This document shows positions 1 through 64,000 of a stretch of DNA of 64,000 nucleotides, piece after piece; within the stretch, counting starts at the first letter, position 1, and each line of letters opens with the position of its first letter. The notes under the pieces are model-generated. The model was not told where the DNA came from. It worked only from the letters and a program-made list of their open reading frames with translations, and did not search any database. The stretch is from Candidatus Saccharimonadales bacterium (GTDB taxonomy: Bacteria; Patescibacteriota; Saccharimonadia; Saccharimonadales; UBA10212), in assembly GCA_049521895.1 (NCBI GenBank), contig JBEKOJ010000001.1, positions 34,717-98,716 of the forward strand, given 5' to 3'. A program made the position numbers and the translations under genes.

Positions 1-258
1 CGGGCAATCATGTACGCTCAACCGCTGGATGAAGAGGCTCAAACCCGCGCCGTAGAAACCGAGCTAACCCTGGCTGCCCGTGGTTCAGTAGATAACGCCA
101 GCCAGATTACTAAGGCCGAACGCTATGAGGAGACAGACTTTACGCCACAAGACGAAGAACTGGCTAAAGAAGCTCGCTTGCACACTCAGCGCAAAAAAGC
201 TCGCAAGGCCGAGCGCCAGCGCAAACAAAAAGCCAAGCGCAGGAATAAAAAACATTAA
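1..258 (+). CDS. 3' end of an unidentified protein (partial at window edge) with Lys/Arg-rich tail
   Basis: Frame 1 is open from position 1 (ORF track 10..258). Tail is KKARKAERQRKQKAKRRNKK. No recognisable domain. Confidence 0.3.
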   Translation, partial: RAIMYAQPLDEEAQTRAVETELTLAARGSVDNASQITKAERYEETDFTPQDEELAKEARLHTQRKKARKAERQRKQKAKRRNKKH

Positions 259-401
259 AATGCTTGGCTTTTATTTAACATTTCTCATTTCTCATTTAGC
301 ATTATTTTTTCAATTTTCATTTATCATTGCAGCTACAATGTCTAAATGCCACCTGTTGAATAAATGTGAATTGTCAAATGTAAAATGGTAAACTTTTCGG
401 G
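259..401. repeat. AT-rich intergenic module, copy 1 (CATTTNN heptamer run, then inverted GTAAAAT/TGTAAAATG repeats)
   Basis: Sequence catttctcatttctcatttagcatt ... aaatgtgaattgtcaaatgtaaaatgg. The two halves are imperfect reverse complements. Same architecture as 1686-1832 and 3784-3922. Confidence 0.6.
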
Positions 402-1685
402 ATGAAACACACTGTTAAGGAAGTAGAACTTAAAAATGGCGCCCGTGGACTGTTTATAGATGTGCCCGGTGCCACCGTCACTAGCTATGAGCTTAATTTT
501 CGGGCCGGCGAATATCTCCTAAAAGCCAAAAATAAATGGGAAGCGCCCCATATTATGGAGCACGTGATTTTGGGTGCCAACGAAGAATATCCGGACACCC
601 AAGCTTTCCAGGCCGAGTTTAATAAAAATGGTGCTTTCACCAATGCCTATACCAGTTACTACTATATTAATTACGTGGGTGAAACTGCCGATTTTGAATG
701 GGAACGGGTACTGCGCTTGCAGCTGATGGCACTGGCCAAACCGCTGTTTTTGGAGGCCGAATTTGCAGCCGAGATTGGCAACATCCGCGATGAGCTGGTC
801 AGTTATTCTAATAATTATTTCCGTGTTTTGAGCAGTGAAATGAGCAAAGACTTCGGCTTTAAGATCAAAACCGACAAAGAACGCGCTAAGCTGATAGATA
901 ATGTAACCCGCCAGGACGTCATTGATCACTACAAACGTACGCACTTTAGCCGCAATATGCGTTTTATTGTTGCCGGCAACCTGCGTGGCCGCCGTCCGGC
1001 GCTCAAAAGAGTTTTAGAATCATTGGAGTTGCCGACTGGCGCTGCCGGCTTTAAGTTGCCTAAAGAGCAGGCCAAAAAACCCGTCCGTACAACTTTTGTG
1101 CCCAACAAAACGGTTGACAATATCTATTTGGCCATCAGTACCTATTTGAATGATATGCTTAGTATCCGTGAGGATGATGCGCTGGGGTTAGCGCGCATCA
1201 TGTTGACTGATACCTTATATTCCAAAATTTTCGGCCAAGCCCGCGAAAAAGGGCTGGTTTATGCCGTTTATTCCGGCCACAATCAAATGAGCAAAACTGC
1301 CGAGTGGTGGCTAAGCGCTCAAGTATTGCCGCAGAATGCTCCAGCGCTCTGCGACATCATTTTGTTGGAGCTCAAAAAGGTCCAAAGTGGCCTGATAGAT
1401 GATGCTAGCTTGGACGCTGCTAAAAAGTATGCTCTAGGTTCATTCCAGCGCTCTATGCAAACAGTTGGCGCTGTGGCCGCCGCTTACGGCCGCTACTTTT
1501 TTGATGGCTACATAGAGGATATGAAATCTATTCCGGAGCGCATTAAAACCGTTAGCAAGAAAGATATGGCCGCGGCCATGCGCCGGATGTTTAATGAAGA
1601 CATCAGCGGCGTAGGAGTTTTGGGCGGCACCGATGCCAGCATTGCCCCAAAGCTTAACGACCAGCTCCGACCTCTTTGGCGCTGA
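402..1685 (+). CDS. M16 (pitrilysin/insulinase) family zinc peptidase
   Basis: 427 aa with an inverted zinc motif HxxEH (HIMEH) near the N-terminus. Two-lobed M16-like length. Confidence 0.75.
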   Translation: MKHTVKEVELKNGARGLFIDVPGATVTSYELNFRAGEYLLKAKNKWEAPHIMEHVILGANEEYPDTQAFQAEFNKNGAFTNAYTSYYYINYVGETADFEWERVLRLQLMALAKPLFLEAEFAAEIGNIRDELVSYSNNYFRVLSSEMSKDFGFKIKTDKERAKLIDNVTRQDVIDHYKRTHFSRNMRFIVAGNLRGRRPALKRVLESLELPTGAAGFKLPKEQAKKPVRTTFVPNKTVDNIYLAISTYLNDMLSIREDDALGLARIMLTDTLYSKIFGQAREKGLVYAVYSGHNQMSKTAEWWLSAQVLPQNAPALCDIILLELKKVQSGLIDDASLDAAKKYALGSFQRSMQTVGAVAAAYGRYFFDGYIEDMKSIPERIKTVSKKDMAAAMRRMFNEDISGVGVLGGTDASIAPKLNDQLRPLWR

Positions 1686-1832
1686 GAGCGTCAATTTACC
1701 ATTAATCATTTCCCGTTTAGCATTTATTTTTCATTCGTCATTTATCAATACAGCAACAGTTGTAAAATGTTAATTTGTTAAATAAATGTAAAATGGTAAG
1801 TGTAAAGTATTAAATTCTCCGAAGGAGATTTT
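1686..1832. repeat. AT-rich intergenic module, copy 2
   Basis: Sequence ccattaatcatttcccgtttagcatttatttttcattcgtcattt ... tgtaaaatgttaatttgttaaataaatgtaaaatgg. AAGGAG SD precedes the prfB GTG. Confidence 0.6.
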
Positions 1833-2942
1833 GTGGACGAGCTAAAAAATCAGCTAGATAAGCTGAACAACGAAGTTAGCCAAGCCGCTGGCCGGATCGG
1901 TCTGGACGAGCTGGAATCTGAATTAAATGAGCTGCGCCAACAGATGCAAGCGCCAGATTTTTGGGCCGACAATAAAAAGGCGCAAGAAATCAGCAAGCAA
2001 GAAGCTAACATGGCTCACCGCGTAGAACCTTGGCAAAAACTACAGCGAGAAATTGGTGAGGCTGGCGAACTAATAAGCCTTAGCGATACTAGTCTGGAAA
2101 AAGAACTTGCGGCTAAACTCTCAGCTCTCAGCTCTCAGCTCTCAGCTCTAAAACGCGAGCTGCGTTTCAGTGGTCCATACGATGACCACGATGTGATTTT
2201 GGGTGTCTATGCCGGCGCCGGTGGCACCGATGCCCAGGACTGGGCACAGATGCTGCTCAGGATGTACTTACGCTGGGCCGAAGCCCAAAAACTAAAAGCC
2301 GAAATTGTCGATCAATCGGCGGGCGAGGAAGCTGGCATCAAAAGTGCTACCGTTAAACTCTCCGGCGGCAGCTTTTTATATGGCAAACTGGTCGGCGAGC
2401 ACGGCGTGCACCGCTTGGTACGCCTCAGTCCGTTTAATGCCGATAACTTGCGCCAGACTAGCTTTGCCAAAGTTGAAATTTTACCTTTGATTGACAGGCC
2501 CGATGAGGTGCAGCTTGACGAAAAAGATCTCAAAATCGATGTTTTCCGGTCCGGCGGCCATGGCGGCCAATCGGTTAATACTACCGACTCCGCAGTGCGC
2601 GTAACACATTTGCCGACGGGCATCACAGTAAGCGTCCAAAATGAGCGCTCCCAACTGCAAAACCGTGAAACCGCTCTGGGAATTTTGCGCTCGCGCCTGG
2701 CGGCGCTGCAACTGGAACAACACGTCAAAAACCTAGCGGACATTAAGGGTCCAAACCAATCGGCGGAGTGGGGCAACCAAATCCGCAGCTACGTCCTGCA
2801 TCCTTATAAACAGGTTAAAGATAACCGCACCGGCTTTGAATCCAGCGACGTCGAGAAGGTCTTAGACGGCAATCTTAATCCTCTCATCGACGCCTGCCTA
2901 GAAGCAGACTTTCGAGCTAGCTCGTCTTCACCTCGACCCTAA
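1833..2942 (+). CDS. prfB: peptide chain release factor 2; single uninterrupted frame; last ~13 codons supplied by a MITE
   Basis: SPF tripeptide (RLSPFNA) and GGQ motif (SGGHGGQSVN). 369 aa, GTG start after AAGGAG. No in-frame TGA frameshift site. Confidence 0.9.
   Translation: MDELKNQLDKLNNEVSQAAGRIGLDELESELNELRQQMQAPDFWADNKKAQEISKQEANMAHRVEPWQKLQREIGEAGELISLSDTSLEKELAAKLSALSSQLSALKRELRFSGPYDDHDVILGVYAGAGGTDAQDWAQMLLRMYLRWAEAQKLKAEIVDQSAGEEAGIKSATVKLSGGSFLYGKLVGEHGVHRLVRLSPFNADNLRQTSFAKVEILPLIDRPDEVQLDEKDLKIDVFRSGGHGGQSVNTTDSAVRVTHLPTGITVSVQNERSQLQNRETALGILRSRLAALQLEQHVKNLADIKGPNQSAEWGNQIRSYVLHPYKQVKDNRTGFESSDVEKVLDGNLNPLIDACLEADFRASSSSPRP
2118..2149 (+). repeat. heptanucleotide tandem repeat (period 7, ~4.5 units) inside prfB
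   Basis: Sequence ctctcagctctcagctctcagctctcagctct, encoding LSALSSQLSAL. Confidence 0.8.
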
Positions 2943-3051
2943 TTATTCGACGTTAAGCTATTAGTCCCGAAAAATTTTAAGTAATTGGAAGGTTTAATGA
3001 CGAGCTAGGGTTCCAAGCTTTGTCGAATAATCTCGAAAGCTCGCTTCTAGG
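2897..3051. mobile_element. MITE copy A (~155 bp), 4-bp target duplication CCTG
   Basis: TIRs are cctagaagcagactttcgag and ctcgaaagctcgcttctagg. Flanked by CCTG (2893-2896 and 3052-3055). Internal sequence is homologous to the 14801-14956 copy. Confidence 0.65.
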
Positions 3052-3102
3052 CCTGGCTCGAGCAGCCCAAACCGTAAACATTATCTGATATACTTGTAAG
3101 CG

Positions 3103-3783
3103 ATGATTTTACTCGATAGAGTAACAAAAACTTACAACCGCAGGGGTTCAGCACTAGAGCGTGTCTCACTGCATATTGAGCCTAAAGAATTCGTGATTAT
3201 TGTTGGCCAAAGCGGCGCTGGCAAAACCACGCTATTCCGCTTGCTGACACGCGAAGAAAAACCCACCAGTGGCAAAATTGTGGTGGGCGGCATAGATTAT
3301 GACAAGCTGAAGGACAAAGACGTACCAATGCTAAGGCGTAAAATTGGCGTGGTGTTTCAGGATTTTAAGCTCTTGCCCAATAAAACGGCCTATGAAAACG
3401 TAGCCTTTGCCCTAGAAATTGCCGGGCTGAGCAACCCTGAAATCAAGCACACCATTCCCAAAGTCTTAGATCTCGTAGGCCTCAAGGGTAAAGAAAAAAA
3501 CTACCCGTTAGAATTGTCCGGCGGCGAGCGCCAGCGTGTGGCTATTGCCCGGGCGGTGGTGCGCCAGCCTAAGATTCTGATAGCCGATGAGCCCACTGGT
3601 AATCTGGATCCTAAACATGCCTGGGATGTTATAAAAGTGCTGGAAAAAATTAATAAATTTGGCACTACAGTCCTCCTGACCACGCACAACCAAGACATCG
3701 TTAATGCCTTACGCCGCCGCGTGGTAACTATCAAAGATGGAAAAATCGTGTCCGACAGGGCAGTAGGACAATATAAGTCATGA
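3103..3783 (+). CDS. ftsE: cell-division ABC ATPase FtsE
   Basis: Walker A GQSGAGKTT, signature LSGGERQR, Walker B ILIADEPT. 226 aa, upstream of ftsX. Confidence 0.9.
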   Translation: MILLDRVTKTYNRRGSALERVSLHIEPKEFVIIVGQSGAGKTTLFRLLTREEKPTSGKIVVGGIDYDKLKDKDVPMLRRKIGVVFQDFKLLPNKTAYENVAFALEIAGLSNPEIKHTIPKVLDLVGLKGKEKNYPLELSGGERQRVAIARAVVRQPKILIADEPTGNLDPKHAWDVIKVLEKINKFGTTVLLTTHNQDIVNALRRRVVTIKDGKIVSDRAVGQYKS

Positions 3784-3922
3784 TTGCATCATTCCATTTA
3801 CCATTTACCATTTACCATTTACCATTAATTTCTCATTTTTCATTTCTCAATGGCCAATTGTTAAATGATAAATCATTGAAAATTGTAAATTGTAAATTGA
3901 AAACTGCTGCCGGAGGAAGCCT
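3784..3922. repeat. AT-rich intergenic module, copy 3 (CATTTAC x4.5), separating ftsE from ftsX
   Basis: Sequence ccatttaccatttaccatttaccatttaccatt ... aattgtaaattgtaaattg (inverted). GGAGGA SD precedes the ftsX GTG. Confidence 0.6.
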
Positions 3923-4864
3923 GTGAAACCGCACCGTTTTATAACACTCGAGCGTATTCTCAAAAGCGGCACTATCAATTTCGGCCGTAATATCTGGCTG
4001 GCTATCGCTGCCATGGCCATGATGAGCATCACTCTAACGATCTTACTATTTGCGGTGGTAGCCAACGCCACTTTCAGCCATACCGTAAATAATCTGACCA
4101 GCCATATTGACGTCTCGGTATATCTTAAAGACAGCGTTACCGATACTCAGCGCAACCAGCTAATTAAAGAGTTGGACGGTATCAATAACGTCAAGTCGGT
4201 TACTTATATCAGCAAGGCTCAGGCGCTTAAAACTTATGAAGCGCAGAATGCCAATAATACGGACTTGCTGCAAGCAATTTCCGAAACTTCTAACCCATTG
4301 CCGGCCAGTTTGGACATCATGCCCAAAGACCCCAACCAGCTGCAAAGCATCAAGAATTTCTTAGATAAGCCATCTATAGCAGCCATGCAATCCGACCCCA
4401 CAAGTTACTCTGGTGACCGCAAAGCAGCTATCGACAAAATTACTGCAGCAACCCACTTTTTTGAAGAAGCCGGTGTTATCGGCATTATTATCTTCGTTGT
4501 AATTTCCATATTGATTATCTTCAACACCATCCGTATGACCATTTTCAACCGTCGCGACGAGTTGGTCATAATGCGTCTACTGGGCGCTGGCACTTGGTAT
4601 ATTCGTGGGCCTTTTGTGGTAGAGACCATGCTTTATGGCGCCGTAGCAGCCGCCGTCTCACTTGCCATCTGCTCTTCGCTATTTGCCGTTGCCAGCCAGA
4701 CATTGCAAGCTAGCAGCTTAGGCTTGCTAGACATAACTTATTCCGGCCACTACTTCCGCCAGCATCTATGGCTAATCTTAGTCGGTCAAATTGCAGCTGG
4801 TATAATAATAGGAGCCGCGTCTTCCGCTCTTGCCACGCGGCGATACTTGCGGCTAAAGAGTTAG
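3923..4864 (+). CDS. ftsX: cell-division permease-like protein FtsX
   Basis: 313 aa. One N-terminal TM, a large extracytoplasmic loop and three C-terminal TM segments. Follows ftsE. Confidence 0.85.
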   Translation: MKPHRFITLERILKSGTINFGRNIWLAIAAMAMMSITLTILLFAVVANATFSHTVNNLTSHIDVSVYLKDSVTDTQRNQLIKELDGINNVKSVTYISKAQALKTYEAQNANNTDLLQAISETSNPLPASLDIMPKDPNQLQSIKNFLDKPSIAAMQSDPTSYSGDRKAAIDKITAATHFFEEAGVIGIIIFVVISILIIFNTIRMTIFNRRDELVIMRLLGAGTWYIRGPFVVETMLYGAVAAAVSLAICSSLFAVASQTLQASSLGLLDITYSGHYFRQHLWLILVGQIAAGIIIGAASSALATRRYLRLKS

Positions 4865-4943
4865 CGCAGGCAACTCAACCGACAACAAATAAACTTGCTA
4901 AAAATTTGTAAATCTCGCATCCCCGGTCCGGGGGTGGGGTCTG

Positions 4944-4971
4944 TTGACTCAAACGACAGGAGTGCTATAGT
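4944..4971 (+). promoter_or_regulatory. sigma70-like promoter TTGACT-16-TATAGT, 10 nt before ATG 4982
   Basis: Read directly from the sequence. No SD between the -10 and the ATG. Confidence 0.45.
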
Positions 4972-4981
4972 GAAAGTGTTC

Positions 4982-6157
4982 ATGCTAAAACAAAAATCCA
5001 TAAAAATCAGGCTAAGCTATTTATTGGGCGCGCTACTGTTTGCCGGTGCTTTTGGGCTGGCTACTTTTTATAACGGTTTAGTGCATGCCGACCAATTTGA
5101 TCAGCAGATACAAGCCCTACAAGATCAAAATGCCACCGATTACCAGAGCTCGCAGCAGTTCGGTACACAGGTTAGCAACTACCAGGATCAAGTTAACCAG
5201 TTAGCGGCACAGATAGGTGGCCTACAACAGTCTATTGTTGCCGCCCAGCAACAAAGCGATGCGCTGCAGGCAGAAATAGACCAAAAACAAGCTGACCTTG
5301 ATCAGCAAAAGAAAGTGCTAGGTGAGGATATCAAAGCCATGTACCTGGAAGGACAGACTTCCACGCTAGAAATATTGGCCAGCAGTAATAACTTAAGCGA
5401 CTTTGTCAATAAAGAGGTAGACCGCAGCGCTGTCCAAAACAAGGTTAAGGCGTCAGTCGACCAGATCAATACCCTCAAAATTCAATTACAGCAAAAACAA
5501 CAACAGCTGCAAGAATCGATTAAAAGTCAACAAGCACAACAAGCCCAACTACAAGGCGACGAAAATCAACAGAGCCAGCTGCTGGCTTATTCTGAGGAAC
5601 AAAAGGCCACCCTTGACCAGCAAATCCAAGCTAATAACGCCTCCATAGTTTCACTTAGGGCCCAGCAATTTGCCGCTAACCACCGCCTCTTAAGTGGTGG
5701 TGGCGTGTCGATTGTTTACAGTGGCGCCTGCGGTGGCGGCTACCCGGCAGATGCGCTAAATTCTGCTAGCTTTCACTGGGGTTGTAATTATCCCCAAGAC
5801 AATACGTTTGATAACTGGGGCATGTATAACCGCGAATGTGTCAGCTATACCGCTTGGAAAGTTTACCAAGCCTACGGCTACATGCCGTACTGGGGCGGAG
5901 TAGGCAATGCTGACCAATGGCCTGGCGATGCCGATGCCTATGGTATACCAAGAGGCTCTACCCCTAAGGTTGGCTCGGTAGCTATCGGCACCAACCCATA
6001 CTACTTTGGATCTGTCGGTCACGCCATGTGGGTGGAGGCTGTCAATGGTGATGGCACCATCGTAGTTAGCCAGTATAACTTCGGCGAAGAAGGCCAGTAC
6101 AGCGAAATGACCATTGACGCCAACCTAATGTCGACATTTATCTACTTTGGCGGCTAA
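4982..6157 (+). CDS. PcsB-like secreted peptidoglycan hydrolase (long Gln-rich coiled coil + C-terminal CHAP domain)
   Basis: Signal/TM IRLSYLLGALLFAGAF, ~250 aa of Q-rich heptads, CHAP-like C-terminus (NRECVSYTAWKV ... GHAMWVEAV). The ORF track start at 4895 (TTG) is judged too long. Confidence 0.7.
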   Translation: MLKQKSIKIRLSYLLGALLFAGAFGLATFYNGLVHADQFDQQIQALQDQNATDYQSSQQFGTQVSNYQDQVNQLAAQIGGLQQSIVAAQQQSDALQAEIDQKQADLDQQKKVLGEDIKAMYLEGQTSTLEILASSNNLSDFVNKEVDRSAVQNKVKASVDQINTLKIQLQQKQQQLQESIKSQQAQQAQLQGDENQQSQLLAYSEEQKATLDQQIQANNASIVSLRAQQFAANHRLLSGGGVSIVYSGACGGGYPADALNSASFHWGCNYPQDNTFDNWGMYNRECVSYTAWKVYQAYGYMPYWGGVGNADQWPGDADAYGIPRGSTPKVGSVAIGTNPYYFGSVGHAMWVEAVNGDGTIVVSQYNFGEEGQYSEMTIDANLMSTFIYFGG

Positions 6158-6180
6158 ACCATAAGTTATAATAAGCGTTA

Positions 6181-7446
6181 GTGGCAAGAAGTCCATCTAA
6201 TCCGGAGCCGCAAGTGGCAGCTAGTGAGAAAGTTAAAGCTAGGTCTAAAAAGCGCTGGCCGCTCCTGAAGATATTACTGAGTCTAGCGGCTACTTGTTTA
6301 GTGTTCGCCGGCGGCGTAGAAGTCGGCCGTGGTAACCTGCACATCCAGGGCCTGAGCCCACAAATTGCCAACCAGAACTTGCCCTCGCAGCTTAACTACT
6401 CATCTGTTAACCAGGTCTATAACTTGCTTAGGACTGATTTTGACGGCAGCCTGAATACCAGCCAATTGCTTGACGGCATAAAGTCCGGCTTGGTCTCGGC
6501 AGCTGGCGACCCCTATACCGAATATTTTAATGCCGCAGACGCCAAGGCGCTCAATAACGAGCTAGCCGGTAGTATCACTGGTATTGGCGCCGAGCTGGGC
6601 ACTAATTCTGACAATGACCTGGTTGTAGTTTCGCCCCTGTCTGGTTATCCAGCTGATAAGGCCGGCCTCAAGCCCCAGGACATCATCGCAGCCATCAACG
6701 GCCAATCGACTCAAGGCATGAGCATCGACACGGCAGTCACTAAAATCCGTGGCCAAGTAGGCACCAAGGTCACCCTCGGTATTATCAGGGATGGCGGAGC
6801 ACCATTTAACGTGCAGATTACCCGCCAGCAAATTACTATCCCCAGCGTGACCTACCAAGTTGATAACAATATCGGCTATATCAAAATAAGCCAGTTTACT
6901 AACGATACCGTCAGCCTATCGCAACAGGCAGCCCAGAATTTCAAATCCAAAGGGGTCAAAGGCGTAGTATTAGATCTTCGTGGCAACCCGGGTGGTTATC
7001 TTAATGATGCTGTAAGCATTTCCAGCTTGTGGCTGAACAAAGGCCAAGTGGTAGTGTCTGAACGTCGAGGCAGCACCATTATTGATACCGAATATGCCAC
7101 TGGCAATAATCCGCTGTATGGCTTACCGACGGCAGTATTAATTGACGGCGGTTCCGCCAGCGCCTCTGAAATTACCGCTGGCGCATTGCGCGATAACGGC
7201 GTGGCGACGCTGGTAGGTGAAAAAAGTTTCGGCAAGGGCAGTGTGCAGGAAGTAGAAAATCTCGGTGGCGGCGGCGAGCTCAAGGTTACCATTGCCCACT
7301 GGTATACACCGGACGGCAAAAACATAAATAAACAAGGTATTACACCTGACGTGGTCGTTGGTATAACTGACGCCCAGAGTAAAGCCGGCCAGGATCCACA
7401 AAAAGACAAAGCATTTTCTATCATCCAAGCCAAGATCTCATCCTAG
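6181..7446 (+). CDS. S41 C-terminal processing peptidase with PDZ domain
   Basis: PDZ-like GLKPQDIIAAINGQ, S41 core LDLRGNPGGY and GSASASEI, N-terminal TM. GTG start 8 nt after TATAAT (6167-6172). Confidence 0.85.
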   Translation: MARSPSNPEPQVAASEKVKARSKKRWPLLKILLSLAATCLVFAGGVEVGRGNLHIQGLSPQIANQNLPSQLNYSSVNQVYNLLRTDFDGSLNTSQLLDGIKSGLVSAAGDPYTEYFNAADAKALNNELAGSITGIGAELGTNSDNDLVVVSPLSGYPADKAGLKPQDIIAAINGQSTQGMSIDTAVTKIRGQVGTKVTLGIIRDGGAPFNVQITRQQITIPSVTYQVDNNIGYIKISQFTNDTVSLSQQAAQNFKSKGVKGVVLDLRGNPGGYLNDAVSISSLWLNKGQVVVSERRGSTIIDTEYATGNNPLYGLPTAVLIDGGSASASEITAGALRDNGVATLVGEKSFGKGSVQEVENLGGGGELKVTIAHWYTPDGKNINKQGITPDVVVGITDAQSKAGQDPQKDKAFSIIQAKISS

Positions 7447-7447
7447 C

Positions 7448-7474
7448 AGGGAATACTTAACAAGTTAAGTAATT
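7448..7474. repeat. GGGAATAC-hairpin repeat, copy 1
   Basis: Sequence agggaatacttaacaagttaagtaatt, directly after the S41 stop. Stem is ACTTAAC/GTTAAGT. Confidence 0.55.
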
Positions 7475-7573
7475 CAGCTGATAGTTTTTAGGACTCGCTA
7501 CAAACTAAAAACTATAAACTATAAACTGGTTTGTGCTATATTTTAGGTGATAGTAAGGAGAGGCAGCTTTAGC

Positions 7574-9193
7574 ATGGCAGCAAAAGCCAAGGCAGATACT
7601 AAATATATATTCGTAACCGGCGGTGTATTATCTGGTGTTGGTAAAGGTATAACCGCTGCTTCTATTGGCACCATCTTAAAAGCCCGCGGGCTGTCAGTAA
7701 ACATTCAAAAGTGTGATCCATATCTGAATGTTGACGCTGGTACGCTCAACCCGGCCGAACACGGTGAATGCTTTGTCACTCGTGATGGAGCCGAAACCGA
7801 CTTGGACGTAGGCCACTACGAGCGCTTTTTAGACATGGAACTGACCAGTCGCAGTAGTCTAATGAGCGGCCGAATCCTTAGGGAAGTTATTGATGACGAG
7901 CGCGCTGGCAAATATCTAGGTAAAACGGTGCAAATTATTCCGCATGTCACCGATCACATACAACAAGCTATAAAAACTACCGCCAAGGGTTTCGACGTAC
8001 ACATAGTAGAAATTGGTGGTACGGTTGGTGACATCGAGGGTTTGAATTTTATCGAGGCAATCCGTGAAATGGGCCAAAATCTAGGCCCCGATAAAGTGAT
8101 CTTTGTACACGTCGTTTACGTGCCATATCTTGGTACCAGCCAGGAATTCAAGACCAAACCGGCACAGAACTCGGTGCGTGAACTGCGTGGTATTGGTATC
8201 GTACCTGATGTACTGGTTGTGCGCAGCGAACAAAAACCGCCCAAAAGCATTCTCAATAAGCTGAGCATGTTCAGTGGCGTGGACAAAGAAGCCATTGCGC
8301 TACTGCCCAATGCCACCACGATTTATGAAGTTCCACTGGCACTCGAAGCTGCCGGGATCGCCAAATTTATTACAGGTCGCTTGCGACTTAGAACTGACCG
8401 ACCAGACTTGGCGACATGGCGGAGCGTTGTCAAAAGCGCTCTAAGCAAATACCGCAAGACTATTCGCATCGGCATTATCGCCAAGTACGTCGATAACCAA
8501 GATACGTATATGTGTGTGTTTGAAGCGCTACGGGCAGCGGCTTGGGCCAACGAAGTCAATGTTGATATTGTTTGGGTCAATGCCGAAGCTTTAGAAAAAG
8601 ATAAAAAAGAACACGAAATACTACCCACCTTAGATGGTATTATCGTTCCCGGTGGTTTCGGCGTACGTGGTTTGGAAGGCAAAATTATCGCCGCCCGCTA
8701 TAGTCTTGATAATAGGGTTCCATTTTTGGGCCTGTGCCTGGGGCTGCAAATGGGTGTAATTGCCGCCGCCCGTAGAGCTGGTGTAAACGATGCCACTACG
8801 GTAGAACTTGACCCTAAAAGTCCTCGTAGGGTTATCGATTACATGGCTGACCAACGCGATAAGAAAAATACCGGTGGCACTATGCGCCTGGGTGACTACC
8901 CAACAGTGTTAATACGTGGCAGCAAAGCCCGCAAAGCTTATGGCCAGGAAAAAATAGTCGAGCGCCACCGCCACCGCTGCGAATGTAATAATGAATACCG
9001 CGACCAATATGGAAACTGGGGAATTACGGCCAGCGGCCTAAGCCCGGACGGCCACTTAGTAGAAGTTATAGAAGCCCAAAATCATCCGTATTTTCTAGCT
9101 ACTCAGGCACATCCGGAATTCCGCTCACGCCCCAACCGGCCACACCCCTTGTTTGTAGGCTTGGTCGAGGCGATCCTCGCTAAGACCCGCTAG
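7574..9193 (+). CDS. pyrG: CTP synthase
   Basis: N-terminal KYIFVTGGVLSGVGKG and a GATase domain (GLCLGLQ, HRHRCE). ATG at 7574 follows an AAGGAGAGG SD. Confidence 0.95.
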   Translation: MAAKAKADTKYIFVTGGVLSGVGKGITAASIGTILKARGLSVNIQKCDPYLNVDAGTLNPAEHGECFVTRDGAETDLDVGHYERFLDMELTSRSSLMSGRILREVIDDERAGKYLGKTVQIIPHVTDHIQQAIKTTAKGFDVHIVEIGGTVGDIEGLNFIEAIREMGQNLGPDKVIFVHVVYVPYLGTSQEFKTKPAQNSVRELRGIGIVPDVLVVRSEQKPPKSILNKLSMFSGVDKEAIALLPNATTIYEVPLALEAAGIAKFITGRLRLRTDRPDLATWRSVVKSALSKYRKTIRIGIIAKYVDNQDTYMCVFEALRAAAWANEVNVDIVWVNAEALEKDKKEHEILPTLDGIIVPGGFGVRGLEGKIIAARYSLDNRVPFLGLCLGLQMGVIAAARRAGVNDATTVELDPKSPRRVIDYMADQRDKKNTGGTMRLGDYPTVLIRGSKARKAYGQEKIVERHRHRCECNNEYRDQYGNWGITASGLSPDGHLVEVIEAQNHPYFLATQAHPEFRSRPNRPHPLFVGLVEAILAKTR

Positions 9194-9217
9194 ATCAACT
9201 AGCTTAAGTAGGACGTC

Positions 9218-9490
9218 TTATTCGACAGTAACTTCAGTCCGTGAAGCGGACCTGCCGGAAAAGAGCTTGACTTGTCGCTTGGTGAATTTGACAGTGCCAT
9301 CTTTAGCAGCGTGAATCGTGTAATTACGCGCCAAGAAAGTGCCGGGTCCCGGACGTTTGGTCATTCCGACCTGACGCACTAAAACATCTCCAGTTTTAAC
9401 TTGGGCGCCGCCCGATACTTTTACACCCAAGCGTTGGCCTGGGCTGTCGTGCACATTCTGGCTGGTACCGCCAGCTTTAGTTTTACTCAT
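9218..9490 (-). CDS. rpmA: 50S ribosomal protein L27
   Basis: Sequence MSKTKAGGTSQNVHDSPGQRLGVKVSGG...; 90 aa. Start overlaps the upstream stop (TAATG). Confidence 0.95.
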   Translation of the reverse strand: MSKTKAGGTSQNVHDSPGQRLGVKVSGGAQVKTGDVLVRQVGMTKRPGPGTFLARNYTIHAAKDGTVKFTKRQVKLFSGRSASRTEVTVE

Positions 9491-11004
9491 TATCTCTTCG
9501 CTATTATAATTAATTGGCGTGCTACGACTTGGTCTTCGCGGTAGTACAAAAGCTCGTCTCTTGGCACGTGTTTTAGATCCAGGTAATTGTAACCCATATC
9601 TGTTAATTTATCAAGCACAGGCAGGTAGATAAACCCGCCGTCCGGTTTCTTCCAGGCCGGCACTGCCAGACACATTTTCTGACCCGGTTTCGTCTGCGCT
9701 CCTATGTTAAGCAGAAATTTTTTAGTGATAGTATTCACGTCATTAATTATTAGCTGTAGTTTTTCGCGTGGCGGTAGGTTGTTAAGCGGACGTCCCAAGT
9801 AAATCTCACTGGCAACGACGCTAAAACGCGGCCAAGTAGTATTAGTTGCATCGGCTATCTCCACCGAAACCTGAACCTCGATTTGGGGGTTTTGTTTAAC
9901 CAGCCACGCCAAGTTTTCTTTGGTGTATTCAACCATTCGCGAGTCAATATCGCTACCCAGAACGTGATAACCCATCAGCGCGGCCTCCTGCAAAATCACC
10001 CCCGTGCCGCAAAACGGATCCAGCACACGAATACGCGACGCACCGACCTGCTGGCTGGCTGAACCAGCCACTCTGTCGGTGCTTTTGGCGGATCGCTGTG
10101 TTGACAACTGCGCTGCTCGCTCACCGTATTGGTTATACGGCTTGCTTCGCTGCTCGTTGTCGCCTGGCGCTCCATCCAAACGCGCATCGTGTAAAACTTT
10201 TCTTTCGATGGGACCGACCGCTAGGTTGATGATTATTTGGGCGAGCTTGGGCGGTAGCATGCCTACGCGGGCGTCACGCCGCGGTCGGGCTTGGTCGCGG
10301 GCACCGTAGGCTTCGATATCCTGTACAAAAAAAGTTTGGGCCAAAATAGTCTCCTGGCCGTTTTTGACGAGCAGTAGCTCCCATGCACCCTTGCTGGTCA
10401 GCTTATTGTGCAGCACTTGGGCGCTGTTTAAAGCCGCCGACTTATTAGGAACTACACGCATTGGCCTGTCGCTGGCCCTTTTGATGCTTATACCTAACTT
10501 GTTGATTTCAGCGGCTGGCACCGCCAACCCATAAAAGCTCAGTCCTAGCGTAAATTTACCCGGTAGTAGACTTTCGCGTTGTCCGCCATAGGCGGGCCTA
10601 GCTTCCCGGCCACTTGGCCGAGAAGGTCGCGAAAGCTCACTACCGGGCTTACCTGGCGGCACGTGCGTCAGATGTTTAGGCACGTTATCTAGCAGGTATT
10701 TTTTAATATCCTTCCAGTCAGTGCTGGGCAGGGTAGCCAAAACCTGGGCAACCTTTATCGAACCGCCAAGTCGCTTGAAATTAATCTCGCCGGCGTCAAT
10801 ATCCAGTAACGCCGCTTGCCCCGTGGAATGCAAAGCAGATTCCACTGGGGCGCCACGGACTGGCTGCACCCCGATGGAATGGTCGCCTGCGGCGAATCCC
10901 ACGGGGTAAACGTGCTCGGCGCCGTATAGGCTTTCCAGTTCCGCCAAACCCAAAGCGGGCTGTCGTCCTAGAATGCACAAACTCTTCAGTTTAAACTCTG
11001 CCAT
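9490..11004 (-). CDS. putative RNA (guanine-N2-type, UPF0020/Trm11-like) SAM methyltransferase with low-complexity insertions
   Basis: Sequence MLPPKLAQIIINLA ... VLDPFCGTGVILQEAALMG ... GSDID. Two Pro/Ser/Arg/Gln-rich inserts. Confidence 0.55.
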   Translation of the reverse strand: MAEFKLKSLCILGRQPALGLAELESLYGAEHVYPVGFAAGDHSIGVQPVRGAPVESALHSTGQAALLDIDAGEINFKRLGGSIKVAQVLATLPSTDWKDIKKYLLDNVPKHLTHVPPGKPGSELSRPSRPSGREARPAYGGQRESLLPGKFTLGLSFYGLAVPAAEINKLGISIKRASDRPMRVVPNKSAALNSAQVLHNKLTSKGAWELLLVKNGQETILAQTFFVQDIEAYGARDQARPRRDARVGMLPPKLAQIIINLAVGPIERKVLHDARLDGAPGDNEQRSKPYNQYGERAAQLSTQRSAKSTDRVAGSASQQVGASRIRVLDPFCGTGVILQEAALMGYHVLGSDIDSRMVEYTKENLAWLVKQNPQIEVQVSVEIADATNTTWPRFSVVASEIYLGRPLNNLPPREKLQLIINDVNTITKKFLLNIGAQTKPGQKMCLAVPAWKKPDGGFIYLPVLDKLTDMGYNYLDLKHVPRDELLYYREDQVVARQLIIIAKR

Positions 11005-11030
11005 AAATCTAGTATAGCGTCTATAATAGT

Positions 11031-12095
11031 TTGGTAAGTTATTTTATGAACGAAAATCGTCCGCTTAAAAGATCGCGAGTCAGGCTATTCTTAACCGTAG
11101 CTGCGTTCGTGGCTTTGGGTGCTTTGATCTACGGACTGCGCAAAGACATCGGCGGAGTCGTCGAAAACCTTGGTAAGGTTAACGCCTTCGCCCTGCTGCT
11201 AATGATTCCGATCGAACTGCTGAACTACGACGTCTATGCCCGTTTTTTGCGCAATGTCTTTAACACATTGGGTGAAAAAGTCGCCTACTGGCCGATGTTT
11301 CGGCTGACCTTAGAGCTGAACTTCGTTAACCATATCCTGCCCAGCGGCGGCGTCAGCGGTATCGGTTACTTTAATGTTCGTATGCGTAGCGAGAATGTCA
11401 GTGGTGCCAAGTCTTCGCTAACTCAAGTCCTAAAACTATTTTTGCTTTACGCCAGCTTTCAACCGCTGCTAATCCTGGGCGTATTGTTGTTAGCAGCGCG
11501 CGGCCACGTTAATGATTTGGTGATGGTTGTGGCCAGCTCCCTCATAACGTTGCTGGTGGTCGGTACTTTCATCGGCATCTACATTATCGAAAGCCGCCAG
11601 CGCATCAATAGTTTTCTGACTTATGTCACTAAGGCACTTAATTCCACGCTCCATTTATTTAGGCGCAAAAGTCCGGAAACTATCAATATAGAAGATGCCC
11701 AGAAGACTTTTAACGAGCTGCACGAAAATTATGAGCTGATAAAAAAGAAATGGCGCGAGCTTAAAAAACCCTTCCTTTATATGATGATGGCCAATATTAC
11801 CGAGGTTGCCGCCGTCTATGTGGTCTATATCGCTTTTGGCCGCTTAGTCAATGTAGGCGCGGTAATTTTGGCCTATGCCGTGGCCAACTTTGCCGGCCTG
11901 ATCTCGGTACTGCCGGCTGGTATCGGTATTTACGAAGGCTTAATGACGGCGGTACTGGTGGCTACCGGCATCCCGGCAGAGCTCAGCATTCCGGTCACCA
12001 TTATGTACCGTGTACTTAACATGACGCTGCAACTGACACCAGGCTATTACTTCTACCAAAAGGCTGTTAAACAAGGACTGGGCTCTAAGATCTAG
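11031..12095 (+). CDS. polytopic membrane protein (UPF0104 / LPG-synthase-TM 'flippase-like' family); start may be ATG 11046
   Basis: About 8 predicted TM helices, 354 aa. Family assignment is from overall topology and length only. Confidence 0.45.
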   Translation: MVSYFMNENRPLKRSRVRLFLTVAAFVALGALIYGLRKDIGGVVENLGKVNAFALLLMIPIELLNYDVYARFLRNVFNTLGEKVAYWPMFRLTLELNFVNHILPSGGVSGIGYFNVRMRSENVSGAKSSLTQVLKLFLLYASFQPLLILGVLLLAARGHVNDLVMVVASSLITLLVVGTFIGIYIIESRQRINSFLTYVTKALNSTLHLFRRKSPETINIEDAQKTFNELHENYELIKKKWRELKKPFLYMMMANITEVAAVYVVYIAFGRLVNVGAVILAYAVANFAGLISVLPAGIGIYEGLMTAVLVATGIPAELSIPVTIMYRVLNMTLQLTPGYYFYQKAVKQGLGSKI

Positions 12096-12100
12096 TTTTA

Positions 12101-13243
12101 ATGCAAGACGTGATTTTAACGCCTAGCGATTTTGTCGCACTACTCAATCAAACTCTGGAATTCGCTTATCCGGCTGTAAGCATAGAGGGCGAGTTAAGTA
12201 ATTTCCGAATCAGTAAGAACCGTTGGGTCTACTTTGATCTAAAAGACGAGCAAGCCAGTGTGCCGTTCTTCGGCACCGTCTATATGTTGCCTGGGCCGCT
12301 GCAGGACGGCCTGATGGTCCGGGCGGTAGGTTCGCCGCGCCTACACGCGCGCTTTGGCTTTACACTTAATTTACAGTCGCTAGTGCCGGTAGGGGAAGGG
12401 GCGCTCAAAAAGGCCGCCGAGTTGCTGCGGGCCAAGCTCACAGCCGAGGGCTTGTTTGCACCCGAGCGCAAAAGGTTTTTGCCACCAATACCCGAACGGG
12501 TGGGGCTGGTCACGGCTGCCAACTCGGCGGCTTATGCCGACTTCGTTAAGATTTTAAACGAACGTTGGAGCGGCGTGGAGGTGTTGCTAAGTGATGTTTA
12601 CGTGCAAGGCGACCAAGCGCCGGGGCAAATCGTTGAAGCTATCGAAATGCTTAACAGGCTAAGTAATTTGCCAGAGGTAATTGTTATAACTAGGGGCGGC
12701 GGCAGTGCCGAAGATTTGGCCGCCTTTAACGACGAACGGGTAGTGCGGGCAGTGGCTGCCAGTAGGGTGCCGACGCTGGTGGCGGTCGGGCACGAAGTAG
12801 ATTTCAGCTTGGCCGAGCTGGCTGCCGATGTGCGGGCCAGCACGCCCAGCAACGCCGCCCAACTACTTGTGCCCGACCGCGCAGCCGAGTTAGCTCACTT
12901 GGACGCTAAGCGCCAAACACTCAAGCGGGATTTAGCCTCGGCCTACGACGGGGCTGTAATGGAGTTGGTCAACCGGCGCGATGCGCTAGTCTCGCAGATA
13001 ACCAATGTCCTAAACGCCCAGTCCCAACAGCTGCAGAGTCTGCGCCGCTTGATCAAACTGTTTGACCCCCAAGCAGCCCTCAAGCGCGGCTACGCCATTA
13101 TACGTAAAGGTTCAAAAATCGTTAGCTCTATCGATCAAGTCAAAATCGGCGACCACCTGAACTTACAAGTTCAAGATGGTACAATAAGCGCAAAAGCGCT
13201 AACTAAGAGTCCTAAGCTAAGAGCTGAGAGCTCTAGGCTCTAA
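12101..13243 (+). CDS. xseA: exodeoxyribonuclease VII large subunit
   Basis: OB-fold N-terminus, catalytic core VIVITRGGGSAEDLAAFNDE and PTLVAVGHEVDFSLAE. Followed by xseB. Confidence 0.85.
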   Translation: MQDVILTPSDFVALLNQTLEFAYPAVSIEGELSNFRISKNRWVYFDLKDEQASVPFFGTVYMLPGPLQDGLMVRAVGSPRLHARFGFTLNLQSLVPVGEGALKKAAELLRAKLTAEGLFAPERKRFLPPIPERVGLVTAANSAAYADFVKILNERWSGVEVLLSDVYVQGDQAPGQIVEAIEMLNRLSNLPEVIVITRGGGSAEDLAAFNDERVVRAVAASRVPTLVAVGHEVDFSLAELAADVRASTPSNAAQLLVPDRAAELAHLDAKRQTLKRDLASAYDGAVMELVNRRDALVSQITNVLNAQSQQLQSLRRLIKLFDPQAALKRGYAIIRKGSKIVSSIDQVKIGDHLNLQVQDGTISAKALTKSPKLRAESSRL

Positions 13244-13268
13244 GCTTGAGCGACTGAAGGGAGCGAGT

Positions 13269-13466
13269 ATGGCTAAAAAACCAACCGGCAGCAAAACCTA
13301 CGCCCAGCTATCAGCTGAGTTGAGTGAAATCATGGACTGGTTTGAAGGCGGGGAGGTGGACCTAGACGAAGCCCTGGCCAAGTATCAGCAGGCCGCCAAA
13401 CTCATTGAACAGATGGAAAAGCACCTAAAAACTGCCGCCAACAAGATTAAAAAACTAAACGCATAA
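13269..13466 (+). CDS. xseB: exodeoxyribonuclease VII small subunit
   Basis: 65-aa helical protein (LSEIMDWFEGGEVDLDEALAKYQQAAKL) immediately after xseA. Confidence 0.8.
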   Translation: MAKKPTGSKTYAQLSAELSEIMDWFEGGEVDLDEALAKYQQAAKLIEQMEKHLKTAANKIKKLNA

Positions 13467-13997
13467 ATGCATTGGCTGTACGATTTTTTCTGGGTGGTGT
13501 GGGTCTTAGCGCTTCTACTGATAATTGCCTACGGGGCGGTGATAGCTTTTGGCGCGCCGTTTCTGCCCACCCTTAGAAAAACCCGAGCAGAGGCCATCAA
13601 GCTTATCAATCTTAAAGAAGGGCAGCTACTGGTGGATCTGGGCTCTGGTGACGGCAGCGTACTTAGTAAAGCCGCCGCCAGTGGACTGCGAGCTGTGGGC
13701 TATGAACTCAACCCGTTTTTATTTATCTATTCCTGGATAGTCACGCGCCGCTACGGGCGTAGAGTCAAAGTGGTCCTTGGCAATTTTTGGCACGCCGACA
13801 TCTCCGAAGCCGACGGCATTTTTGTATTTCTAATCGGCCATTATATGGAAAAGCTTGATAAATTTATTACCGGCCAGCCGCACAAGAAACTAAAGGTTGT
13901 CAGCCATGGCTTCGAAATCCCCAGCCGCACGCCCATCAAAAAACAGGGCGCGCTGTTTTTGTACGAGTACCCAGCCTCAAGGCAACGGCGCGAGTAA
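13467..13997 (+). CDS. membrane-anchored class I SAM-dependent methyltransferase
   Basis: N-terminal TM and motif I LVDLGSGDGSVL. 176 aa. Confidence 0.55.
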   Translation: MHWLYDFFWVVWVLALLLIIAYGAVIAFGAPFLPTLRKTRAEAIKLINLKEGQLLVDLGSGDGSVLSKAAASGLRAVGYELNPFLFIYSWIVTRRYGRRVKVVLGNFWHADISEADGIFVFLIGHYMEKLDKFITGQPHKKLKVVSHGFEIPSRTPIKKQGALFLYEYPASRQRRE

Positions 13998-14726
13998 GCA
14001 AAACCAAACAATAGTACCAGCGTGGCCGGATCGGATGTTCTTAACGGATACCCGGTCGCTTATTTTTGCCACAGCTTCAGCCAGCCTTTTTTGGTAGGGG
14101 GTGCGGATTACATCGTCCTTAAGAGCCACATACAATTTGACAGGTTTAAGTGCGAAATTTTTAAGGTTGTTTTTAGGCGCTAAATCCAGCCAGTCCTTGT
14201 CCAAGCGTCGTATGCCAATTTGCTCCTTCTCAAAACCACGTCTAAGATCTTGTGTCAGAATCCCATGCCACATGTCCCAGGCCAAGTCATCTCCAGCAAC
14301 TACCAAGGTTGCACTGTCAAAGCCGGGGAACTCTTTACAAACCATAGCCAGCGGAACATTCCCCAGACTGATGCCTATAAGATGGATTTTTTCGTACGAG
14401 TTAGTACTTCTGAACCCTTGGAGTTCTTTGGCAACCTGCTTTTGAATTTGCTTAAAAGATTTTATTACGGTTGCGTCGTCAGCTTCTATAATTGAATCGT
14501 GAAATTTATAATCCAATACAGCCCAGCCTCTTTTGGTAAGTCGTTTTGCCAGCTTGTCATACAAAAAACCGCTACCTCCGTGCCAGCCGGGGAATATTAC
14601 AGCGAGATTTTTGGATGATGGGTTAATAATGTTACCGCTGACGACCGCTGCCTCGGGTATGTAAGCCGGGTTATAGACTGGCCTTTCCTGGAAGCCAAAA
14701 TAATAGGATAGAAGCTTATCAATCAT
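13977..14726 (-). CDS. alpha/beta-fold hydrolase
   Basis: Nucleophile elbow GISLG, HGG oxyanion-type motif (PGWHGGSG). 249 aa. TATTAT sits 8 nt upstream of the ATG. Confidence 0.5.
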   Translation of the reverse strand: MIDKLLSYYFGFQERPVYNPAYIPEAAVVSGNIINPSSKNLAVIFPGWHGGSGFLYDKLAKRLTKRGWAVLDYKFHDSIIEADDATVIKSFKQIQKQVAKELQGFRSTNSYEKIHLIGISLGNVPLAMVCKEFPGFDSATLVVAGDDLAWDMWHGILTQDLRRGFEKEQIGIRRLDKDWLDLAPKNNLKNFALKPVKLYVALKDDVIRTPYQKRLAEAVAKISDRVSVKNIRSGHAGTIVWFCLLAPLP

Positions 14727-14800
14727 CCATTAGGATAATACAACAAACTCTCGCACTCTTGCTAAAGGAGGCCATTCTGCATTAACATAAGCATAGTATG

Positions 14801-14956
14801 CCCGGTAGTAGACTTTCGAGTCAGCTCGTCGTCCCCGTAGGATTTTATTCGGCGTCTGGGCTTTATTTAGGGTACAGACTTATGTATAAAGAAGACGATA
14901 TTAGCGAGCTGGAGGTTACAAGCCATGTCGAATAATCTCGAAAGCTCACTACCGGG
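14801..14956. mobile_element. MITE copy B (~156 bp), 4-bp target duplication TATG
   Basis: TIRs are cccggtagtagactttcgag and ctcgaaagctcactaccggg. TATG is present on both flanks (14797-14800 and 14957-14960). Confidence 0.7.
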
Positions 14957-14957
14957 T

Positions 14958-15635
14958 ATGAAACGAACCGAGAGTGGGTCGGCCGCCACAATTCTGATTA
15001 TTGTAGTTCTGGCTGTCTTGGCAGTCGGGGCAGCAGTTTTTGGCGTTTGGGCATACAGTGGCAGGCAAGACTATAAGAATAATTCCGATAAGAAAACCGC
15101 TGCCGCCGTGGCTGCCGCCGAAGCTAGCCAAAAAACCCAGCTGCAGACCCAGTTTGACCAAGAAATCAAACAGCCCTATAAAACTTTTACCGGTTCTTCT
15201 ACTTATGGCTTGATCACCTTCAATTATCCCAATACCTGGAGTTCATACGTTGACCAAACCAACTCCAGTGAACCGATTAACGGCTACTTTAACCCCGGTG
15301 ATGTCCCCGGTACCAGTAGCAACAGCGCCTTTGCCTTGCGCCTGGAGCTGACTAGCAATGCTTATAATGACGTTATAGGACAGTTTAGCTCACAGGTTAC
15401 CGGAGGAACGGTTACCGCTACGGCATACGTGCCGCCTAAGATGAAGGGCGTCGCCAATGCCCAAACCGGTACTTTACTAACCGGGACTATCAGCCAGAAC
15501 AACAGTGGTTCTTTGCAAGGCGAGATGCTCGTCATTCCGGTGCGCGATAAGACGCTGCAGCTCTACACGCTGTCTAACGACTACTTAAGCGACTTTAATA
15601 ATATCGTGTTAGCCAACCTCAAATTTGTACCATAA
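14958..15635 (+). CDS. membrane-anchored secreted hypothetical protein (track start 14925 lies inside the MITE)
   Basis: N-terminal TM AATILIIVVLAVLAVGAAVFGVWAY. No recognisable domain. Confidence 0.5.
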   Translation: MKRTESGSAATILIIVVLAVLAVGAAVFGVWAYSGRQDYKNNSDKKTAAAVAAAEASQKTQLQTQFDQEIKQPYKTFTGSSTYGLITFNYPNTWSSYVDQTNSSEPINGYFNPGDVPGTSSNSAFALRLELTSNAYNDVIGQFSSQVTGGTVTATAYVPPKMKGVANAQTGTLLTGTISQNNSGSLQGEMLVIPVRDKTLQLYTLSNDYLSDFNNIVLANLKFVP

Positions 15636-15731
15636 GTTTATTCAAGTTAGCTGGCCGAAGATTGTAAATTGAACATTGTTATTTGCTGTTCTAACCAGTG
15701 CTGATGCTATACTTAGTTTAAGTGAATAGGC

Positions 15732-16496
15732 GTGGCCTATAGAGGGTTTGTGAGAAGACAGGCAATAGACGGCAATTCTGAGCAACTTGCGCAGCAAAGG
15801 GCACTTTTGGCAGCGCTAAGTGATGATTTAGCGTTACCGCTAATCCAAATAAAAACCGCCCTGGAGGTCCTGGAGCATGAACACTTTAATGAACCGTCCA
15901 CCAGGGAACAAGGCGCTAGCATGGCCCTAAGCGCATCATCCGGCCTGCAGTTGATAGAAGCTTACCACTTAGCGCTACAAGCCCAGGACGAGCAAACACT
16001 ACCGTTGGTACCGGTTTCTATGGCCGGCGTGCTGCAAGATGTGGCCCATCAGCTAACACCTTACGCCAAGCAATACGACACTGAACTCCAAGTAGACGTG
16101 ATGGGCAAACTAAGGCCGGTTTTGGCCCACCGGCCCAGCTTGATCGCCGCTCTGCAATGCCTCAGTGCCAGTATGATCAGGGCCCAGGCCGCCCAAACCA
16201 GACAAAAAACCCACCGCTTGCTGCTGGGCGCCCACCGCTCGCCAGATAATTCTATTGCCGCCGGAGTTTTTAGCACAGTTGACGGCCTAAGCGACCGCAC
16301 ACTACGCACCGCCAGATCACTGGCTGGCCGGGCCAGACAGCCCCTACCGGCCATACCAGCCGGCGCCGCCAGCGGCATTTTAATCGCCGACATGCTCTGC
16401 GCCGCTATGTGGCAGCCGCTGCGCTCAGCCGCGCACCGTAACTTGCACGGCCTGGCCACAGCGGTACCCATCAGCAAACAACTGCAATTTGTTTGA
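15732..16496 (+). CDS. degenerate histidine-kinase-like protein (phospho-acceptor His replaced, ATP-lid motifs eroded)
   Basis: H-box position reads LSDDLALPL instead of SHELRTPL. Weak N/G-box remnants (VDGLS, GAASGIL). Overlaps the receiver gene start (TGATG). Confidence 0.45.
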   Translation: MAYRGFVRRQAIDGNSEQLAQQRALLAALSDDLALPLIQIKTALEVLEHEHFNEPSTREQGASMALSASSGLQLIEAYHLALQAQDEQTLPLVPVSMAGVLQDVAHQLTPYAKQYDTELQVDVMGKLRPVLAHRPSLIAALQCLSASMIRAQAAQTRQKTHRLLLGAHRSPDNSIAAGVFSTVDGLSDRTLRTARSLAGRARQPLPAIPAGAASGILIADMLCAAMWQPLRSAAHRNLHGLATAVPISKQLQFV

Positions 16497-16882
16497 TGGC
16501 AAGAATCTTGCTTATAGAATCAGATAAAATCTTAGCCGGCAATCTTAAAAGTGTCCTTAAAAAGTCCGGCCGCCGTATAGATTGGCAGGTCAACCCGCAA
16601 ACTGCCATGGATTCTATAGACCGGCAAAAACCGGACTTGGTCATCCTGGATCTGTTACTAGCCGGCCGCGGCGGCGTGGAATTTTTATATGAATTGCGCA
16701 GCTACCCGGACTGGCAGAACTTGCCCATCGTGGTGTTTAGCAGCGTGTCGGACAGGGAGCTGGGGCGTTCTGCCAAGAACCTGCAGCAGCTAGGCATCAC
16801 GGCCTTTTATCACAAGTCAGACACTAGTTTGGCGGAGTTAGCGCGCAGCGTCGAGCAAATCCTGCAACCGACCCCGGCATGA
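16493..16882 (+). CDS. stand-alone response-regulator receiver domain
   Basis: 129 aa with ILLIESD ... DLVILDLLLAG ... PIVVFSS ... K. No output domain. Confidence 0.8.
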   Translation: MMARILLIESDKILAGNLKSVLKKSGRRIDWQVNPQTAMDSIDRQKPDLVILDLLLAGRGGVEFLYELRSYPDWQNLPIVVFSSVSDRELGRSAKNLQQLGITAFYHKSDTSLAELARSVEQILQPTPA

Positions 16883-17580
16883 TCAATAGAATAGTCACTC
16901 AGGGGATAGTGCTGTCGCGCACCGATTTTGGTGAGGCCGACCGGATTTTAACTTTTTTGACGCCGGATCACGGCAAAGTCCGCGCCATTGCCAAGGGTGT
17001 GCGTAAAACCAAAAGCAAATTGGCCGGCGGCATCGAGCTTTTTAGCATCTCTGATCTGACTTTTTTGATTGGCCGCAGCGAAATCAATACCCTTATGTCC
17101 AGCCGTCTGGCCAAACATTACGCCAACATCGTCAAAAACTTAGAGCGCACCAACGCCGGTTACGAAATTATAAAACTGATCAATAGAGTTACCGAAGACG
17201 CTGCCGAAGCTGCTTATTTCGATCTGTTGAAGTCGGCGTTTGCAGCCTTGGACGATGATTCAATAAATCTTGAGCTGGTCCGTGTCTGGTTTAGCGCCCA
17301 GCTGCTAAGACTGGCCGGCCACACGCCTAACCTGCGCACTGATGCCAGCGGCAAAAAACTACAATCCGGCAAAAAATACGAATTTAATTTTGACACTATG
17401 GGCTTCCAAGCCAGTAACGCCAGCCATGATTCGTTCAATGCCGACCAAATCAAGTTTCTGCGCATAATCTTCAGCGACAACCAGCCAAAAACCGTGCAAA
17501 AAGTGCAGGGGGCGGACAACCTTGCCGCCAAAGCTGCACCGCTGGTCCTATCTATGCTCCAAACCCACATCCGGATATAA
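16879..17580 (+). CDS. recO: DNA repair protein RecO
   Basis: Sequence GIVLSRTDFGEADRILTFLTPDHGKVRAIAKGVRK; 233 aa. ATGA overlap with the upstream gene. Confidence 0.8.
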   Translation: MINRIVTQGIVLSRTDFGEADRILTFLTPDHGKVRAIAKGVRKTKSKLAGGIELFSISDLTFLIGRSEINTLMSSRLAKHYANIVKNLERTNAGYEIIKLINRVTEDAAEAAYFDLLKSAFAALDDDSINLELVRVWFSAQLLRLAGHTPNLRTDASGKKLQSGKKYEFNFDTMGFQASNASHDSFNADQIKFLRIIFSDNQPKTVQKVQGADNLAAKAAPLVLSMLQTHIRI

Positions 17581-17717
17581 CCATTTTGAAAGACAACCTC
17601 TGGTTTTCCTGGTAGCGCTCCAGTCGGCAAAGCCGCCCCTAAAGGGCAAGTTGGGCTACTACCTTTCCTCTAACACAATTGTTACAAGAGTTTGTTTTCG
17701 GATATAATCGCATTTAA

Positions 17718-18362
17718 ATGGCGCAAATTACAGAAATCTACAAACGCTACAAAATTATGCCTTCTCTCCAAGAGCACCAACTGAGGGTGGCGGCTGTGGC
17801 CAAACAGATTTGCGATAACTTCGAAAAGCCAGTCAACCAAGGGACTATCATAAAAGCCTGCTTAATTCACGACATGGGCAACATATTGAAGTCTGACCTG
17901 ACCCAGTTTCCGGGATTCTTGGAGCCCGAGGGCCTAGAATATTGGGAAGAAATTAAGCGACAAACAGTACGCAAATACCATACGACCGACTCGCACCACT
18001 TATCTTTAGGAATTGCCAGCGAGCTTAACATGCCCACGGAGGTCATAGAGCTAGTTAACTGCATCACCTACTCAAACACGAAGTCTAACTCTACTACCAA
18101 AAACTTCGGGAAGAAAATCTGTGCCTATTCCGATATGCGGGTCGGCCCTTATGGCGTGATACCACTGGAAGACAGAATTGCCGATTTGCACATACGCTAT
18201 GCAGGTTGGAAGAACACCACTTCGCGCCCTAGATACGAAGCTGACGATAACCTTCGTGAAATAGAAAAACAAATCTTCGCGCACGCCTCAATAAGGCCGC
18301 CAGATATCACTGATGAATCAATCAGATCTATAGTCGAGCAACTTCGAACTTACGAAATTTAG
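17718..18362 (+). CDS. HD-domain phosphohydrolase
   Basis: HD dyad in LIHDMGNI. 214 aa. TATAAT (17703-17708) sits 9 nt before the ATG. Confidence 0.6.
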   Translation: MAQITEIYKRYKIMPSLQEHQLRVAAVAKQICDNFEKPVNQGTIIKACLIHDMGNILKSDLTQFPGFLEPEGLEYWEEIKRQTVRKYHTTDSHHLSLGIASELNMPTEVIELVNCITYSNTKSNSTTKNFGKKICAYSDMRVGPYGVIPLEDRIADLHIRYAGWKNTTSRPRYEADDNLREIEKQIFAHASIRPPDITDESIRSIVEQLRTYEI

Positions 18363-18564
18363 CTCTAGACGCTATAATCTGTAGTTAAGATGACTAGATT
18401 TACCATGGTCAATGCATTTGTTCTTGGGCGAGGAAACAGCGAGGAGCGCAAATGAGGTGTATGAAGCAATACATTGAATGCGCACCGGAGCTAGCTGACA
18501 ATGCTCAAGGACAGAAACTACTTCAGCATGCCGGGCTTTGCTCGGCAACAGGAAGGAGTGGTGC

Positions 18565-19998
18565 ATGAGTGTGGGCTTAGATGATATTGTCTCTCTGGCT
18601 AAACGAAGAGGGTTTATTTACCCCAGCAGTGAGATTTACGGCGGCCTGTCCGGCGTTTATGACTACGGCCCGCTGGGTGTTATGCTCAAGCACAATTTGG
18701 AAAACATCTGGTGGAGCAGTTTCGTTACCGGCTGGGACGATATGTATCCCATGGACGCCGCCATTTTGATGAATAAGAAGGTTTGGGAAGCCAGCGGCCA
18801 TGCCGCCGGTTTTAATGACCCACTGGTAGAGTGCGGCAACTGCCATAGTATCTTTCGGGCAGATAAAATCGATACTAAAAAATGTCCAACTTGCGGCAAA
18901 GAAGGCACGTTTGGGAAGCCCTTAGATTTTAATTTGATGTTCAGAACCCAAACAGGTCCGACCTGGGGATCTTTTGAACCAACAGAAAAATCACATCTCA
19001 CAGGGACGTTAACGGAAAAAGGTAAAGATGGCCGGCCGTTAAGAGAATTTACAATAAAAGAACTCGATCGAAATAATAGTGTAATGGTTTATGACAAACA
19101 AGGTCTAACCTATCTGCGGCCGGAAACGGCGCAGGGTATGTTTGTGAACTTTAAGAATGTTTTGGACACCGTCCAGCCGGACTTGCCATTTGGCCTAGCG
19201 CAAATCGGCAAGGGCTTTCGTAACGAAATTTCTCCGCGCGACTGGCTGTTTCGCATGCGGGAGTTCGAGATGATGGAGATAGAATATTTTATAAAGCCTA
19301 CCGAATGGGAAAAATACTTCGAGCAGTGGCGCGCCGGCATGATGACCTTCTTCAAAAAAGTCGGCTTGTCGGAAAGTATGGTACACGAAAAAGAAGTGCC
19401 AGAAGCTGACCGCGCGCATTATTCCCAGCGTACTATAGATTTTGAGTTTGATTTTCCGTTCGGTAAGGACGAGCTAGCCGGCTTGGCTTACAGGGGTGAT
19501 TATGATCTTAGCAACCACCAAAAAACTTCCGGCAAAGATTTGCGCTACCGGCCAAAAAACGGCGGCGAGCCGTTTTTGCCGCATGTCATAGAGCCGAGTT
19601 TTGGTGTGGAACGCTTAGTCTTGGCTTTGCTAGCTTCGGCTTACGCCGAGGATGAGCAGGGCGGGGAAAAGCGTACATATCTTAAGCTGAATGCCTCAGC
19701 CGCCCCTGTTAAAGTTGCTGTATTTCCGCTGCTCAAAAACAAGCCGGAACTGGCCAAAAAAGCCCGCGAAGTTTATAAAATGCTCAAAGACGAACTGGGT
19801 TCAGTAGAATTTGATGATAACGGCAACATCGGCAAGCGTTACCGCCGCCAAGACGAAATCGGCACCCCCTATTGCATAACTATTGATTTTGAAACGTTAG
19901 ATAACAACACTGTCACCCTCCGCAACCGCGACACCACCGAGCAGCAGCGGATAAAAGTCGAAGGCTCACTGCAAATGCTCAAATACTTCAAATGGTAA
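18565..19998 (+). CDS. glyQS: glycine--tRNA ligase (single-chain class II type)
   Basis: Sequence IVSLAKRRGFIYPSSEIYGG, class II motifs (FRNEISPR, GVERL) and a Cys4 insert CGNC...CPTCG. ATG follows an AGGAAGGAG SD. Confidence 0.9.
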   Translation: MSVGLDDIVSLAKRRGFIYPSSEIYGGLSGVYDYGPLGVMLKHNLENIWWSSFVTGWDDMYPMDAAILMNKKVWEASGHAAGFNDPLVECGNCHSIFRADKIDTKKCPTCGKEGTFGKPLDFNLMFRTQTGPTWGSFEPTEKSHLTGTLTEKGKDGRPLREFTIKELDRNNSVMVYDKQGLTYLRPETAQGMFVNFKNVLDTVQPDLPFGLAQIGKGFRNEISPRDWLFRMREFEMMEIEYFIKPTEWEKYFEQWRAGMMTFFKKVGLSESMVHEKEVPEADRAHYSQRTIDFEFDFPFGKDELAGLAYRGDYDLSNHQKTSGKDLRYRPKNGGEPFLPHVIEPSFGVERLVLALLASAYAEDEQGGEKRTYLKLNASAAPVKVAVFPLLKNKPELAKKAREVYKMLKDELGSVEFDDNGNIGKRYRRQDEIGTPYCITIDFETLDNNTVTLRNRDTTEQQRIKVEGSLQMLKYFKW

Positions 19999-20187
19999 TT
20001 ACAATGACTATCCGTCACCGTGGTACTACCGAACAAAAAAGAGTTCCCATACCAGATCTTAGCTCAAACTTCGTCTGAGTAAGATTAATAACAATCCGAT
20101 ATCCTACGGATAATCATAGTGTAGTATTATTAGCATCATATTAAGGTGTTACATATATCATTCCGATAACCAGATTAAAAATTTTAC

Positions 20188-20235
20188 TTGACTATTTGAA
20201 TCCGATTAGTTAATCTGTTAGATAGCTAATCTAAC
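20188..20235 (+). promoter_or_regulatory. promoter TTGACT-17-TAATCT with overlapping 7-N5-7 inverted repeat GTTAGAT/ATCTAAC
   Basis: -35 at 20188-20193, -10 at 20211-20216, IR at 20217-20223 and 20229-20235. Confidence 0.45.
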
Positions 20236-20251
20236 TATGGAGGTTAAAAAA

Positions 20252-20821
20252 ATGGCTGCAAAAATTATGGATACATTGTGGGATTTTATAAAATCGGCAG
20301 AACGCAGTAGGAAATATCCACCTAATACCGCCCTGGGTCTAAGAAATGCTCTTAAATTGTTTGAAACGGAGCTCAACGAAGAAGAAGCCCAGTCACTGGA
20401 TGTCTTTAAGGACCATTTGGAGCAAATTTACAGGGGTGTTTTTGAAAAAAATAAGAACCGGATGTCAGTGGGTTCTATCGAAACATACAAAACTCGAGTA
20501 AAAAGAGTACTGAGCGATTACGGCAAGTACGGCCTTGAACCATCTAAATTTGCCTCTTGGTCGCCCACAGTTAAGCGGGTAAGCACTCGGAAGAAGAAAA
20601 CTGAAGATACGAATTCGGTCGTTGGTCCTTCGGTTGGGGTTCCGGCAGATGAATCCCTTGCACCTCCACGGACGCTCCCCTCTGGTGTCATCGTTGTTTT
20701 TCCTAAATCGTTAGATAAACATGTTAGTTTCGGAGAGTTTGGGGATGTATTAAAAGCACTCGACACAAAGGCTAATAATCTGAAGGAAGATACTAATGGA
20801 CAAGGTGAAGACGAATCTTAG
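20252..20821 (+). CDS. hypothetical protein, partner of NYN gene 1 (alternative start 20237)
   Basis: GGAGG sits 9 nt before ATG 20252. Helical N-terminal half, acidic tail EDES. No confident domain. Confidence 0.4.
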   Translation: MAAKIMDTLWDFIKSAERSRKYPPNTALGLRNALKLFETELNEEEAQSLDVFKDHLEQIYRGVFEKNKNRMSVGSIETYKTRVKRVLSDYGKYGLEPSKFASWSPTVKRVSTRKKKTEDTNSVVGPSVGVPADESLAPPRTLPSGVIVVFPKSLDKHVSFGEFGDVLKALDTKANNLKEDTNGQGEDES

Positions 20822-21338
20822 GCCCAAAAGAGTATTTGCTTTCATTGATAGCCAGAACCTACATCTTGGCGTTCAGAGCGCTGGCTGGAAACTGGATTTT
20901 CGCAAATTCCGGCTATATCTTAAAAATAAATATCAAGTATCAAAAGCCTATCTTTTCATCGGCCAAGTTCCTGGGAACGAAGCTATGTACGCTCACCTAC
21001 AAGAAATGGGCAACATTCTAGTATTCAAGCCCACAATGCAGTACAAGAAGGCTGGAAAGATAAAAACGAAAGGCAACGTCGACGCCGAGGTCGTTCTTTA
21101 TGCCAGTGCGATAACATTTAGCGATTATGATCATGCCATCATCGTAAGTGGTGACGGAGATTTTCACTGCCTCATCGAATTCCTAGAAAATAAGGGCAAA
21201 TTACTAAAACTTATGACACCGAATGATCACTACTCGAGTTTATTGCGTCGTTTCTCATCCAAGATCGTGAGGGTTGATCAACTAAAGAGTGCGCTGGAAC
21301 TAAAAAAGACTGGCATCGGCGGTCGGTCGAAACCTTAG
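20796..21338 (+). CDS. NYN (LabA-like, PIN-related) domain protein, paralog 1
   Basis: Sequence AFIDSQNLHLGV ... KGNVDAEVV ... IIVSGDGDF. Overlaps the upstream ORF by 26 nt. Confidence 0.7.
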   Translation: MDKVKTNLRPKRVFAFIDSQNLHLGVQSAGWKLDFRKFRLYLKNKYQVSKAYLFIGQVPGNEAMYAHLQEMGNILVFKPTMQYKKAGKIKTKGNVDAEVVLYASAITFSDYDHAIIVSGDGDFHCLIEFLENKGKLLKLMTPNDHYSSLLRRFSSKIVRVDQLKSALELKKTGIGGRSKP

Positions 21339-21476
21339 GCCTATCCAGTCATCGTGATATCTAAATAATACACCAGTATTTTATTATTGTCAAACATATT
21401 TTTAACACTTTGTAAAGTCTGTGGAAAAGCATAAGTGTTTTAGAGGCAATGGGTAATACTTAACAACCTAAGCAAT

Positions 21477-21503
21477 CCGGATTTCCCAAAACCAGCGTAA
21501 AAT
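21477..21503 (+). promoter_or_regulatory. cassette junction motif, long form, copy 1
   Basis: Sequence ccggatttcccaaaaccagcgtaaaat. A separate TATAAT (21529-21534) sits 8 nt before ATG 21543. Confidence 0.6.
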
Positions 21504-21542
21504 AATTTTCAAAATGATTTAATTAGTATATAATATTGTTCT

Positions 21543-22169
21543 ATGTCGGTTGGTTATGATCCCTCTAGAGGGCCAGTGTATGAGCCTATTACAGACACCC
21601 AGAAGGCACGGATCGGTAGTGCGCTTACTGAGAGAATTGGTCAAGCTGTTATTGTTGATAAATTGGCTAATCGGAGTAGGAACTTCTGGATCTTTAGTTT
21701 TGAAGAACCAGAAGCCGTGATCGACTCAGAAGGCACAATCCCCCAGTATATGATTGTGGCGAGCGAAGGGGACATGGGTGCTACGAGGTGGTTTCGTGTG
21801 TTGGTAAAAAAGACGGGTCTAGGCTCTGGTACACCCAAGACAGAAGCCTATCGCGTGGAAATGTTAAAAAACACTCAATTTGCCGCGAAAGTCAGCAAGG
21901 CAACAGTAAGGCTGGATCATGTAGATGCGACCATTGAAGACAGCGGAGAAGATCAAGACGACCTGGAGGTTGGCTATGTAGTAGCTGCAGTGAGCGGCGG
22001 ACTAACTCCGGCTGCTCAGTCATACTCGGACGTTATGGAATCTGAGCTAGGGTCTCAATGGGCGCTAGGGGAATGTTCTAGCGACGAAGCTGAGCATTTT
22101 GCCGATTTGCTTATCAACTCCAAAGTCAGCGACTTGTCCTTACCAGACCTTGCGACAGGTAACTACTAG
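21543..22169 (+). CDS. hypothetical protein
   Basis: 208-aa ORF with an acidic C-terminal half. No recognisable domain. Confidence 0.4.
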   Translation: MSVGYDPSRGPVYEPITDTQKARIGSALTERIGQAVIVDKLANRSRNFWIFSFEEPEAVIDSEGTIPQYMIVASEGDMGATRWFRVLVKKTGLGSGTPKTEAYRVEMLKNTQFAAKVSKATVRLDHVDATIEDSGEDQDDLEVGYVVAAVSGGLTPAAQSYSDVMESELGSQWALGECSSDEAEHFADLLINSKVSDLSLPDLATGNY

Positions 22170-22178
22170 CCAAGGCAG

Positions 22179-22206
22179 CCCGGATTTCCCAAAACCAGCG
22201 TAAAAT
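22179..22206 (+). promoter_or_regulatory. cassette junction motif, long form, copy 2
   Basis: Sequence cccggatttcccaaaaccagcgtaaaat. TAAAAT ends 8 nt before ATG 22215. Confidence 0.6.
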
Positions 22207-22214
22207 ATAACCAA

Positions 22215-23006
22215 ATGTATAGGTCATTTACGGCTGCGGATTACAGAAAGCACTTTGGTCTGCCTACGGATTATTCCATCGATGGCATCCTTTGCGCAGG
22301 GTCAATTTACTCACACGAAGAAAACGGGCAGCTTAAAGCCGGTTTGAAGGCCATAAACCGACCCTATACTTTACATCAAATAGCCGTAACCGGCAAAAAC
22401 AACCAAGATTTCCTAAGATTTATTAAAGAACTTCATATTGGCAATAAAAAATTGTGGTATTTTTGCATTTACGGCGGTGCCTTACTGAGTGAATACTTGC
22501 ATTTTGGCTACCTTTTCGGAGCCAAGAAAACCATTCTAGTCGGCATGTGTGGGGGATTGAACCAACAGGCGAATGTCGGCGACATTATTATTCCGGATAA
22601 GGCTCATTCCGATGGCAGTACCGCGCATATGTACGACCGTGAGCACCAAGAGCTCCAACCAAGCGACAAATCGCTTTCTGCAGAATTAGAAAAAGTCTGC
22701 CAAGCGCACGGGCTTAACGTGCACCGCGGCAAGACCATGACTTGCCAAGCGATGATAGCTGAAACCTGGGAGGATGTGCAGACCTGGTCCAAAGCCGGAT
22801 ATTTAGGCGTGGAGATGGAGGCCGCTACAGTCTTTGCTGTTTCTAGTCATTTTGAAAAACCTGCCGCCGCCATTTTATCGGTTGCCGATAACTTGATTAA
22901 ACAAGAAACGAACTTGCATGAAAAATATCATGCCGCGGAGGAACACCGATTGGAAGTAAAACAGGCACAATATCAGATCGCAATCAAGATTTTGTTGAAC
23001 GACTAA
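22215..23006 (+). CDS. PNP/UDP-1 family nucleoside phosphorylase
   Basis: Sequence GVEMEAATVFAVS, as in DeoD/Udp-type enzymes. 263 aa. Confidence 0.65.
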   Translation: MYRSFTAADYRKHFGLPTDYSIDGILCAGSIYSHEENGQLKAGLKAINRPYTLHQIAVTGKNNQDFLRFIKELHIGNKKLWYFCIYGGALLSEYLHFGYLFGAKKTILVGMCGGLNQQANVGDIIIPDKAHSDGSTAHMYDREHQELQPSDKSLSAELEKVCQAHGLNVHRGKTMTCQAMIAETWEDVQTWSKAGYLGVEMEAATVFAVSSHFEKPAAAILSVADNLIKQETNLHEKYHAAEEHRLEVKQAQYQIAIKILLND

Positions 23007-23023
23007 GTCTCGCCAAACTTCGG

Positions 23024-23050
23024 CCCGAATTCCCAAAACCAGAGTAAAAT
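23024..23050 (+). promoter_or_regulatory. cassette junction motif, long form, copy 3
   Basis: Sequence cccgaattcccaaaaccagagtaaaat, 8 nt before ATG 23059. Confidence 0.6.
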
Positions 23051-23058
23051 AAGCCAAG

Positions 23059-23448
23059 ATGAGAGCTAATAAACTTAGCATTCAAATTGACTGGCCGGTC
23101 AAAGATGTTTTTAACTTCGTAACCGATCCAGCTAACACTCCAAAATGGATAGATCTTATAGCCAAGGAAGAAACAAACGAGTGGCCAGTGAAACTTGGCA
23201 CTATCTACAAAAATCAAGACAAGACGGGAGAGTGGAGAAATCTCGAGATGACAGAATTTGAAGAAAATAAAATGTTCGTTATGACCAACCGCGCGACTGG
23301 CTATCACGTGAGATATACACTGACACAGCTTGGTAATAACTCAACTGAGCTAGAGTATTACGAATGGATAGATAACGGTGGGTTCGAAGAACCTTTCACG
23401 ATACAACCCTTGGAAAAGCTAAAATCAATTCTTGAAAAACCAGCGTAA
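23059..23448 (+). CDS. SRPBCC (START/AHSA1-like) small ligand-binding protein
   Basis: 129 aa. The N-terminal pattern I..DWPVKDVFNFVTDPANTPKW is typical of SRPBCC proteins. Low-information call. Confidence 0.45.
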   Translation: MRANKLSIQIDWPVKDVFNFVTDPANTPKWIDLIAKEETNEWPVKLGTIYKNQDKTGEWRNLEMTEFEENKMFVMTNRATGYHVRYTLTQLGNNSTELEYYEWIDNGGFEEPFTIQPLEKLKSILEKPA

Positions 23449-23451
23449 AAT
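23435..23451 (+). promoter_or_regulatory. cassette junction motif, core form, copy 4 (contains the stop of 23059..23448)
   Basis: Sequence aaaaaccagcgtaaaat. TAAAAT ends 6 nt before ATG 23458. Confidence 0.6.
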
Positions 23452-23457
23452 AATTCT

Positions 23458-23856
23458 ATGAGTAAGACCTACTGCGTAGCTTCGGCGATCATTAAAAACA
23501 GCGACAAATACTTCATTGCTAAGCGGGCAGATAGCAAAAAATTCGCCCCGGGCCACTGGGAGTTTATAAGCGGTTTTATAGAAGACCACGAAGCCGCAGA
23601 AGATACAATTCTGAAAGAACTCCGCGAAGAAATTAATGCTGAGGGTAGGATTGAAAAAGTACTGGACATCTACCAATTTGGTGATGAACACGGCCGCTGG
23701 ATTGTCGTGCCATTTGTGATTAGCGTAAAAGACTCAAACATTCAAACCAACCCAGCCGAACACAGCGAGGGCAGGTGGGTCGCCTGGGAAGAGCTGGAAC
23801 AGATGCCGGGGGAAGATCTACAAGAACAAGTCAGAGCCCTAAAAACCCGTCTGTAA
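23458..23856 (+). CDS. NUDIX hydrolase
   Basis: Nudix box GFIEDHEAAEDTILKELREEINAEG. 132 aa. Confidence 0.8.
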   Translation: MSKTYCVASAIIKNSDKYFIAKRADSKKFAPGHWEFISGFIEDHEAAEDTILKELREEINAEGRIEKVLDIYQFGDEHGRWIVVPFVISVKDSNIQTNPAEHSEGRWVAWEELEQMPGEDLQEQVRALKTRL

Positions 23857-23860
23857 TCAG

Positions 23861-23886
23861 CCCGGATTTCCCAAAACCAGCGTAAA
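23861..23886 (+). promoter_or_regulatory. cassette junction motif, long form, copy 5, split by a MITE after ...GCGTAAA
   Basis: Sequence cccggatttcccaaaaccagcgtaaa | MITE | taaaat (23957-23962), then 8 nt to ATG 23971. Confidence 0.6.
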
Positions 23887-23956
23887 CCCGGTAGTGAGCT
23901 ATCGAGATTTAATAATGTATCCGCAAAGCGGATAGACTCGAAAGTCTACTACGGGG
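23887..23956. mobile_element. MITE copy C (70-bp internally deleted derivative), target duplication TAAA
   Basis: TIRs are cccggtagtgagctatcgag and ctcgaaagtctactacgggg. TAAA is present on both flanks. Confidence 0.65.
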
Positions 23957-23970
23957 TAAAATAAAACCAA

Positions 23971-24678
23971 ATGAAGGCTGAGGATGTAAAAGCAGCTCTG
24001 GATAAATACACCGATAAAAAAGCTGCAGAATTTGCCCAGCGATTTTTCAAAACCTATGATGGCGGTTATGCCCAGGGCGATAAGTTCCTGGGGCTTAAAG
24101 TTCCGGTAACTCGGGAAGTGTGTAAAAAATTCAAAAATTTATCACTGCCAGAAATAGAAAAATTGCTGGCTAGCCCGATTCACGAGCACCGACTAGCAGC
24201 ACTAATTATCATGACCGAACAGGCCAAGAAAGCGGACTCGGAACATAAAAAGCAGCTTTATGATTTCTACCTAAGTCATACCAACCGTGTAAACAACTGG
24301 GATTTAGTGGACACCAGCTGCCCGGAAATTGTCGGTAGCTATTTACTCGATAAAGACCATACACCCCTGCATAAGCTAGCCCGCTCCAAAAACCTATGGG
24401 AAAAACGGATCGCCATGGTTAGCACCCTAAACTTTATACGTGCCGGCCAGCTAGATGATACCTTTGCCGTAGCCGAAATTTTGCTGCACGACGACCACGA
24501 CTTAATACATAAAGCCGTGGGCTGGATGCTGCGTTGTGCCGGCGACGTGGACAGGGAAGCGCTACTGAAATTTTTAGACGTCCATGCTCACGAACTTCGC
24601 CGCACAGCGCTCCGTTATTCATTGGAGCATCTAACACCAGACCAAAAACTGCACTATATAAACCCAAAAACAGAGTAA
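23971..24678 (+). CDS. DNA alkylation repair protein (AlkD/AlkC-like HEAT-repeat glycosylase family)
   Basis: Sequence AEFAQRFFKT...GDKFLGLKVP ... HEHRLAALIIM ... NNWDLVD. 235 aa. Confidence 0.65.
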   Translation: MKAEDVKAALDKYTDKKAAEFAQRFFKTYDGGYAQGDKFLGLKVPVTREVCKKFKNLSLPEIEKLLASPIHEHRLAALIIMTEQAKKADSEHKKQLYDFYLSHTNRVNNWDLVDTSCPEIVGSYLLDKDHTPLHKLARSKNLWEKRIAMVSTLNFIRAGQLDDTFAVAEILLHDDHDLIHKAVGWMLRCAGDVDREALLKFLDVHAHELRRTALRYSLEHLTPDQKLHYINPKTE

Positions 24679-24681
24679 AAT
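24666..24681 (+). promoter_or_regulatory. cassette junction motif, core form, copy 6 (contains the stop of 23971..24678)
   Basis: Sequence aaaaacagagtaaaat, 6 nt before ATG 24688. Confidence 0.6.
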
Positions 24682-24687
24682 AGGGCT

Positions 24688-25248
24688 ATGAAAAACGCGA
24701 TTTTATTACACGGCACAGACGGTAATCCAGAACACAACTGGTTCCCATGGCTCAAGCGAAAACTGGAAGCCAAGGGCTATAAAGTCTGGGCGCCAGTATT
24801 GCCCGGAAACCATACCCCGAATAGAAAGATCTATAATGATTTTATTTTCTCGCAGGGCGGGGACTTAACGGATGGCATAGTCGTTGGCCATTCATCTGGA
24901 GCAGTGAGCGTACTGAATTTACTTATGGATAAACGGTGTCCAAAAGTGAATCTTGCAGTAATGGTCAGCGCTTGGAAGGGCGGGGTACCGCTCCGATACG
25001 AACCGGACAACCAGCAATTCAAAGATTTATTCCCGCCGGATGGTTTCGATTTTAAACTGATAAAGGAAAAAGCAGGGAAAATAGCTTTTCTTCATAGTGA
25101 TAACGACCCCTATTGCCCGCTTGAACAAGCAGAATACCTTGCTAAACAGCTACACGCACCACTTACTGTCATACATGAGGGCGATCACTTAGGCTCCAAT
25201 CTCACAGAATTACCAGAGCTTTGGAAGATAATAGAACCAGTCTTGTAG
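24688..25248 (+). CDS. YdeN/RBBP9-type alpha/beta serine hydrolase
   Basis: Sequence ILLHG...NWFPWLK ... VGHSSGA ... D ... H. 186 aa. Confidence 0.55.
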   Translation: MKNAILLHGTDGNPEHNWFPWLKRKLEAKGYKVWAPVLPGNHTPNRKIYNDFIFSQGGDLTDGIVVGHSSGAVSVLNLLMDKRCPKVNLAVMVSAWKGGVPLRYEPDNQQFKDLFPPDGFDFKLIKEKAGKIAFLHSDNDPYCPLEQAEYLAKQLHAPLTVIHEGDHLGSNLTELPELWKIIEPVL

Positions 25249-25256
25249 AGGGAATA

Positions 25257-25288
25257 CCCCATAGTAATATCTGCGATATACTACGGGG
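25257..25288. repeat. 32-bp hairpin with MITE-like termini (CCCCATAGTA ... TACTACGGGG), preceded by GGGAATAC
   Basis: Read directly from the sequence. No target duplication, so this may be a solo-TIR remnant or a terminator. Confidence 0.4.
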
Positions 25289-25354
25289 CAGGCTTAACGA
25301 GTCAAGCAACTGGCAGTATTGCTAATAGACAGTAAAGATTATATAATTTATCTT

Positions 25355-25936
25355 ATGACTAGATCCGGAGCAGAAATATCACCCGTCGAATCCAGTGAGG
25401 AGCTGGCACAAGCGTGGAAAGAATATGGATTCGATCCGCCTGGAGGCGTAGATGCTTGGGCGGAAGCCGTAGAAGCTGATCGAAATGGCGTTTTAGTCGC
25501 GCGACTTTCTGCGATGGCTGTTGGTTTTGTGACCGTGAAGTGGTCCGGACCTTCTGTGCGCGAGCCTGAAGTTACGGAGGCGCTTACTACTGAATTTCCG
25601 GATGAGCAACCAATCCCAACCATCTATTCGCTTAACGTCCAGCAGCAACATCGAAGGAAGGGGATAGGCTGGGACCTGATGGTTGCTACCGAACACGCCA
25701 TAATAGATAGGCCTGGCACTGTCCTGCGTTCTGCTCTGAGTGTGCAAACTAATAACAAGGATGCCCTGCCACTTTATATATCTTTAGGCTACCAAATCGT
25801 GCCATATAGGGGTCGAAAAATGGTGGTTCTGGATCGCCCTGAGTATGACGAGCAAGGTCAACTAGTTCGTAGCACTAAACCAGTTTTTATTATGACCAAA
25901 GATTTATCTGACCTTCGCAAAAACAGAGTAAAATAG
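25355..25936 (+). CDS. GNAT family N-acetyltransferase
   Basis: Acetyl-CoA motif QQHRRKGIGWDLM. TATAAT (25342-25347) sits 7 nt before ATG 25355. The track start at 25319 is TTG. Confidence 0.65.
   Translation: MTRSGAEISPVESSEELAQAWKEYGFDPPGGVDAWAEAVEADRNGVLVARLSAMAVGFVTVKWSGPSVREPEVTEALTTEFPDEQPIPTIYSLNVQQQHRRKGIGWDLMVATEHAIIDRPGTVLRSALSVQTNNKDALPLYISLGYQIVPYRGRKMVVLDRPEYDEQGQLVRSTKPVFIMTKDLSDLRKNRVK
25919..25934 (+). promoter_or_regulatory. cassette junction motif, core form, copy 7
   Basis: Sequence aaaaacagagtaaaat, 9 nt before ATG 25944. The GNAT ORF reads through it in another frame. Confidence 0.6.
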
Positions 25937-25943
25937 GTCCAGC

Positions 25944-26660
25944 ATGAGCCCTGGAACTACAAGACCGCGCAACGAAGTTTTCGATAGGGAATTAGTGCGC
26001 AGCATCTTGGACAAAATGGGCAGGGACGACAGATATACCACGCGCGAAATGGCAACCCTGACTTTTGAACAACTCTATTCCCAGCTTAATCAGCCGGAAA
26101 TTGAAGTAGTAAAACAGCTGCTTGCACTTAGTCCTGAAAAACTTGGATTTCTAGGCCCGTTTGTGAGCCTAGAAGGGCCACCCAAAAATCTGGTCAAGCT
26201 AGAGGGCCAGGTATTTGAAAGGGATGGTAAAAAAGTTACCATTGCCAACCAATATTTGCCGCAACCTGTCTGGCAGGCTTTTTTAGAAATGCAAGAAGCT
26301 ACCAAACAGGATATAGGCAGCAAACTGATGGTAGAGTCGGGCTACCGCTCGCCGGCCCATCAATCTATAACTTTTCTAACGTATTTAGAAAAATCAGATT
26401 TTGATATTAAATATGTAGTTTCTGGAGTGGCTCTACCTGGCTATAGCCAGCATGGCGATCCGGTTAACACAGCCGTGGATGTTATAAATCAAGACGGCAT
26501 ACCAACAGATGAAAAGCCGCAACTTTTTGCCAATACAAACGAGTACCAGTGGCTGATTAAGAACGCCAAACAATTTGATTTCTATCTGTCTTACCCAGAG
26601 GGCAATGAATTTGATGTTAAGTTTGAACCTTGGCACTGGCAATACAGAAAAACAGAGTAA
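25944..26660 (+). CDS. VanY / peptidase M15B-type D-alanyl-D-alanine carboxypeptidase
   Basis: Sequence SGYRSPAHQ ... SQHGDPVNTAVDV ... EPWHWQY (zinc ligands of H-D-H type). Confidence 0.7.
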   Translation: MSPGTTRPRNEVFDRELVRSILDKMGRDDRYTTREMATLTFEQLYSQLNQPEIEVVKQLLALSPEKLGFLGPFVSLEGPPKNLVKLEGQVFERDGKKVTIANQYLPQPVWQAFLEMQEATKQDIGSKLMVESGYRSPAHQSITFLTYLEKSDFDIKYVVSGVALPGYSQHGDPVNTAVDVINQDGIPTDEKPQLFANTNEYQWLIKNAKQFDFYLSYPEGNEFDVKFEPWHWQYRKTE

Positions 26661-26663
26661 AAT
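26648..26663 (+). promoter_or_regulatory. cassette junction motif, core form, copy 8 (contains the stop of 25944..26660)
   Basis: Sequence aaaaacagagtaaaat. The next gene has a 31-nt leader with an AAGGAG SD. Confidence 0.55.
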
Positions 26664-26694
26664 AGATCGAGAACATAACTTAAGGAGTAGGTAT

Positions 26695-27036
26695 ATGGCT
26701 GGCGGCCGGGAAGAACAAGTCCTTGAAGGAACAAACGGGAGGCTATTCCGGTGGCCCGATGGTAAGCCCCCCGAAATAACAACATTGCTTGTGGACGGAA
26801 CCGTAGATTCACTAATAGCTACAGGCATATTCCGGTCGCTGGGTTTTGGATCGGTTATAGAGCGGATGAAGACTAACCCGAATTTCCCCAGGCAGTGCCC
26901 TGAGCTGTGGATGGTACATCCACCGCAAGAGGAAGGAGGGCAAGGGGTTGTCGAGGTGGCCCGGGGGCTACGCGAGATCCACATCTCATTCGTCAGTAAA
27001 TTAGTGGAAGTGCAGCCAGTACCAGAGGTACACTAG
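26695..27036 (+). CDS. hypothetical protein (113 aa)
   Basis: ATG follows AAGGAG. The in-frame upstream part of track ORF 26575 overlaps the VanY-like gene. Confidence 0.35.
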   Translation: MAGGREEQVLEGTNGRLFRWPDGKPPEITTLLVDGTVDSLIATGIFRSLGFGSVIERMKTNPNFPRQCPELWMVHPPQEEGGQGVVEVARGLREIHISFVSKLVEVQPVPEVH

Positions 27037-27044
27037 AGTAGGTA

Positions 27045-27070
27045 AGGAATACTTAACTCGTTAAGTAATT
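27045..27070. repeat. GGGAATAC-hairpin repeat, copy 2
   Basis: Sequence aggaatacttaactcgttaagtaatt, abutting ATG 27072. Confidence 0.55.
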
Positions 27071-27071
27071 T

Positions 27072-27542
27072 ATGAAAAATTACATCCCACCCGAAAAACG
27101 ATTCAAGCTGATTCTCTCTGTCTATTTAATTTTAATCAAAGATGGGAAAACTTTATTATTACGGCGTCAAAACACGGGCTACGAAGATGGCAACTATGGC
27201 CTTGTGGCAGGACACGCCGATGGTAATGAAGTGGCTAGGGAAGCGCTGTGCAGGGAGGTGTTGGAAGAATCAGGCCTGAGATTTAAGCCTAAAGATTTCC
27301 GGTTCGTCCACTTAATGCACCGCAAGGCCAATGATGAACGGGTGGACGTTTTCTTTACTGCCGACAAATGGCAAGGCGAACCAAAAATCATGGAGCCAGA
27401 AAAGTGCGACGATCTCAGCTGGTTTCCGCTAGACAATTTGCCGAGCAACACCATTCCGTATATTCGCCAAGCTATAGAATGCTTTCAAAAAGGTATTTAT
27501 TACTCCGAATTCGGCTGGAATGAACGGGCGGGGAATACTTAA
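27072..27542 (+). CDS. NUDIX hydrolase (second, unrelated copy)
   Basis: Nudix box GHADGNEVAREALCREVLEESGL. 156 aa. Confidence 0.8.
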   Translation: MKNYIPPEKRFKLILSVYLILIKDGKTLLLRRQNTGYEDGNYGLVAGHADGNEVAREALCREVLEESGLRFKPKDFRFVHLMHRKANDERVDVFFTADKWQGEPKIMEPEKCDDLSWFPLDNLPSNTIPYIRQAIECFQKGIYYSEFGWNERAGNT

Positions 27543-27557
27543 CTTGTTAAGTAATTT
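27531..27557. repeat. GGGAATAC-hairpin repeat, copy 3 (supplies codons GNT + stop of the Nudix gene)
   Basis: Sequence gggaatacttaacttgttaagtaattt. Confidence 0.55.
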
Positions 27558-27575
27558 ATAAAAATAACTTGATTT

Positions 27576-27609
27576 AAAAAAAGGCGAGGGGGCGGCGTTG
27601 CCGCCCCCT
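27576..27609 (-). terminator. GC-rich hairpin + T-run terminator for the high-GC minus-strand gene
   Basis: Minus strand reads agggggcggcaacgccgccccctcgccttttttt. Confidence 0.5.
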
Positions 27610-27624
27610 GTTGTTCGCGCGCTG

Positions 27625-28158
27625 CTACTTGAGCGTGGCGATGACCTGAGGCGTAAGCCTGAGGACGACGCCGCGCAGATCGGTTTCGATCAGCTGGCCC
27701 ATGGTCTTGAACCCCATGGCCGTGACCGCCTGGTACTTGCCTCCCGAGTTCGGGCTGCGCCAGTCCAGAACGCCGTCGTCGCGGTAGTCCTTGAAGTAGA
27801 CGACGCGGTTGTAGCTGAAGACGGCACTGGCCCTCTTTGCGTCCGCGATGCGGACGTTTTCGGCCGGTACGACGATCTTGATCGTCTGACCGCAGCCGTT
27901 GCGAGCGTTGAGCGTGATCATGAAGGCGGTGTTGTCGCTGGCCTTCGTAACCGCGCAGACTGCGTGCGGCATGTTCGGGTTCCAGCCGCGAACCTGCAGG
28001 AAGTTCTGGACCGTGACTTCGCGGTTGAAGTCGTGGTCGGCCCACGGGTTCCAGTTGCTCGGCCAGATCGCGTTGATGCCGATCGCAATCGTGGCGATGA
28101 TCGCCGCGCAAATCACGACCCACACTGCGTCGAATGCGAAATCGGTAAGCCTCCGCAT
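27625..28158 (-). CDS. membrane-anchored hypothetical protein on a high-GC foreign segment
   Basis: 177 aa with N-terminal TM AVWVVICAAIIATIAIGI. AAGGA SD, own terminator, GC-rich third codon positions. The other four overlapping ORFs here are high-GC artefacts. Confidence 0.55.
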   Translation of the reverse strand: MRRLTDFAFDAVWVVICAAIIATIAIGINAIWPSNWNPWADHDFNREVTVQNFLQVRGWNPNMPHAVCAVTKASDNTAFMITLNARNGCGQTIKIVVPAENVRIADAKRASAVFSYNRVVYFKDYRDDGVLDWRSPNSGGKYQAVTAMGFKTMGQLIETDLRGVVLRLTPQVIATLK

Positions 28159-28270
28159 TTCTTCACCATCCTTCCCCGAGTTATCGGAGTAGAAGTTGAA
28201 ATCTCAGCGCGAACTGTAATATTCTACAATATTAACGCATAAATAGCAATACCATTCTCAAATATGATAA

Positions 28271-28296
28271 CTCGGATTTCTAAAACAGGGTAAAAT
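28271..28296 (+). promoter_or_regulatory. cassette junction motif, diverged long form, copy 9
   Basis: Sequence ctcggatttctaaaacagggtaaaat, 8 nt before ATG 28305. Confidence 0.55.
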
Positions 28297-28304
28297 AAGG
28301 CAGC

Positions 28305-28850
28305 ATGAAGAAACTAGGGATTTTATCTGGAACTTTTGATCCGGTGCACAAGGGGCACGTTGATTTCGCGCTTGAGTCCATAAAAGTTTGCGGGCTAGAG
28401 CGGGTATATTTGCTGCCAGAGCGGTCACCCCGCCGAAAAAAAAATCTAACCGATTTCGCCCATCGTCTTGAGATGTTAAAACTAGCCGCAGGGTCCCACA
28501 AGCAATTAGAAGTTTTGCAGGTATCCGAGCCCCGATTTACAAACGCTGTCACTTTGCCAAAGCTCCGCTCGCAATTTGCCCCGGACCAGCTGGTGTTTTT
28601 AATGGGTTCTGATGTGGCAGCCACCTTAGGTGGTTGGCCCGGGCTGAAGCCGTTAATAGTTGGTTTGCGCAACAATGACGATAGGCGCGAGTTGGAAAAG
28701 CTTCTAAGTAAGCTAAGAGTTTTGCGCCAGACGACATTTATAACCAGTCCGCGTGCCCAGCTCGCTTCCAGCCAACTGCGGAACAGCCAGCTAAAAGACC
28801 TCGATCCATTGGTGCTTGCTTACATTAAGCGCCACAAACTTTATAGCTGA
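28305..28850 (+). CDS. nadD: nicotinate/nicotinamide-mononucleotide adenylyltransferase (NadD-like cytidylyltransferase fold)
   Basis: Sequence GTFDPVHKGH (HxGH) and C-terminal SSxxxR-like LASSQLRN. 181 aa. Confidence 0.7.
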   Translation: MKKLGILSGTFDPVHKGHVDFALESIKVCGLERVYLLPERSPRRKKNLTDFAHRLEMLKLAAGSHKQLEVLQVSEPRFTNAVTLPKLRSQFAPDQLVFLMGSDVAATLGGWPGLKPLIVGLRNNDDRRELEKLLSKLRVLRQTTFITSPRAQLASSQLRNSQLKDLDPLVLAYIKRHKLYS

Positions 28851-28899
28851 GCGCGGTATCCTACTGGTGTAAAATGGAAAGATAAAGGAAGGATTTCTT

Positions 28900-29520
28900 A
28901 TGAAGTTAACCAGATATTATCAAAGTTGTTTATTGATTGAAGAGGGCAGGGTGCGGATTTTGATTGACCCCAGCGGCCACGAAGCCGGAAATTTTGACAA
29001 GTTTGGCAAGCTGGACGGCGTGCTATACACCCACGAGCACACGGATCACTTCGACCCGGATTTGGCACAAAAATTTGCCGGCAGCGGTGTAGCAGTTTAC
29101 GCTAACGCTAGCACTGCCAAACAAATGAAATTGCAGCCGACTGTCATTTCCGACAATCAGGAATTTGACATTAAGGGCCTAAAAATCCAGGCCAGGGAAC
29201 TGCCGCATTGCTTGATGGTTAGCGGCGACGCTGGCCCACAAAACACCGGCTATTTAATTGCTGGGCGGCTGTTCCACCCGGGCGACGGTACCAACCTGGC
29301 GGGCCTGAGCACTGAAATCCTAGCTGTACCCATCACCGGCCCGGATATCTCCTTAAAAGACGCTTGCGACTTTACAAAACAAGTCTCAGCCAAGATTGCC
29401 GTGCCAATACACTACGATTTTATCGGCACCAAGCCGGAAATTTTTGAAATGTTTGCTAAAAACTCCCAGTTGCCATTCGAGGTGAAGGTGCTGGGGCCGG
29501 GCGAAAGCACCGAGCTATAA
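28900..29520 (+). CDS. MBL-fold metallo-hydrolase
   Basis: Sequence YTHEHTDHFD (HxHxDH). 206 aa. AAGGAAGG SD. Confidence 0.7.
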   Translation: MKLTRYYQSCLLIEEGRVRILIDPSGHEAGNFDKFGKLDGVLYTHEHTDHFDPDLAQKFAGSGVAVYANASTAKQMKLQPTVISDNQEFDIKGLKIQARELPHCLMVSGDAGPQNTGYLIAGRLFHPGDGTNLAGLSTEILAVPITGPDISLKDACDFTKQVSAKIAVPIHYDFIGTKPEIFEMFAKNSQLPFEVKVLGPGESTEL

Positions 29521-29636
29521 AAACATAAGCTTTACCATAAAAACAGCTCGTTGTAAAAGTAACTAGCAAAATATTATTGACTAGCTCTCAGCTAAAGTGC
29601 CATATTATTCTCAGCTAAGTAATTGGAGGCACGGAA

Positions 29637-30215
29637 ATGAAGGGCATGGGACGCTGGCTGGTGCTGCTCAGGGGCATGGCGGTTATTGGTGCGGTAGGAG
29701 TTATAACAACTGGCGCTAGTTTTGCGGCCCTGCAGAGCCAGAACGCTTCGCTGACTGGTAATATTATCAATAGCGGTACCGCCGACCTTAGGATTAGCAA
29801 AGACGGCACTACTTTCTATTCGCCGTCAACCACCGGTTATACTTTTGACGGCGTCGTGCCGGGCGGAGCGGCTGCTCCAGTAGGCGGTAATTTGTTTTAT
29901 CTTAAAAATTACGGCAGCGCCAATCTGGCCATCAAAGTCGGCATCAACGCCGCGCCATCCAACGTCAACAATGTGGATCTGAGCAAAGTTTATTTTCAGT
30001 TTACGAGGGTGGATAGCAGTGGCAGCCCCGTTAGCTTATCGCTAAAATCCTTAGTGGATAGTTATGCCGCCGGAGGCACGCCACTGAGTGACACCGTAAA
30101 CGCTGGCTCAACCGCGACTTACAGCGTTAAAGCTTCTATGGATATGGATGCCTTTGCCGGCTCGAGCGCCAGCCTTACCGGCATCAACCTGTCCTTTATT
30201 GGCACCGGCGCTTAA
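29637..30215 (+). CDS. TasA/camelysin-like secreted protein with SipW-type signal peptide
   Basis: N-terminus ...AVIGAVGVITTGASFAALQSQNASLTGNIINSGTADLRIS resembles the TasA-type A-x-F...GTLDL signal region. GGAGG SD. Followed by a signal peptidase gene. Confidence 0.55.
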   Translation: MKGMGRWLVLLRGMAVIGAVGVITTGASFAALQSQNASLTGNIINSGTADLRISKDGTTFYSPSTTGYTFDGVVPGGAAAPVGGNLFYLKNYGSANLAIKVGINAAPSNVNNVDLSKVYFQFTRVDSSGSPVSLSLKSLVDSYAAGGTPLSDTVNAGSTATYSVKASMDMDAFAGSSASLTGINLSFIGTGA

Positions 30216-30235
30216 ACGCAGGAGAGGAAAACAGC

Positions 30236-30760
30236 TTGTTTAAAAATCTGGCGCACCACCTTTCTATTATCACCTTGGGGCTTTTTACCATTGTCGGAAT
30301 TATTGGCTTGGTGCGTTGGCAGGGCAGTGGTATCCGTTTATACAGCGTGAAAGATAGTTCTATGGCGCCGCTGCTGCTGCCGGGAGATTTGGTGTTGGCT
30401 GCCAGCCGGCAGACTGCCCAGCCAGGAGACATAGTCAGCTATCTTAGCCCGCAAGACCAACACACAATTATTGCCCGCAGATTAGTGGCGGTTGATCCAT
30501 CTAAAGGTATTATTACCACTAAAGCCGATAACTTGGTACAGGCCGACCCGCCGGTGATAACCGATGCGGTGCTGGGCAAAACGCTTAAAGCCGTGCCGCT
30601 GTTAGGATATTTGCTGGATACGCTGCGCCGCCCTGCGGGCCTGGCTGTCTTGGTTTATGTACCGGCTTTTGTGATCATTCGCTCCGAGGTCAAACGTCTA
30701 AGCCGGCAATTTGGCCGCCGCCCGTACAATCTCAAATTACTGACCTCTGTTACGAGCTAA
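30236..30760 (+). CDS. signal peptidase I, SipW/ER (S26B)-like
   Basis: N-terminal TM and catalytic-Ser motif SSMAPLLLPGDLV, then GDIVSY...H. TTG start after an AGGAGAGG SD. C-terminal TM. Confidence 0.6.
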   Translation: MFKNLAHHLSIITLGLFTIVGIIGLVRWQGSGIRLYSVKDSSMAPLLLPGDLVLAASRQTAQPGDIVSYLSPQDQHTIIARRLVAVDPSKGIITTKADNLVQADPPVITDAVLGKTLKAVPLLGYLLDTLRRPAGLAVLVYVPAFVIIRSEVKRLSRQFGRRPYNLKLLTSVTS

Positions 30761-30780
30761 TCTAAACTTCAATTTTTTAT

Positions 30781-30796
30781 CAAAAACCAGTATAAT
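30781..30796 (+). promoter_or_regulatory. junction-motif variant CAAAAACCAGTATAAT
   Basis: TATAAT ends 10 nt before ATG 30807. Confidence 0.5.
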
Positions 30797-30806
30797 AACC
30801 CCTGTT

Positions 30807-31034
30807 ATGAATAATGTAAATTCAGGCGAACATTTACCCCCAACGCCTAGCGGCGATGAGCTTGATCAAGAGAGGGGAATCCTCGAAAATCCACAAGGTG
30901 GCCCGGTGGCAATCACCTATATGAAGGGCAACGAAGTTATTCACTATAGATTCATTAGCCGAGAAGAGTTTGATAGATGGCACGAAACTCACCCCGGACA
31001 AGTAATTGAAGAAATAGATGCCGAAGAATCCTAA
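30807..31034 (+). CDS. small hypothetical protein, partner of NYN gene 2
   Basis: 75 aa with acidic tail AEES. Overlaps the NYN start by 17 nt. Confidence 0.4.
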   Translation: MNNVNSGEHLPPTPSGDELDQERGILENPQGGPVAITYMKGNEVIHYRFISREEFDRWHETHPGQVIEEIDAEES

Positions 31035-31572
31035 GAAACCGCGGGCTTACGCCTTTATCGACAGTCAAAATCTCAACCTGGGCGTACAAAAAATGGGCTG
31101 GAAAATGGACTGGCGTAAATTCCGCCAATATTTGCAGCACGAGTACAACGTAGAAAAAGCCTACATGTTCATTGGCTATGTGGCCGACAACATCGCCATG
31201 TATGAGCAGCTGCACGACATGGGCTACTTGATAGTTCTGAAACGCACGCTGGAAGTCAAAGCCCAGGAAGGCGAAAAAACCGATGACGGCGAGCCCCAGA
31301 AACCAACAGTGAAGGGGAATATTGACGCCGAGCTGGTGCTGTGGGCCATGAAAGAGCTGCCCAATTACGATAAGGCTATTATCGTATCTGGCGACGGCGA
31401 CTTTTTTGCCCTAGTGGAATACCTGGAGCAGAAGCAAAAGCTGCTGCACTTAATGGTGCCAAACTGGCAATATTCATCACTTCTCAAAGAGTACGAAAAA
31501 TACACCGTGCGGATTGATAAACTACGCCGCCAACTGTCTTACCACGACCGCCGCTTCAAAAAGAATACTTAA
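31018..31572 (+). CDS. NYN (LabA-like) domain protein, paralog 2
   Basis: Sequence AFIDSQNLNLGV ... KGNIDAELV ... IIVSGDGDF. Collinear with 20796..21338. Confidence 0.7.
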   Translation: MPKNPKKPRAYAFIDSQNLNLGVQKMGWKMDWRKFRQYLQHEYNVEKAYMFIGYVADNIAMYEQLHDMGYLIVLKRTLEVKAQEGEKTDDGEPQKPTVKGNIDAELVLWAMKELPNYDKAIIVSGDGDFFALVEYLEQKQKLLHLMVPNWQYSSLLKEYEKYTVRIDKLRRQLSYHDRRFKKNT

Positions 31573-32345
31573 TCCAGCTTTAGCATGACTAGAACTTTGC
31601 GCGGGTAAATTACGTCAAAGAGGCCCATTAATTGGGTCCGTAGTTCAATCTCGCCCGCCGAAATCAAATAATGATTATGGCCATTAGATCTATCCATGGT
31701 GTAGGTTGTCTTATGCACGACTGACAAGAAATTACGGTCATTGATACTATTAACAATTTTTAGTTTACGTTCCTCGGACACTTTAAACTCATATACGCTC
31801 TGCAGTTCTTCGTAAACGGAGCTGGTGACCATATATCTGGCGTAGCGCTTAATCATCTCTTCCTCGGAGCTCACCCCATGAAATAGTTCTTGGGGCAACT
31901 GCCCGTTAGCTAAAGCCCGCTCTATGGCGTCTAACCGCTCGGAACGGAGCTGCTGACGCTCAGCTTCCCGCTCTTCATAATAGGGTTGGACTTTTTGCCG
32001 GTAGTTTTCGAGGCTGGGGAAAATGCTCAGCACAGAACTCAAGGCTGGTGCGACGTCTTTTGGCCTGAGAGCTAAAATGCCATCCTCTGTGACTTCCCGG
32101 CCACCATTAGCCCACATGAAATCATGCCCCCATTCTATGTAATGCCTCTCTTCCCATTCGGAGAATCTAGGGTAGCCCAGATGTTCTATCGGTCTAAAAT
32201 AGCGTCCATGTTTGTATCCATTGTCATCTCTTTGGTCGGCAGTTTCGTTGAAGCAATTATGTTCTGGAGCCGGTGAAGTAAAATTCGGGGCAGTCTGGTA
32301 ACCCAGCGAGGGTTCAAACCTATGGGCGGGTCTGCCGTGCTTCAT
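31569..32345 (-). CDS. hypothetical protein
   Basis: 258-aa ORF convergent with NYN gene 2. No recognisable domain. Confidence 0.4.
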   Translation of the reverse strand: MKHGRPAHRFEPSLGYQTAPNFTSPAPEHNCFNETADQRDDNGYKHGRYFRPIEHLGYPRFSEWEERHYIEWGHDFMWANGGREVTEDGILALRPKDVAPALSSVLSIFPSLENYRQKVQPYYEEREAERQQLRSERLDAIERALANGQLPQELFHGVSSEEEMIKRYARYMVTSSVYEELQSVYEFKVSEERKLKIVNSINDRNFLSVVHKTTYTMDRSNGHNHYLISAGEIELRTQLMGLFDVIYPRKVLVMLKLD

Positions 32346-32461
32346 CTAGAACTTCTATCATTAAACCCCATTGTAGATCTCTTGAGATAGGTGGACAAAT
32401 GTTTGTTTTACCACAACCCGTATTTAGGAAATAGGCAAATAGTAGTGATGCTACAATAGGG

Positions 32462-33736
32462 GTGATGCAAGAGGACGCCAAAGATCTGAAAGTTGAGTTC
32501 CCGAAGGACTTCTTGTGGGGCGCCAGTACCTCTGGACACCAGGTCGAGGGCGGCAACCATGACCAGTGGACAGTTTGGGAATTGTCGCATGCTGAGGAAC
32601 TGGCCAAATCCGCCGAAAAACGCTATGGGCACCTTGTGGCGTGGCCGGATATCAAAAAAGACGCCCAAAACCCACATAATTACATCAGCGGCAAAGGCGT
32701 GGATCACTACCACCGCTACAAAGAGGATTTTGGGCTCGCAAAACAATTGAATCTCAATGGTTTCAGATTTGGGATTGAGTGGGCGCGTCTGGAGCCGGAA
32801 GAAGGCAAATGGAACGAAGTGGCCGTAGAACACTACCGGCAATATATCGGCGAGCTGAAAAAGATGGATATTGAGCCTGTGCTGAACGCCTGGCACTGGA
32901 GTGAGCCAGTATGGTTCGCAGCGAAGGGCGGTTTTAAAAAGCGGGCCAATATTAAATACTTCATCCGGTTTATAGATAAAATTTGCACCGAATACGGTCA
33001 TATGCTGCGCTATTTCATAACCCTGAACGAACCCAACAACTATGCCTCTTTCGGCTACATTCTTGGGACCTGGCCGCCCCAAGAAAGAAGTGTCATTTCT
33101 GCCTCGTGGGTTTATTGGAATCTGGTAATGGCACACCGGCAAGCCTACAAACTGATCAAGCACCGCTACCCGGAGATGCAGGTCGGAATGGCTGCTCAAC
33201 TGGCTAATATCCAGGCTAAACGGCCACATAACTTCTTTGACGAAACAACCACTAAGCTGATGCGCTATTTTTGGAATTGGTGGTTTTTGCGCCGGGTTCG
33301 CAGACAACAAGATTTCGTAGGTTTCAATTATTATTTCACCGATTACTACACCGGCATCTTTAAACGCGAGAACCCAAAAATTCCACTCAGTGATCTGGGC
33401 TGGTATATGGAGCCCGAAGGGTTGTACCCGCTGCTGCTGCGAGTCTGGGCACGCTATAAGAAACCGATTATGATAACCGAGAACGGCGCGGCCGACCGCA
33501 AAGACGAATACCGCCGCTGGTGGATTGAGGAAACGATAGTGGCTATGCAGCGGGCGATGAGCGAGGGCGTAAAAATAAGGGGTTATTTCCACTGGAGCCT
33601 GCTGGATAATTTTGAATGGGCCGACGGCTGGTGGCCGAAATTCGGCCTGATTAAGGTCGATAGAGATAACGGCATGGAGCGAACTATACGCCCCAGTGCC
33701 AAGTGGTTTGCCGAACGCATAAAGAAGTTATCATAG
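32462..33736 (+). CDS. GH1 beta-glucosidase (probable start ATG 32465)
   Basis: Acid/base TLNEPN and nucleophile ITENGAA motifs. N-terminal FLWGASTSGHQVEG. TACAAT sits 7 nt before ATG 32465. Confidence 0.9.
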   Translation: MMQEDAKDLKVEFPKDFLWGASTSGHQVEGGNHDQWTVWELSHAEELAKSAEKRYGHLVAWPDIKKDAQNPHNYISGKGVDHYHRYKEDFGLAKQLNLNGFRFGIEWARLEPEEGKWNEVAVEHYRQYIGELKKMDIEPVLNAWHWSEPVWFAAKGGFKKRANIKYFIRFIDKICTEYGHMLRYFITLNEPNNYASFGYILGTWPPQERSVISASWVYWNLVMAHRQAYKLIKHRYPEMQVGMAAQLANIQAKRPHNFFDETTTKLMRYFWNWWFLRRVRRQQDFVGFNYYFTDYYTGIFKRENPKIPLSDLGWYMEPEGLYPLLLRVWARYKKPIMITENGAADRKDEYRRWWIEETIVAMQRAMSEGVKIRGYFHWSLLDNFEWADGWWPKFGLIKVDRDNGMERTIRPSAKWFAERIKKLS

Positions 33737-33795
33737 GCCTTCCATCCACCCAAGGTGGACTGGCGGCCAATCTATAGATTATCCACAACCTAAGC

Positions 33796-33824
33796 TTGAC
33801 CATTTTAACACTTTATGCTAGTAT
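33796..33824 (+). promoter_or_regulatory. promoter TTGACC-17-TAGTAT, 7 nt before ATG 33832
   Basis: Read directly from the sequence. A perfect TTATCCACA 9-mer lies just upstream at 33779-33787. Confidence 0.5.
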
Positions 33825-33831
33825 TTAATCC

Positions 33832-34140
33832 ATGGCACAAAAACCAACACTGGACATGGGCATATTGGAGTCCCGGTGGGGATTGGATGATACCGAGAAA
33901 GAAGCCACCTCTACCGAACCAGCTACGGGAATTGTCCCAAAGCCAGAAGTCGCAAGAACCACTACACGAAGGCGTCCACGTGGACACGAAAGGCCGCTTC
34001 GGAGCAGAATAAAAATCGTTTTGGCCATTGGCGCTGTTGCGGCCAGCCCTTTTGTCATTAATAAGATTGCGGATTCATTAGGTAACCGAGAAAAAGCCCC
34101 GTGGCAAAACCAGCCAGCTCATATTGAGCCAAACAAATAA
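33832..34140 (+). CDS. small membrane-anchored hypothetical protein
   Basis: 102 aa. Arg-rich stretch followed by TM IVLAIGAVAASPFVI. Confidence 0.4.
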   Translation: MAQKPTLDMGILESRWGLDDTEKEATSTEPATGIVPKPEVARTTTRRRPRGHERPLRSRIKIVLAIGAVAASPFVINKIADSLGNREKAPWQNQPAHIEPNK

Positions 34141-34258
34141 AGCATAGCGTGCATGGCTAGTTGCTCCACACTACATATTGTGCATAGATAGTCGTTATTG
34201 CAAATCTGTGGAAAAGTATTCGGGCGGTCGAACTCCTTTTATGATAAAACACTTGCGC

Positions 34259-34305
34259 GTGGGTAGGTGTGGGTTATATATTGTTAGTAGTGGGTAAAAG
34301 TGGGT
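34259..34305 (+). promoter_or_regulatory. MraZ operator: four direct GTGGGT boxes (spacing 10, 21, 10 bp)
   Basis: GTGGGT at 34259, 34269, 34290 and 34300, upstream of mraZ. Confidence 0.6.
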
Positions 34306-34361
34306 AGCCCAAAATAGACTACCCAGATAAAATAAAAACCACTATTAAAAAATACGCAGCC

Positions 34362-34718
34362 ATGGGAGATTACTTCGAACGCAGACTCGATGACAAACGG
34401 CGGTTATCCATACCGGCTGAGCTTCGAGAGGAATTTGCGTCTGGGGTAGTTCTAACTATTGGCTTCAAGAATTATTTGCACCTCTATCCAAAAGCCGTTT
34501 GGGAAGAGCTGGTAGAGCCTCAGCTCCAGGGGAATATCCTAGATGAGGCCACCGCCGACCTAAATGTCCGCTTCAGGATGGGGAAGACCGATAGCGAATT
34601 AGATACCAAGCAGGGGCGCATACAGATCCCGCAGCATCTTTTAGACCACGCGGGCATCAACCGAGAGGTTGTAGCTATACGCGCCGGACGCTACTGGAGG
34701 TTATCCCGCAAAGAATAA
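34362..34718 (+). CDS. mraZ: transcriptional regulator MraZ (short form)
   Basis: Two SpoVT/AbrB-like DxxxR-type segments (LDDKRRLSIPAELR and DTKQGRIQIPQHL). First gene of the dcw cluster. Confidence 0.75.
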   Translation: MGDYFERRLDDKRRLSIPAELREEFASGVVLTIGFKNYLHLYPKAVWEELVEPQLQGNILDEATADLNVRFRMGKTDSELDTKQGRIQIPQHLLDHAGINREVVAIRAGRYWRLSRKE

Positions 34719-34794
34719 GCCTAATCGTCCGACTATCTGCACCTTAACAACTTAGCCAAAAAGCAAAAAATCTTTTCCTAAGGGAAAAAGAGCA

Positions 34795-35042
34795 GGCGTG
34801 GTCCCGCCAAAGCGGGATTCGGATTTATTCCGAAAGCGCCGATGAGGAAAAACCGTAGGTTTGTCCTCATAGTTTCGAGATCAGCTATTTGGCAGTCAGC
34901 CGATGGAAATCAGGGCAACCACCGTTATCAAAACCCTCGTACTTTTCTCAATCGTAACACCTCCCAAAACTCCACCTCACAAAAGTCTCTCACAAGAACT
35001 TTAAGAGCCCAGGTGCAAGTCCCGCCATAGGCGGGACGCGCC
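34795..35042. repeat. 248-bp inverted-repeat-bounded structured element between mraZ and rsmH
   Basis: Ends are ggcgtggtcccgccaaagcgggat and gtcccgccataggcgggacgcgcc, which are ~24-bp reverse complements. Internal hairpins at 34842-34870 and elsewhere. Confidence 0.45.
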
Positions 35043-35149
35043 CTAAGCTCCAAACTCTCTGTCATCTGACAGGGAAAACAAAAACAAAAACAACGCAAAA
35101 ATAAAAAGCTGGCTGCTGAATAGGTGACCTTGCAAAAACAAAAACAAAA

Positions 35150-36070
35150 ATGTCACAAAATCACCAAAATTTGCCTGCCATGAGCAGGCCGCACCTTCCG
35201 GTATTGCTGGACGAAATCCTGGAATTGCTGGATCCCAGAAAAGGGGAGAGCTATCTGGATTTGACTGCCGGTTATGGCGGCCATGCCCAAGCGGTACTGG
35301 AACAAACCCAAAACCCTAAGGGGGCAATCTTAATTGACCGTGATGAACAAGCCGTAGAATATCTGCGTAAAAAGTTCGCTAACGGACCGGTTGAGATAGT
35401 CCACCAGGATTTTTTGGGCGTATGTCAACGCTTGGCAAGCAAAGGCCGGCAGTTTGACATGATTTTGGCCGATTTGGGCGTAAGTTCACCGCACCTTGAC
35501 CAAGCTAGCCGTGGTTTTAGCATAAATGCCGATGGGCCGCTGGATATGCGTATGGATAGCTCGCAGGATTTGACTGCCGCTACTATTGTCAACCAGTGGA
35601 ATGAGGTTGAAATTGCCAAAATACTTAGAGATTTTGGCGAGGAGCCTAAGGCTGCAAGAATTGCCCGCCAGATAGTCGCCGCCAGGCCACTTAACTCCAC
35701 TAAAGACTTAGCAAAGATTGTCGCGAAGAACTGGCGTGGTTTTAGCCGTGTACATCCAGCTACCAGAACCTTCCAAGCATTACGTATAGCTGTTAATAGT
35801 GAGCTTACGCAACTGGAGCAAAGCCTGCCGTTGATAGCAAGGTTGTTAACTCCAGGTGGCAGAATGGCGCTCATCAGCTTTCATAGCCTGGAAGATCGTA
35901 TCGTTAAACGGTTTTTGGCCGACAACGCCGCCGGTAGTTTTGACGCTGAGCTAAAACTCCTGACCAAGAAGCCCGTCACCGCTAGCACCAATGAAATAGT
36001 TTCCAATCCGCGTGCCCGTAGCGCCAAGCTGCGAGCCGCAGCGAAAATAAAAACCAAAAGAAAGGAATAA
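35150..36070 (+). CDS. rsmH: 16S rRNA (cytosine1402-N4)-methyltransferase
   Basis: Sequence HLPVLLDEILELL ... DLTAGYGGH ... DLGVSSPHLD ... ISFHSLEDRIVK. Confidence 0.9.
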   Translation: MSQNHQNLPAMSRPHLPVLLDEILELLDPRKGESYLDLTAGYGGHAQAVLEQTQNPKGAILIDRDEQAVEYLRKKFANGPVEIVHQDFLGVCQRLASKGRQFDMILADLGVSSPHLDQASRGFSINADGPLDMRMDSSQDLTAATIVNQWNEVEIAKILRDFGEEPKAARIARQIVAARPLNSTKDLAKIVAKNWRGFSRVHPATRTFQALRIAVNSELTQLEQSLPLIARLLTPGGRMALISFHSLEDRIVKRFLADNAAGSFDAELKLLTKKPVTASTNEIVSNPRARSAKLRAAAKIKTKRKE

Positions 36071-36218
36071 CAGGAACAACTCCATGCCTATTCAGGTAAA
36101 GAGTACCTCCCGGACCTACAAAGTCCACGTTAGAGTGCTGAAAGGCCGCTAGCCGGACCGCCGGGAAAAGGCAGCGTCCGCCGATGGTGGGCGTTGCCAC
36201 CAAAATCCAAAAACAACT

Positions 36219-36566
36219 ATGACCTATTCAAACTCTGTCGCTATAAACCGTCGTTCTAATATTCGGCGTAATCAGAATTCAGTGGCTTTTGTAGATACCG
36301 CCCGCACCTTGGGGCCAGTAAGCAATACCATAATCTTGATTATTTTGGCCTGTCTAATCGGCCTGCTATATTTGACTCAAGTAACTAAGACCAACAGCTA
36401 CGGATATATCATTAACAGCTTACAGCAGCAGCAGTCGCAGCTCCAGAGCCAGCAAGCCGATCTGGAAGTCAGCGCGGCACGCTTGCAGTCGCTAGACCGC
36501 GTGGCAAACAGTTCAGCAGCCAAGAGCCTAGTATCTGTTGTTCCATCTGGTTCTATCCAGCAATAA
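36219..36566 (+). CDS. FtsL-like small bitopic division protein
   Basis: 115 aa, single TM followed by a Gln-rich coiled coil. Positioned between rsmH and ftsI. Confidence 0.5.
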   Translation: MTYSNSVAINRRSNIRRNQNSVAFVDTARTLGPVSNTIILIILACLIGLLYLTQVTKTNSYGYIINSLQQQQSQLQSQQADLEVSAARLQSLDRVANSSAAKSLVSVVPSGSIQQ

Positions 36567-36579
36567 TTTACAAACTGGT

Positions 36580-38376
36580 ATGAGTCCATCTGTGTTTGGC
36601 CGTGGCCGCAAGTTCCTGCCCAGCGCCAATCGCCGCCTTAATTGGTGGTATGGCGTGCTGCTGACTATCTGTGTGATCTTTATAGGCCGACTGTTTTATT
36701 TGCAGGTAGTCAGGCACGATTATTATCATCAAGCTGCACTGAGCGACCAGTTAAAACAGTACACTATCGCGCCAGAGCGGGGGATTATTGAGGCTCAGGA
36801 CGGCAACAGCATAGTGCCAGTTGTACTCAACCAAAAACTCTACACGCTGTATGCTGACCCAACACTGGTAAAAAATGCCGATTCGGAGGCAGCCAGACTT
36901 ATAACCATTGCCAATGGCGACGCCAGCCAATACGCCAAACTCATGCAGACTTCTGGGACACGCTACGTTGTTCTAGCCGATAGGCTAAGCGAGGGTCAAA
37001 ATAACCAAATTATGGCTCTAAAACTTCCCGGAATAGGCACTCAGGCGCAGGACTATAGGACTTATCCGCAAGGCACATTGGCTTCGCAGTTGCTGGGGTT
37101 TGTCGACAATAATGGGGCTGGCCAGTACGGTATCGAGCAGGCTCTTAACACGGAGCTGGCTGGCAAGCCGGGCGAGCTCAAGGCTATTACTGATGTCAAC
37201 GGTGTACCACTGGCGGCCAGTAAAGATAACGTGCAAATTAATCCGACACCCGGTGATAATATTGTGCTGACGATCAATCTTGCTATGCAAAAACAACTGG
37301 AAACTATTTTGCAGCAGGGTTTAAAAAACGCTAAAAGCGATTCGGGTAGCGCACTAATAATGGATCCATATACCGGTGCCATTAAGGCTATGGCCAACTG
37401 GCCCACTTATGACCCGGCGCAATATTATAACGTTACGGATCCTAGTGTTTTCAACAATGCCGCAGTTAGCTCGCCGTTGGAAGTTGGTTCTGTTATGAAA
37501 ACCCTTACTGTTAGTGCGGCGCTTGATCTGGGCGTAATTACACCTACCACCAGCTATGACGACCCAGGCCAGTGGCAACTTGATGGCAGCACGGTTAGGA
37601 ATGTTGAAGAAGACGGCGGCCCCGGCGTTCATAACATCGCCCAAGTACTAAACCTTTCCATGAATACCGGAGCAACCTGGATGTTAATGCAAATGGGTGG
37701 CCAGACTGGTGTAGTCAACCAAAAAGCCCGCGACCGCTGGCATGACTACATGGTTAATCATTTTCAATTGGGCAAGCCGACAGGCATAGAGCAGGGCTAT
37801 GAGGCTAGTGGTTATATCCCCAATCCTGATAGCGGCTATGCGCTGCAGCTAACCTATGCTAACACCGCGTTCGGCCAGGCGATGACAGCCACGCCATTGC
37901 AGATGGGAGCGGCGTTATCGAGCATCTTAAATGGCGGTACCTATTATCAGCCGCACCTAGTTGCTAGTACGATTAATGCCAGCGGTAAGACCACGGACAC
38001 TAAGCCAAAGGTGGTAAGGGCCGATGTTGTATCGCCCCAAATCGGCCCCGAACTTGAAGGCCTGATGGAATATGTGCTACAGGGGCACCTGCAAGACGGC
38101 TTTACTTACTTAAAATTTCCAGATAATTACATCGTTGGCGGCAAAACCGGTACGGCTCAAATTGCCGATCCGGCCGGTGGTTACTACAGCGACAAGTTCA
38201 ACGGGGCTTACGTTGGGTTCGTAGGTGGTGATAAGCCCCAGTATGTAATTATCGTGCGCGCCAATGAGCCGGGTATCAGTGGTTATGCTGGTAGCGTAGC
38301 CGCCCAGCCGATTTTTGCCGGCCTGGCGCATATGCTGATAGATAACTTTAATGTTATTCCCAAGAGCGGGACATGA
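36580..38376 (+). CDS. ftsI: class B penicillin-binding protein (FtsI/PBP2 transpeptidase)
   Basis: N-terminal TM, SxxK (SVMKT), SxN-like and KTGTA motifs. ATG 36580 follows the ftsL-like stop. Confidence 0.85.
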   Translation: MSPSVFGRGRKFLPSANRRLNWWYGVLLTICVIFIGRLFYLQVVRHDYYHQAALSDQLKQYTIAPERGIIEAQDGNSIVPVVLNQKLYTLYADPTLVKNADSEAARLITIANGDASQYAKLMQTSGTRYVVLADRLSEGQNNQIMALKLPGIGTQAQDYRTYPQGTLASQLLGFVDNNGAGQYGIEQALNTELAGKPGELKAITDVNGVPLAASKDNVQINPTPGDNIVLTINLAMQKQLETILQQGLKNAKSDSGSALIMDPYTGAIKAMANWPTYDPAQYYNVTDPSVFNNAAVSSPLEVGSVMKTLTVSAALDLGVITPTTSYDDPGQWQLDGSTVRNVEEDGGPGVHNIAQVLNLSMNTGATWMLMQMGGQTGVVNQKARDRWHDYMVNHFQLGKPTGIEQGYEASGYIPNPDSGYALQLTYANTAFGQAMTATPLQMGAALSSILNGGTYYQPHLVASTINASGKTTDTKPKVVRADVVSPQIGPELEGLMEYVLQGHLQDGFTYLKFPDNYIVGGKTGTAQIADPAGGYYSDKFNGAYVGFVGGDKPQYVIIVRANEPGISGYAGSVAAQPIFAGLAHMLIDNFNVIPKSGT

Positions 38377-38428
38377 TGATAAGCAAAAGTGATATAATGC
38401 GGGGAGCAATTTTAAGGAAAAACAGAGA

Positions 38429-39466
38429 ATGAGCAGCTTAGAACTTGTCGTTAATTCCAACACAGTTGAGCAAATCTTTACCTTCGGGTTCTTGAGTTTC
38501 GTCGCCGCCATGGTTCTAACGCCGCTATATACCACCGCGGCTTTTTCCGGCAAGTGGTGGAAACGGGCCCGAACTACGGCTATAACCGGCGAGAAAGCTA
38601 CCGTTTATCAAAAATTGCATGCCGCCAAGCACCAACGGAATATCCCGACTATGGCTGGTATGATTTTTGTTTTGGCGACCGTTCTGGTGACTGTTGCCGG
38701 CAACCTGAGCCGTTCCCAAACCTGGCTGCCCTTAGCAGCTATGGCTGGCGCCGGCCTAATTGGCCTTTTTGACGACATCATTAATATCCGCGGTAACGGC
38801 AACGGCATAGCTGGTATGCGAGCCAAAATTAAGGCGCTGCTGCTAATAGGCATAGCTCTTATAGGTGGCTGGTGGTTCTATTCCAAACTGGGTATAACCT
38901 CAGTGCATATACCGTTTTTCGACACCTGGCATATCGGCTGGTGGATTATCCCGCTGTTTATATTGGTAGTGTTCTCTACAGCTAATGCCGTTAATATCAC
39001 CGACGGGCTGGATGGCTTGGCTGGTGGCCTGACGACTATTGCCTTTGCCGCCTACGCCATCATTTCTCTTATAGAAAAGAAATATGGCCTTTCTGGTTTT
39101 TGCATGACTGTCGTAGGAGCGCTTCTCAGCTATACCTGGTTTAACATCTATCCAGCGCGTTTCTTCATGGGCGACGTAGGCTCCTTTGCACTCGGTACGG
39201 CATTAGGTGTGGTTGCTATGTTGACCGATACTGTCCTGCTGCTACCAGTAATCGGCTTCGTTTTCGTAGCCGAAGCCGGCTCGGTAGTACTACAAATAAT
39301 TAGCAAGAAACTTAGAAAAGGTAAAAAAATATTTTTATCTTCGCCCATACATCACCACTTTGAAGCTCTTGGCTGGCCGGAGACTAAAGTTACAATGCGG
39401 GCTTGGATAATCGGTGAAATTGTTGCGCTGGTCGGCCTGATCATGTTTATCCTCGGAGGACCCTAA
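38429..39466 (+). CDS. mraY: phospho-N-acetylmuramoyl-pentapeptide transferase
   Basis: Sequence NAVNITDGLDGLAGG and FMGDVGSFALG. 10-TM topology. Confidence 0.9.
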   Translation: MSSLELVVNSNTVEQIFTFGFLSFVAAMVLTPLYTTAAFSGKWWKRARTTAITGEKATVYQKLHAAKHQRNIPTMAGMIFVLATVLVTVAGNLSRSQTWLPLAAMAGAGLIGLFDDIINIRGNGNGIAGMRAKIKALLLIGIALIGGWWFYSKLGITSVHIPFFDTWHIGWWIIPLFILVVFSTANAVNITDGLDGLAGGLTTIAFAAYAIISLIEKKYGLSGFCMTVVGALLSYTWFNIYPARFFMGDVGSFALGTALGVVAMLTDTVLLLPVIGFVFVAEAGSVVLQIISKKLRKGKKIFLSSPIHHHFEALGWPETKVTMRAWIIGEIVALVGLIMFILGGP

Positions 39467-39470
39467 GGCC

Positions 39471-40766
39471 GTGAATAGACGTCCGCGGCACAGCCCTAGC
39501 CGCGCTGGCCTGCAGGCCGAAATCAATCACCGGGCGGTTATCGGTAGTCTTGGCCGCCGGCATAAACCGGATTACTGGATATTGATATTGAGCGCACTGT
39601 TGCTAACCATTGGCCTTGTTATAGTCTATTCCATCAGTCCCGGTCTAGCTGCCAGTCAAAATGTTAGCCAGAGCTACTTTATTGTCAAGCAGCTGATTGA
39701 CGTAGTGCTTGGCATTGTCATCTTTGCCCTTGCGGCTTACGTACCACTTAGCGTTTGGTCTAAACTCGCCAAACCGCTAGCAATCGCTGCCGTCATAGGT
39801 TCACTGATAGTTATGTTTACACCCGTAGATGCTGTTTACCAGGCGCACCGCTGGATACGCCTGGGCAGCTTTTCATTCCAGATAGCTGAACTGATAAAAC
39901 TGGCTTTAGTAATCTGGACGGCCGGTTTCTTAGGCCAGAGATGGCGGCAGGGCAGGCTAGCTGATTTTAATGCTACACTTAAGCCGTTACTTTTAGTTTT
40001 GCTGGCTATTGCTGTAGTAGTAGCTAAGTTGCAAAGCGACCTAGGTTCTGCCGGCGTGATGATAGCAATCGTTGGTTTGATGGCATTCTCGGCAGGTATT
40101 CCGCTTAAACGGGTCATGCTAATAGCTGGTTTGATAGTTTTGATAGGTGTCATAGCTATTGCTGGTAGCAGCTACCGGCGCGAACGGGTGACGTCTTTTT
40201 TGCACCCGCAAACACATTGTCAGGGCAACGGTTATCAAGCCTGCCAAGCATTAATCTCAGTCGGATCTGGTGGCTTGGTGGGCCTTGGGCTGGGCTACAG
40301 CGTGCAAGCTTATGGCTATACTCCAGAGGCCTCGAATGACTCCATATTCGCCATTACCGCCGAAGAAGTCGGCTTTATTGGCGCTATGGCTGTTGTTATC
40401 ATTTATGCACTTTTTATTACACGCTTAAAGCGGGTTATAGAACGCGCCGCAGACCAGTTCAGCCGTTTACTGGCGGTGGGAGTATTAGCCTGGCTGAGCA
40501 CCCAGATGATTATCAACATTGGTGCCATGATAGGCCTGCTGCCGCTCAAAGGCATTACTTTACCGCTGATCAGCCAAGGTGGCACTAGCTTGATATTCTT
40601 AGCGGCCGCTCTGGGCATCGTTTTCCAGATTTCACGCTATACTAGTTATGATGTCATCGAACCCAATGCCAGCCCCGCACCAGCGCCAGGCGCTAGTGAT
40701 CATCCTAACCGGTGGGGGATCCGGCGGCCACATAACACCGCTCCTGTCGCTCGCCCACGCACTTAA
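39471..40766 (+). CDS. ftsW: SEDS-family FtsW/RodA peptidoglycan polymerase
   Basis: 10-TM SEDS pattern ... PEASNDSIFA ... LPLKGITLPLISQGGTS. GTG start. Tail overlaps murG. Confidence 0.85.
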   Translation: MNRRPRHSPSRAGLQAEINHRAVIGSLGRRHKPDYWILILSALLLTIGLVIVYSISPGLAASQNVSQSYFIVKQLIDVVLGIVIFALAAYVPLSVWSKLAKPLAIAAVIGSLIVMFTPVDAVYQAHRWIRLGSFSFQIAELIKLALVIWTAGFLGQRWRQGRLADFNATLKPLLLVLLAIAVVVAKLQSDLGSAGVMIAIVGLMAFSAGIPLKRVMLIAGLIVLIGVIAIAGSSYRRERVTSFLHPQTHCQGNGYQACQALISVGSGGLVGLGLGYSVQAYGYTPEASNDSIFAITAEEVGFIGAMAVVIIYALFITRLKRVIERAADQFSRLLAVGVLAWLSTQMIINIGAMIGLLPLKGITLPLISQGGTSLIFLAAALGIVFQISRYTSYDVIEPNASPAPAPGASDHPNRWGIRRPHNTAPVARPRT

Positions 40767-41877
40767 ATCGGCAGACCCTAATTGCAAGCTGGTTTATATT
40801 GGCCTAAAAGGCGAAAAAGTTGAAGGCCTGCAAGACCGGTACCAAGTATTTGACCAGATTAGCTCTGTGCCAGCCGGTAAATTTCGCCGCTACCATGGCC
40901 AAAGTCTTTTGGCGCATCTAACAGATATCAAAACACTCTTTTTGAATGGGCGTGATTTCTTCAGGCTAATTGCCGGACTACATAGTGCCGAAAAACTAAT
41001 CGGGCGGATCAAACCAGACATTATTTTCTCTAAGGGCGGTTATGTAGCCGTGCCAGTCGGACTAGCTGGACACTTGCGCGGCGTGCCAATTGTAACGCAT
41101 GACTCCGACACCGTACCCGGACTAGCCAACCGCATCATTGGCCGCTGGGCTGTAGTACATGCTACTGGCATGCCACCGCAGTATTACAGTTATCCTAAAG
41201 ATGCCGTTGTATATACCGGTATCCCGATTGATGAACGGGTCAAGCCGGTTACTGCCAGTCTTCAAGAGGCGTATAAAAAGGAACTGGGTCTGCCGGCTGA
41301 TGCTCCGATGCTACTGGCTGCCGGAGGCGGCCAAGGAGCCCAGCAAATTAATAGGCTTATGCTGGCCATTGTCCCTAGGCTTCTAGCCGTCAATCCTAGG
41401 CTGCGCATCGTTCATATTGTAGGGGTTGGTATAAGCGGCCAGATGAGCGAACAAGAGATTAAACAGGCTTATACTAGCTCGCTGCCGGCCGAAGACTACG
41501 AGCGTATAACTACCATGAGTTTTACCAGCGATTTTCATAAGTATAGCGGCGCTGCGGATTTGATTATCACCAGGGCAGGGGCTAGCGCTTTGGCGGAGTT
41601 TGCCCTGCAGGCCAAAGCCTGCATTGTTATACCAGGCTCAGTTCTTGCGGGCGGCCATCAGCTCAAAAATGCCCAGCTGCTTAAAAAACTGCATGCTGTC
41701 AAAGTGTTGCCAGCGGACGCAGGTTCGGAGCAACTACTCAAACTTACTTCTGAGCTGTTAAATAACCCTTCAACCCGTACTAAAATGGCAGCCAATCTCA
41801 GTTTAATCGCCAAGCCCAATGCTGCTAAAGATTTAGCCGCAGTAGTTCTGGAACAAGCAAGAAAGAACAGACCTTGA
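40648..41877 (+). CDS. murG: undecaprenyldiphospho-muramoylpentapeptide beta-N-acetylglucosaminyltransferase
   Basis: Sequence LTGGGSGGHITP, a G-loop of GT28 type. C-terminal ITRAGASALAE. Confidence 0.85.
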   Translation: MMSSNPMPAPHQRQALVIILTGGGSGGHITPLLSLAHALKSADPNCKLVYIGLKGEKVEGLQDRYQVFDQISSVPAGKFRRYHGQSLLAHLTDIKTLFLNGRDFFRLIAGLHSAEKLIGRIKPDIIFSKGGYVAVPVGLAGHLRGVPIVTHDSDTVPGLANRIIGRWAVVHATGMPPQYYSYPKDAVVYTGIPIDERVKPVTASLQEAYKKELGLPADAPMLLAAGGGQGAQQINRLMLAIVPRLLAVNPRLRIVHIVGVGISGQMSEQEIKQAYTSSLPAEDYERITTMSFTSDFHKYSGAADLIITRAGASALAEFALQAKACIVIPGSVLAGGHQLKNAQLLKKLHAVKVLPADAGSEQLLKLTSELLNNPSTRTKMAANLSLIAKPNAAKDLAAVVLEQARKNRP

Positions 41878-42755
41878 TCCGTAACCCATTTACTCGTCAC
41901 CGGTCACGAACCCCCCCTATAAAGGCTAGAAATACCCCCGCGACCAAATATTACCGTTCTGGCAGTATCTCGGGCGAGAGCAGTCCCTTTGAAAGCCAAA
42001 AACTAAAAAAACAAAACCCTGCGGCACGCAAAGTGTTGTTTAGCGTGGCCGATATCGCGGTAATTGTAGCTATACTGGCTATTTTGGTCTACAGTTTGAT
42101 CGTCCGGCCGGATCCGCAAATCTCAACTAGCTCCACCGTTTACCGTCCAGCAGCAGTTTACGAACAGGCAACTATCAAACAGTTTCAAATACTAAAAAAC
42201 CGCAACAAAATCTCGCTTGATGAACAAGAGATAGTCAAAGACCTGCAGGCGCAATTCCCGGAGATTGCCGGCGCTTCGGTAGAACTACCTCTGTTCAGCG
42301 AAACACCGATAGTTCACCTTAACATTGCTCTACCCAGCTTTTTCTTAACTAGTAATAACACTAATTATATCGTTGACTCAGAAGGTTGCGTTGTTGCCAG
42401 AGCCAGTTCTTTGCCGAAAATTAAGAACCTGACACAAGTAACAGACCAAAGCGGATTTAACATCAAGCTTGGCCAACCAGCCATGAGCTCCGCAAACGTG
42501 GCGTTTATTGGTGCGCTATTGGCTGAACTCAAACGCGCCCAAGTACCAGTAAGCTCGTTAACACTACCGCCTCTGGCCCAAGAGCTGGATGTGCGGACTG
42601 CCGACCACGGCTATTACATAAAATTCTTTCTGGGAGACGATGTATTACAAGAAACCGGACAATTTTTGGCTGCCCGTCACAATTTTGCCACTACCAACAC
42701 CCAACCTTCAGAATACCTAGACGTACGAGTACTTGGTAAAATCTATTATAAATAG
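41874..42755 (+). CDS. FtsQ/DivIB-like bitopic division protein
   Basis: Cytoplasmic basic N-terminus, one TM, POTRA-like ectodomain. Call rests on position after murG. TTG start overlaps the murG stop. Confidence 0.5.
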   Translation: MIRNPFTRHRSRTPPIKARNTPATKYYRSGSISGESSPFESQKLKKQNPAARKVLFSVADIAVIVAILAILVYSLIVRPDPQISTSSTVYRPAAVYEQATIKQFQILKNRNKISLDEQEIVKDLQAQFPEIAGASVELPLFSETPIVHLNIALPSFFLTSNNTNYIVDSEGCVVARASSLPKIKNLTQVTDQSGFNIKLGQPAMSSANVAFIGALLAELKRAQVPVSSLTLPPLAQELDVRTADHGYYIKFFLGDDVLQETGQFLAARHNFATTNTQPSEYLDVRVLGKIYYK

Positions 42756-42781
42756 CTGCCTGCAGTTATAATTGGTGCCAG

Positions 42782-43696
42782 ATGATCAAAGCCAAAAACC
42801 TGAGCAAAAAATATGGCCAGAAACTAGCCGTTGATGACCTGTCTTTTGAGGTTGACACCGGTAGAGTTACTGGCTTTTTGGGCCCTAATGGTGCTGGTAA
42901 AAGTACCACCATACGTCTAATGCTTGGGCTGGATAATGGCAAGGGTATTACTACTTATGATGGTAAGCAGCTTCACGAGTACACCCAGCCCTCTAAAATT
43001 GTTGGGATTCTACTCGAAGCCAAAGCTTTTCATCCCACACGTACAGCGCGCAACCATCTTAAGGTTCTGGCTGCCGAAGGTAGTATCGATTATAAAAGAG
43101 TCGATGAGGTCTTGGATGTTGTTGGCCTAACAGATGTGGCTAAAAGCAAACCCGGCAAGTTCTCACTGGGTATGAGTCAGCGACTGGGCATCGCTGCAGC
43201 GGTACTTGGCAAGCCGAAATATTTAATTTTGGATGAACCGGCTAATGGACTGGACCCCGAAGGTATCGCCTGGCTTCGCCAGTTTTTACGCGATTATGCC
43301 AACGAGGGCAACGGCGTACTGGTTTCCAGCCATTTGCTCAGCGAAATGTCCCAAATGGCCGATGACGTGGTGGTGATAGGCAAGGGGAGACTGATCGTTA
43401 ATACCTCCGTAGACAAACTTACGGCTGGCGCTAGCAGCTCGGTATTCGTGAGGACCAGCAACCTTGCGGATCTTGAGAAGACTCTCTTAGCTGCTAAACT
43501 TAAATTTGAAAAAGAGGGCCGGGGGCTCGCTGTCAGCTCGGCCAGCACTGATGAAATCGGTAAATTGGCCCACCAGGCTAGAGTGACGGTCTTGGAGTTA
43601 ACTGCCCGTACTGCCTCTTTGGAGCAGGCATTTTTGGAGCTGACTGAAGGCACCGAAGAATTCCAAGCACATGCGAACGAGGATAAAAAGTCATGA
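42782..43696 (+). CDS. ABC transporter ATP-binding protein (ABC-2/DrrA-like)
   Basis: Sequence GPNGAGKST, FSLGMSQRL, LILDEPANGLD. TATAAT sits 9 nt before the ATG. Confidence 0.85.
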   Translation: MIKAKNLSKKYGQKLAVDDLSFEVDTGRVTGFLGPNGAGKSTTIRLMLGLDNGKGITTYDGKQLHEYTQPSKIVGILLEAKAFHPTRTARNHLKVLAAEGSIDYKRVDEVLDVVGLTDVAKSKPGKFSLGMSQRLGIAAAVLGKPKYLILDEPANGLDPEGIAWLRQFLRDYANEGNGVLVSSHLLSEMSQMADDVVVIGKGRLIVNTSVDKLTAGASSSVFVRTSNLADLEKTLLAAKLKFEKEGRGLAVSSASTDEIGKLAHQARVTVLELTARTASLEQAFLELTEGTEEFQAHANEDKKS

Positions 43697-44490
43697 TACC
43701 AACCATGAAAGCCGAATTCAGAAAGCTGCTCACTGTCCGCTCGACTTATGTTATTTCGCTTGTCTTCCTTTTGCTGGCGGGTTTTTTGGCTTTTTACGTT
43801 CAGGGGTTCAAAAACTCAGCTGATCTAAACCTTACCAATGGTACCGCCAGGTTTTTCGTAGCCGGTACTATTACCCAAATTGCCGACACGCTTGCGGTCG
43901 CTGGAGCCCTGATCGCTTTGTTGCTACTGGCGCACGAATACCGCTACAACACCATTGTTTATACCCTCACCACCAGTAACAGCCGTAGCAAGGTTATGGC
44001 ATCTAAGATTGTCGCTATCCTTGTCTACGTATTCATTTTCGCTTTGGCTGCTGCTGCGATCGTACTCGGTTTAATATGGGCCGGGGTGGCGGCCAGCGGG
44101 CACAGCATACCGCATCAAGATATCAGTTACCTGACTTATTTAGCCAAGACCATATTTTTATGCGAAGCTGATGCCATGGCCGGATTATTATTTATCTCGT
44201 TAATTCGTAACCAAGTTGGTGCTATAGCCGCCCTGTTCATAATCCCAAACACCGTGGAGGGCCTACTGAGCTTGCTGCTTAAGCATAATTCTATTTACAT
44301 GCCCTTTACGGCACTGCAGCAGGTAATCCAGCCTCCTGTCGTCAATGGCATAGCGGCCTCTCATCGAACGCGTGATATGACAACGGGCTACTTATCCGCG
44401 CCAAGAGGGGCGTTAGTGTTCTTAGCGTATCTTATCGTTGGCTGGATTATCACCTGGTACTTATTCCTCCGCCGCGATGCCACCACCTAA
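43693..44490 (+). CDS. ABC-2 family permease
   Basis: 6-TM protein. ATGA overlap with the ATPase gene. Confidence 0.6.
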   Translation: MIPTMKAEFRKLLTVRSTYVISLVFLLLAGFLAFYVQGFKNSADLNLTNGTARFFVAGTITQIADTLAVAGALIALLLLAHEYRYNTIVYTLTTSNSRSKVMASKIVAILVYVFIFALAAAAIVLGLIWAGVAASGHSIPHQDISYLTYLAKTIFLCEADAMAGLLFISLIRNQVGAIAALFIIPNTVEGLLSLLLKHNSIYMPFTALQQVIQPPVVNGIAASHRTRDMTTGYLSAPRGALVFLAYLIVGWIITWYLFLRRDATT

Positions 44491-44544
44491 TGAGTAAGAG
44501 CAGGGAATTGTTGTAAAAATTAAGTAAGATATACTTATACTCAA

Positions 44545-45099
44545 ATGACCCGTGTCAGCCATACTGATGAATTCTCAATTGTTCTGCATCTTGATAACAA
44601 ATCAAGCCGAGATATTGCGAAAATACGGAATCTGCTACCAAACTCTCCGTATAGGGACGATAAGCCACACATAACACTTCTTCAAGGCATTGTTGCCCCA
44701 AGGCATATTAGCGACGATGAGCTCCTGTCCATTCTAAGCTCGTTACTAAAAAGCATTCTCAAAATCCATCCGCACGCCTATGTGCACGATATATCCAACA
44801 CGCCCGGCGGCCACTATACTACAACAAGTATTGTTGAGCTGACTTCTTCGACTGAGCTACAACAAGAACACGTAAAATTAATAAAGGCTTTGGGGAGCGC
44901 TGACTTTAGATTGGGCAGAGCCAGCCATACCTATAGTCCGCATATAACTATACGTCTTGGGGTCCTATTGAGTGGCGATGCCTTAGATACTGCTGCACAG
45001 CTATTTCCGAAGGGAAGAGAGGTGGAGGTTGACAGATGGGCAATTTTACGGCTAGCTGACCGGCGGCATACCCGGCCATCATATGAATTAGATCCATAA
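44545..45099 (+). CDS. 2H phosphoesterase superfamily protein (LigT-like)
   Basis: Two HxT motifs (PHITLLQG and PHITIRLG). 184 aa. Confidence 0.5.
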   Translation: MTRVSHTDEFSIVLHLDNKSSRDIAKIRNLLPNSPYRDDKPHITLLQGIVAPRHISDDELLSILSSLLKSILKIHPHAYVHDISNTPGGHYTTTSIVELTSSTELQQEHVKLIKALGSADFRLGRASHTYSPHITIRLGVLLSGDALDTAAQLFPKGREVEVDRWAILRLADRRHTRPSYELDP

Positions 45100-45479
45100 G
45101 GCTGATAACATAAGTAAGACATCCTCTCCTCCTCTAGTTCGTAATTTGTTCAAGAGTTTAATAAAATTAATTGGATAGGGAAAAAGCATACTCTGCTAAC
45201 ATTTTGTGAAAAGTCAAATAAAAATTAAATCGCCAGAAAAGTAGAGGAAACTATACAAAAATATGAAAGTGGCGAAAGTCAAATAGCTGAATATGCCTGT
45301 GGATAACTTAGGCACTTTTCACGGAAATTTTACGACACCGCGGAGAGTAATAAGTACAGTAATATTAAATGGCCGAGGACAGTGTGGTGTTGTGGGCCAG
45401 TATGGCAATTATATGCCAGACGCTTAAAACTCCCCTGTTAGCAGGGGTATTGGCATATCAACCCAAGCCTAATATATAG

Positions 45480-45507
45480 AGTCGCAAAATATACATTGTG
45501 CGACCTT
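45480..45507. other. dif-like 28-bp site (candidate Xer recombination site)
   Basis: Minus strand reads aggtcgcacaa TGTATA ttttgcgactc. Arms are inverted (GTCGCAMAA). It lies in the 600-bp gap where gene orientation converges. Confidence 0.3.
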
Positions 45508-45708
45508 ATGTTTATAGCTAGCTTTGTTATTACCCTGTGTTCCGTATGGCTGCTATTTTTCACACGGCTAATTTTTGTAATTAATTTTTATGATGCTGGC
45601 CGGCCCTGCACCCACCGCATCGATTCTAGTAGTACCTGTCTACCCGGCTCTTGACGATAGTGTTCGTAAAATGTTCGGCAGCACTTGAAATCAATCAATC
45701 ATATTTGT

Positions 45709-48387
45709 TTAACGGAAGCGAACGATATACTCGTCACTAGAATCAGCCAGTTTATTGTCGCTGCTGTCGGCTTGCTTTTGTCGTTGAGTTGTAGCGCCCC
45801 CGTCTTGACGTTGCTGTCCTTGGTTTTTGCGCCCACCGCGCCGGGTACGTTTGCGCTTTGGTGCTCCAGTAGAACCACCGCTATCACTACTAACATTGCT
45901 GAGCAGGCTTGCCGCGATTTTACCTAAATTGCCGCCGTAGGGTTTGGCGCCGCTGCGTGCAGTTTCTGCTCGCTGTTTAGCGATTTCGTTCAACTGTGCT
46001 TGAGCTTTTGGCCGAGCCACTTGTGGGGCAGCCTGAGGGTTATTTGCTAGGTCTGTAAGATCCAAACCAGTGTTTTTGCGGATCAGAGCATCTACGGATG
46101 CACGGTCCTTAGTGTAGCGTTCGCGTGATAGTTCTATGATGCGGCTGCTGGAGTCATCCGGCGGTTCGGGCAGGTTTAGTGTTTTGGCCGAGAAAGCCGG
46201 AGCTTTCTCGCCGCCGATGGTCATAGTGGCTACAAAATAGCGGTTGTGCTGCTGGATCAGGTCTCCGGCTTCAAACTGCGGCTCGAAATATTTAACCAAA
46301 AATGGTGCATCATCGGGACTGACGCGGAAACAGACGATAGTACCAACGTTACCGAACACCGCATTACGCACCGGCTCTTCCATCTGTGAAATGTACTGGT
46401 TGGCCACAGTTAAATTAAGCGCGTATTTGCGGGCCTCACTTAAAATGGTAGCAAAAGATTCCGTGGCAAAGACCTGGAACTCATCAACATAAAGGTAGAA
46501 CGGTCGGCGCTCGGCTTCTGGTACATCAGCACGTCCCATGGCGGCCAGCTGGATTTTGGTAACCATCATGGCGCCCAAAATACCGGCGTTATCTTCACCC
46601 ATCAGGCCGCGACTAAGATTGACTATCAGGATTTTTCCTTGGTCCATGATCTGGCGGAGGTTAAACGTACTCTTGGGCTGGCCGATGATATTCCTCACCA
46701 TCGGATTAGCTGTAAATGCACCAACTTTGTTGAGCACTGGTGCGACTGCCTCGGACGCGAACCTGTCATTCCAGCTGGCGAATTCCGTGACCCAAAAATT
46801 TTTGACCACCGGATCATCTATGTAACCGATGACGCCCGACCGGAATTTCTTGTCTGTCAGCATCCTCGTGATATCCAACATAGTGGAATTCGGGTAATCA
46901 AGCAGGGCTAGCAGCGTGTAGCGTAGAATATATTCCAGACGCGGACCCCAGCTTTCGGCGAACAAACGTTTAAGTACGCCAACCAGCTCGGAGCTGATAT
47001 GGCCCTTCAGGGTCGGATCGGTAATTTCCAGCGGGTTGAAGCCTATTGGGTGCTCAGTGTCGGCAGGGTTGAAATAAACCACATCATCTATGCGCCGTTC
47101 AGGAATGAATTTCAACACATGCTGGGCATAGTCACCGTGTGGATCGATTACCGCGAAGCCCTGGTTGTAGTAAATATCTGATAAAGTAAACAGCTCCAGT
47201 GCGCCGGATTTACCGGTGCCGGTCTGCCCCAAAATGTAAACATGCCGGCCGCGGTCCTCGCGCAGCAGTCCAAAAACAGTATTATCGCCGCGGAAATTGG
47301 TTACACCAAACAGGCTAATATCACTCTCTGGAGAGCTCGCCAGAGTGGGCACATTTGAGGGCGGCTCGGCAGTTTTAGTGTTTGCCCAGACTATGTTAGG
47401 TGTTTCCACCGTAGTGTGCGGCAAATGGAAGATACTAGCCAGCTCCTCGATATTTAAGATGTAGCCTTTATCAATAAACAAACGCGCTTGGTATTCGATT
47501 TGCCGGTCGCGGTTAAAGTTCGCCCTCCTAGCTTCAAAGCCATTGAGATTAGTTGTGTTGAATTGCTTAAATGCCCCCACCAGCGCCTGCATACGCAGGC
47601 GAGCGGTGTATTGATCGTGTCCGGCGTACAGCAGCCGGATTTTCACCTGGTATCCTAGCTTAGTCCCCTTCTGTTCTATGGCAGTGATGCGCGATTTGTC
47701 CCGCTCAGATATCTCTGGTTCTTTGCGTCCGCCACCGACTCCAGTTTCTGGTGGTTTAGCTAAGGCTCCAAAAACCTGGCTGGCGTAGCTTAGGGTGGCC
47801 CCACCTGCCCCGCTACTGAATAATCCGCCGCCGCGGCGAATGCGTTCGATAACCCTCGCTCCCCTGCGATGCCAGTCATCGGGTATTGGACGGACTATAA
47901 TTTGTATCCACATTTCTTCGTCTTGGCCGTCTAATTTGGCCAAAGTTGCAGTGATAGCGGCCAGTGGGTCTACCTCGAAACTAGGGAAAGTTTTAATTGG
48001 CAGTGTCTCATTGTCTGTTAATACCAATTCGGCGCTGTGGATTACTGTTTGGGACAGCGGCCTGTCGGCATAATCTTCGTCCTGTTCGTAAATCTGTACT
48101 GTAGGATACTGTGCATAGATCTGGCCCTCAACAAAGGCTTGTAAGTGCTTGGGAGTCCAGATATAAAAGCGTAGACGTTGGCCGATCGCTGCCATTTCCA
48201 AACTGAAATGTTCCTGAAGAGTTCCTGAGAGCCTTAGCTCGCGTTTAGGCCGTAAAATACCGTGAAGGGCAGCCAGCATCTGCTCCGCTGCCAATTCTTT
48301 TTTGTCGTTTGTGCGGGGAATCTCCAGCATCAGCAGACAATGCTCATGCCCGGGCGCTGCTTTTTTTGCTCCACTAAATATTTTCAT
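45709..48387 (-). CDS. orphan FtsK/HerA/VirD4-superfamily P-loop ATPase (TraD/TraG coupling-protein-like)
   Basis: Walker A GQTGTGKSG, AVIDPHGDY, Walker B FYLYVDEFQVF, then ANQYISQ. Unknown ~370-aa N-domain and a basic low-complexity tail. Confidence 0.55.
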   Translation of the reverse strand: MKIFSGAKKAAPGHEHCLLMLEIPRTNDKKELAAEQMLAALHGILRPKRELRLSGTLQEHFSLEMAAIGQRLRFYIWTPKHLQAFVEGQIYAQYPTVQIYEQDEDYADRPLSQTVIHSAELVLTDNETLPIKTFPSFEVDPLAAITATLAKLDGQDEEMWIQIIVRPIPDDWHRRGARVIERIRRGGGLFSSGAGGATLSYASQVFGALAKPPETGVGGGRKEPEISERDKSRITAIEQKGTKLGYQVKIRLLYAGHDQYTARLRMQALVGAFKQFNTTNLNGFEARRANFNRDRQIEYQARLFIDKGYILNIEELASIFHLPHTTVETPNIVWANTKTAEPPSNVPTLASSPESDISLFGVTNFRGDNTVFGLLREDRGRHVYILGQTGTGKSGALELFTLSDIYYNQGFAVIDPHGDYAQHVLKFIPERRIDDVVYFNPADTEHPIGFNPLEITDPTLKGHISSELVGVLKRLFAESWGPRLEYILRYTLLALLDYPNSTMLDITRMLTDKKFRSGVIGYIDDPVVKNFWVTEFASWNDRFASEAVAPVLNKVGAFTANPMVRNIIGQPKSTFNLRQIMDQGKILIVNLSRGLMGEDNAGILGAMMVTKIQLAAMGRADVPEAERRPFYLYVDEFQVFATESFATILSEARKYALNLTVANQYISQMEEPVRNAVFGNVGTIVCFRVSPDDAPFLVKYFEPQFEAGDLIQQHNRYFVATMTIGGEKAPAFSAKTLNLPEPPDDSSSRIIELSRERYTKDRASVDALIRKNTGLDLTDLANNPQAAPQVARPKAQAQLNEIAKQRAETARSGAKPYGGNLGKIAASLLSNVSSDSGGSTGAPKRKRTRRGGRKNQGQQRQDGGATTQRQKQADSSDNKLADSSDEYIVRFR

Positions 48388-48528
48388 AAGAGTTATAACT
48401 CTGGTCTTTATTATACATCTGTTGAGCGAAGTACCCGTAATAAAAATGGGTCAAGCGTAGTGCAACCCGAGCGATGGTTTAGATCACCCGGCGTGTAACG
48501 CACACTTTTATTACGGGTACGAGCGACT

Positions 48529-49566
48529 TTATTCGGCCAGGCCGTAAGTAGCCTTAGCCACTCTTTTGAACTGAGACTTACCCTGTAAATTAAGTAGTAT
48601 GGTCGTTTCCTTGACTTGACGGCTTTTAAGTACGCGCCGAACTATTTCGTCACGGTGTAGCGGGCCGCCCTCTTTGTGCAAGACTTCGGCGATCACATCA
48701 GCAACAGTACCCTTTTTGTAGCCCCACTCCTTAAGTGCGTATATCCCCCGCCCGATCAGTACAAAGCGTTTGTCCTTGATAAGTTCATTATGAATCGCCT
48801 GGGTAGTCACGTCCTTGCGCTTGAAATCACTCTTTTTAATTGCTGTAGCGATCTCAGAGAAGTGCATGGGCTTTTTGACGTCGTGCAAAATCACGTAGAT
48901 CTTATCGCGGATGTTCTTGGGGTTAACCATCGGCCATTTAATAAGTCCCCAACGGCCATGCAAGTGCGCCAGTTGCTTGGATATGCTAGCCAAAGCCTCG
49001 ACATTCTTGCTGTCGGTGGAGCCAACTTGCTTAGCCACACTGCCAATATCAGTCGGTTCGCCAATTTTGTTAATGGCATCTATGATTTTAGCAACCTGCT
49101 GAACAATGGCTTTTTCGCTATGTTCAGGCGCCAAACCCAAAGCGTGGAAGAAACTATCGTTATCGCTGATCACAGCTATACTGGGGCTGAGCTGCGCCAA
49201 AAAAGCAACGCGGGCTTGGTCAACTTTGGAGTTGCCGGGAGTCAGGCGGGCGGATACGTCGCTGACACGGGCCACCTTGCCCATTACCTTTAAGTGTTCG
49301 CCCAATACTTTCTCAACCTCTTCAATATTGGCTAAATCTTTTTCAGCAGCGATTTTAAGCCTAGTCAGAATGGATTTTTCTAATTGGCGGACACGCTCAC
49401 GGGTAATACCCAAAAGTTCGCCAATTTGCTCCAGCGTTTCACGGCGGTCAAACAGTCCAAAACGGCGGGAAATTATCTCCCGCTCCCGCTCACGTTCAAT
49501 AGTGCCCAAAATGTCTTGGACCACATTTTCTACATTAAATTGTGTCTTGGATAGACTGTCTTCCAT
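48529..49566 (-). CDS. sigma-70 region-4-like HTH protein with C-terminal HARE-HTH-like winged helix modules
   Basis: Sequence ETLEQIGELLGITRERVRQLEKSIL (sigma r4-type HTH) and C-terminal MHFSEIATAI...IGRGIYALKEWGY. Confidence 0.5.
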   Translation of the reverse strand: MEDSLSKTQFNVENVVQDILGTIEREREREIISRRFGLFDRRETLEQIGELLGITRERVRQLEKSILTRLKIAAEKDLANIEEVEKVLGEHLKVMGKVARVSDVSARLTPGNSKVDQARVAFLAQLSPSIAVISDNDSFFHALGLAPEHSEKAIVQQVAKIIDAINKIGEPTDIGSVAKQVGSTDSKNVEALASISKQLAHLHGRWGLIKWPMVNPKNIRDKIYVILHDVKKPMHFSEIATAIKKSDFKRKDVTTQAIHNELIKDKRFVLIGRGIYALKEWGYKKGTVADVIAEVLHKEGGPLHRDEIVRRVLKSRQVKETTILLNLQGKSQFKRVAKATYGLAE

Positions 49567-49615
49567 GGTTAGTTCTTCCCTGTTATGCGGCCTTTTGCCG
49601 CTTTAGGTTACTACA

Positions 49616-49644
49616 ATTATATAACTTTAATTTTTAAAAGTCAA
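49616..49644 (-). promoter_or_regulatory. promoter TTGACT-17-TATAAT (minus strand) for 48529..49566
   Basis: + strand attata at 49616-49621 and agtcaa at 49639-49644, with a 17-bp spacer. Confidence 0.55.
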
Positions 49645-49649
49645 CCCAA

Positions 49650-49721
49650 GTGGAACAATTCAGCAAAGCTAAAGTTCCACGGGTTACCTTGTGGAATTTC
49701 ACCGTAGAAGAACTATTCCAC
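49650..49721. promoter_or_regulatory. two tandem 7-N17-7 inverted repeats GTGGAAY-N17-RTTCCAC
   Basis: Pairs at 49650-49656/49674-49680 and 49691-49697/49715-49721. The units are 41 bp apart, immediately upstream of the -35. Confidence 0.5.
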
Positions 49722-49854
49722 AGGGCAAACTTTACTGAACAATATTATTTTATCACTATTTAGACGTGATAGCACAATCCGTTTATGTATATTTTTCTAC
49801 AAAAATTTCTTGCCAAACTGTAAAAGTTGTGGATAAATGCTGTAAATGATAGCT

Positions 49855-52155
49855 TTATTTTTTGGCTCGGCGATTCTTAAAGCGACCATTATTGACTGGA
49901 GCTTTGTCTAATAATTCCTGGGCGGCACCTTTGGTCAGCTTCTCTGGTGCTTGCCCTTTTGGAACACGGACGTTCTTTTTTCCGTTGGTAACATATGGAC
50001 CATATGGTCCACGCAGTATTTTGAGCTTACCAAAATCGGCAACTACCCGCTGGGCCTCGGTTGTTTGTTTGTCGCTAATAACTTCTCTGGCCTCTGGTTC
50101 AGTTATGGTCAGCGGGTCGTGGTCTTTGATACTTATAAACTGGCTTCCAATCTTTATATATGGTCCAAAGCGGCCGATGTCAGCTGTGATCGCCTGCCCG
50201 TCTGCGGCTTTACCAACTTTGCGAGGCAAGTTAAACATTGGTAAGGCTTCTTTGAGTTCTATCTCCTCTAGGGTTGCCCCTGAAGGCAGTGGCGCAAAAC
50301 GGGGCTTAACTTCTTCTTCAGGTTTTTTGCTGTCAGTTTCACCCAGCTGCAGTACCGGCCCGTAGCGTCCGTAACGGGCAAAAACTGGCTGCCCGCTCTT
50401 AGGGTCTTGCCCCAGTTTACGCATTTGTACGGCTTCAGACCGGCTAGCTTTAAGTGATTTTCCAATCAAGGGATGGAAATGTTCATAAAAATCATTAAGC
50501 ATCTTTACCCAGGTAAGTCTCCCCTCGGCTATGTCGTCTAATTCTTTCTCGGCTTCGGCCGTAAAATCATAATCCATAATTTCCGCAAAATACTTCATTA
50601 AGAAGTCGGTGACTATATCAGCCAGCTGGGTAGACAATAGCTTATTGCGGTCAGCTCCAACAACGATACTTTGTGTACGCTCTTCGACCTTGCCGCCATT
50701 TACCAGCAGCTCGACCAGTTCCTGTGTTTCCCCATCTAAATCTTTCTTCTCGACATAACCCCTGTCCTGGATGGTACTAATAGTCGGTGCGTAAGTGCTT
50801 GGCCGGCCGATGCCCAACTCTTCTAGCTTGCGTACCAAGCTGGCCTCAGAATAGCGTGAAGGCGGTTTGCTATAACTTTCCAAAGCACTTAACGCTTTAA
50901 GCTTAAGTTTCTGGCCTCTTTCGACTGATGGCAAGATACGATCATCCTTGCCTCCGCCGTAGACTTTCAAAAAGCCGTCAAAGATCAGCACTTCACCAGT
51001 GGCGAGAAACTGCTCTTTGTGATCGCTAATGTTTATCATGACTTCGGTTTTTTGGATGCTGGCAGCGGCCATTTGACTAGCCATAGTTCTCTTCCAAATA
51101 AGCTCGTAAAGCTTTTTTTGGCTGGAGTCAGTGCCGGCACTAAGCTTATCGGGGTGCGAAGGCCGGATAGCCTCGTGAGCCTCCTGGGCAGATTTGTCCC
51201 TAGTTTTATATTGGCGCAGCTGATAGTACCGTTGGCCGTAATTCTTAAGTATGTAATCTTTGGTGGCGCTGGTGGCCAGCCCTGATAAAGTGGTACTGTC
51301 AGTGCGCATATAGGTGATGTGGCCAGCTTCATAAAGTCGCTGGGCTATGGTCATGGTACGGCGTACGCTAAAACCTAAACGTCGGGCGGCTTCCTGCTGG
51401 AGGGTGCTGGTAATAAACGGCGCCGCTGGCGAACGGCTACCGGGTTTCTGCTCAACAGCAGCCACGCTAAATTCAGCTTTCTGGATTGCCTCTAAGAAGC
51501 TTTTAGCGGCAACTTTATCTTTTAATTTCTCTGTCAGTTCTGCCGGAAGGTCTTGTCCTTTAGCGTCAAAAACAGCACTGACCTTGAATGATCTTTCAGG
51601 CTTAAAGGCGCGGATTTCACGCTCGCGTTCGACAATCAAGCGGACGGCTACACTCTGCACCCGTCCGGCACTAAGTCCGACCCGTATTTTTTTCCATAAT
51701 ATCGGACTTAGCTCGTATCCTACCAACCTGTCTAAAATTCGTCGAGCTTGCTGGGCGTCCACCAGCTTCATGTCTATCTGGGAAGGGTGCTCTATGGCCT
51801 TGTTTATAGCCGTCTCAGTAATCTCGTGGAATACGATGCGTTTAGTGGTCTTAGGGTCCAGCCCCAGCGCAACCGAGACGTGCCAGGCTATGGCCTCGCC
51901 TTCGCGGTCGGGATCACTGGCCAGCCAGACGGTATGACCTTTGGCGGCGCTTTTTAGTTCCGATACAATTTTGGTCTTGTCAGGGCTTATCTGGTAAATT
52001 GGCTTAAAATGCTTGGCAACGTCTACACCCAACTCTTTTTTGGGCAAATCACGGATATGACCAAAGCTGCTTTTGACACTATAGTCTTTGCCCAGAAAAG
52101 GGGCTATGGTTTTAGCTTTGGCCGGACTCTCAACGATAACTAGGTTTCTCGGCAT
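49855..52155 (-). CDS. topA: DNA topoisomerase I
   Basis: Toprim N-terminus LVIVESPAKAKTI, catalytic HITYMRTDS, C-terminal repeats GRFGPYIKIG / GPYGPYV (no zinc fingers). Confidence 0.95.
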   Translation of the reverse strand: MPRNLVIVESPAKAKTIAPFLGKDYSVKSSFGHIRDLPKKELGVDVAKHFKPIYQISPDKTKIVSELKSAAKGHTVWLASDPDREGEAIAWHVSVALGLDPKTTKRIVFHEITETAINKAIEHPSQIDMKLVDAQQARRILDRLVGYELSPILWKKIRVGLSAGRVQSVAVRLIVEREREIRAFKPERSFKVSAVFDAKGQDLPAELTEKLKDKVAAKSFLEAIQKAEFSVAAVEQKPGSRSPAAPFITSTLQQEAARRLGFSVRRTMTIAQRLYEAGHITYMRTDSTTLSGLATSATKDYILKNYGQRYYQLRQYKTRDKSAQEAHEAIRPSHPDKLSAGTDSSQKKLYELIWKRTMASQMAAASIQKTEVMINISDHKEQFLATGEVLIFDGFLKVYGGGKDDRILPSVERGQKLKLKALSALESYSKPPSRYSEASLVRKLEELGIGRPSTYAPTISTIQDRGYVEKKDLDGETQELVELLVNGGKVEERTQSIVVGADRNKLLSTQLADIVTDFLMKYFAEIMDYDFTAEAEKELDDIAEGRLTWVKMLNDFYEHFHPLIGKSLKASRSEAVQMRKLGQDPKSGQPVFARYGRYGPVLQLGETDSKKPEEEVKPRFAPLPSGATLEEIELKEALPMFNLPRKVGKAADGQAITADIGRFGPYIKIGSQFISIKDHDPLTITEPEAREVISDKQTTEAQRVVADFGKLKILRGPYGPYVTNGKKNVRVPKGQAPEKLTKGAAQELLDKAPVNNGRFKNRRAKK

Positions 52156-52214
52156 ATATACGGTTGTCTAGTGTAAAAGGCTCGTTTAATATATGCAAAT
52201 ACTTGCTTAGCCTA

Positions 52215-52286
52215 CCCCGTAGTAAATCCTGAATGGAAAAGAGGAAAAATATTCCTATTTTGAAATATCAAGATTTCACTGCGGGG
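52215..52286. mobile_element. 72-bp MITE-like element with related termini (CCCCGTAGTAAATC / GATTTCACTGCGGGG)
   Basis: Inverted termini share CCCCGYAGT with the other copies. Flanks are CCTA and TCTA. Confidence 0.4.
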
Positions 52287-52323
52287 TCTATCAAGACTGT
52301 CAAACTCGTCAAGTTTGGATGTT

Positions 52324-53193
52324 TCAGGCAGCGTGCCAATGTCCATTGCCAGAAGGCTTTATATAGCCGGCTATTTCTAACATAGTTAATGTGCTACTTA
52401 TGGCCGACCCGTTAAGCTGACAGGCCAGCGCCAGGTCTTCTTGGTCACTTATACCGTTGGCTATCAGTCGCAGCAGACGTACTGCTTCAGGGCTACCGCG
52501 AAACTTCTTAGCTTTTTCGGCCCCGCCGAATCTTATATTAAGTGCGAAAAATATATCCTCAACTGTCGTTACTGGCACGGCGCCGCTTTTTATAAGATTA
52601 TTACAGCCCTCGCTGCCCAGGTTGGTAATGTTACCCGGTACCACCATAACAGTTTTGCCTTGCTCCAGTGCGAAACGGGCAGTATGTAAAGTACCGCTAT
52701 TGACTGCCGCTTCTGTTATCAGCAGTATGTCCGCCAAGCCACTAACGATCCGGTTGCGGGCAATGAAATTCACTCTATACCCAGGGTAACTATCAGCATA
52801 CTCGGATATCAAGCTGCCACTCTGCTCTATTATTTGCCTAGCAAGATTAACGTGTGAAGACGGGTAAATTTGTTGTAGCGGAGTTGGTAAAACGGCCACC
52901 GTGCAGCCACCGGCATCTAAAGCAGCCTGATGCGCGATGCTGTCGATACCCAGCGCCAAACCGCTGATTATCACTACCCCTGCCCGGGCTAACTCACCTG
53001 CTATTTTTTGAGTAACCCCGCGGCCATAATAACTAGCCTTGCGGCTGCCAACTATCGCTACACGCGGTTTACCCAGCCACTCAGCGGGATCTACCCCAGC
53101 CCAGAACAACCTCTGCGGACGCTCTGGTATATGTTTTAAAACCTCGGGATATCCGGGGGATCTAAGCGTAAGGGAGTTGACTTTTATCTGCAT
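52324..53193 (-). CDS. dprA: DNA processing protein DprA (Smf)
   Basis: Sequence IISGLALGIDSIAHQAALDAGGCTVAVL. 289 aa. Adjacent to topA. Confidence 0.85.
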   Translation of the reverse strand: MQIKVNSLTLRSPGYPEVLKHIPERPQRLFWAGVDPAEWLGKPRVAIVGSRKASYYGRGVTQKIAGELARAGVVIISGLALGIDSIAHQAALDAGGCTVAVLPTPLQQIYPSSHVNLARQIIEQSGSLISEYADSYPGYRVNFIARNRIVSGLADILLITEAAVNSGTLHTARFALEQGKTVMVVPGNITNLGSEGCNNLIKSGAVPVTTVEDIFFALNIRFGGAEKAKKFRGSPEAVRLLRLIANGISDQEDLALACQLNGSAISSTLTMLEIAGYIKPSGNGHWHAA

Positions 53194-53206
53194 ATATTTT
53201 TAAGCA

Positions 53207-53235
53207 TTGACACAAAGACACTTTTTTGCTAAAAT
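53207..53235 (+). promoter_or_regulatory. consensus promoter TTGACA-17-TAAAAT
   Basis: -35 at 53207-53212 and -10 at 53230-53235, pointing into a 430-bp ORF-less region. Confidence 0.55.
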
Positions 53236-53241
53236 TGCAAT

Positions 53242-53664
53242 CCGTAAGTCTACTTAGGTAGTATTTACGTACCTTATACCCCCAATAGATATCTGAAACC
53301 TTGTGTTTTAGATATCAATTTCTAACATTTTGTTAGATTGTTTAAGAGCTTTTTGGTTTCGAAGTAGTTACCCTCCACCAAGAAACCAATCGGCCCTTCG
53401 TCTGCTACTAGTTAGTATACGTCAAGCCGGGGCTCTTAAACAAACTAACCCCTTTAACTCTCTCTCCCCGTTCAGCGTGGGTCAGTGGGTCCCCCGGGAT
53501 GCGACCGGCTTAATAACCGGGCCGGCACGAATGTACGTTGCTTTTTGCCGTCTTCGTCGCTCCACTTAAGGTGGGTTGAAGGGTGTAATTAGCGGGATGA
53601 ACTTTTTGGGTTCGTCCCCTGAAAGAGCCTCCAGAGGTGCCCACCCCCTCTGAAGGCTCTTTTT
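53242..53664 (+). ncRNA. candidate structured ncRNA of unknown class (~420 nt, promoter to terminator)
   Basis: Nested helices at 53342-49/53432-39, 53354-60/53382-88 and 53594-602/53610-18. Intrinsic terminator at the 3' end. The only ORF (79 aa) is implausible. Confidence 0.4.
53623..53664 (+). terminator. intrinsic terminator (15-bp stem, T-run), overlaps the pth stop
   Basis: Sequence aagagcctccagagg tgcccacc cctctgaaggctctt tttt. Confidence 0.6.
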
Positions 53665-54298
53665 AGTCTATTGTGCGGGTGTCGTGGGGGAGCTGGCCGC
53701 TGAAGATATATTCGGTGATTAGGGCATTGGCCTCGCGGAGAATAAGTGGCAGGATCGCCTGCTCTTTTTTGCTGAATTTACCCAGGACGAAATCTGCAGC
53801 ATCGGCTTTCTCGGATAGTTCTCTGCCGGTGCCGATGCGTATGCGGCTAAAATCATTACCGATATGCACGACAAGTGATTTAACACCGTTATGTCCGGCA
53901 TCTGAACCACCCAGGCGGGTGCGCAGTTGGCCGAAAGCGATCGCCAATTCGTCATATACAACCAGGGTGCTTGGGTTATAAACCCTATAAAATCGCTGTA
54001 CCGCCTGGGCGGCTTCGCCGCTGTTGTTCATGAAAGTCGCGGGCTTGCATAGTATCACCCGTGTCTCACCCATGGTGGTGTTGGTCAGATGGCACTTCAG
54101 ATCCTTTTTAACCATCCAGGCCGGAAAGTCATTTTTGCCGGCAAAATAATCCAAGACCTCAAAACCGATATTATGCCGCGTCCCCTCATATTGCTTACCA
54201 TGGTTACCGAGACCAATAATAAGGACTGTCTTGCTGGCACCAATCGTATACAGCGGCAGGTTGCTGCTAACTTGTGGTTTTTTCTGAAAAAGCGCCAT
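53663..54298 (-). CDS. pth: peptidyl-tRNA hydrolase
   Basis: Sequence LIIGLGNHGKQYEGTRHNIGF ... GGSDAGHNGVKS. Confidence 0.9.
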   Translation of the reverse strand: MALFQKKPQVSSNLPLYTIGASKTVLIIGLGNHGKQYEGTRHNIGFEVLDYFAGKNDFPAWMVKKDLKCHLTNTTMGETRVILCKPATFMNNSGEAAQAVQRFYRVYNPSTLVVYDELAIAFGQLRTRLGGSDAGHNGVKSLVVHIGNDFSRIRIGTGRELSEKADAADFVLGKFSKKEQAILPLILREANALITEYIFSGQLPHDTRTID

Positions 54299-54312
54299 AG
54301 TCTTATCTTAGT

Positions 54313-55800
54313 TTAATGCTTTTCTATGAACCAGAATTTTAATGGTGTGCCAGCGAGCGGCCACTGCTCGCGGAATGACTTCTCCAGGTAGCGCCGATAG
54401 CTCCAGTGTAAAAATTTAGTGTGGGCGCCAAAGATTTTAAAACTTGGCATATCAATGTCTTCTTCTTGGACCATATAATTGAGTTTAGGTTGGCGGCCCC
54501 TTAGTCCGGCCGGTGGGTGTTCTTCTGTAGCGCGGTGCAGCCACCGGTTAAGCTCGGAGGTGCGGATTTTTAACGCCCGGGCTTCAGCTATCTCCAAAAC
54601 CAACTCGAATATTTTGGCAACATTTTGCCCGCTGACAGCACTGGTAAATATCAGAAACGCCCAAGGCACGAAGGCGAATTCCTTGGCGGTAGTGTGCGCT
54701 ATATGATCGCGGCTAAAGCTGTCCTTGTCTACGCTATCCCACTTGCTGACCACCAGAACTAAGCCCTTACCCGCCTCTTTAACTAAACCGGCAATTTTTT
54801 GGTCCAGTTGGGTATTAAGTTCTTGGACGTCCATCAACGCCAGGCAAATATCAGCTTCTTCTATAGCTGCTAAAGCTCGCAGGACGCTAAACTGCTCCAC
54901 ACCCGGCTCTATCTTGCCTGGTCGTCGAATACCGGCAGTATCCATTAGTTCGATTTCGTGTTCGTGAAAGCGTACCACCGCTCGGTTGACATCACGGGTG
55001 GTGCCGGCATTAGAGCTGACAAGTGCCTGCTGTTTTTTGGCCAAGGTGTTAAAAAGTGATGATTTGCCAACATTTGGACGGCCCAGCAGCGCCAGTTTTA
55101 TCCGGTCGCTATCTTGTCTTATGGTTGCCGCTGGCAAATGTTCTGCCGCAGCCTTTAATAGTTCTTCCAGACCTCGTTTTTGCGTCACGCTGGTGGCGAT
55201 GATCGGTTGGATGGCCAATGCCCGCCACTGGGATAGGTTACTTCTGATGTCCTTATCTATTTTATTCACCACTAGAATTACCGGCTTGCGGCTCTTGAGG
55301 GCCATTTTGGCCACCGCGCGGTCTTCTGCAGTTGGCGGCACGTGGGCCTCCACGACTACCAAGATAACATCGGCACTACTAGTGGCTTCGGCTATCTGTT
55401 GTTGGATGCTCAGCTCAAAATCATCCTCGGCGTTTTTTAACCCCGCAGTGTCAACCAGCCAGAAATCCTTATGGCCCCAGTTGGCTTTGGCGGTGACGCT
55501 ATCACGGGTGGTACCAGCCTCCTTAGCGATAATAGCCTCACGGTGACCAATTAAAACGTTGAACAAACTCGACTTGCCTACGTTTGCCCTACCCACCAGT
55601 GCCACAATCGGAACTCGCGAACCGCGAACCGCTCTGGCCTGCTTGTCGGCAGAGCCAACAACTCTGCCAGCGCTTTCAGCGCCCTGCAGTGTTGTCGGCT
55701 GCGCTGCTCCTTCTGCGTATTCTTGATACGCTTCTGTCTGCTGCTCGCCGTCGCCTTGCAGTGCATCTGAGTTCGTGGCCCGCGATTTTCTCCTGCTCAT
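54313..55800 (-). CDS. der: ribosome-associated GTPase Der/EngA with ~55-aa N-terminal extension
   Basis: Two G domains (GRANVGKSSLFN, GRPNVGKSSLFN; DTAG x2; NKID/SKWD) and a KH-like C-terminus. Confidence 0.9.
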   Translation of the reverse strand: MSRRKSRATNSDALQGDGEQQTEAYQEYAEGAAQPTTLQGAESAGRVVGSADKQARAVRGSRVPIVALVGRANVGKSSLFNVLIGHREAIIAKEAGTTRDSVTAKANWGHKDFWLVDTAGLKNAEDDFELSIQQQIAEATSSADVILVVVEAHVPPTAEDRAVAKMALKSRKPVILVVNKIDKDIRSNLSQWRALAIQPIIATSVTQKRGLEELLKAAAEHLPAATIRQDSDRIKLALLGRPNVGKSSLFNTLAKKQQALVSSNAGTTRDVNRAVVRFHEHEIELMDTAGIRRPGKIEPGVEQFSVLRALAAIEEADICLALMDVQELNTQLDQKIAGLVKEAGKGLVLVVSKWDSVDKDSFSRDHIAHTTAKEFAFVPWAFLIFTSAVSGQNVAKIFELVLEIAEARALKIRTSELNRWLHRATEEHPPAGLRGRQPKLNYMVQEEDIDMPSFKIFGAHTKFLHWSYRRYLEKSFREQWPLAGTPLKFWFIEKH

Positions 55801-55827
55801 AGGAGTTATTATACCTTTAAATGCGTT

Positions 55828-55861
55828 AAAAAAACCGCGTCAGATACCTGGCGCGGTTTTT
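55828..55861 (-). terminator. A-run/hairpin/T-run (bidirectional-type) terminator after the response regulator
   Basis: Sequence aaaaaaaccgcgtcagatacctggcgcggttttt. Confidence 0.55.
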
Positions 55862-55878
55862 GCTAACTTATTTTAGTT

Positions 55879-56703
55879 TTATAGGCCACCGCTAGAACTG
55901 CCCGCTGGGGGAGTTGAACCTGCACTGTTGTCGGCTGGCGGAGTTGCGGGTTCGTCGGCTGGCGGAGTTGCGGGTTCGTCGGCTGGCGGAGGAGTGACAG
56001 GTACACTGCCGCCGTCGCTGGCGGCTGCGCTGTCATTGCCCGGCATTGCCGGCGCCGAACTGTCGGCTGGCGGAGTTGTCGGTGCACTAGGCGTAAAACT
56101 ATTGATCTGGCTATCAACGGCACTCTGTTCCTGGGCGGTGCTCATCTGGCCGCTGTTATCTGCCGGCGCACTAGGCGTTACTGGCACGCCGCTAATAGGG
56201 TTGGCGTCTGGCGCTGGGCTGGGGGCCGCTGCGTCTGGCGCGGGGTTAGTTGGTGTACTTGGATCGTCTGGCATGGATTGCTCACTTTCTTGCTTATTAG
56301 TTACTACAGCGTCTGGCTGCTGGTCGATGGATTGACCGGGCTGCAAGACGTCATGTACCACGCGAACGAAATCTTCTAGGGTGACCTGAGATTTCACTAA
56401 ATACTTTACCACGCCCAGCTTTTCTCCGCGAGCCTGATCTTCGGCTTGGCCTAAAGCGGTCATCATGACCACTTTAGTGTTGGCCATGTCGGGAGCTGCG
56501 CGCAAAGTTTCCAACATCTCAAACCCGGACAGCCTGGGCATCATTACATCGGCAATAATTAAATCAGGTTTTTCTTTGACTGCTACGGTTAGAGCTTCCT
56601 CGCCATCGCCGGCAGTTACTATTTGATAGCCTTCGGCCTGCAGGCGCATCGCGAAAATTTCACGCAGTGCCTGGTCATCCTCTACCAGTAAAACCTTGGC
56701 CAT
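55879..56703 (-). CDS. response regulator receiver with Pro/Ala/Ser-rich low-complexity tail instead of an output domain
   Basis: Sequence VLLVEDD ... DLIIADVMMP ... K. The C-terminal ~150 aa includes PPADEPAT repeats. Confidence 0.75.
   Translation of the reverse strand: MAKVLLVEDDQALREIFAMRLQAEGYQIVTAGDGEEALTVAVKEKPDLIIADVMMPRLSGFEMLETLRAAPDMANTKVVMMTALGQAEDQARGEKLGVVKYLVKSQVTLEDFVRVVHDVLQPGQSIDQQPDAVVTNKQESEQSMPDDPSTPTNPAPDAAAPSPAPDANPISGVPVTPSAPADNSGQMSTAQEQSAVDSQINSFTPSAPTTPPADSSAPAMPGNDSAAASDGGSVPVTPPPADEPATPPADEPATPPADNSAGSTPPAGSSSGGL
55930..55992 (-). repeat. 24-bp tandem repeat (2.6 units) encoding PPADEPAT
   Basis: Sequence gtcggctggcggagttgcgggttc x2 plus a partial unit. A related copy lies at 56062-56078. 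Confidence 0.8.
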
Positions 56704-56788
56704 TTAAATTATCGATCCCTTCTCATTATGCTCGTAGTGCTTATGATTATCTTCATTGTAGCATGATTCTGGGCGCATCAACGGCCTG

Positions 56789-58036
56789 CTAGGCATCCAA
56801 GGGACTTATTAGCGCAGCCTGTTTCTTTTGCATCTGTAGGGCCTGCTCGGTGGTCAAGCGTGGTAAGTTAATGAAAAAAGTACTACCCTTACCCAGCTGG
56901 CTCTCTACCCATAGCCGGCCATTATACATCTCGATGATTTTTTTACTGATGAACAGCCCCAGGCCAGTACCTCCCACTGTACGGGTTAGCGAACTATCAA
57001 CCCTGTAGAACTTTTGAAAAAGGTGAGGAATATCTTCTTGGGGGATCCCTGGCCCGGTGTCGCTTACCTGCAACTGTATCACCGAATTATCACCAGTCAG
57101 GCGTGCCGTGATATTGCCGCTAGGCGTGTATTTAATAGCATTGTCGATAATATTTTGTAGCACCTCGCGGATACGGTTAGGGTCTACGTAAGCGTAATAC
57201 AGCGGGCGTACCACCTTGCCGCCACTGACGTCCTTGTCAGCGCTGACGACGTAATGCATAATTAGGCCCCTGTCTTTGGCCTTAAACTGCTCAGCTTCCA
57301 CTACCTGCTCTATCGTTTCGCCGATTTCTACCACTGCGGGGTAGCTGGCTAAACGACCATCCTCAGCTCGGGAGCTAGTTAACAAATCTTGGAATAGCGC
57401 GCTTAGGTGCTTCGTAGCCATAGCAGCCTTATCGACGTATTTACGGGCATTATTGTCCATAGTGGCAATCTTGGGGTTGGAAGCCAGCGCCAAATAACCG
57501 TCTATGGCTGCCAGTGGTGTACGCATCTCGTGGCTGGCAGTACTAATAAAATCTGAACGCTGAGCCTCCTCGGCCTGTTCTTTAGTAATGTCTCTGAAGA
57601 CACCTACTACGTTACTGGTAGAACGGTTGTTCTCATCGGGCACTGGTGATACGACCAGTGAGATTGGTCGGGTCTTACCGTTCCGGGTGGCCAGCCAAAC
57701 CCGGCTATCGCGCACCGTAGCATTACTAGCTAGGGCCTTGCTGAAAGGGTGGGCTTCTGGTGGAGAGGGTTCACCCTTTTGGTTAACTAGCTTGAGAACA
57801 CTGTGGAAGTCCAATCCGACTGCTTCTTCAGCCGGCCAGCCGCTGATTTCGCTGGCACCCGGATTGATCAATTGGATAAGGTTGTCACGGCCGACCATTA
57901 TTACACCATCTTCGATGGCACCCAAAATAAAGTCAGAACTAAGCCGTTCGTCTTTGAGTATGCGCTCACTAACCGCTAAACCACTGCGGCTTTTCCTGGC
58001 CTTTACATCCTTAGTTTTGCGTTTTGAAAACCACAC
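56789..58036 (-). CDS. PAS-domain sensor histidine kinase
   Basis: H-box SHEMRTPL, N box NAIKYT, G boxes DTGPGIP and GTGLGL. GTG start. Confidence 0.85.
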   Translation of the reverse strand: MWFSKRKTKDVKARKSRSGLAVSERILKDERLSSDFILGAIEDGVIMVGRDNLIQLINPGASEISGWPAEEAVGLDFHSVLKLVNQKGEPSPPEAHPFSKALASNATVRDSRVWLATRNGKTRPISLVVSPVPDENNRSTSNVVGVFRDITKEQAEEAQRSDFISTASHEMRTPLAAIDGYLALASNPKIATMDNNARKYVDKAAMATKHLSALFQDLLTSSRAEDGRLASYPAVVEIGETIEQVVEAEQFKAKDRGLIMHYVVSADKDVSGGKVVRPLYYAYVDPNRIREVLQNIIDNAIKYTPSGNITARLTGDNSVIQLQVSDTGPGIPQEDIPHLFQKFYRVDSSLTRTVGGTGLGLFISKKIIEMYNGRLWVESQLGKGSTFFINLPRLTTEQALQMQKKQAALISPLDA

Positions 58037-58295
58037 TCTTGCCCACCGTTTTTATAATTATCATCTGTTTTTGCATTGATCTTACTAACGCTTAACATTA
58101 TCTGTTATTTTAGAACATCTTTCAACTAAGCCCTAGATCTTGCGTCTGGATGCAGCACAAGGCACCAGCGAGGAGCGGCGGGAGACGTATAAGCAATACG
58201 TTGAGCAAGTACCACAGCTGGTAACGCGGTGATGCGCCAGAAGTGGTGGCAGAGTTCCCGACTTTGTCGGGGAGCAGGCCACCGCGACGCAAGGC

Positions 58296-59558
58296 CTAGG
58301 CCCGGTTGCATAGCAGTTCAAAATAGCGGGTAGAGCCAAAAGGGATTTTTTGTTTAACGCTGTCTTTGGCCGATAAACTGCTGGCGAAAGTCACGGTGAA
58401 TTCACCGAACTGATTATTTATCTGATCCACGGCCTCTGTTAACCAGGCTTCGCGGTTTACTCCTTCCAGTAGGCTTAGCTGGTTGAGGCTGGATGGCTCC
58501 AAGCCGTAACAACTAACACCAATTTCGCGCTCGGGCTCATCACGCGGGCGGCGGTTAAATAATAGCGTGGCGCGACGGTAGACTTCGGCATTGCTGAAGA
58601 AACTACTTTTAAACATCCGCCGTTCGTACCAATAATCACCACTGGCGTAGCGCACGTAAACGTGTATGCCGCGGGCCGACATATTTTTATAACGCAGTTT
58701 CATGGCTGTCGTCTCGCATAGGTAGCTCAGGCGCGAGCGGATTAGTTCCTCTGTGGGGTGCATCTCGTCCAGCACGAACTGCCGCCCGATAGTTTTGATA
58801 GCCGATTCAAAATTATCCACTTCATAACCTCGCAGCCGGCGGTACCAATCTTCGCCGCAGATGCTCTTAAATACCCTGCTATGCAAAAGTTCGGCTGGGG
58901 CGTCCAAAAACTGCTGGCAGCTGTAAATGCCGGCGGCGTTAAGCCGCGCTTGGTTACGCTCGGCGATACCTGTTAGATCCGTTAGCCCCAAACAGGACAA
59001 CACCCGCCGCAAGTTATTGTGATCGATAACATCTAGACCGTCGGGTTTGTGCAAACTAGCAGCGGTCTTGGCTAGAAAACGGTTGGGCGCAATGCCGATA
59101 TTGCAGGTCATCCAGTGTCCCACCTCCTCTCTTAGGCGCCGTTTTATCTCGTAGCCGATATCCGGCAGTGGCCGCTGGTTTACCAAACGGGTGCCGGTAA
59201 AATCGATAATGCCTTCGTCTATGCTCTTCATCTGCACATCCGGCGAATACGAACGCATGATATCCACCAGTATCTGGTAAACGTAGTGGTATTTAGGCGG
59301 ATCAGTCTCAACCATTACCAAGCCCGGGGCTAGCAGTTTGGCCTCAGAAAAAGTCATGCCGACTTTAACCCCCAGTTTCTTGGCCTCATAACTGGCGGCC
59401 ACGACGCAGGCGTTTTTAGTCAACCGGTTGGTCACGCCTAGCGGCCGGCCGCGCAGGCTTGGCCTAGCTTGTTGCTCTACCGTAGCAAAACAACTATTCA
59501 GATCTACATGCATAATCTGGGGTTCGGCCTCATTGAGGGGTAGACGCAGGCCAGGCAT
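58296..59558 (-). CDS. Y-family DNA polymerase (DinB/UmuC-like)
   Basis: Sequence MHVDLNSCFATVEQQ...RGRPLGV ... SIDEGIID. Start chosen at MPGLRL (59558). The track start at 59663 adds an implausible 35 aa. Confidence 0.8.
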   Translation of the reverse strand: MPGLRLPLNEAEPQIMHVDLNSCFATVEQQARPSLRGRPLGVTNRLTKNACVVAASYEAKKLGVKVGMTFSEAKLLAPGLVMVETDPPKYHYVYQILVDIMRSYSPDVQMKSIDEGIIDFTGTRLVNQRPLPDIGYEIKRRLREEVGHWMTCNIGIAPNRFLAKTAASLHKPDGLDVIDHNNLRRVLSCLGLTDLTGIAERNQARLNAAGIYSCQQFLDAPAELLHSRVFKSICGEDWYRRLRGYEVDNFESAIKTIGRQFVLDEMHPTEELIRSRLSYLCETTAMKLRYKNMSARGIHVYVRYASGDYWYERRMFKSSFFSNAEVYRRATLLFNRRPRDEPEREIGVSCYGLEPSSLNQLSLLEGVNREAWLTEAVDQINNQFGEFTVTFASSLSAKDSVKQKIPFGSTRYFELLCNRA

Positions 59559-59740
59559 CACTTTTTCCTCGGGAAAAGCAGCCCGAGCGTCGGATTTACT
59601 CCGCGCCCGGCGCGATGAGAAACCCCGAGGAGGTGTCTCATAAGCGTAAGCGCTGCTAAACAACTATTGAGATCGATATACATGACCTCGGCCGGCGCAC
59701 TGTTAAGCGGCAACTGTAGATACGAGCCGTGATGCGGCAT
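59558..59740 (-). CDS. 60-codon upstream ORF derived from a duplicated polymerase 5' end, TGATG-coupled to the polymerase start
   Basis: Sequence LQLPLNSAPAEVMYIDLNSC parallels LRLPLNEAEPQIMHVDLNSC. Its stop overlaps ATG 59558. Confidence 0.3.
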   Translation of the reverse strand: MPHHGSYLQLPLNSAPAEVMYIDLNSCLAALTLMRHLLGVSHRAGRGVNPTLGLLFPRKK

Positions 59741-60008
59741 AGTTAGGCTCCGCTATAGAAACCAATATCCAGCTGAGGGCAGCAGCGTCAAACTCCAGGC
59801 GGTAATCGGCGCTGCCATCAGACATATCAAATACGTGTACCATGCGCTGGCCCTTTTTAGTTGGGTGGCGCAGGCCGGTTTCGGTAAAGGTAACACGCCG
59901 ACTGCCCCACTCCATACTCTTGGGAAAGCAGCGCAAGCGCCGTCCGCGGTTATGAAAGTAGTAAGCGACAATATTTACCTCTTTATTGATTTGGTTTACG
60001 TTTTCCAT
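59703..60008 (-). CDS. hypothetical protein upstream of the Y-family polymerase
   Basis: 101 aa. AGGAG SD. No recognisable domain. Confidence 0.4.
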   Translation of the reverse strand: MENVNQINKEVNIVAYYFHNRGRRLRCFPKSMEWGSRRVTFTETGLRHPTKKGQRMVHVFDMSDGSADYRLEFDAAALSWILVSIAEPNYAASRLVSTVAA

Positions 60009-60431
60009 TTTTAACTCCTAGTCCGGATTATTTAAAGTTATAAAAAGAGAGCCATCCATCTGTTGATTTGATGTTGGCGAACGGTTTTTGAAAACGGAGT
60101 TGCCGGATAAAAACTTCCAACCGTTCTTAAAAGTCTCATAACCGGAAACTTAGCGCGTATTTTAGGGTTGGCAGTGACAGCTGTGTACCACCCTGGGTTG
60201 TGTAGTAGTCTACGCGGAGGAACCCTTCGACAAGCTCAGGGAGCCCACGTATGGCTAAGCCCAATTATATGGCATTATGCTTGTGTCTAGCAATAGAAAC
60301 TGCGGGCTTCATAAGAAAAACTTGCTATGCCGCCGGCGACCTTCGCCCCTGTTAACAGCAGTTAGGGTGTGCTATGCTTTGAGGGTTAAAAATAATTGAC
60401 GGCCCCTTTAAAGTTCAAGACACGATACTTT

Positions 60432-60506
60432 GGTCCCATCGTCTAGCGGTTAGGACGCCAGGTTCTCATCCTGGCAACAGGGGTTCGATTCCCCTTGGGA
60501 TCACCA
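60432..60506 (+). tRNA. tRNA-Glu (anticodon CUC), CCA encoded
   Basis: Cloverleaf read by hand: acceptor GGTCCCA/TGGGATC, anticodon stem CCAGG/CCTGG with loop TTCTCAT, T-arm GGGGTTCGATTCCCC. Confidence 0.9.
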
Positions 60507-60521
60507 ATTGCCTTGAGCCCG

Positions 60522-61844
60522 CTAGGGCTTATATGAAACTTCGCTGGCAGATGCTACCAGGCTTATCCAAGTCTGGCCAGCATCGAGCTTAATCGGATTA
60601 CCACTCGAGTCTTTAAATGCAAGCTGGTCGAAAATGCCGGCCTTGTTCCAAGTGCCAACTGTTACGCCACCATCCTGGAATACGTAAACCGTGCCGCTAC
60701 CAGTATCGGCGTACTCGGAGTAGTATGCGCCGGAAGCATCAAGCGCTCCGTTGGAGAGAGGAACTACTATCGTGATCACCACCTTGGGGTCAAGCTGCAC
60801 GCCGGTAGTGTCGCTGGCGCTAACCAAATCCATATGCGCTGCCCCACCCTCGCTGCGTAGATAGCTATTATTGGCCGCGTTGTAGTCATAATGCGCATAA
60901 TAATCTGGTCCGGAGATAGCAAAATCTATGGTTTTGGCAGTCGGCACCGCCAATTTCTTATCGGCTTTACGCGGCCAGCTGGTGAAACTGCTACTATTAT
61001 AGCCCTTGGATTTATTGAGGGCGTCCAGCTGGCTAAAGCTAGTGTATACGTTATGAGGCGCGTACCTACTGTTTACGCGTGTAAAATAATTGCCGTTAAA
61101 AAATTGGTCCAGGTTACGAAAGCTACCGTTTCCAACCTCGGACAGCGCATCCGGGCTGCCGCCTACATGTACAATGCTGGCTTGGAAGGGTGCCGCGTAA
61201 TCTATGTAGTAGGGCCGTAGTGAACGCACGGGCCCGATGTACTGGGGGGAGCTATCTTGGAATAGGGCCAAAAAGCGTGTGACACCACCTTCAGCTATGG
61301 CCTCGTATACCACGCCAGCATCCTGTAAGCCGGATTGCGGCCGGGCATCACCACTGTTTTCTATCATTATTCCCGTGACTGGCCGGGCGGCTAAGGCCGG
61401 AGCCACCCGTACGCCGGTAAGCGGAGAGGCTACAGTAGCGGGTACCTTAGGCTTATGCTTGGTAAATGAATATGACGCCCCACCACCTGAATGCTCATAT
61501 GTATAAATTAAAAATGAACCTGCTCCAAGTATTAGTAAAGCCAATGCAATGATACCGAAGCGCAGGTTACGGTTGAGCCGGCGCCACCAGGCGAAGCTGA
61601 AACACCAGCGTCTACTGGCTTTTTGCTTGTGGGCTTTAGCTTCCAGCTCGGCTTCATTGATCCCTATGGTATCAGACGAGGGTATCGCGAGTGGTACTGG
61701 CTGAGCTGCTGTTTCCGGTTTAACGCGGGCAAGCCGCTTCTGGGCTTCACTATGCGATTGGCCGCGCAGGCGTAAACTGTGCATTGGTTTATGGGCGGAT
61801 ACGTGTGGTCTAGGCCACCCGGGCGGCGGTGTTATGTCGTCCAT
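60522..61844 (-). CDS. DUF3048 (YerB-like) membrane-anchored protein with long N-terminal extension
   Basis: Sequence PLTGV...RPVTGIMIENSGDARPQSGLQDAGVVYEAIAEGGVTRFLALF...GPVRSLRPYYIDYA. TM at ~aa 95-115. Confidence 0.6.
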   Translation of the reverse strand: MDDITPPPGWPRPHVSAHKPMHSLRLRGQSHSEAQKRLARVKPETAAQPVPLAIPSSDTIGINEAELEAKAHKQKASRRWCFSFAWWRRLNRNLRFGIIALALLILGAGSFLIYTYEHSGGGASYSFTKHKPKVPATVASPLTGVRVAPALAARPVTGIMIENSGDARPQSGLQDAGVVYEAIAEGGVTRFLALFQDSSPQYIGPVRSLRPYYIDYAAPFQASIVHVGGSPDALSEVGNGSFRNLDQFFNGNYFTRVNSRYAPHNVYTSFSQLDALNKSKGYNSSSFTSWPRKADKKLAVPTAKTIDFAISGPDYYAHYDYNAANNSYLRSEGGAAHMDLVSASDTTGVQLDPKVVITIVVPLSNGALDASGAYYSEYADTGSGTVYVFQDGGVTVGTWNKAGIFDQLAFKDSSGNPIKLDAGQTWISLVASASEVSYKP

Positions 61845-61876
61845 CCCTTTATTGTAACAAAACCCCTTAAGTTTAC

Positions 61877-63301
61877 TTAAGACAGGGCAGCCCCCGCAGC
61901 CTTTATGCGCTCCAAGCTTTTATTTTTCCCCAATACATGTAGCGTTTCTGATAGGCCCGGGCTGGCAGGAGCCCAGGTAGTAGCAACTCGGATCAAGCTG
62001 AATAGCACACTGGGCTTTTGGCTGGTCTCCTCAAGCAGTCCATTAAGGATTTTGTTAAGGCCTTCAACCGAGAAATCGCTGTGCTGTAATCCCAAACTGA
62101 CTTTTTCTAGTAGCGCCCTCAACTCATCGTGACTGAACTTGCCTAGCTGTTCATTGTTATCAATCAACTTTAAATCCACTGGTAAGTCTTCAAAGAAAAA
62201 ACTGGTTAGACTGGGAATCTCAGCCAGGAACTTCAGCCGCTCGCTTATCAAGCCAAGAACAGCTTTTTTGTATTCGTCAGAAACTCCGACAGCCAAGCGC
62301 GGCCAGAAATCTTTCGATAACTCATAAAGCTCATCCAACGGCTTTTCGCGGATATAGTGCCCATTCATCCAAAGCAGCCGCTGCTCGTCAAAACGCGCCC
62401 CACCTTTTTGTATATGATTGAGGCTAAATTTAGCTACCAGCTCTTCTCGGCTGAATATTTCTTGCTCGCTGCCATCATTCCAACCAAGACTGGCTATAAA
62501 GTTTATCAATGCTTCGGGCAAGAAACCATTTTTCAAGTAGTCCAGCACGTCCTTGGCTCCATCACGTTTAGACAATTTCTTTTTGCCGTCCGGACCCAAG
62601 ATGTGCGGCACTGTCGCCATAAGCGGAGGTCGCACGCCTAGGGCTTCATAGAGATTAAGATAATTCGGCACACTGGCCAAAAATTCTTGCCCGCGGATAA
62701 TATGCGTAATTTTCATCTCAGTATCGTCGATGACGTGACCAAAATTATAAGTAGGATAGCCGTCGGATTTGATCAGTACAAAATCGTCGATAACTTCTGG
62801 CCCAGTCGATAAGTCACCCATTACTTCATCGTGCCAGTGGTATGGCTTGGGGTCGGATCTAAAACGCAACGGCCGGCCAATGTCCCAAGCTGGCGGGTTT
62901 TCTGGCCGGTGCTGGCGAAACAAAAAAGCCTTTTTCTGTTCCTTGGCTGCTTGGCGGAATTGTTCCAGCTGCTCAGTGCTGTACGGATCGGCGTAAGCCC
63001 GGCCGCTAGCTATTAATTTTTTCGCCCACTGCCTGTAGCTTGCCAGCCGCTCGCTCTGGCGGTACGGCGCGTATGGTCCGCCAATATCGGGACCTTCGTC
63101 GTAGTCTAAGCCAAGTGCTTTAAGACTCTGCATAACATGCTTATCGGCACCGGCAACTTCGCGCTTCTTGTCGGAATCTTCCAACCTTAGGATAAATTGG
63201 CCCTTGCCCTGCCTGGCGACCAGCCAGGAGAAGAGTGCCGTTCGTGCGCCACCAACATGTAGATACCCCGTTGGACTAGGAGCAAATCTAGTTCTAGCCA
63301 T
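61877..63301 (-). CDS. gltX: glutamate--tRNA ligase
   Basis: Sequence RFAPSPTGYLHVGGARTALF (HIGH) and KLSKR (KMSKS). 474 aa. Confidence 0.95.
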   Translation of the reverse strand: MARTRFAPSPTGYLHVGGARTALFSWLVARQGKGQFILRLEDSDKKREVAGADKHVMQSLKALGLDYDEGPDIGGPYAPYRQSERLASYRQWAKKLIASGRAYADPYSTEQLEQFRQAAKEQKKAFLFRQHRPENPPAWDIGRPLRFRSDPKPYHWHDEVMGDLSTGPEVIDDFVLIKSDGYPTYNFGHVIDDTEMKITHIIRGQEFLASVPNYLNLYEALGVRPPLMATVPHILGPDGKKKLSKRDGAKDVLDYLKNGFLPEALINFIASLGWNDGSEQEIFSREELVAKFSLNHIQKGGARFDEQRLLWMNGHYIREKPLDELYELSKDFWPRLAVGVSDEYKKAVLGLISERLKFLAEIPSLTSFFFEDLPVDLKLIDNNEQLGKFSHDELRALLEKVSLGLQHSDFSVEGLNKILNGLLEETSQKPSVLFSLIRVATTWAPASPGLSETLHVLGKNKSLERIKAAGAALS

Positions 63302-63343
63302 ATCACCAGTATACTAGTGACTGAGGGGTGGCGGCCAGGGATT

Positions 63344-63937
63344 TTATTGCATACTGTCGGCTATACTACGAATCTGATCCGATGATAAACCGGCCTGATC
63401 GCTGAGGGTGTGCAAAACTCCGCGATTTACCCACGAAGCATTATTATTCGCACCGTATATATATACCGTAGTGCCGTTTGAAGTCTGGACCTGGTCGCTT
63501 TTAGCCCCTACACTGGCAGCCAGGGTGCTGCTGTCCCAATTTGAAGCCTGCTGAGTGATAGAAAACGTCTGGGAGCTATCCTCACTTGATTTAAACTCGA
63601 TAGTCACGGCTTTGTTGGTGTGGCTGACCGGTACGGCTATCGCAAAACCGACTGGCGTGTAGCTCGGAATCGAAGCACTGACATGAGCTTCATTAGTTGC
63701 TAGGCGCATTGAAACCTGTGGGATATTCTGCCAAGCAAAAAAGCTGCCAAGCAGCAAAACAACTAATGAGCTGACACCAATGCTCAGCCATCTGGGCATG
63801 AGCTTGATACGACCCCACAGGCTATTGCCGGCCAGCTGTCGCCGGATCATATCTTTATGATAATCAGCGCGAGTCAACGCTTCGTCTAACAGCCGTTCTA
63901 AATTGCGCGGCGAAACACTAGCTACCAAGCTAGGCAT
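63344..63937 (-). CDS. bitopic membrane hypothetical protein (may extend beyond the window edge)
   Basis: TM LSIGVSSLVVLLLGSFFAW and a beta-rich ectodomain. The frame stays open to the window end. Confidence 0.35.
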   Translation of the reverse strand: MPSLVASVSPRNLERLLDEALTRADYHKDMIRRQLAGNSLWGRIKLMPRWLSIGVSSLVVLLLGSFFAWQNIPQVSMRLATNEAHVSASIPSYTPVGFAIAVPVSHTNKAVTIEFKSSEDSSQTFSITQQASNWDSSTLAASVGAKSDQVQTSNGTTVYIYGANNNASWVNRGVLHTLSDQAGLSSDQIRSIADSMQ

Positions 63938-64000
63938 GGCTTGCGTGCTGGCTGCTACAACGCCTGATTGGGGCGCAGTAAGGGCTGTAGGGCGTGTTAT

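Follow-up and report, generated by a model that had tools for sequence, protein, structure and literature searches.

Miniature mobile elements that form a real family were found in a Saccharibacteria (TM7) genome. They are bounded by 20-bp terminal inverted repeats (TIRs) and flanked by 4-bp target duplications, and the same termini enclose a 307-313-bp unit encoding a GIY-YIG nuclease. The probability that the miniature elements are non-autonomous members of a family whose coding member is this unit was estimated at about 0.6. The shared 20-base ends may point to a mobile-DNA system that operates without a classical transposase. The window, that is, the whole stretch of DNA analysed, was 64,000 nucleotides long. 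Candidate-phyla-radiation genomes are about 1 Mb in size and are believed to contain little mobile DNA; here, four copies were present in the window, a density of one element in every 16 kb, and some lie within genes that are essential (prfB and a tRNA-methyltransferase-like gene).

Copies in the window and in related genomes

An initial annotation had described three copies (A, B and C) with TIRs of ~20 bp and perfect 4-bp flanks, and all three were confirmed with these coordinates, termini and flanks. A fourth copy in the window, D, had been overlooked. These copies and two further sequences are as follows (dashes separate flanks from ends).

Copy A, 2897-3051, plus strand: long class, 155 nt, with variant termini CCTAGAAGC; helices P1 (arms 2897-2916 and 3032-3051), a (2917-2926 and 2999-3008) and b (2943-2951 and 3022-3030); target duplication CCTG at 2893-2896 and 3052-3055; ends and flanks CCTG-CCTAGAAGCAGACTTTCGAG...CTCGAAAGCTCGCTTCTAGG-CCTG.
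Copy B, 14801-14956, plus strand: long class, 156 nt; helices P1 (arms 14801-14820 and 14937-14956), a (14821-14830 and 14903-14912) and b (14845-14853 and 14927-14935); target duplication TATG at 14797-14800 and 14957-14960; ends and flanks TATG-CCCGGTAGTAGACTTTCGAG...CTCGAAAGCTCACTACCGGG-TATG.
Copy C, 23887-23956, minus strand: short class, 70 nt, with the GAG arm on the left of the plus strand and the inner hairpin TATCCGC-TTT-GCGGATA; target duplication TAAA at 23883-23886 and 23957-23960; ends and flanks TAAA-CCCGGTAGTGAGCTATCGAG...CTCGAAAGTCTACTACGGGG-TAAA.
Copy D, 10559-10647, plus strand: short class, 89 nt, with a P1 stem and two hairpins; duplicated target TTTA at 10555-10558 (TAAA on the coding strand) and CTTA at 10648-10651 (TAAG on the coding strand).
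Possible decayed short copy, 52215-52286, plus strand: 72 nt; arms CCCCGTAGTAAATC and CCCCGCAGTGAAATC (reverse complement); flanks CCTA and TCTA.
Hairpin, 25257-25288: 32 nt, CCCCATAGTAATATC-TGC-GATATACTACGGGG, without a flanking duplication.

The last two sequences had been regarded as shorter relatives of the family. The stretch at 52215-52286 is plausibly a decayed copy: each arm matches at 12-13 of 20 positions, position 10 still shows the A/G asymmetry, and three of four flanking bases agree. A relationship of the hairpin at 25257-25288 to the family is at best tentative, as only its outer 8-10 bases resemble the termini.

A degenerate TIR pattern matched the window nine times, compared with 0.76 matches expected, and none of 100 shuffled sequences reached this number. 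The loci retrieved in genome and metagenome scans amount to about 0.94 Mb of Saccharibacteria/Patescibacteria DNA and contained 120 paired elements, 93 of which were distinct; the scans were queried with the miniature-copy form of the terminus, and loci were picked by an exact match to one arm. Hits binned outside Patescibacteria (L010, L017, L019-L021, L025 and L029) contained single arms only. The single arms found in high-GC coding sequence on unlabelled high-GC metagenome contigs (L046, L076 and L117) look like chance matches, and the one isolated match in a scan of viral contigs was probably of the same kind.

The elements fell into two size classes, 67-95 nt and 154-162 nt, and 49 distinct short and 44 long-class copies were compared. 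Their 20-bp arms are complementary at 17 of 20 positions, with a conserved mismatch of three bases; neither arm is self-complementary, and the two arms of an element base-pair with one another. The internal homology reported earlier (AGCTCGTC, TTATTCGAC and GTCGAATAATCTCGAAAGC) proved to be real and is conserved across the 44 long-class copies. Copy C had been interpreted as an internally deleted long form; it belongs to the separate short class, whose 49 members each carry two hairpins of their own. As is typical of MITEs, the elements are short, noncoding and dispersed in many copies, with TIRs, a duplication of fixed length and single-copy empty sites.

Target sites, gene contexts and age of the insertions

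Perfect 4-mers were adjacent to 54 of 92 copies, compared with 0-1 in shifted controls. The consensus of 52 distinct target sites is the palindrome G-YWWR-C (the dashes delimit the 4-mer); among these sites, G was absent from position 1 of the 4-mer and C from positions 3 and 4. Empty sites were found at the DNA level for copies A and D: locus L095 contains the uninterrupted sequence GACGCTTGG in place of copy A, and loci L154 (TAAG) and L155 (AAAA) each have a single 4-mer in place of copy D. Considering the excess over controls and these empty sites, the flanking 4-mers are genuine target-site duplications, as had been proposed.

Copies B and C were found at orthologous positions in genomes with flanks that were only ~70-85% identical (for copy C, in L055, L091, L093, L008, L034, L063, L013 and L059). 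Because these are old, orthologous insertions, the intact duplications do not show the recent mobility that had been read from them. Different elements entered the region downstream of prfB independently in three lineages, and the coding units lie at differing loci; therefore, continued mobility is indicated. In orthologous copies, the P1 arms were 88-100% identical and the interiors and flanks 68-84%; this is partly an ascertainment effect, because the loci were found by an exact match to one arm, and it was not accepted as clean evidence of selection on P1.

Copies occur in either orientation relative to genes and also within coding regions, and long open frames span 9 of the 93 distinct copies. 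Copy A has entered the very end of prfB (ORF 1833-2942), within its last codons; instead of its natural C-terminal tail, the gene now encodes 15 residues and a stop codon that come from the element; in one frame, the terminus of such gene-end copies reads TAG TAG. Copy D is inserted in frame in the ORF of a Trm11-like methyltransferase (9493-11004, minus strand) and adds 31 residues (KPGSELSRPSRPSGREARPAYGGQRESLLPG) that are missing from all 11 aligned homologs. Its two flanks show one synonymous difference (AAG vs AAA, both Lys). The ATG (14958-14960) within the right-hand TATG of copy B serves as start codon for a downstream ORF of 225 codons (14958-15635, plus strand). Copy C lies in the spacer between a NUDIX gene and a gene for DNA alkylation repair. 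The sequence at 52215-52286 lies between topA and dprA, the latter also being present in the window. Whatever the mobilising enzyme, start-codon-duplicating and in-frame insertions show how selfish DNA persists at low cost in a streamlined genome.

The GIY-YIG unit and the origin of the family

The only gene found between these termini encodes a single-domain GIY-YIG nuclease of 96-107 aa, in units of 307-313 bp. At L009:1317-1629, for example, the termini surround an ORF of 104 aa with a Pfam GIY-YIG match (E 1e-17); PF01541 spans residues 11-80 of the protein, and no further domain was found. Inverted termini flanked the gene in all six units examined, and a perfect TATG duplication was present in four of the six. 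The units, which sit at TATG start codons, were seen in five distinct gene contexts; an empty unit site with a single TATG was found (L083), as were derivatives of 125-130 nt with unit-type termini at xATG. The miniature copies are bounded by the same termini and have the AGA/GAG asymmetry in common with the units. The unit termini read CCTAGTAGT...CTTTCTGT; most miniature copies have CCCGGTAGT...CTTTCGAG instead, a difference at 3-5 of the 20 positions. Units and miniature copies share a locus (L009) or an assembly (DASTHW01, loci L018 and L146). Among the best 120 homologs of the protein, 93 start with MPSSELS and 80 end with a QKVYY-like sequence, which are the termini read as codons. That the termini are conserved codons in ~75% of these closest homologs makes the association a long-standing and systematic one.

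A search of 128 loci for pairs of termini 400-4000 bp apart, with up to 4 mismatches and distances of up to 4 kb, gave none. No GIY-YIG gene was detected by tblastn in the 64-kb window, nor was a transposase domain, the 30 largest ORFs all being housekeeping genes according to Pfam. The window thus contains neither a transposase nor a GIY-YIG gene, and its copies are therefore non-autonomous, in agreement with the initial annotation. An autonomous partner encoding a transposase between the same TIRs, which had been expected, was not found; the coding unit is one of 313 bp with a nuclease of ~104 aa. Because this was the sole coding unit, the probable kind of system changed. No earlier account of MITEs in Saccharibacteria, or of GIY-YIG genes with TIRs or target duplications, was found in the literature.

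The following working may be proposed. The termini would pair in single-stranded or extruded DNA to form the 20-bp stem P1, in which the conserved three-base mismatch, AGA opposite CTC, would mark strand and orientation. Judging from the Ssn enzymes, which have been characterised experimentally, the nuclease would recognise the folded P1 structure and cut near its base, and we infer that it is also responsible for the spread of the family. Entry into double-stranded G-YWWR-C targets would occur via a 4-base staggered break, the repair of which would give the 4-bp duplication. Coding units would persist where the duplicated TATG supplies them with a host start codon and restores one to the host gene, and miniature copies would be tolerated where genes start or end and, when in frame, within them.

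That the 313-bp unit is an autonomous transposon, mobilised by its own nuclease of ~100 aa, is suggested only tentatively, and we consider the odds to be somewhat against it. GIY-YIG nucleases are hydrolytic, and we know of none with strand-transfer or transposase activity. If the nuclease were the mobilising enzyme, the family would represent a new mechanistic class of transposon, without a DDE, HUH, serine or tyrosine enzyme, and a compact, programmable pair of structure-specific nuclease and substrate. The unit would then be the smallest autonomous mobile element known; it would lack its own promoter and start codon, the latter being borrowed from a host gene through the TATG duplication.

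The best-surviving alternative is that the miniature copies are classical MITEs, moved in trans by the conventional DDE transposase of a 4-bp-duplicating IS (IS5-, IS701- or IS1380-like) that is located elsewhere or has been lost; the GIY-YIG unit would then be a mere passenger-carrying non-autonomous derivative. A palindromic target combined with duplications of fixed length is what a DDE transposase classically leaves behind, and the TIRs, the fixed 4-bp duplications and the two-fold symmetry of G-YWWR-C are indeed textbook features of this kind. The window, moreover, has no coding partner of any kind. Ends of the IS1380/ISEcp1 type (CCTAGA...) were also considered, and no transposase was found with which to compare them. 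However, no IS-like spacing of termini was seen in the 0.94 Mb around more than 120 copies, as scanned with the miniature form of the terminus, and the GIY-YIG gene was the sole ORF between termini, which are built into most of its closest homologs as conserved codons. In addition, a related nuclease family is independently flanked by dispersed repeats of its own (PMC11893778). A DDE transposase is therefore considered an unlikely driver of the family.

The repeats could also be kept mainly because they serve the host, a role put forward for NTS/SsnA in Neisseria: they would be cleavage sites of a nuclease for single-stranded DNA (ssDNA), shaping or restricting incoming ssDNA during natural transformation, with the transposon traits being relics of an element since domesticated. 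SsnA and its NTS repeats modulate transformation in N. meningitidis (PMC11893778), and the retention of the old insertions B and C, the presence of dprA in the window and the higher identity of the P1 arms would all be in line with such a role. However, the conservation measure is biased by the way in which the loci were found, and the three independent entries downstream of prfB and the units at different loci in different genomes speak for mobility. As the main explanation, host function appears improbable; it is compatible with the reading of the elements as relatives of the GIY-YIG unit and does not exclude it.

Folding of the elements was supported by covariation. In the long-class alignment (A1), 18 pairs changed on both sides, compared with 5.3±1.6 after shuffling, and none of 500 shuffles reached the observed value. 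Inner helices a and b were both supported and are interleaved in a pseudoknot-type arrangement, and stem P1 covaried along with them. The hairpins of the short class differ in sequence and keep their pairing, and the inner part of short copies was found in both orientations relative to the termini. The folds are stable (z-scores of -4.1 and -5.4), and the long class carries a CUGAYGAG-like box and GAAA. A hammerhead- or HDV-like ribozyme with a-b-a'-b' topology was considered and rejected. In a search of the window with Rfam 15, which includes hammerhead, HDV-like and twister families, the only match at gathering score was a tRNA; copy B gave no relevant match on either strand at E values of up to 10, and the regions that would form the catalytic core are not conserved. 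The CUGAYGAG box lies within covarying helix a and therefore does not fit the hammerhead core. Counts of G·T vs A·C pairs were mixed, helix a pointing to the complementary strand and helix b to the given one, and the inference of a strand from them was abandoned. Thus, although three covarying helices, the stable folds and the CUGAYGAG-like box with GAAA could suggest a functional RNA (a ribozyme, a riboswitch-like element or an mRNA-processing signal) as the reason for the conserved fold, this is very improbable in view of the Rfam results, the misplaced box, the variable orientation of copies relative to genes and of short interiors relative to termini, the insertions within coding regions, the lack of a consistent strand preference and the fact that the related Ssn enzyme does not bind RNA.

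Comparison with known systems

GIY-YIG homing endonucleases of the I-TevI type also place a GIY-YIG catalytic domain on selfish DNA, and the Saccharibacteria protein gave a weak NCBIfam match, below the cut-off, to a group I intron endonuclease model. Homing endonucleases have extra DNA-binding domains, and their spread relies on the repair of a double-strand break at a single cognate site; to our knowledge, they leave neither TIRs nor target duplications. REP/BIME repeats with RAYT genes are similar in that dispersed palindromic repeats are accompanied by a small single-copy nuclease/transposase gene flanked by the repeats and that folded single-stranded DNA is recognised, which for the GIY-YIG unit is suggested by analogy. 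RAYTs are HUH/Y1 enzymes (IS200/IS605-like Y1 transposases), and we know of no REPs with a TIR pair closing an element or with target duplications.

Classical bacterial MITEs such as Correia/NEMIS of Neisseria, RUP of Streptococcus and ERIC resemble the present family in their length of 70-160 bp, their TIRs and their target duplications; they also fold back stably, come in full-length and shorter classes and insert close to gene boundaries. Their mobility has been traced, or is assumed to be due, to DDE transposases that belong to known IS families, whereas here no such IS was found and the termini belong to the GIY-YIG unit. Rickettsia palindromic elements (RPE), reportedly described by Ogata et al. 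in 2000, are said to be short palindromic repeats in the reduced genome of a host-dependent bacterium. They behave alike in being inserted in frame in protein genes and adding a peptide (here, copy D and the open frames across 9/93 copies), whereas their sequence is unrelated, their host belongs to another phylum, and it is for the present family that termini, duplications and a candidate coding partner have been delineated.

Among published systems, the Ssn nucleases and their NTS/SRM hairpin repeats come closest (Chenal et al., Nat Commun 2025, PMC11893778). Ssn nucleases are single-domain GIY-YIG proteins of 94 aa that cut ssDNA beside hairpin repeats; the repeats flank the nuclease gene itself and occur in hundreds of copies, Rickettsia being among the SRM-rich genomes, and a mobile-element reading of Ssn/NTS is offered there as a hypothesis only. 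Both systems thus combine a single-domain GIY-YIG protein of ~94-104 aa, a gene with a genome-dispersed repeat on either side, in inverted copies, fold-forming repeats with built-in polarity and enrichment in symbionts with reduced genomes. The Saccharibacteria protein shares 34% identity (tblastn E 1e-6) with a Rhizobium homolog that has inverted repeats matching the SRM regex on its flanks; the match of the Saccharibacteria protein to the solved UPF0213 structure 1ZG2 is weaker (E 1e-3).

The systems also differ. The C-terminal half of the Saccharibacteria protein is different and does not align with that of the Rhizobium homolog. The Saccharibacteria arms are two halves of one stem, formed over a gene or an interior of 30-120 nt, and not self-contained hairpins. 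The SRM consensus regex (HGTCWY N0-2 YYVSBRH N0-5 WNVSBRG N0-2 RNCYNB), which does detect the repeats flanking the Rhizobium homolog, had no match around three units, one among the 93 miniature copies and one in the window, which is chance level. Patescibacteria are not mentioned in the parts of the Ssn paper that were examined, nor are 4-bp duplications, empty sites, a palindromic target, miniatures of discrete size, or start-codon and in-frame insertions, all of which the Saccharibacteria elements add (PMC11893778). The present family therefore ties MITEs to a GIY-YIG unit with explicit hallmarks of transposition, namely target duplications, empty sites and a palindromic target. If the 313-bp unit were indeed an autonomous transposon, Ssn/SRM repeats, and perhaps Rickettsia palindromic elements, would spread likewise.

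Miniature elements in the window and beyond

The three copies described in the initial annotation were recovered where it had placed them, with the claimed termini and perfect 4-bp flanks, and a fourth copy was found by a terminus-pattern scan combined with an inverted-repeat search.

Miniature elements in the window (orientation on the + strand)
Copy A, 2897-3051: first orientation, flanked by CCTG
Copy B, 14801-14956: same orientation as A, flanked by TATG
Copy C, 23887-23956: opposite orientation, flanked by TAAA
Copy D, 10559-10647: 89 nt, same orientation as A

The two arms (20-bp termini) of a copy are unequal, positions 10-12 being AGA in one and GAG in the other (as reverse complement), so that each copy has an orientation. 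With 0.76 matches expected, the degenerate terminus pattern had nine in the window, a count that no shuffle out of 100 reached. A relaxed search for arm pairs returned only A-D and a weak candidate at 52215-52286 (0-1 in shuffled sequence). No GIY-YIG gene was found in the window, and its 30 largest ORFs included no transposase, as had been claimed. The window is Saccharibacteria-like in its GC content (about 48%) and in the synteny of its housekeeping genes with contigs from Saccharibacteria.

A genome scan with the exact pattern, one genome per species, yielded 29 loci. Those with a partner arm (22) were all labelled Saccharibacteria/Patescibacteria except L008, a 6-kb contig binned as Binatia; seven single-arm matches came from assemblies binned to other phyla. 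A metagenome scan added 99 loci, and the two scans together gave 120 elements with paired arms (93 distinct), which confirmed that copies exist beyond the window. Two discrete size classes were evident: 49 distinct copies measured 67-95 nt and 44 measured 154-162 nt. The family is widespread in Saccharibacteria.

Single arms on the high-GC metagenome contigs L046, L076 and L117 were rejected, as they look like chance matches within coding sequence. Two 20-mers recurred without a partner arm, CTCGAAAGTCCACTACCGGG in L017, L019 and L025 and CGCGAAAGTCCACTACCGGG in L010, L020 and L123; these loci belong to unrelated assemblies (Myxococcota, Anaerolineae, Betaproteobacteria, Acidobacteriaceae, Limnocylindrales and one unlabelled metagenome contig). 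One possibility is that they represent a conserved coding motif, comparable to the three rejected matches.

Target sites and invaded genes

Identical adjacent 4-mers flanked 54 of the 92 distinct copies with enough flanking sequence, versus 0, 0 and 1 in three shifted controls; some copies were flanked by repeats of 3 or 5 bp. Uninserted counterparts, which bear out the proposed duplications, were found for A and D. In locus L095, prfB continues via GACGCTTGG and terminates at a stop codon of its own. In the window, copy A splits GACGC CTG|G of this gene and places 15 element-encoded residues where the natural tail would be, which is still legible downstream as WLEQPKP*. Copy D adds 31 residues to a Trm11-like methyltransferase (ORF 9493-11004, minus strand), and exactly these are missing in 11 aligned homologs. 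At the DNA level, the syntenic genes read ...CCGG TAAG TTT... (L154) and ...CCGG AAAA TTC... (L155) versus ...CAGG TAAG (element) TAAA TTT... in the window. The target consensus obtained from 52 distinct perfect-duplication sites, G|YWWR|C, equals its own reverse complement, which indicates that a two-fold symmetric complex probably cuts double-stranded DNA with a 4-base stagger. The intact duplications had been taken as a sign of recent mobility. This did not hold: B and C are orthologous with copies in genomes of only about 70-85% flank identity, and therefore intact duplications are no sign of recent movement.

Long open frames spanned 9 of the 93 copies, all of which had a combined length of element and duplication divisible by three. 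Another outcome, observed for 22 of the 93, was that the copy ended a long open frame, often via TAG TAG of the terminus. Flanks of the form xATG directly abutted 16 distinct elements, and 12 of these opened an ORF of at least 60 codons or one running off the contig, including that of copy B (ORF 14958-15635). The duplication gives the invaded gene its start codon back. Several miniature copies were located at CTGA|TATAAT. A short region downstream of prfB was entered independently by different elements.

Insertions downstream of prfB
Window: long, + orientation
L095: long, opposite orientation, 29 nt further on
L109: short

The prfB-ftsE region containing copy A is flanked by AT-rich intergenic stretches (1693-1816 and 3794-3821) with CCATTTA-type short tandem repeats (CCATTTACCATTTA x2) and a 37-nt imperfect inverted repeat.

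Other inserts and repeats were observed in window genes. The methyltransferase gene invaded by D carries on its minus strand another palindromic insert, unlike D and about 88 nt long (10819-10906; CCCCGTGGGATTCGCC...GCATTCCACGGGG), which adds about 26 residues (GFAAGDHSIGVQPVRGAPVESALHSTGQ) missing in 11 of 11 aligned homologs. Its termini CCCCGTGG are reminiscent of the shorter CCCCGYAGT hairpins (25257-25288, 52215-52286) and also of the stem of a Novosphingobium Ssn-flanking repeat (GCCCCGTG...CACGGGGC). A third in-frame insert on the same strand (~10030-10176, about 45 residues, RLDGAPGDNEQRSKPYNQYGERAAQLSTQRSAKSTDRVAGSASQQV) also occurs in P0131, P0136 and P0126, and P0131 and P0136 each contain a further insert resembling it (…EKRSKPYIKYGER…) at another position. 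Such inserts suggest another element family entering coding regions. ORF 55879-56703 (minus strand) contains 24-nt tandem and dispersed repeats GTCGGCTGGCGGAGTTGCGGGTTC (55930-56085): two copies are exact and in tandem, a third retains just the first 14 nt, and one with 88% identity lies 84 nt beyond.

The GIY-YIG unit and the fold of the elements

An autonomous transposase partner with the same termini had been anticipated. The retrieved loci instead contained, as the sole longer element, a 313-bp GIY-YIG unit, and no arm pairs 400-4000 bp apart were present in any locus retrieved by the scans. The unit at L009:1317-1629 encodes on the minus strand a 104-aa protein in which Pfam identifies a GIY-YIG domain (E 1e-17). 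This protein had 1158 relatives at E below 1e-5; all those with a source name were from Saccharibacteria or other Patescibacteria. Among the best 120 of these, the catalytic residues were conserved, 93 started with MPSSELS and 80 had a QKVYY-like end. These are the two termini as codons (ATG|CCT AGT AGT GAG CTT TC... and ...CAG AAA GTC TAC TAC TAG|G); the ending HRKSTTGYA, seen in a variant with a frame shift, is the same DNA in another frame.

Six units examined at the DNA level (307-313 bp) showed the AGA/GAG asymmetry of the miniature copies. Two of them, from different genomes, lay upstream of tig, and one each was located at the L009 site, after ruvB, upstream of ftsA and upstream of a HAD hydrolase gene, which makes five gene contexts. 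All six were in sense orientation and abutted the ATG of the next gene, and four had a perfect TATG duplication. An empty site was found in L083, where the ruvB-neighbour arrangement lacks the unit and has a single TATG. Units and miniature copies occurred together in locus L009 and in assembly DASTHW01, the source of L018 and L146. Three elements of 125-130 nt located at xATG had unit-type termini, with similarity reaching a few bases inward. The TATG targets of units lay 8-13 nt downstream of -10-like boxes (TAGAAT, TACAAT, TATACT, TGGTATAAT; L130, L138, L146, L149; L083:1030-1065). This spacing suggests leaderless or very short-leader mRNAs for the invaded genes, with the unit expressed as a new first cistron.

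The reading favoured, at a probability of about 60%, treats the unit as the coding partner of the miniature copies, which are themselves non-autonomous. P1, the stem formed by the two arms, would be recognised by the nuclease and would owe its polarity to a mismatch, and insertion would proceed via a break at G|YWWR|C staggered by 4 bases. It is proposed tentatively that the nuclease itself is the mobilising enzyme; if so, this would be a new class of transposon. To our knowledge, GIY-YIG enzymes have no strand-transfer activity, and fixed duplications with a palindromic target are a signature of DDE enzymes, but mobilisation in trans by a conventional DDE transposase is unlikely, since no such element was seen in the loci and window searched and the GIY-YIG gene systematically incorporates the termini. 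A role in transformation after domestication, as in Neisseria, appears improbable; it is compatible with partnership between copies and unit. The product of dprA processes single-stranded DNA during transformation. In the window, dprA (52324-53193, minus strand) adjoins the possible decayed copy at 52215-52286, and an 892-aa HerA/TraD-like ATPase is encoded nearby (45709-48387, minus strand); both deserve attention, since natural transformation is affected by the related Ssn system.

In short copies, the 20-bp P1 closes a three-way junction with two hairpins, whose sequence varies among copies with pairing retained; the inner part occurs in either orientation relative to the arm asymmetry. Long copies combine P1 with two helices that interleave in pseudoknot-type order.

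Inner helices of the long copies
Helix a: TCAGCTCGTC / GACGAGCTGA
Helix b: TTATTCGAC / GTCGAATAA

In the alignment of 44 long sequences, 18 of 39 pairs varied on both sides (8 in helix a, 5 in helix b) versus 5.3±1.6 in shuffles, with 0 of 500 reaching the observed value, and the signal was lost on sliding partners by 1-3 columns. Since the pairs covary, the fold is under constraint, either as RNA or as single-stranded DNA. A functional RNA is highly improbable, as no Rfam family matched and the non-canonical pairs point to no one strand.

Comparison with the Ssn nucleases

The literature search returned no account of MITEs in Saccharibacteria and none of GIY-YIG genes that have terminal inverted repeats and target duplications. 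Among published systems, the nearest is the Ssn family of 94-aa single-domain GIY-YIG nucleases. According to the main text of Chenal et al. (PMC11893778), these bind NTS/SRM hairpin repeats and cleave single-stranded DNA a few bases upstream of the repeat, and dsDNA and RNA are not substrates. The genes are repeat-flanked, and the repeats reach hundreds of copies, especially in symbionts; the authors call the architecture IS-like and suggest domestication. On a term search, duplications, MITEs and Patescibacteria were all absent from that main text.

The L009-type protein shares 34-38% identity with proteobacterial plasmid homologs (E 1e-6 to 4e-4), and a Rhizobium homolog is flanked by inverted repeats fitting the published SRM pattern. 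However, this pattern fails on the Saccharibacteria termini and copies, the termini are halves of one stem whereas SRM are self-contained hairpins, and the C-terminal half of the protein is unlike that of the homologs. The short copies have a recurrent inner hairpin, (G)TCTATCCGC-NNN-GCGGATAC, at many loci (e.g., TATCCGC-AAA-GCGGATA, 23909-23925, + strand). It is loosely like the Neisseria NTS core CGTCATTCCCGCG-MAV-GCGGGAATC (about 14 of 25 matches with gaps) and does not match the published SRM regex; the likeness may be due to chance or to a distant relationship.

MITEs and the association of Ssn with SRM are each already known; described here is a miniature-element family of Saccharibacteria linked to a GIY-YIG unit of 313 bp, which makes use of start codons of its host. 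Because the SRM pattern, the terminus architecture and the C-terminal half differ, the system is not classed as a member of Ssn/SRM, and it may be described as one that probably works like it.

Follow-up and report, generated by a model that had tools for sequence, protein, structure and literature searches.

The release factor 2 gene (prfB) in the 64-kb stretch of Saccharibacteria DNA that we analysed, hereafter the window, ends inside a 155-bp palindromic element. This element, here called element A, interrupts the 3' end of the gene and now provides the last residues of the protein and its stop codon. As a whole, the locus is very probably explained by the insertion of a non-autonomous palindromic element from a GIY-YIG-related family. 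An insertion at this place had been proposed in a preliminary description of the sequence and is borne out by the inverted repeats, the target duplication, the other copies of the family and the orthologous uninterrupted site.

According to the ORF list and the translation, prfB (positions 1833-2942, plus strand) is a single ORF with a GTG start that encodes 369 aa. This uninterrupted frame lacks a programmed +1 frameshift site, a feature that is common but not universal in prfB and that RF2 membership does not require. The RF2 motifs SPF (residues 199-201) and GGQ (residues 244-246) are intact, the PCRF and RF-1 domains (PF03462 and PF00472) are recorded for the identical protein P0001, and in a structure search residues 2-358 were aligned by solved RF2 structures (E = 1.7e-90). 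TGA is the stop codon of 8 of the 44 long ORFs in the window, and RF2 is therefore needed. The protein as now translated ends in ...NLNPLIDAC LEADFRASSSSPRP*, in sequence letters ...CLEADFRASSSSPRP. The translation places its new C-terminal codons at 2895-2942 (plus strand): the host TG and a C of the element form TGC, which encodes Cys in place of Trp355, followed by CTA GAA (Leu-Glu), ADFRASSSSPRP and TAA. The TAA stop at 2940-2942 lies inside element A, 44 nt from the element start. The Leu-Glu after residue 355 is re-encoded by the end of the element, reproducing the conserved native Leu-Glu, and the variable tail gains in length, from 4 residues to 12. AlphaFold models residues 349-364 as the last helix, with pLDDT values below 50 at 362-369. 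The tryptic peptide of the element-encoded tail is VLDGNLNPLIDACLEADFR, and its native-end counterpart is VLDGNLNPLIDAWLEQPKP.

Element A occupies positions 2897-3051 and represents a long form, homologous to copy B of the window and to elements in two other loci (L066 and L108:7041-7196). By sequence reading and repeat search, it is bounded by the left terminal inverted repeat CCTAGAAGCAGACTTTCGAG (2897-2916, plus strand), which lies within the current prfB frame and encodes L-E-A-D-F-R, and by the right terminal inverted repeat CTCGAAAGCTCGCTTCTAGG (3032-3051, plus strand). The 20-nt arms are complementary at 17 of 20 positions, and no such pair was obtained in any of 100 dinucleotide-preserving shuffles. 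The element is flanked by a target-site duplication of CCTG (plus strand, left copy 2893-2896, right copy 3052-3055), of which the uninterrupted site of a relative holds a single copy; GCCTG is present at both junctions. When positions 2897-3055 (159 bp) are deleted, the junction reads GACGCCTGGCTCGAG and the gene encodes a 361-aa protein ending in ...LIDAWLEQPKP*. The native 3' end persists behind the element as an untranslated relic (3056-3077, plus strand), consisting of the G that was the third base of TGG and of CTC GAG CAG CCC AAA CCG TAA, i.e., (W)LEQPKP*. The preliminary description had restored the same ending and placed its stop at 3074-3076; the native stop is one base further on, at 3075-3077. 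The next gene, ftsE (3103-3783, plus strand; ORF list and synteny), starts with the ATG at 3103, and the spacer between the prfB stop and ftsE has grown from 25 nt in the restored arrangement to 160 nt now. We propose that element A inserted into the CCTG at prfB codons 354-355 (GCC TGG) and duplicated these four bases, whereupon translation would pass from the host TG into the element and stop at its TAA, leaving the native last codons untranslated.

No ORF of at least 40 aa is present within element A on either strand, and the promoter/terminator scan detected no plus-strand terminator or promoter in it. The element is predicted to fold into a hairpin of -63 kcal/mol (z-score -4.1). A known ribozyme, riboswitch or small RNA was considered and found unsupported, as no Rfam family matched the whole window or positions 2700-3300 at a permissive threshold. 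With a length of 155 bp (the usual bound being about 500 bp), no transposase ORF, terminal inverted repeats, a CCTG duplication of which one copy is found at the orthologous site, and several dispersed copies sharing its ends, element A is by its sequence features rightly described as a MITE in the structural sense. The name given to it in the preliminary description thus holds for the structure, but where coding elements with matching ends were found, their product is a GIY-YIG nuclease and not a classical transposase.

The reconstructed ending is typical of RF2, as had been supposed. In an alignment of 117 RF2 orthologs, Trp occupies position 355 in 104 (89%) and is followed by LE in 87, with a tail of 0-9 aa after the LE. 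One ortholog, P0013, has the same length as the restored protein (361 aa) and ends in LIDAWLEAPKP. Cys, Ser, Tyr, Arg, His and Gly all occur naturally at the Trp355 position; the Cys is found in P0017, which ends in ...IDACLEKL. An independent insertion at the same site in P0017 was ruled out, the codon being TGT and the element absent. The orthologous uninterrupted site was found in a syntenic relative (L001-L003), where it reads ...ATCGACGCCTGGCTAGAGGCGCCCAAGCCGTAA. At the DNA level it lines up with the reconstructed site throughout, and this colinearity extends to the short ftsE spacer. The gene order secA, M16 peptidase, prfB, ftsE, ftsX and CHAP is common to both. The RF2 of this relative, from which the empty site is inferred, is 73% identical, and the next-closest RF2 is only 75% identical. 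In no protein lacking the element was the LEADFRASSSSPRP tail found. The C-terminus had been called rewritten, and indeed both the transposon-derived tail and the Trp-to-Cys change are present; the effect is, however, milder than the word suggests, since the conserved Leu-Glu is re-encoded and Cys is natural in P0017. Judged from the protein sequence, the damage is small (W355C, Leu-Glu kept, a longer variable tail), and the RF2 core is untouched, the changes being limited to the variable C-terminal tail and one fairly conserved residue. This limitation would account for the presence of the allele in every sampled member of the lineage, and the altered RF2 is presumably fully functional.

The identical RF2 protein is encoded on 23 indexed contigs, and an identical 250-bp stretch across element A was found at 10 compared loci, each from a different JGI sample. 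Peat metagenomes containing this lineage include JGI 3300038418, 3300018030, 3300017940 and 3300009519. The four proteins of the 90% cluster all have the element-encoded tail as well. The insertion is present in each contig and protein-cluster member sampled from the host species, a peat-bog Saccharibacteria bacterium; no conspecific strain without element A was detected among them, and the reconstructed 361-aa protein, i.e., the empty-site allele, was absent from the protein collection. As the conspecific contigs are 99.97-100% identical, the insertion is not datable by strain divergence, contrary to what had been expected of it, and because the sampled individuals are almost clones of one another, little about tolerance in the long term can be read from their uniformity.

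Element A is one of four family copies in the window, and the label copy A that it had received earlier is justified by the three related ones. Copy B (14801-14956) is a long form of 156 bp with the target duplication TATG and sits on a start codon, its right-hand TATG giving the ATG of a downstream membrane-protein ORF. Copy C (23887-23956), 70 bp in length and with the target duplication TAAA, is intergenic and lies in the opposite orientation. Copy D (10559-10647), 89 bp in length and flanked by TTTA and CTTA, forms an in-frame 31-codon insertion in a methyltransferase gene (9490-11004, minus strand), and a methyltransferase ortholog (L014) lacks exactly these 31 residues. The same gene harbors a third palindromic insert (about 10818-10906) with similar ends (CCCCGTGG...CCACGGGG); no target duplication was seen around it and it was left unclassified. 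The interiors of the short copies are not alignable and look like one or two hairpins of variable sequence. In their outer stem, the only part in which paired changes were measured, the paired arms stay complementary through changes on both sides. The left end of element A is CCTAGAAGCAGACTTTC, and its right end, when reverse-complemented, is CCTAGAAGCGAGCTTTC. Its outermost nine bases, CCTAGAAGC, differ from the common types CCCGGTAGT and CCTAGTAGT; from the CCTAGTAGT-type ends it differs at two positions, with both arms changed.

Reference genomes were scanned with a 15-base end pattern, in which only paired inverted hits were counted and the many single chance hits in unrelated phyla were disregarded. 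Paired ends occurred only on Saccharibacteria/Patescibacteria contigs, with the exception of a 6.3-kb contig labelled Candidatus Binatia (L097), the flanks of which match those of copy C in the window. The flanking duplications of the paired-end elements were 4-5 bp long. By these paired ends, the family of element A is spread across Saccharibacteria. A search of all fetched loci for an autonomous element of 1-3 kb with such ends returned only chance pairs in unrelated phyla.

The elements found to carry a gene between these ends measure 289-318 bp, and their sole ORF, bounded by the shared ends, encodes a 104-aa GIY-YIG nuclease; the GIY-YIG domain (PF01541, E = 1e-17) was identified in elements of 312/313 bp. 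More than 1000 matching proteins are present in the database, annotated only as 'GIY-YIG nuclease family protein'. The best database matches are mostly 104 aa long, start with MPSSELS and end with QQKVYY, both of which are encoded by the inverted repeats. Clear inverted-repeat boundaries together with ATG-containing direct repeats were found at 53 of 80 metagenome loci, the repeat being TATG in 21, and in most of the 53 loci a long host ORF begins at the ATG that follows the coding element. The nuclease takes its ATG from the flanking direct repeat (mostly TATG), which also restores the ATG of the host gene after the element. The closest solved folds to the nuclease model are the UPF0213 protein BH0048 and Slx1, a nuclease that cleaves branched DNA (PMC6902002). 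A literature search covering open-access papers and preprints turned up no account of bacterial GIY-YIG elements that have inverted repeats and target duplications, and this family of tiny start-codon elements is apparently undescribed.

The short and the coding elements have only their ends of about 17 nt in common, arm for arm. The end consensus, CC[C/T]NGTAGT(A/G)(G/A)(A/G)CTTTC, has a conserved left/right asymmetry, and element A fits it. Short and coding elements also occur together in the same assembled genomes (L066 with L108; L083), whereas no GIY-YIG copy was found within the 64-kb window. Element A has no internal similarity to the coding elements, and it lies not on a start codon with ATG flanks but at a CCTG near the 3' end of prfB. 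Lacking the 104-aa GIY-YIG ORF, element A can at most be a non-autonomous relative. Short copies and nuclease elements are linked by the shared ends and the co-occurrence only, and this link suggests that the GIY-YIG nuclease may mobilise the short copies in trans.

Combining these observations, we tentatively consider a reading that is plausible though somewhat short of probable, in which element A would be the non-autonomous member of an undescribed mobile class whose autonomous form, of about 300 bp, uses a GIY-YIG nuclease as its transposase. The autonomous form would contain an ORF for the 104-aa Slx1/UPF0213-like nuclease, with its first and last codons formed by its own terminal inverted repeats. 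Having no start codon of its own, it would insert on a host TATG with a 4-bp duplication and take over the ATG and the ribosome-binding site of the host. The nuclease stop codon would be located in the right end and immediately precede the duplicated ATG, so that re-initiation could keep the host gene translated. The nuclease might act through cleavage of cruciform or hairpin ends, and its short derivatives would litter the genes of Saccharibacteria, essential ones included. We know of no GIY-YIG enzyme that catalyses transposition with target duplications.

A rather unlikely alternative is that element A is an ordinary MITE that owes both its origin and its movement to a classical DDE insertion sequence, such as one of the IS1380 or IS5 type, and that the GIY-YIG ORF is a passenger or a coincidence. 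Inverted repeats with a 4-5-bp duplication are the usual signature of DDE transposition, and IS1380-family ends, which we take to start with CC and to be accompanied by 4-5-bp duplications (the left end of ISEcp1 presumably being CCTAGATTCTACGT), would fit as well. However, no DDE partner with the same ends, and no element of 1-2 kb with such ends at all, was found in the Saccharibacteria loci examined. Moreover, dozens of divergent elements contain no gene other than the GIY-YIG ORF between their ends, and since these ends are themselves part of the coding sequence, ORF and element have the same extent.

The remaining alternatives concern prfB itself. The allele might be impaired or non-functional, with UGA termination covered by a second prfB copy or by other means. 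The conservation of Trp355 in 89% of the orthologs would agree with this, as would the 12-aa tail after Leu-Glu, which exceeds the maximum of 9 among the 117 orthologs. Yet the ORF and all catalytic motifs are intact, UGA is in use as a stop, six other residues are natural at the Trp position, tail length varies naturally, and no other allele was seen in any sample, so we regard impairment as very unlikely. It is less credible still that the element-encoded tail is never made and that the cell recovers the native C-terminus at the RNA or translation level, whether the hairpin is cut out of the mRNA or ribosomes bypass it, leaving GCC 2892-2894 and landing on GCC 3051-3053. The GCCTG at both junctions, the combined length of the insert and one duplication copy (159 nt, a multiple of three), the strong hairpin and the intact native 3' codons and stop are all compatible with such a process. 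Against it, no stop codon directly follows the would-be take-off codon, and the gap is 159 nt, compared with about 50 nt in T4 gene 60, the only well-known case of bypassing. The element matches no known ribozyme or intron family, and a recent insertion, or constraint on the region upstream of ftsE, would account for the intact relic equally well. Finally, for an assembly artefact at the junction of prfB and the element there is nothing to cite beyond the general risk of repeat misassembly in metagenomes; across both junctions the sequence is identical in ten contigs that were fetched separately and come from ten different JGI samples, and the same tail occurs in proteins from an NCBI genome assembly and from another JGI contig, leaving this explanation a negligible probability. 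The insertion of a palindromic element of the GIY-YIG-related family thus remains the preferred explanation of the locus.

The prfB allele may be seen as a natural experiment, in which an essential translation factor in a minimal genome tolerates the loss of Trp355 and a foreign 12-residue tail. The C-terminal end of RF2 would thereby be marked as structurally permissive. It also shows that in Saccharibacteria not even core genes are exempt from reshaping by small mobile elements, a role that palindromic elements have in Rickettsia. If the nuclease moves the elements, they would be among the smallest autonomous transposons known, driven by an enzyme family not known to transpose DNA.

The closest parallel in behavior is provided by the Rickettsia palindromic elements (RPEs), for which the study of Ogata et al. 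from 2000 is reportedly the source and for which we know of no mobilising enzyme. They are likewise short palindromic repeats in a reduced genome, and copy D with its 31 in-frame residues behaves exactly like an RPE. According to PMC10969869, RPEs are about 100-150 bp long and insert into protein-coding genes, often in frame, with the resulting peptides tolerated; the same text states that bacterial MITEs can create fusions with host ORFs. The likeness is in behavior only. The elements described here reside in a different host phylum, have inverted repeats of 17-20 nt and target duplications of 4-5 bp, and share their ends with GIY-YIG coding elements; in RF2, moreover, the insertion replaces the C-terminus without read-through. 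The Correia/NEMIS, ERIC, RUP and BOX MITEs are also small, transposase-free and present in many copies, with terminal inverted repeats and target duplications. However, classical MITEs derive from DDE insertion sequences or lack a known partner, while here the only partners found are the GIY-YIG elements of about 300 bp. The RAYT-mobilised REP/REPIN sequences are likewise hairpin-forming palindromes with a GTAG/CTAC motif. REPINs are extragenic, do not duplicate their target and require a Y1 (HUH) transposase, in contrast to the present elements, which make 4-5-bp duplications and occur inside genes. Among GIY-YIG proteins, the stand-alone nucleases of the UPF0213/YhbQ family, Slx1 and phage homing endonucleases such as I-TevI have the domain in common with the 104-aa protein, its model being closest to BH0048 and Slx1, but none of them is known to be enclosed by inverted repeats and target duplications or to occupy host start codons. 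Homing endonucleases, in turn, spread by repair at the same locus in another copy of the genome, whereas the elements described here occupy many unrelated sites.

The window matches JGI contig Ga0427942_000004 (769,618 bp) of a Saccharibacteria (TM7) genome, and the named proteins nearest to its release factor 2 (RF2) come from Candidatus Saccharibacteria or Saccharimonadales. Its gene, prfB, is a single forward-strand ORF of 369 amino acids (1833-2942) without a programmed frameshift. The product contains the PCRF and RF-1 domains and the SPF and GGQ motifs, and solved RF2 structures match residues 2-358 (E = 1.7e-90). Of the window's 44 long ORFs, 8 have TGA as their stop codon, so the organism needs RF2. 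Within domain 1, the gene carries a perfect 7-nt tandem repeat, CTCTCAG, in 4.6 copies (2118-2149, encoding KLSALSSQLSAL); gain or loss of a copy would shift the frame, and all cluster members seen have equally many copies.

The last 15 codons of prfB enter a 155-bp palindromic MITE-like element, copy A (2897-3051), confirming the earlier claim that the tail of the protein is element-encoded. The arms of copy A (CCTAGAAGCAGACTTTCGAG on the left and CTCGAAAGCTCGCTTCTAGG on the right) are complementary at 17 of 20 positions, and no arm pair as complementary was found in 100 shuffles of the window. The element is flanked by CCTG on both sides (2893-2896 and 3052-3055). Deletion of 2897-3055 (159 bp), i.e., of the element and one CCTG copy, yields a 361-aa protein ending in ...NLNPLIDAWLEQPKP. 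The preliminary description was therefore right that this removal restores a native ending, but its stop coordinate was off: the stop lies one base further, at 3075-3077, 25 nt upstream of the ftsE ATG at 3103.

To judge this reconstruction, the C-termini of 117 RF2 orthologs (66-75% identical) were aligned. The position now occupied by Cys is Trp in 104 of them (Ser in five, Arg in three, Tyr in two, and Cys, His, and Gly in one each), Leu-Glu follows in 87 of the 117, and 0-9 residues lie beyond it. P0013, the RF2 of a syntenic relative (361 aa, 73% identical), ends in ...NLNPLIDAWLEAPKP, nearly equal to the reconstruction, so the proposed resemblance to the usual RF2 ending holds. The contigs encoding P0013 have the gene order of the window (secA, M16 peptidase, prfB, ftsE, ftsX, CHAP) and read across the site ...CTCATCGACGCCTGGCTAGAGGCGCCCAAGCCGTAA, a 26-nt spacer, and ATGATTTT, colinear base for base with the reconstructed window sequence. 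Judged from this colinearity, the empty site sought in related genomes is present on these contigs as the orthologous site, and since it holds one CCTG, the CCTG is a true target-site duplication. An element-free protein with the LEADFRASSSSPRP tail, named earlier as the observation that would contradict an insertion, was looked for and none was found. Together, the ortholog endings and the empty site argue that the reconstruction is biologically right.

In the genome encoding another ortholog, P0017, the prfB-ftsE spacer (L212:2605-2807) measures 203 nt versus about 26 and includes a 45-aa ORF call as well as a hairpin rich in GC (CAGCCCCGACTGGTCGGGGCTG); a separate insertion seems to have occurred at this gene boundary. 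In the window, AT-rich spacers of 140-150 nt separate secA from the M16 peptidase gene (about 260-400), the latter from prfB (1686-1832), and ftsE from ftsX (3784-3922), whereas the same three gene pairs are just 1-5 nt apart in a relative (L014). These spacers contain CATTTAC(C)ATT-like repeats, of which four perfect copies stand in tandem at 3795-3826, and a 48-aa ORF was called by JGI between ftsE and ftsX.

Copy A had been described as one copy of a multi-copy element, and three more are indeed present in the window. Copy B (14801-14956, 156 bp, long form) has TATG flanks, the right-hand ATG starting a downstream membrane-protein ORF (MKRTESG...). Copy C (23887-23956, 70 bp, TAAA flanks) is intergenic, and copy D (10559-10647, 89 bp, TTTA/CTTA flanks) lies in frame in a UPF0020-type methyltransferase gene (9490-11004, minus strand, 504 aa), to which it adds 31 codons (PGSELSRPSRPSGREARPAYGGQRESLLPG); exactly these are absent from the L014 ortholog. 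Two other segments of this gene, 10818-10906 (about 26 aa, arms CCCCGTGGGATTC and GCATTCCACGGGG) and 10040-10082 (about 24 aa), are likewise missing in the ortholog and palindromic at the DNA level, and a clear target duplication was not seen for either.

When about 185,000 reference genomes were screened with CCCGGTAGTNNNCTTTCG, many single matches arose by chance, and paired inverted matches were used. Pairs 70-160 bp apart were located on contigs labelled Saccharibacteria or Patescibacteria, except for a 6.3-kb contig labelled Candidatus Binatia (L097), the flanks of which match those of copy C. The flanking duplications were of 4-5 bp (TAAG, CCGCG, CAAG, TAAA, CTTA, TATAA). Pairing of the outer stem is kept despite changes in both arms (CCTAGAAGC/GCTTCTAGG versus CCCGGTAGT/ACTACCGGG; CGAG/CTCG versus CGCG/CGCG and CGTG/CACG). 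The interiors could not be aligned; they resemble one or two hairpins that vary in sequence, and no Rfam match was obtained for the element. These copies demonstrate that such elements form a family in Saccharibacteria and that some members lie inside genes. One short member (L030:3177-3260) abuts the 5' end of a putative tRNA gene (GGGCCCATAGCTCAGCCGGTTAGAGC...). A 90-bp intergenic palindrome of the window (48431-48520; 18-nt arms, 94% complementary, GTACCCGTAATAAAAATG and CACTTTTATTACGGGTAC) may be a different member of the CCCGTA-ended elements seen beside distant GIY-YIG relatives.

The same ends bound two longer elements with one frame open throughout, L083:7334-7645 (312 bp) and L108:1317-1629 (313 bp), both encoding a GIY-YIG domain (PF01541, E = 1e-17 and 2.5e-14, respectively). 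A metagenome scan with the two proteins gave 520 relatives; among the best 80 loci, 53 had clear inverted-repeat boundaries (CC..GTAG.. left, ..CTAC..GG right) and measured 289-318 bp. In most of the 53, the flanking direct repeats include ATG (the right flank starts with TATG in 21, ATGA in 10, and ATGG in 9) and the downstream ATG opens a long host ORF, the start-codon position that copy B also occupies. In the 313-bp type, the upstream ATG is the start of the nuclease (M-PSSELS...), the left inverted repeat is coding, and the TAG stop lies within the right one, followed by G and then TATG, the host gene start. Database matches exceed 1000 proteins, the best hits being mostly 104 aa with an MPSSELS start and a QQKVYY end, and their only annotations are 'GIY-YIG nuclease family protein' and 'putative endonuclease'; elements encoding the 104-aa protein are found at L132-L138, at the L083 and L108 loci, and at about 45 more. 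The modeled 104-aa protein (pLDDT 77) is predicted to be nearest to UPF0213 protein BH0048 and Slx1, a nuclease cutting branched DNA (PMC6902002).

In three genomes (L083:7647-8000, L137:431-1633, and L138:1814-3202), a GIY-YIG element lies upstream of the same host protein (74-83% identical, N-terminus ...LDIGTEFIKALVGRVVG...), taken from its sequence to be FtsA-like; the shared position suggests that the element has either been inherited vertically for a long time or inserted at this site more than once. At L083:7244-7645, an 86-bp short element and the 312-bp element lie 4 bp apart (CCAA), with TATG on both outer sides and one ORF from the left ATG running through both, and the pair may form a single element, composite or nested.

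Short and coding elements have only their ends of about 17 nt in common, arm for arm and with the left/right asymmetry kept (AGAC versus GAGC), and co-occur in the same assembled genomes; the 64-kb window contains no GIY-YIG gene. The short elements thus share ends with GIY-YIG elements whose ATG-containing flanks open host ORFs, and in prfB the insertion duplicated 4 bp and created a new reading frame. The shared ends suggest that the GIY-YIG nuclease could mobilise the short copies in trans, and the preserved arm pairing would agree with a structure-recognising nuclease that acts on hairpin or cruciform ends. The coding elements would persist at start codons because they lack a start codon of their own. 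We know of no transposition chemistry of such kind in the GIY-YIG enzyme family, and we propose only tentatively that the coding elements are a new class of minimal transposon. It seems rather unlikely that the element is an ordinary DDE-derived MITE and the nuclease ORF a passenger.

The change to RF2 is mild. The first bases of copy A (C, then CTA GAA) finish the Cys codon and then give Leu-Glu, so the conserved W-L-E becomes C-L-E; the W-to-C change described earlier is evident in the translation. The replacement is confined to the tail, which varies naturally (ADFRASSSSPRP in place of QPKP), and with 12 residues the new tail exceeds the longest ortholog tail by three. The gene for P0017 ends GCC TGT CTC GAA AAG CTA TAG and thus has a natural Cys at this position without the element. 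Homology to solved RF2 structures stops at residue 358; in the AlphaFold model (mean pLDDT 72) the last helix is predicted to be kept at 349-364, and residues 362-369 have a pLDDT below 50. The RF2 core is intact, and the altered protein probably works normally. We consider it highly improbable that the allele is impaired with another gene backing it up, and still less probable that the native tail is restored at the RNA or translation level. The identical RF2 is recorded on 23 contigs; ten of these loci, no two of them from one JGI sample, were compared and have an identical 250-bp stretch across copy A, and an assembly artefact at the junction is scarcely conceivable. The remaining members of the 90% cluster, a protein of an NCBI assembly, a one-substitution variant, and a fragment, are also tailed, and the reconstructed 361-aa protein was not found among about 15 billion sequences. 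The insertion postdates the separation from the P0013 lineage. Conspecific contigs are 99.97-100% identical over 4-21 kb, except for an about 2.3-kb stretch of L009 at 97.1%, and the sampled contigs form one near-clonal lineage. Contrary to the preliminary description, strain divergence therefore does not date the insertion, and its uniform presence across these contigs is weak evidence for long-term tolerance.

A palindromic MITE-like element altering a coding gene is a known kind of event, as with Rickettsia palindromic elements (RPEs), ERIC, BOX, and Correia elements. The in-frame insertion of copy D is the behaviour of RPEs and other intragenic MITEs, which are known to insert inside genes (PMC10969869). 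Full-text searches of open-access papers and preprints turned up no account of GIY-YIG elements in bacteria that have inverted repeats and target duplications as their boundaries, nor of elements sitting on start codons. In comparison with the known systems, the RF2 C-terminus as a target is new as an instance but not in principle, and the novel part is the GIY-YIG partner elements.

Follow-up and report, generated by a model that had tools for sequence, protein, structure and literature searches.

A variable gene slot downstream of glyS in Saccharimonadales and a possible partner-plus-RNase cassette at its left edge

Gene content of the slot between glyS and mraZ

In the window (the whole 64,000-nucleotide stretch analyzed here), glyS, encoding GlyRS (positions 18565 to 19998, plus strand; Pfam families in public gene calls), anchors a variable slot on the left and is conserved: the syntenic RR-RecO-GlyRS block is present in 20 or more Saccharibacteria loci. 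On the right side, mraZ (34362 to 34718, plus strand; tblastn synteny) starts the conserved dcw cluster. Between them lie four open reading frames (ORFs) forming two overlapping pairs, all on the plus strand: 20237 to 20821 (194 aa, P1) with 20796 to 21338 (180 aa, NYN1), and 30807 to 31034 (75 aa, P2) with 31018 to 31572 (184 aa, NYN2). The overlaps of 26 nt (NYN1) and 17 nt (NYN2) given in the initial annotation were reproduced, as was its identification of two NYN/LabA-like genes in the same orientation: the proteins are 52% identical (E = 7e-60) and have the listed motifs in common. Both match the NYN family PF01936 in Pfam (NYN1, E = 3.9e-14, 53.8 bits; NYN2, E = 2.7e-14, 54.3 bits; gathering score, 24.2). 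The PIN-like catalytic acidic residues, whose loss was named earlier as counting against the initial annotation, are intact, with all four Asp present in NYN1 and NYN2. In a 16-sequence alignment, D18, D96, and D122 never vary, and D120 is kept in at least 90% of the sequences. The two upstream ORFs do end in acidic tails (...GEDES* and ...DAEES*), but the similarity said to extend upstream of the NYN start was refuted, the tails lying inside the overlap. The codons GAA GAC GAA and GAA GAA are the AAG ACG AA and AAG AA of the Lys-rich NYN N termini in the other frame, and the same is seen at loci L003 and L004. As a reading-frame by-product of NYN N-terminal codons, the tails were rejected as a sign of partner homology.

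The variable cargo, about 17 genes (21339 to 30806, plus strand; Pfam), has a different content in every relative. In listed order it comprises h208, PNP_UDP, SRPBCC, NUDIX, AlkD-like, Ser hydrolase, GNAT, VanY, a 113-aa ORF, and NUDIX again; the rest are one minus-strand 177-aa gene, NMNAT-like, MBL, an exported 192-aa protein, and an S26-like peptidase. A repeated element of 17 to 38 nt, (GGATTTCCC)AAAAC(C)AG(C/A)GTAAAATA, is found at gene boundaries in nine copies (21476 to 28298, plus strand; core starts at 21488, 22191, 23035, 23436, 23873, 24667, 25920, 26649, and 28282). Seven matches were obtained against 0.11 expected, with none elsewhere in the window. The element resembles a leaderless-type promoter in its letters: TAAAAT stands 6 to 9 nt before the next ATG at six copies (22191, 23035, 23436, 24667, 25920, and 28282). 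The copy at 23873 lacks TAAAAT, and 83 nt beyond it, at 23956, AlkD (ATG at 23971) has a GTAAAATA box of its own. The element also occurs after P1-RVT_3 in L114 and L115.

The initial annotation had proposed comparing the glyS-to-mraZ interval among relatives, and in about 20 loci we found it filled differently, with both length and genes varying. By tblastn synteny, the order RR-RecO-GlyRS, a variable interval, NYN2, a second variable stretch, and then GH1-MraZ-RsmH is kept in about 20 Saccharibacteria loci, the glyS-to-NYN2 interval ranging from 0.04 to 11 kb. The region downstream of glyS is a hypervariable gene slot in Saccharimonadales with NYN2 as its right edge. Two NYN genes do stand at the ends of the ∼11-kb variable stretch in the window, as first noted; this bracketing looks incidental, however, because NYN2 is the conserved right anchor whereas NYN1 occupies the left edge, among the relatives compared, only in the window and in L001. 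Like genomic islands and integron cassette arrays, the slot varies in content between conserved anchors, and most gene boundaries in its left half carry a repeated element. Unlike them, it has no integrase, tRNA target, or attC-like structure, and its repeat is promoter-like. No integrase or recombinase family was detected by Pfam among island ORFs; no tRNA lies at the island (the sole window tRNA is at 60432, and tRNA-Glu was the sole match in an Rfam scan of the window); and a repeat search found no direct repeats flanking it. GC content of the island is only slightly lower than its surroundings (0.40 to 0.46 versus about 0.49).

These data bear on the proposal that the NYN paralogs are direct-repeat recombination substrates through which the 10-kb segment is gained or lost as a unit. 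The common orientation of the two genes at both edges and the differing interval lengths among relatives fit such a process, which we nevertheless consider very improbable. The NYN genes are 58% identical in DNA and match exactly over 9 nt at most, far under what homologous recombination needs, and neither integrase, tRNA, nor flanking direct repeat accompanies the segment. The suggested search for deletion junctions between the copies yielded none: the gene order GlyRS-P1-NYN1-h208-PNP... is intact in all 10 contigs of the species, which come from different samples, without within-species variation. Relatives with short intervals carry an ordinary NYN2 and no chimera. L007, whose short interval was considered as an NYN1 × NYN2 deletion product, was rejected as such on the same grounds, its NYN being of the ordinary NYN2 type.

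NYN2 and NYN1 and their upstream neighbors

NYN2 (31018 to 31572, plus strand; Pfam) is a predicted nuclease of the Saccharimonadales type, recognizable by a charged insert after KPT and a C-terminal ...LSYHDRR. Its orthologs occupy the syntenic position in 28 Saccharimonadales loci (25 GTDB Saccharibacteria plus L001, L007, and L117). At 24 orthologous loci, the upstream neighbors belong to unrelated families at gaps of +3 to +212 nt, or are glyS itself; a P1-type partner or overlapping cognate was present at none of these, and P2 was absent from all 24. P2 (30807 to 31034, plus strand), the 75-aa ORF overlapping the NYN2 start by 17 nt, is an orphan: a database search returned one cluster, P2 itself, and no match was found in PHROGs, NCBIfam, or PADLOC. 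Its codon score (0.376) is typical of real genes. A TATAAT box read from the sequence (30791 to 30796, plus strand) lies 10 nt before its ATG in a leaderless-type layout, a geometry also present at other island genes. P2 is a small gene specific to the lineage, and no link between it and NYN2 could be demonstrated. The idea of two paralogous two-gene modules could not be upheld, since P1 and P2 are mutually unrelated, P2 is an orphan, and the NYN2 neighbors are unrelated to one another. NYN2 itself is most likely a conserved stand-alone LabA-type NYN, predicted to be a housekeeping RNA-processing enzyme needing no partner.

NYN1 (20796 to 21338, plus strand; Pfam NYN) is a predicted LabA-like NYN nuclease of a pan-CPR subfamily with the C terminus ...LELKKTGIGGRSKP. 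It resembles PDB 2qip (E = 2.3e-7, PDB sequence search) and has at least 7,975 homologs, 65 to 86% identical across CPR phyla. In L001, an 86%-identical ortholog sits straight behind glyS without a partner, although GlyRS there is only 48% identical; the interval holds no NYN1 in genomes with 61 to 64% GlyRS identity. NYN1 is a second NYN gene from a separate, unusually conserved subfamily, placed at the left edge in this lineage and one other only. Both window proteins share with known LabA-like NYN proteins (PF01936, NYN.COG1432; 2qip VPA0982) a single domain of ∼180 aa and four acidic residues. In contrast to these, the CPR proteins form very conserved subfamilies of their own (NYN1 type, ...GRSKP tail; NYN2 type, charged insert), and the window genes are neither fused to OST-HTH nor set in a CRISPR or clock context. 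In L001, L009, and L036, glyS and a NYN gene share 4 nt, and this recurrent glyS linkage of CPR NYN genes has no prior description for LabA-like NYN; our search of the literature on NYN in Patescibacteria or Saccharibacteria found nothing relevant. A stand-alone bacterial NYN (B. fragilis, CRISPR-associated) is an Mn-dependent non-specific ssRNase (bioRxiv 10.1101/2024.04.08.588522), by analogy with which we infer RNase activity for the proteins described here. Neighborhoods of NYN.COG1432 point to tRNA/rRNA processing (PMC5499597).

The NYN1-type loci of the metagenome and look-up sample that could be evaluated number about 66. A P1-type partner is present in only two of them (L079 and L003), and no other conserved small partner was found, the small upstream ORFs having nothing in common. 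In ∼36 of the 66, a same-strand upstream ORF ends within 20 nt of the NYN gene or overlaps it; these ORFs come from unrelated families, including GlyRS, GyrB, an HKD-SNF2 helicase, and giant surface proteins. The NYN1 family, like compact CPR genomes generally, tends toward tight coupling.

The P1 gene and the nuclease genes that follow it

P1 (20252 to 20821, plus strand) encodes a 189-aa protein of an unannotated family, its acidic tail overlapping the NYN1 start. The likely start is the ATG at 20252, 8 nt after GGAGG, rather than 20237 of the 194-aa ORF, and public gene calls also give 189 aa; the codon score is 0.29. The HMM searches and structure predictions proposed earlier for the partner proteins placed P1 in no known family or fold and were uninformative for P2 (AF2 single-sequence model, pLDDT 59, too low for use). 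P1 had no match in Pfam, NCBIfam, PADLOC, or PHROGs, and its profile matched nothing among PDB sequences below E = 0.18. AF2 predicts a helical N-domain (residues 1 to 105; pLDDT >90), a disordered linker, and a C-terminal strand-helix module. Foldseek with this fold gave best E values of 0.64 against PDB and 0.38 against BFVD viral models, integrase N-domains appearing only far down. The N-domain has sub-threshold matches to Phage_int_SAM (best E = 9.3e-5), on the strength of which it is possibly DNA binding. An hhalign comparison of the P1 profile with the E. coli XerD N-domain was not significant (E = 0.077), and no P1 relatives were found in phage GenBank records or two IMG/VR scans.

The initial annotation gave the left module its own promoter with an overlapping palindrome. 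The palindrome, GTTAGAT/ATCTAAC, is confirmed as a perfect 7-N5-7 repeat (20217 to 20235) and forms a candidate operator between the -10 box and the Shine-Dalgarno sequence. Promoter-like boxes, TTGACT-17-TAATCT (20188 to 20216, plus strand), can be read by eye, but the -10 is weak and a consensus promoter scan did not call them. L004 has the same boxes, equally spaced, ahead of its P1 homolog, and L117 has TTGACA-17-TATTAT. Shuffling the 42-nt region produced a perfect 7-nt inverted repeat in 2.4% of cases; among 441 background regions upstream of genes, 4.5% have one. Perfect inverted repeats of at least 6 nt at -50 to -8 precede 5 of 10 P1 genes versus 10.2% of the 441 background genes (binomial p = 0.0018); their sequences differ between loci, and L004 keeps only five of the seven positions. 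P1 and NYN1 probably form a genuine two-gene unit, preceded by an inverted repeat resembling an operator.

The P1 family (∼190 aa) comprises 370 clusters at 50% identity by HMM, with 16 homologs found by word index; we examined 13 gene contexts out of the 370 clusters. A NYN gene lies downstream of P1 or its C-module in the window, L079, and L003; an RVT_3 (RNase HI-like) gene, overlapping by 26 to 32 nt, in L004, L113 to L115, and L130 to L133; and a DUF3800 gene in L116 and L118. DUF3800 resembles RNase H2 (PMC7736814). Altogether, a nuclease-family gene follows P1 or the C-module at 8 of 12 independent loci, some of which are not at glyS and not in Saccharibacteria (L004, L079, L116, L118, and L003). 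In each of these, the downstream gene has its start region within the P1 tail. Of the 12, another four have only a small ORF or methylase downstream; in L007, the ORFs after P1 are small and unrelated. The C-module is further encoded by a separate 61-aa ORF in L003 (HMM E = 2e-12 among 18,182 ORFs), and in P0136/L117 it is joined to another N-domain. Junction DNA, ATGnAnAAGnTGAAGA, is common to the NYN and RVT_3 versions at 13 of 16 positions. P1 is sporadic (0 of 25 GTDB Saccharibacteria loci), and some copies adjoin restriction-modification genes. Since NYN and RVT_3 differ in fold yet follow the same Saccharibacteria-type C-module, a specific neutralizing contact is not obvious.

Taking these gene contexts together, the pattern suggests that P1 plus nuclease is a modular partner-plus-RNase cassette. 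The contrary view holds that P1 and P2 are chance upstream genes, the overlaps reflecting genome compaction and a NYN gene that rides downstream in any operon. This would suit the unrelated ORFs that closely precede or overlap about half of the NYN1-type genes, the orphan status of P2, and the position of Saccharibacteria P1 at the glyS hot spot of frequent gene gain and loss. Less easily reconciled with it are the 8 of 12 independent loci, several off glyS or outside Saccharibacteria, and the nuclease starts that fall inside the P1 tail; we regard the absence of any functional module as doubtful, though it deserves serious weight.

We also considered whether both ends are type II toxin-antitoxin (addiction) modules, with NYN as toxin and P1 and P2 as antitoxins, as the initial annotation had suggested. 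Similarity to VapBC-type systems is evident: the partner gene upstream runs into that of a predicted PIN-like RNase whose active site is intact, an inverted repeat lies close to the P1 promoter, and P1 has a predicted antitoxin-like shape, in which a folded N-domain and disordered linker lead to a C-terminal module. The C-module, moreover, recurs before NYN in L079 and L003, and NYN has weak PADLOC matches. However, nearly identical NYN genes occur without a partner, among them the 86%-identical NYN1 behind glyS, which makes classic toxin-antitoxin function unlikely; the nuclease family is mostly partner free, as both the NYN1-type loci and all 24 NYN2 orthologs attest, and the small ORFs upstream are unalike. 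P2 is unrelated to P1, which at 189 aa exceeds its supposed toxin in size, has no RHH, AbrB, or HTH match, and precedes nucleases of different folds.

A proposed model and its meaning for CPR bacteria

On balance we favor, with modest confidence, an explanation that combines a variable slot, a stand-alone NYN2, a pan-CPR NYN1, and a cassette of P1 as regulator or adaptor plus an RNase. The nuclease gene that comes next, whichever it is, has its start codon and ribosome-binding site inside the P1 3' end. In this model, P1 would be transcribed from its own promoter and would probably repress that promoter by way of the inverted repeat, the nuclease would be translated by coupling to P1, and the P1 C-module would bind the nuclease, either restraining or directing it. 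The pair would then act as an accessory cassette, defense- or addiction-like, unlike a classic toxin-antitoxin pair. Modular defense systems with swappable nucleases (retron type VII with DUF3800; the NYN/HEC-09 candidates of PADLOC) offer a parallel: they too join a constant component to alternative effectors (here NYN, RNase H-like, and DUF3800), and the sporadic P1 copies, some beside restriction-modification genes, are in keeping with this. Unlike them, the P1 cassette has no reverse transcriptase, ncRNA, NTPase, or sensor domain, the phage searches found no link, and PADLOC returned for NYN only weak domain-level matches (E about 1e-6) to NYN and HEC-09 models and no defined system.

A bolder proposal, which we put forward tentatively, is that the P1 C-module (...LPLRPGxKAIIxVPxDLTxEEAxKIxxYI... 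plus an acidic tail) may represent a new class of partner, inhibitor or adaptor, for metal-dependent RNase-fold nucleases in CPR. It would be used with varied N-domains or alone, and the nuclease (NYN, RNase HI-like, or DUF3800) would be exchanged at a conserved junction inside the partner 3' end, giving an undescribed family of addiction or defense cassettes.

CPR bacteria (Patescibacteria) have tiny genomes and, to our knowledge, few recognizable RNases and almost no characterized regulatory or defense modules. The high identity of NYN across CPR phyla, together with a second type at one Saccharimonadales position, points to an important, unstudied enzyme with a predicted role in RNA processing. 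The slot downstream of glyS, with its promoter-like repeat, is a defined site for studying how accessory genes are gained and expressed in reduced genomes. P1 is a new lead, an undescribed family that stands before interchangeable RNase-type genes. If P1 really partners such nucleases, the pair would be a tractable two-gene system of about 1.1 kb, testable in E. coli, and the cassette could reveal how nucleases of this kind are controlled or targeted.

A hypervariable slot with NYN2 as its right anchor

In the window, all four ORFs of the two presumed NYN modules were confirmed at their annotated positions on the + strand: P1 (20237-20821 in its longest frame, 194 aa), NYN1 (20796-21338, 180 aa), P2 (30807-31034, 75 aa), and NYN2 (31018-31572, 184 aa). 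A GGAGG at 20239, together with public gene calls, places the likely start of P1 at 20252, giving a protein of 189 aa. Both ~180-aa NYN proteins scored above threshold for Pfam NYN (PF01936), and their paralogy was borne out by 52% mutual identity (E = 7e-60) and by the presence in both of the motifs quoted in the initial annotation. Overlaps with the upstream ORFs (26 nt for P1/NYN1, 17 nt for P2/NYN2) and a palindrome, GTTAGAT-N5-ATCTAAC, at 20217-20235 were also present as described.

Using NYN2 as query, we recovered 25 loci from GTDB genomes, every one from Saccharibacteria/Saccharimonadales. tblastn mapping gave a common order of response regulator, RecO, GlyRS, variable segment, NYN2, variable segment, GH1, MraZ, and RsmH. 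The distance from GlyRS to NYN2 was 39 nt in one genome (L009), 0.7 to 6 kb elsewhere, and 11 kb in the window, the largest in the map. Gene content within this interval changed from locus to locus, with a Ser hydrolase, an MBL protein, and an h192+S26 pair recurring at varying positions in relatives. Because both length and content differ across loci, the interval is a hypervariable slot, filled differently in relatives as had been anticipated. NYN2 is its conserved right anchor. One Saccharibacteria genome (L026) carries NYN2 in the opposite orientation to its glyS and GH1-mraZ flanks, which indicates a local inversion inside the slot. No integrase, tRNA, or flanking repeat was found at the island, and its GC content is only mildly below that of the flanks. 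The island is fixed in the species: gene order is identical in 10 contigs from different samples. The proposal that the two NYN copies serve as recombination substrates was rejected, since they share only 58% DNA identity with a longest exact match of 9 nt, and no NYN1/NYN2 deletion junction was detected in 10 population contigs. The bracketing of the island by two NYN genes looks incidental.

Repeats and overlapping ORFs inside the island

We observed a repeated AAAACCAGCGTAAAATA element of the form (GGATTTCCC)AAAAC(C)AG(C/A)GTAAAATA in 7 to 9 copies in the window, every one on the + strand within the island (span 21476-28298; 0.11 copies expected by chance), with cores starting at 21488, 22191, 23035, 23436, 23873, 24667, 25920, 26649, and 28282. 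At six copies, TAAAAT lies 6 to 9 nt before the next ATG (PNP, SRPBCC, NUDIX, Ser hydrolase, VanY, and NMNAT), which suggests that the elements may be leaderless-type promoters or mark a shared regulon. For AlkD, a separate GTAAAATA box is present at 23956. In four instances the final codons and stop of the gene before it fall within the element. Copies are also found in another species, just after a P1 homolog paired with an RVT_3 gene (L114:1952-1968, L115:1899-1915).

Separately, a 33-nt direct repeat (27046-27078 and 27532-27564, 94% identical; partial third copy at 21451-21476) contains the palindrome TACTTAAC-N2-GTTAAGTA and precisely brackets the second NUDIX gene (27072-27542); it resembles the edge of a cassette, the scar of a duplication, or a terminator/operator. 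The stretch 27539-28242, which is locally GC-rich and includes a strong hairpin at 27587-27609, has overlapping long ORFs on the two strands. Public gene calls choose the 214-aa ORF on the + strand; the 177-aa ORF on the - strand (27625-28158), with a hydrophobic stretch at its N terminus and weak similarity to ORF_12_N, looks like the more plausible protein.

NYN proteins and the question of cognate partners

In an alignment of 16 family members, D18, D96, and D122 were invariant and D120 nearly so; all four Asp residues are present in NYN1 and NYN2. The nearest solved structure is 2qip. A stand-alone bacterial NYN protein has been demonstrated to be a Mn-dependent non-specific ssRNase (bioRxiv 10.1101/2024.04.08.588522), and in a survey of the PIN superfamily the function of NYN.COG1432 was listed as unknown, its gene neighbourhoods suggesting a link to tRNA/rRNA processing (PMC5499597).

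The two proteins fall in different subfamilies. NYN2-type proteins carry a charged insert following KPT and end in ...LSYHDRR; theirs is the gene at the syntenic position in Saccharimonadales. The NYN1 type, with a ...LELKKTGIGGRSKP tail, belongs to a very large pan-CPR group (at least 7975 matches); the matches listed were 63 to 86% identical and included named proteins from Berkelbacteria (76% identical to NYN1), Parcubacteria, Pacebacteria, and Gottesmanbacteria. Within the glyS-NYN2 interval, NYN1 was found only in the window and in one relative (L001:10001-10528). These copies are 86% identical despite distant GlyRS (48%), RecO (49%), and RsmH (63%), and NYN1 is absent from the interval in genomes with closer GlyRS (61 to 64%), a pattern that points to exceptional constraint or to lateral transfer across CPR. 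A 4-nt overlap of an NYN gene with the glyS stop recurs in three separate genomes and in both subfamilies (NYN1 type, L001:10001 and L036:2698; NYN2 type, L009:9977). This recurrent operon linkage fits a predicted role related to translation or RNA. In eight metagenomic loci (L058, L063, L068, L069, L072, L073, L078, and L088), an NYN1-type gene at about position 5000 begins 1 to 2 nt after a ~1060-aa HKD(PLD)+SNF2 helicase matching the PADLOC candidate C3a139 and DrmD-like models (E = 1.9e-46); the pair may be an NYN-containing defence operon.

The initial annotation had viewed the locus as two paralogous two-gene modules with a toxin-antitoxin-like layout. P1 and P2 are unrelated in sequence, and neither has a Pfam match. 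Their acidic tails, read as similarity extending upstream of NYN, are not homologous but arise from the Lys-rich NYN start when it is read with a one-base shift: ATG GAC AAG GTG AAG ACG AAT... in NYN1 is ...GGT GAA GAC GAA TCT TAG in the P1 frame, and ATG CCG AAG AAT CCT AAG in NYN2 is GAT GCC GAA GAA TCC TAA in the P2 frame. The same effect appears in two relatives (L004 and L003). P2 formed a single database cluster consisting of itself; since its codon usage resembles that of genuine genes (0.376 versus a gene mean of 0.383 and -0.51 out of frame) and a TATAAT box precedes it by 10 nt, P2 is probably a genuine orphan gene. A structure model built from the single sequence was uninformative. 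Across 24 loci, NYN2 had no conserved partner: it follows genes as varied as those for a HAD hydrolase, membrane proteins, a flavodoxin-like protein, a PRTase, glyoxalases, an HhH-GPD glycosylase, helicases, and a DAP decarboxylase at gaps of +3 to +212 nt, or glyS itself. The two-module view is not supported. Among 80 metagenomic loci with an NYN1-type gene, about half have a same-strand upstream ORF ending within 20 nt, from unrelated families, and only one (L079) has a P1 homolog. Because NYN1 is usually unaccompanied and its 86% identical copy stands alone behind glyS, it is unlikely to be a toxin that depends on a dedicated antitoxin; the toxin-antitoxin reading failed its key comparative test.

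The P1 family and its downstream genes

P1 is the new element of the region. A word-index search found 16 homologs, and an exhaustive HMM search extended the family to 370 clusters at 50% identity, of which 136 had E ≤ 1e-30; nearly all of the 150 clusters listed have lengths of 140 to 212 aa. P1 was absent from the 25 GTDB loci, from phage collections, and from PADLOC and PHROGs. In an AF2 model, residues 1-105 form a helical N-domain predicted with confidence (pLDDT above 90), followed by a disordered linker and, at the C terminus, a short strand-plus-helix module (the C-module, residues ~135-189). Fold and sequence searches returned no significant match. Since matches to Phage_int_SAM were sub-threshold (4 of 16 members and 2 of a further 5; best E = 9.3e-5) and hhalign of P1 against XerD was not significant, DNA binding by the N-domain is a lead only.

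Gene context is informative evidence for P1. In relatives, the gene carried by the P1 cassette is RNase H-like. GlyRS-P1-RVT_3 arrangements occur with a 32-nt overlap in L130-133, which hold the nearest P1 homolog (63% identity), and with a 26-nt overlap in L113-115. In L004, a P1-RVT_3 pair, again overlapping by 26 nt, lies elsewhere in the genome and adjoins a Type ISP restriction-modification gene. P1 is followed in L116 and L118 by DUF3800, reported to be RNase H2-like and an effector of retron type VII (PMC7736814). P1 overlaps an NYN gene by 8 nt in L079, and in L003 a 61-aa ORF corresponding to the P1 C-module alone (HMM E = 2e-12 among 18,182 ORFs) overlaps NYN by 11 nt. In L117 the C-module sits on a different N-domain (protein P0136), again just after glyS. 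At four loci P1 is followed only by small ORFs or by a methylase.

The junction DNA ATGnAnAAGnTGAAGA is common to the NYN and RVT_3 versions (13 of 16 positions), which places the likely swap point inside the P1 tail, where the following gene has its start region. Perfect inverted repeats of at least 6 nt at -50 to -8 were found at 5 of 10 P1 loci versus 10.2% of 441 control genes (p = 0.0018); the repeat sequences differ between loci, and their presence is compatible with autoregulation of P1.

NYN1 is an extra NYN gene, here the downstream gene of a P1 cassette. The 13 gene contexts examined support the view that P1 pairs in modular fashion with exchangeable predicted RNases. In the proposed mechanism, P1 would restrain or target the nuclease, with autoregulation.
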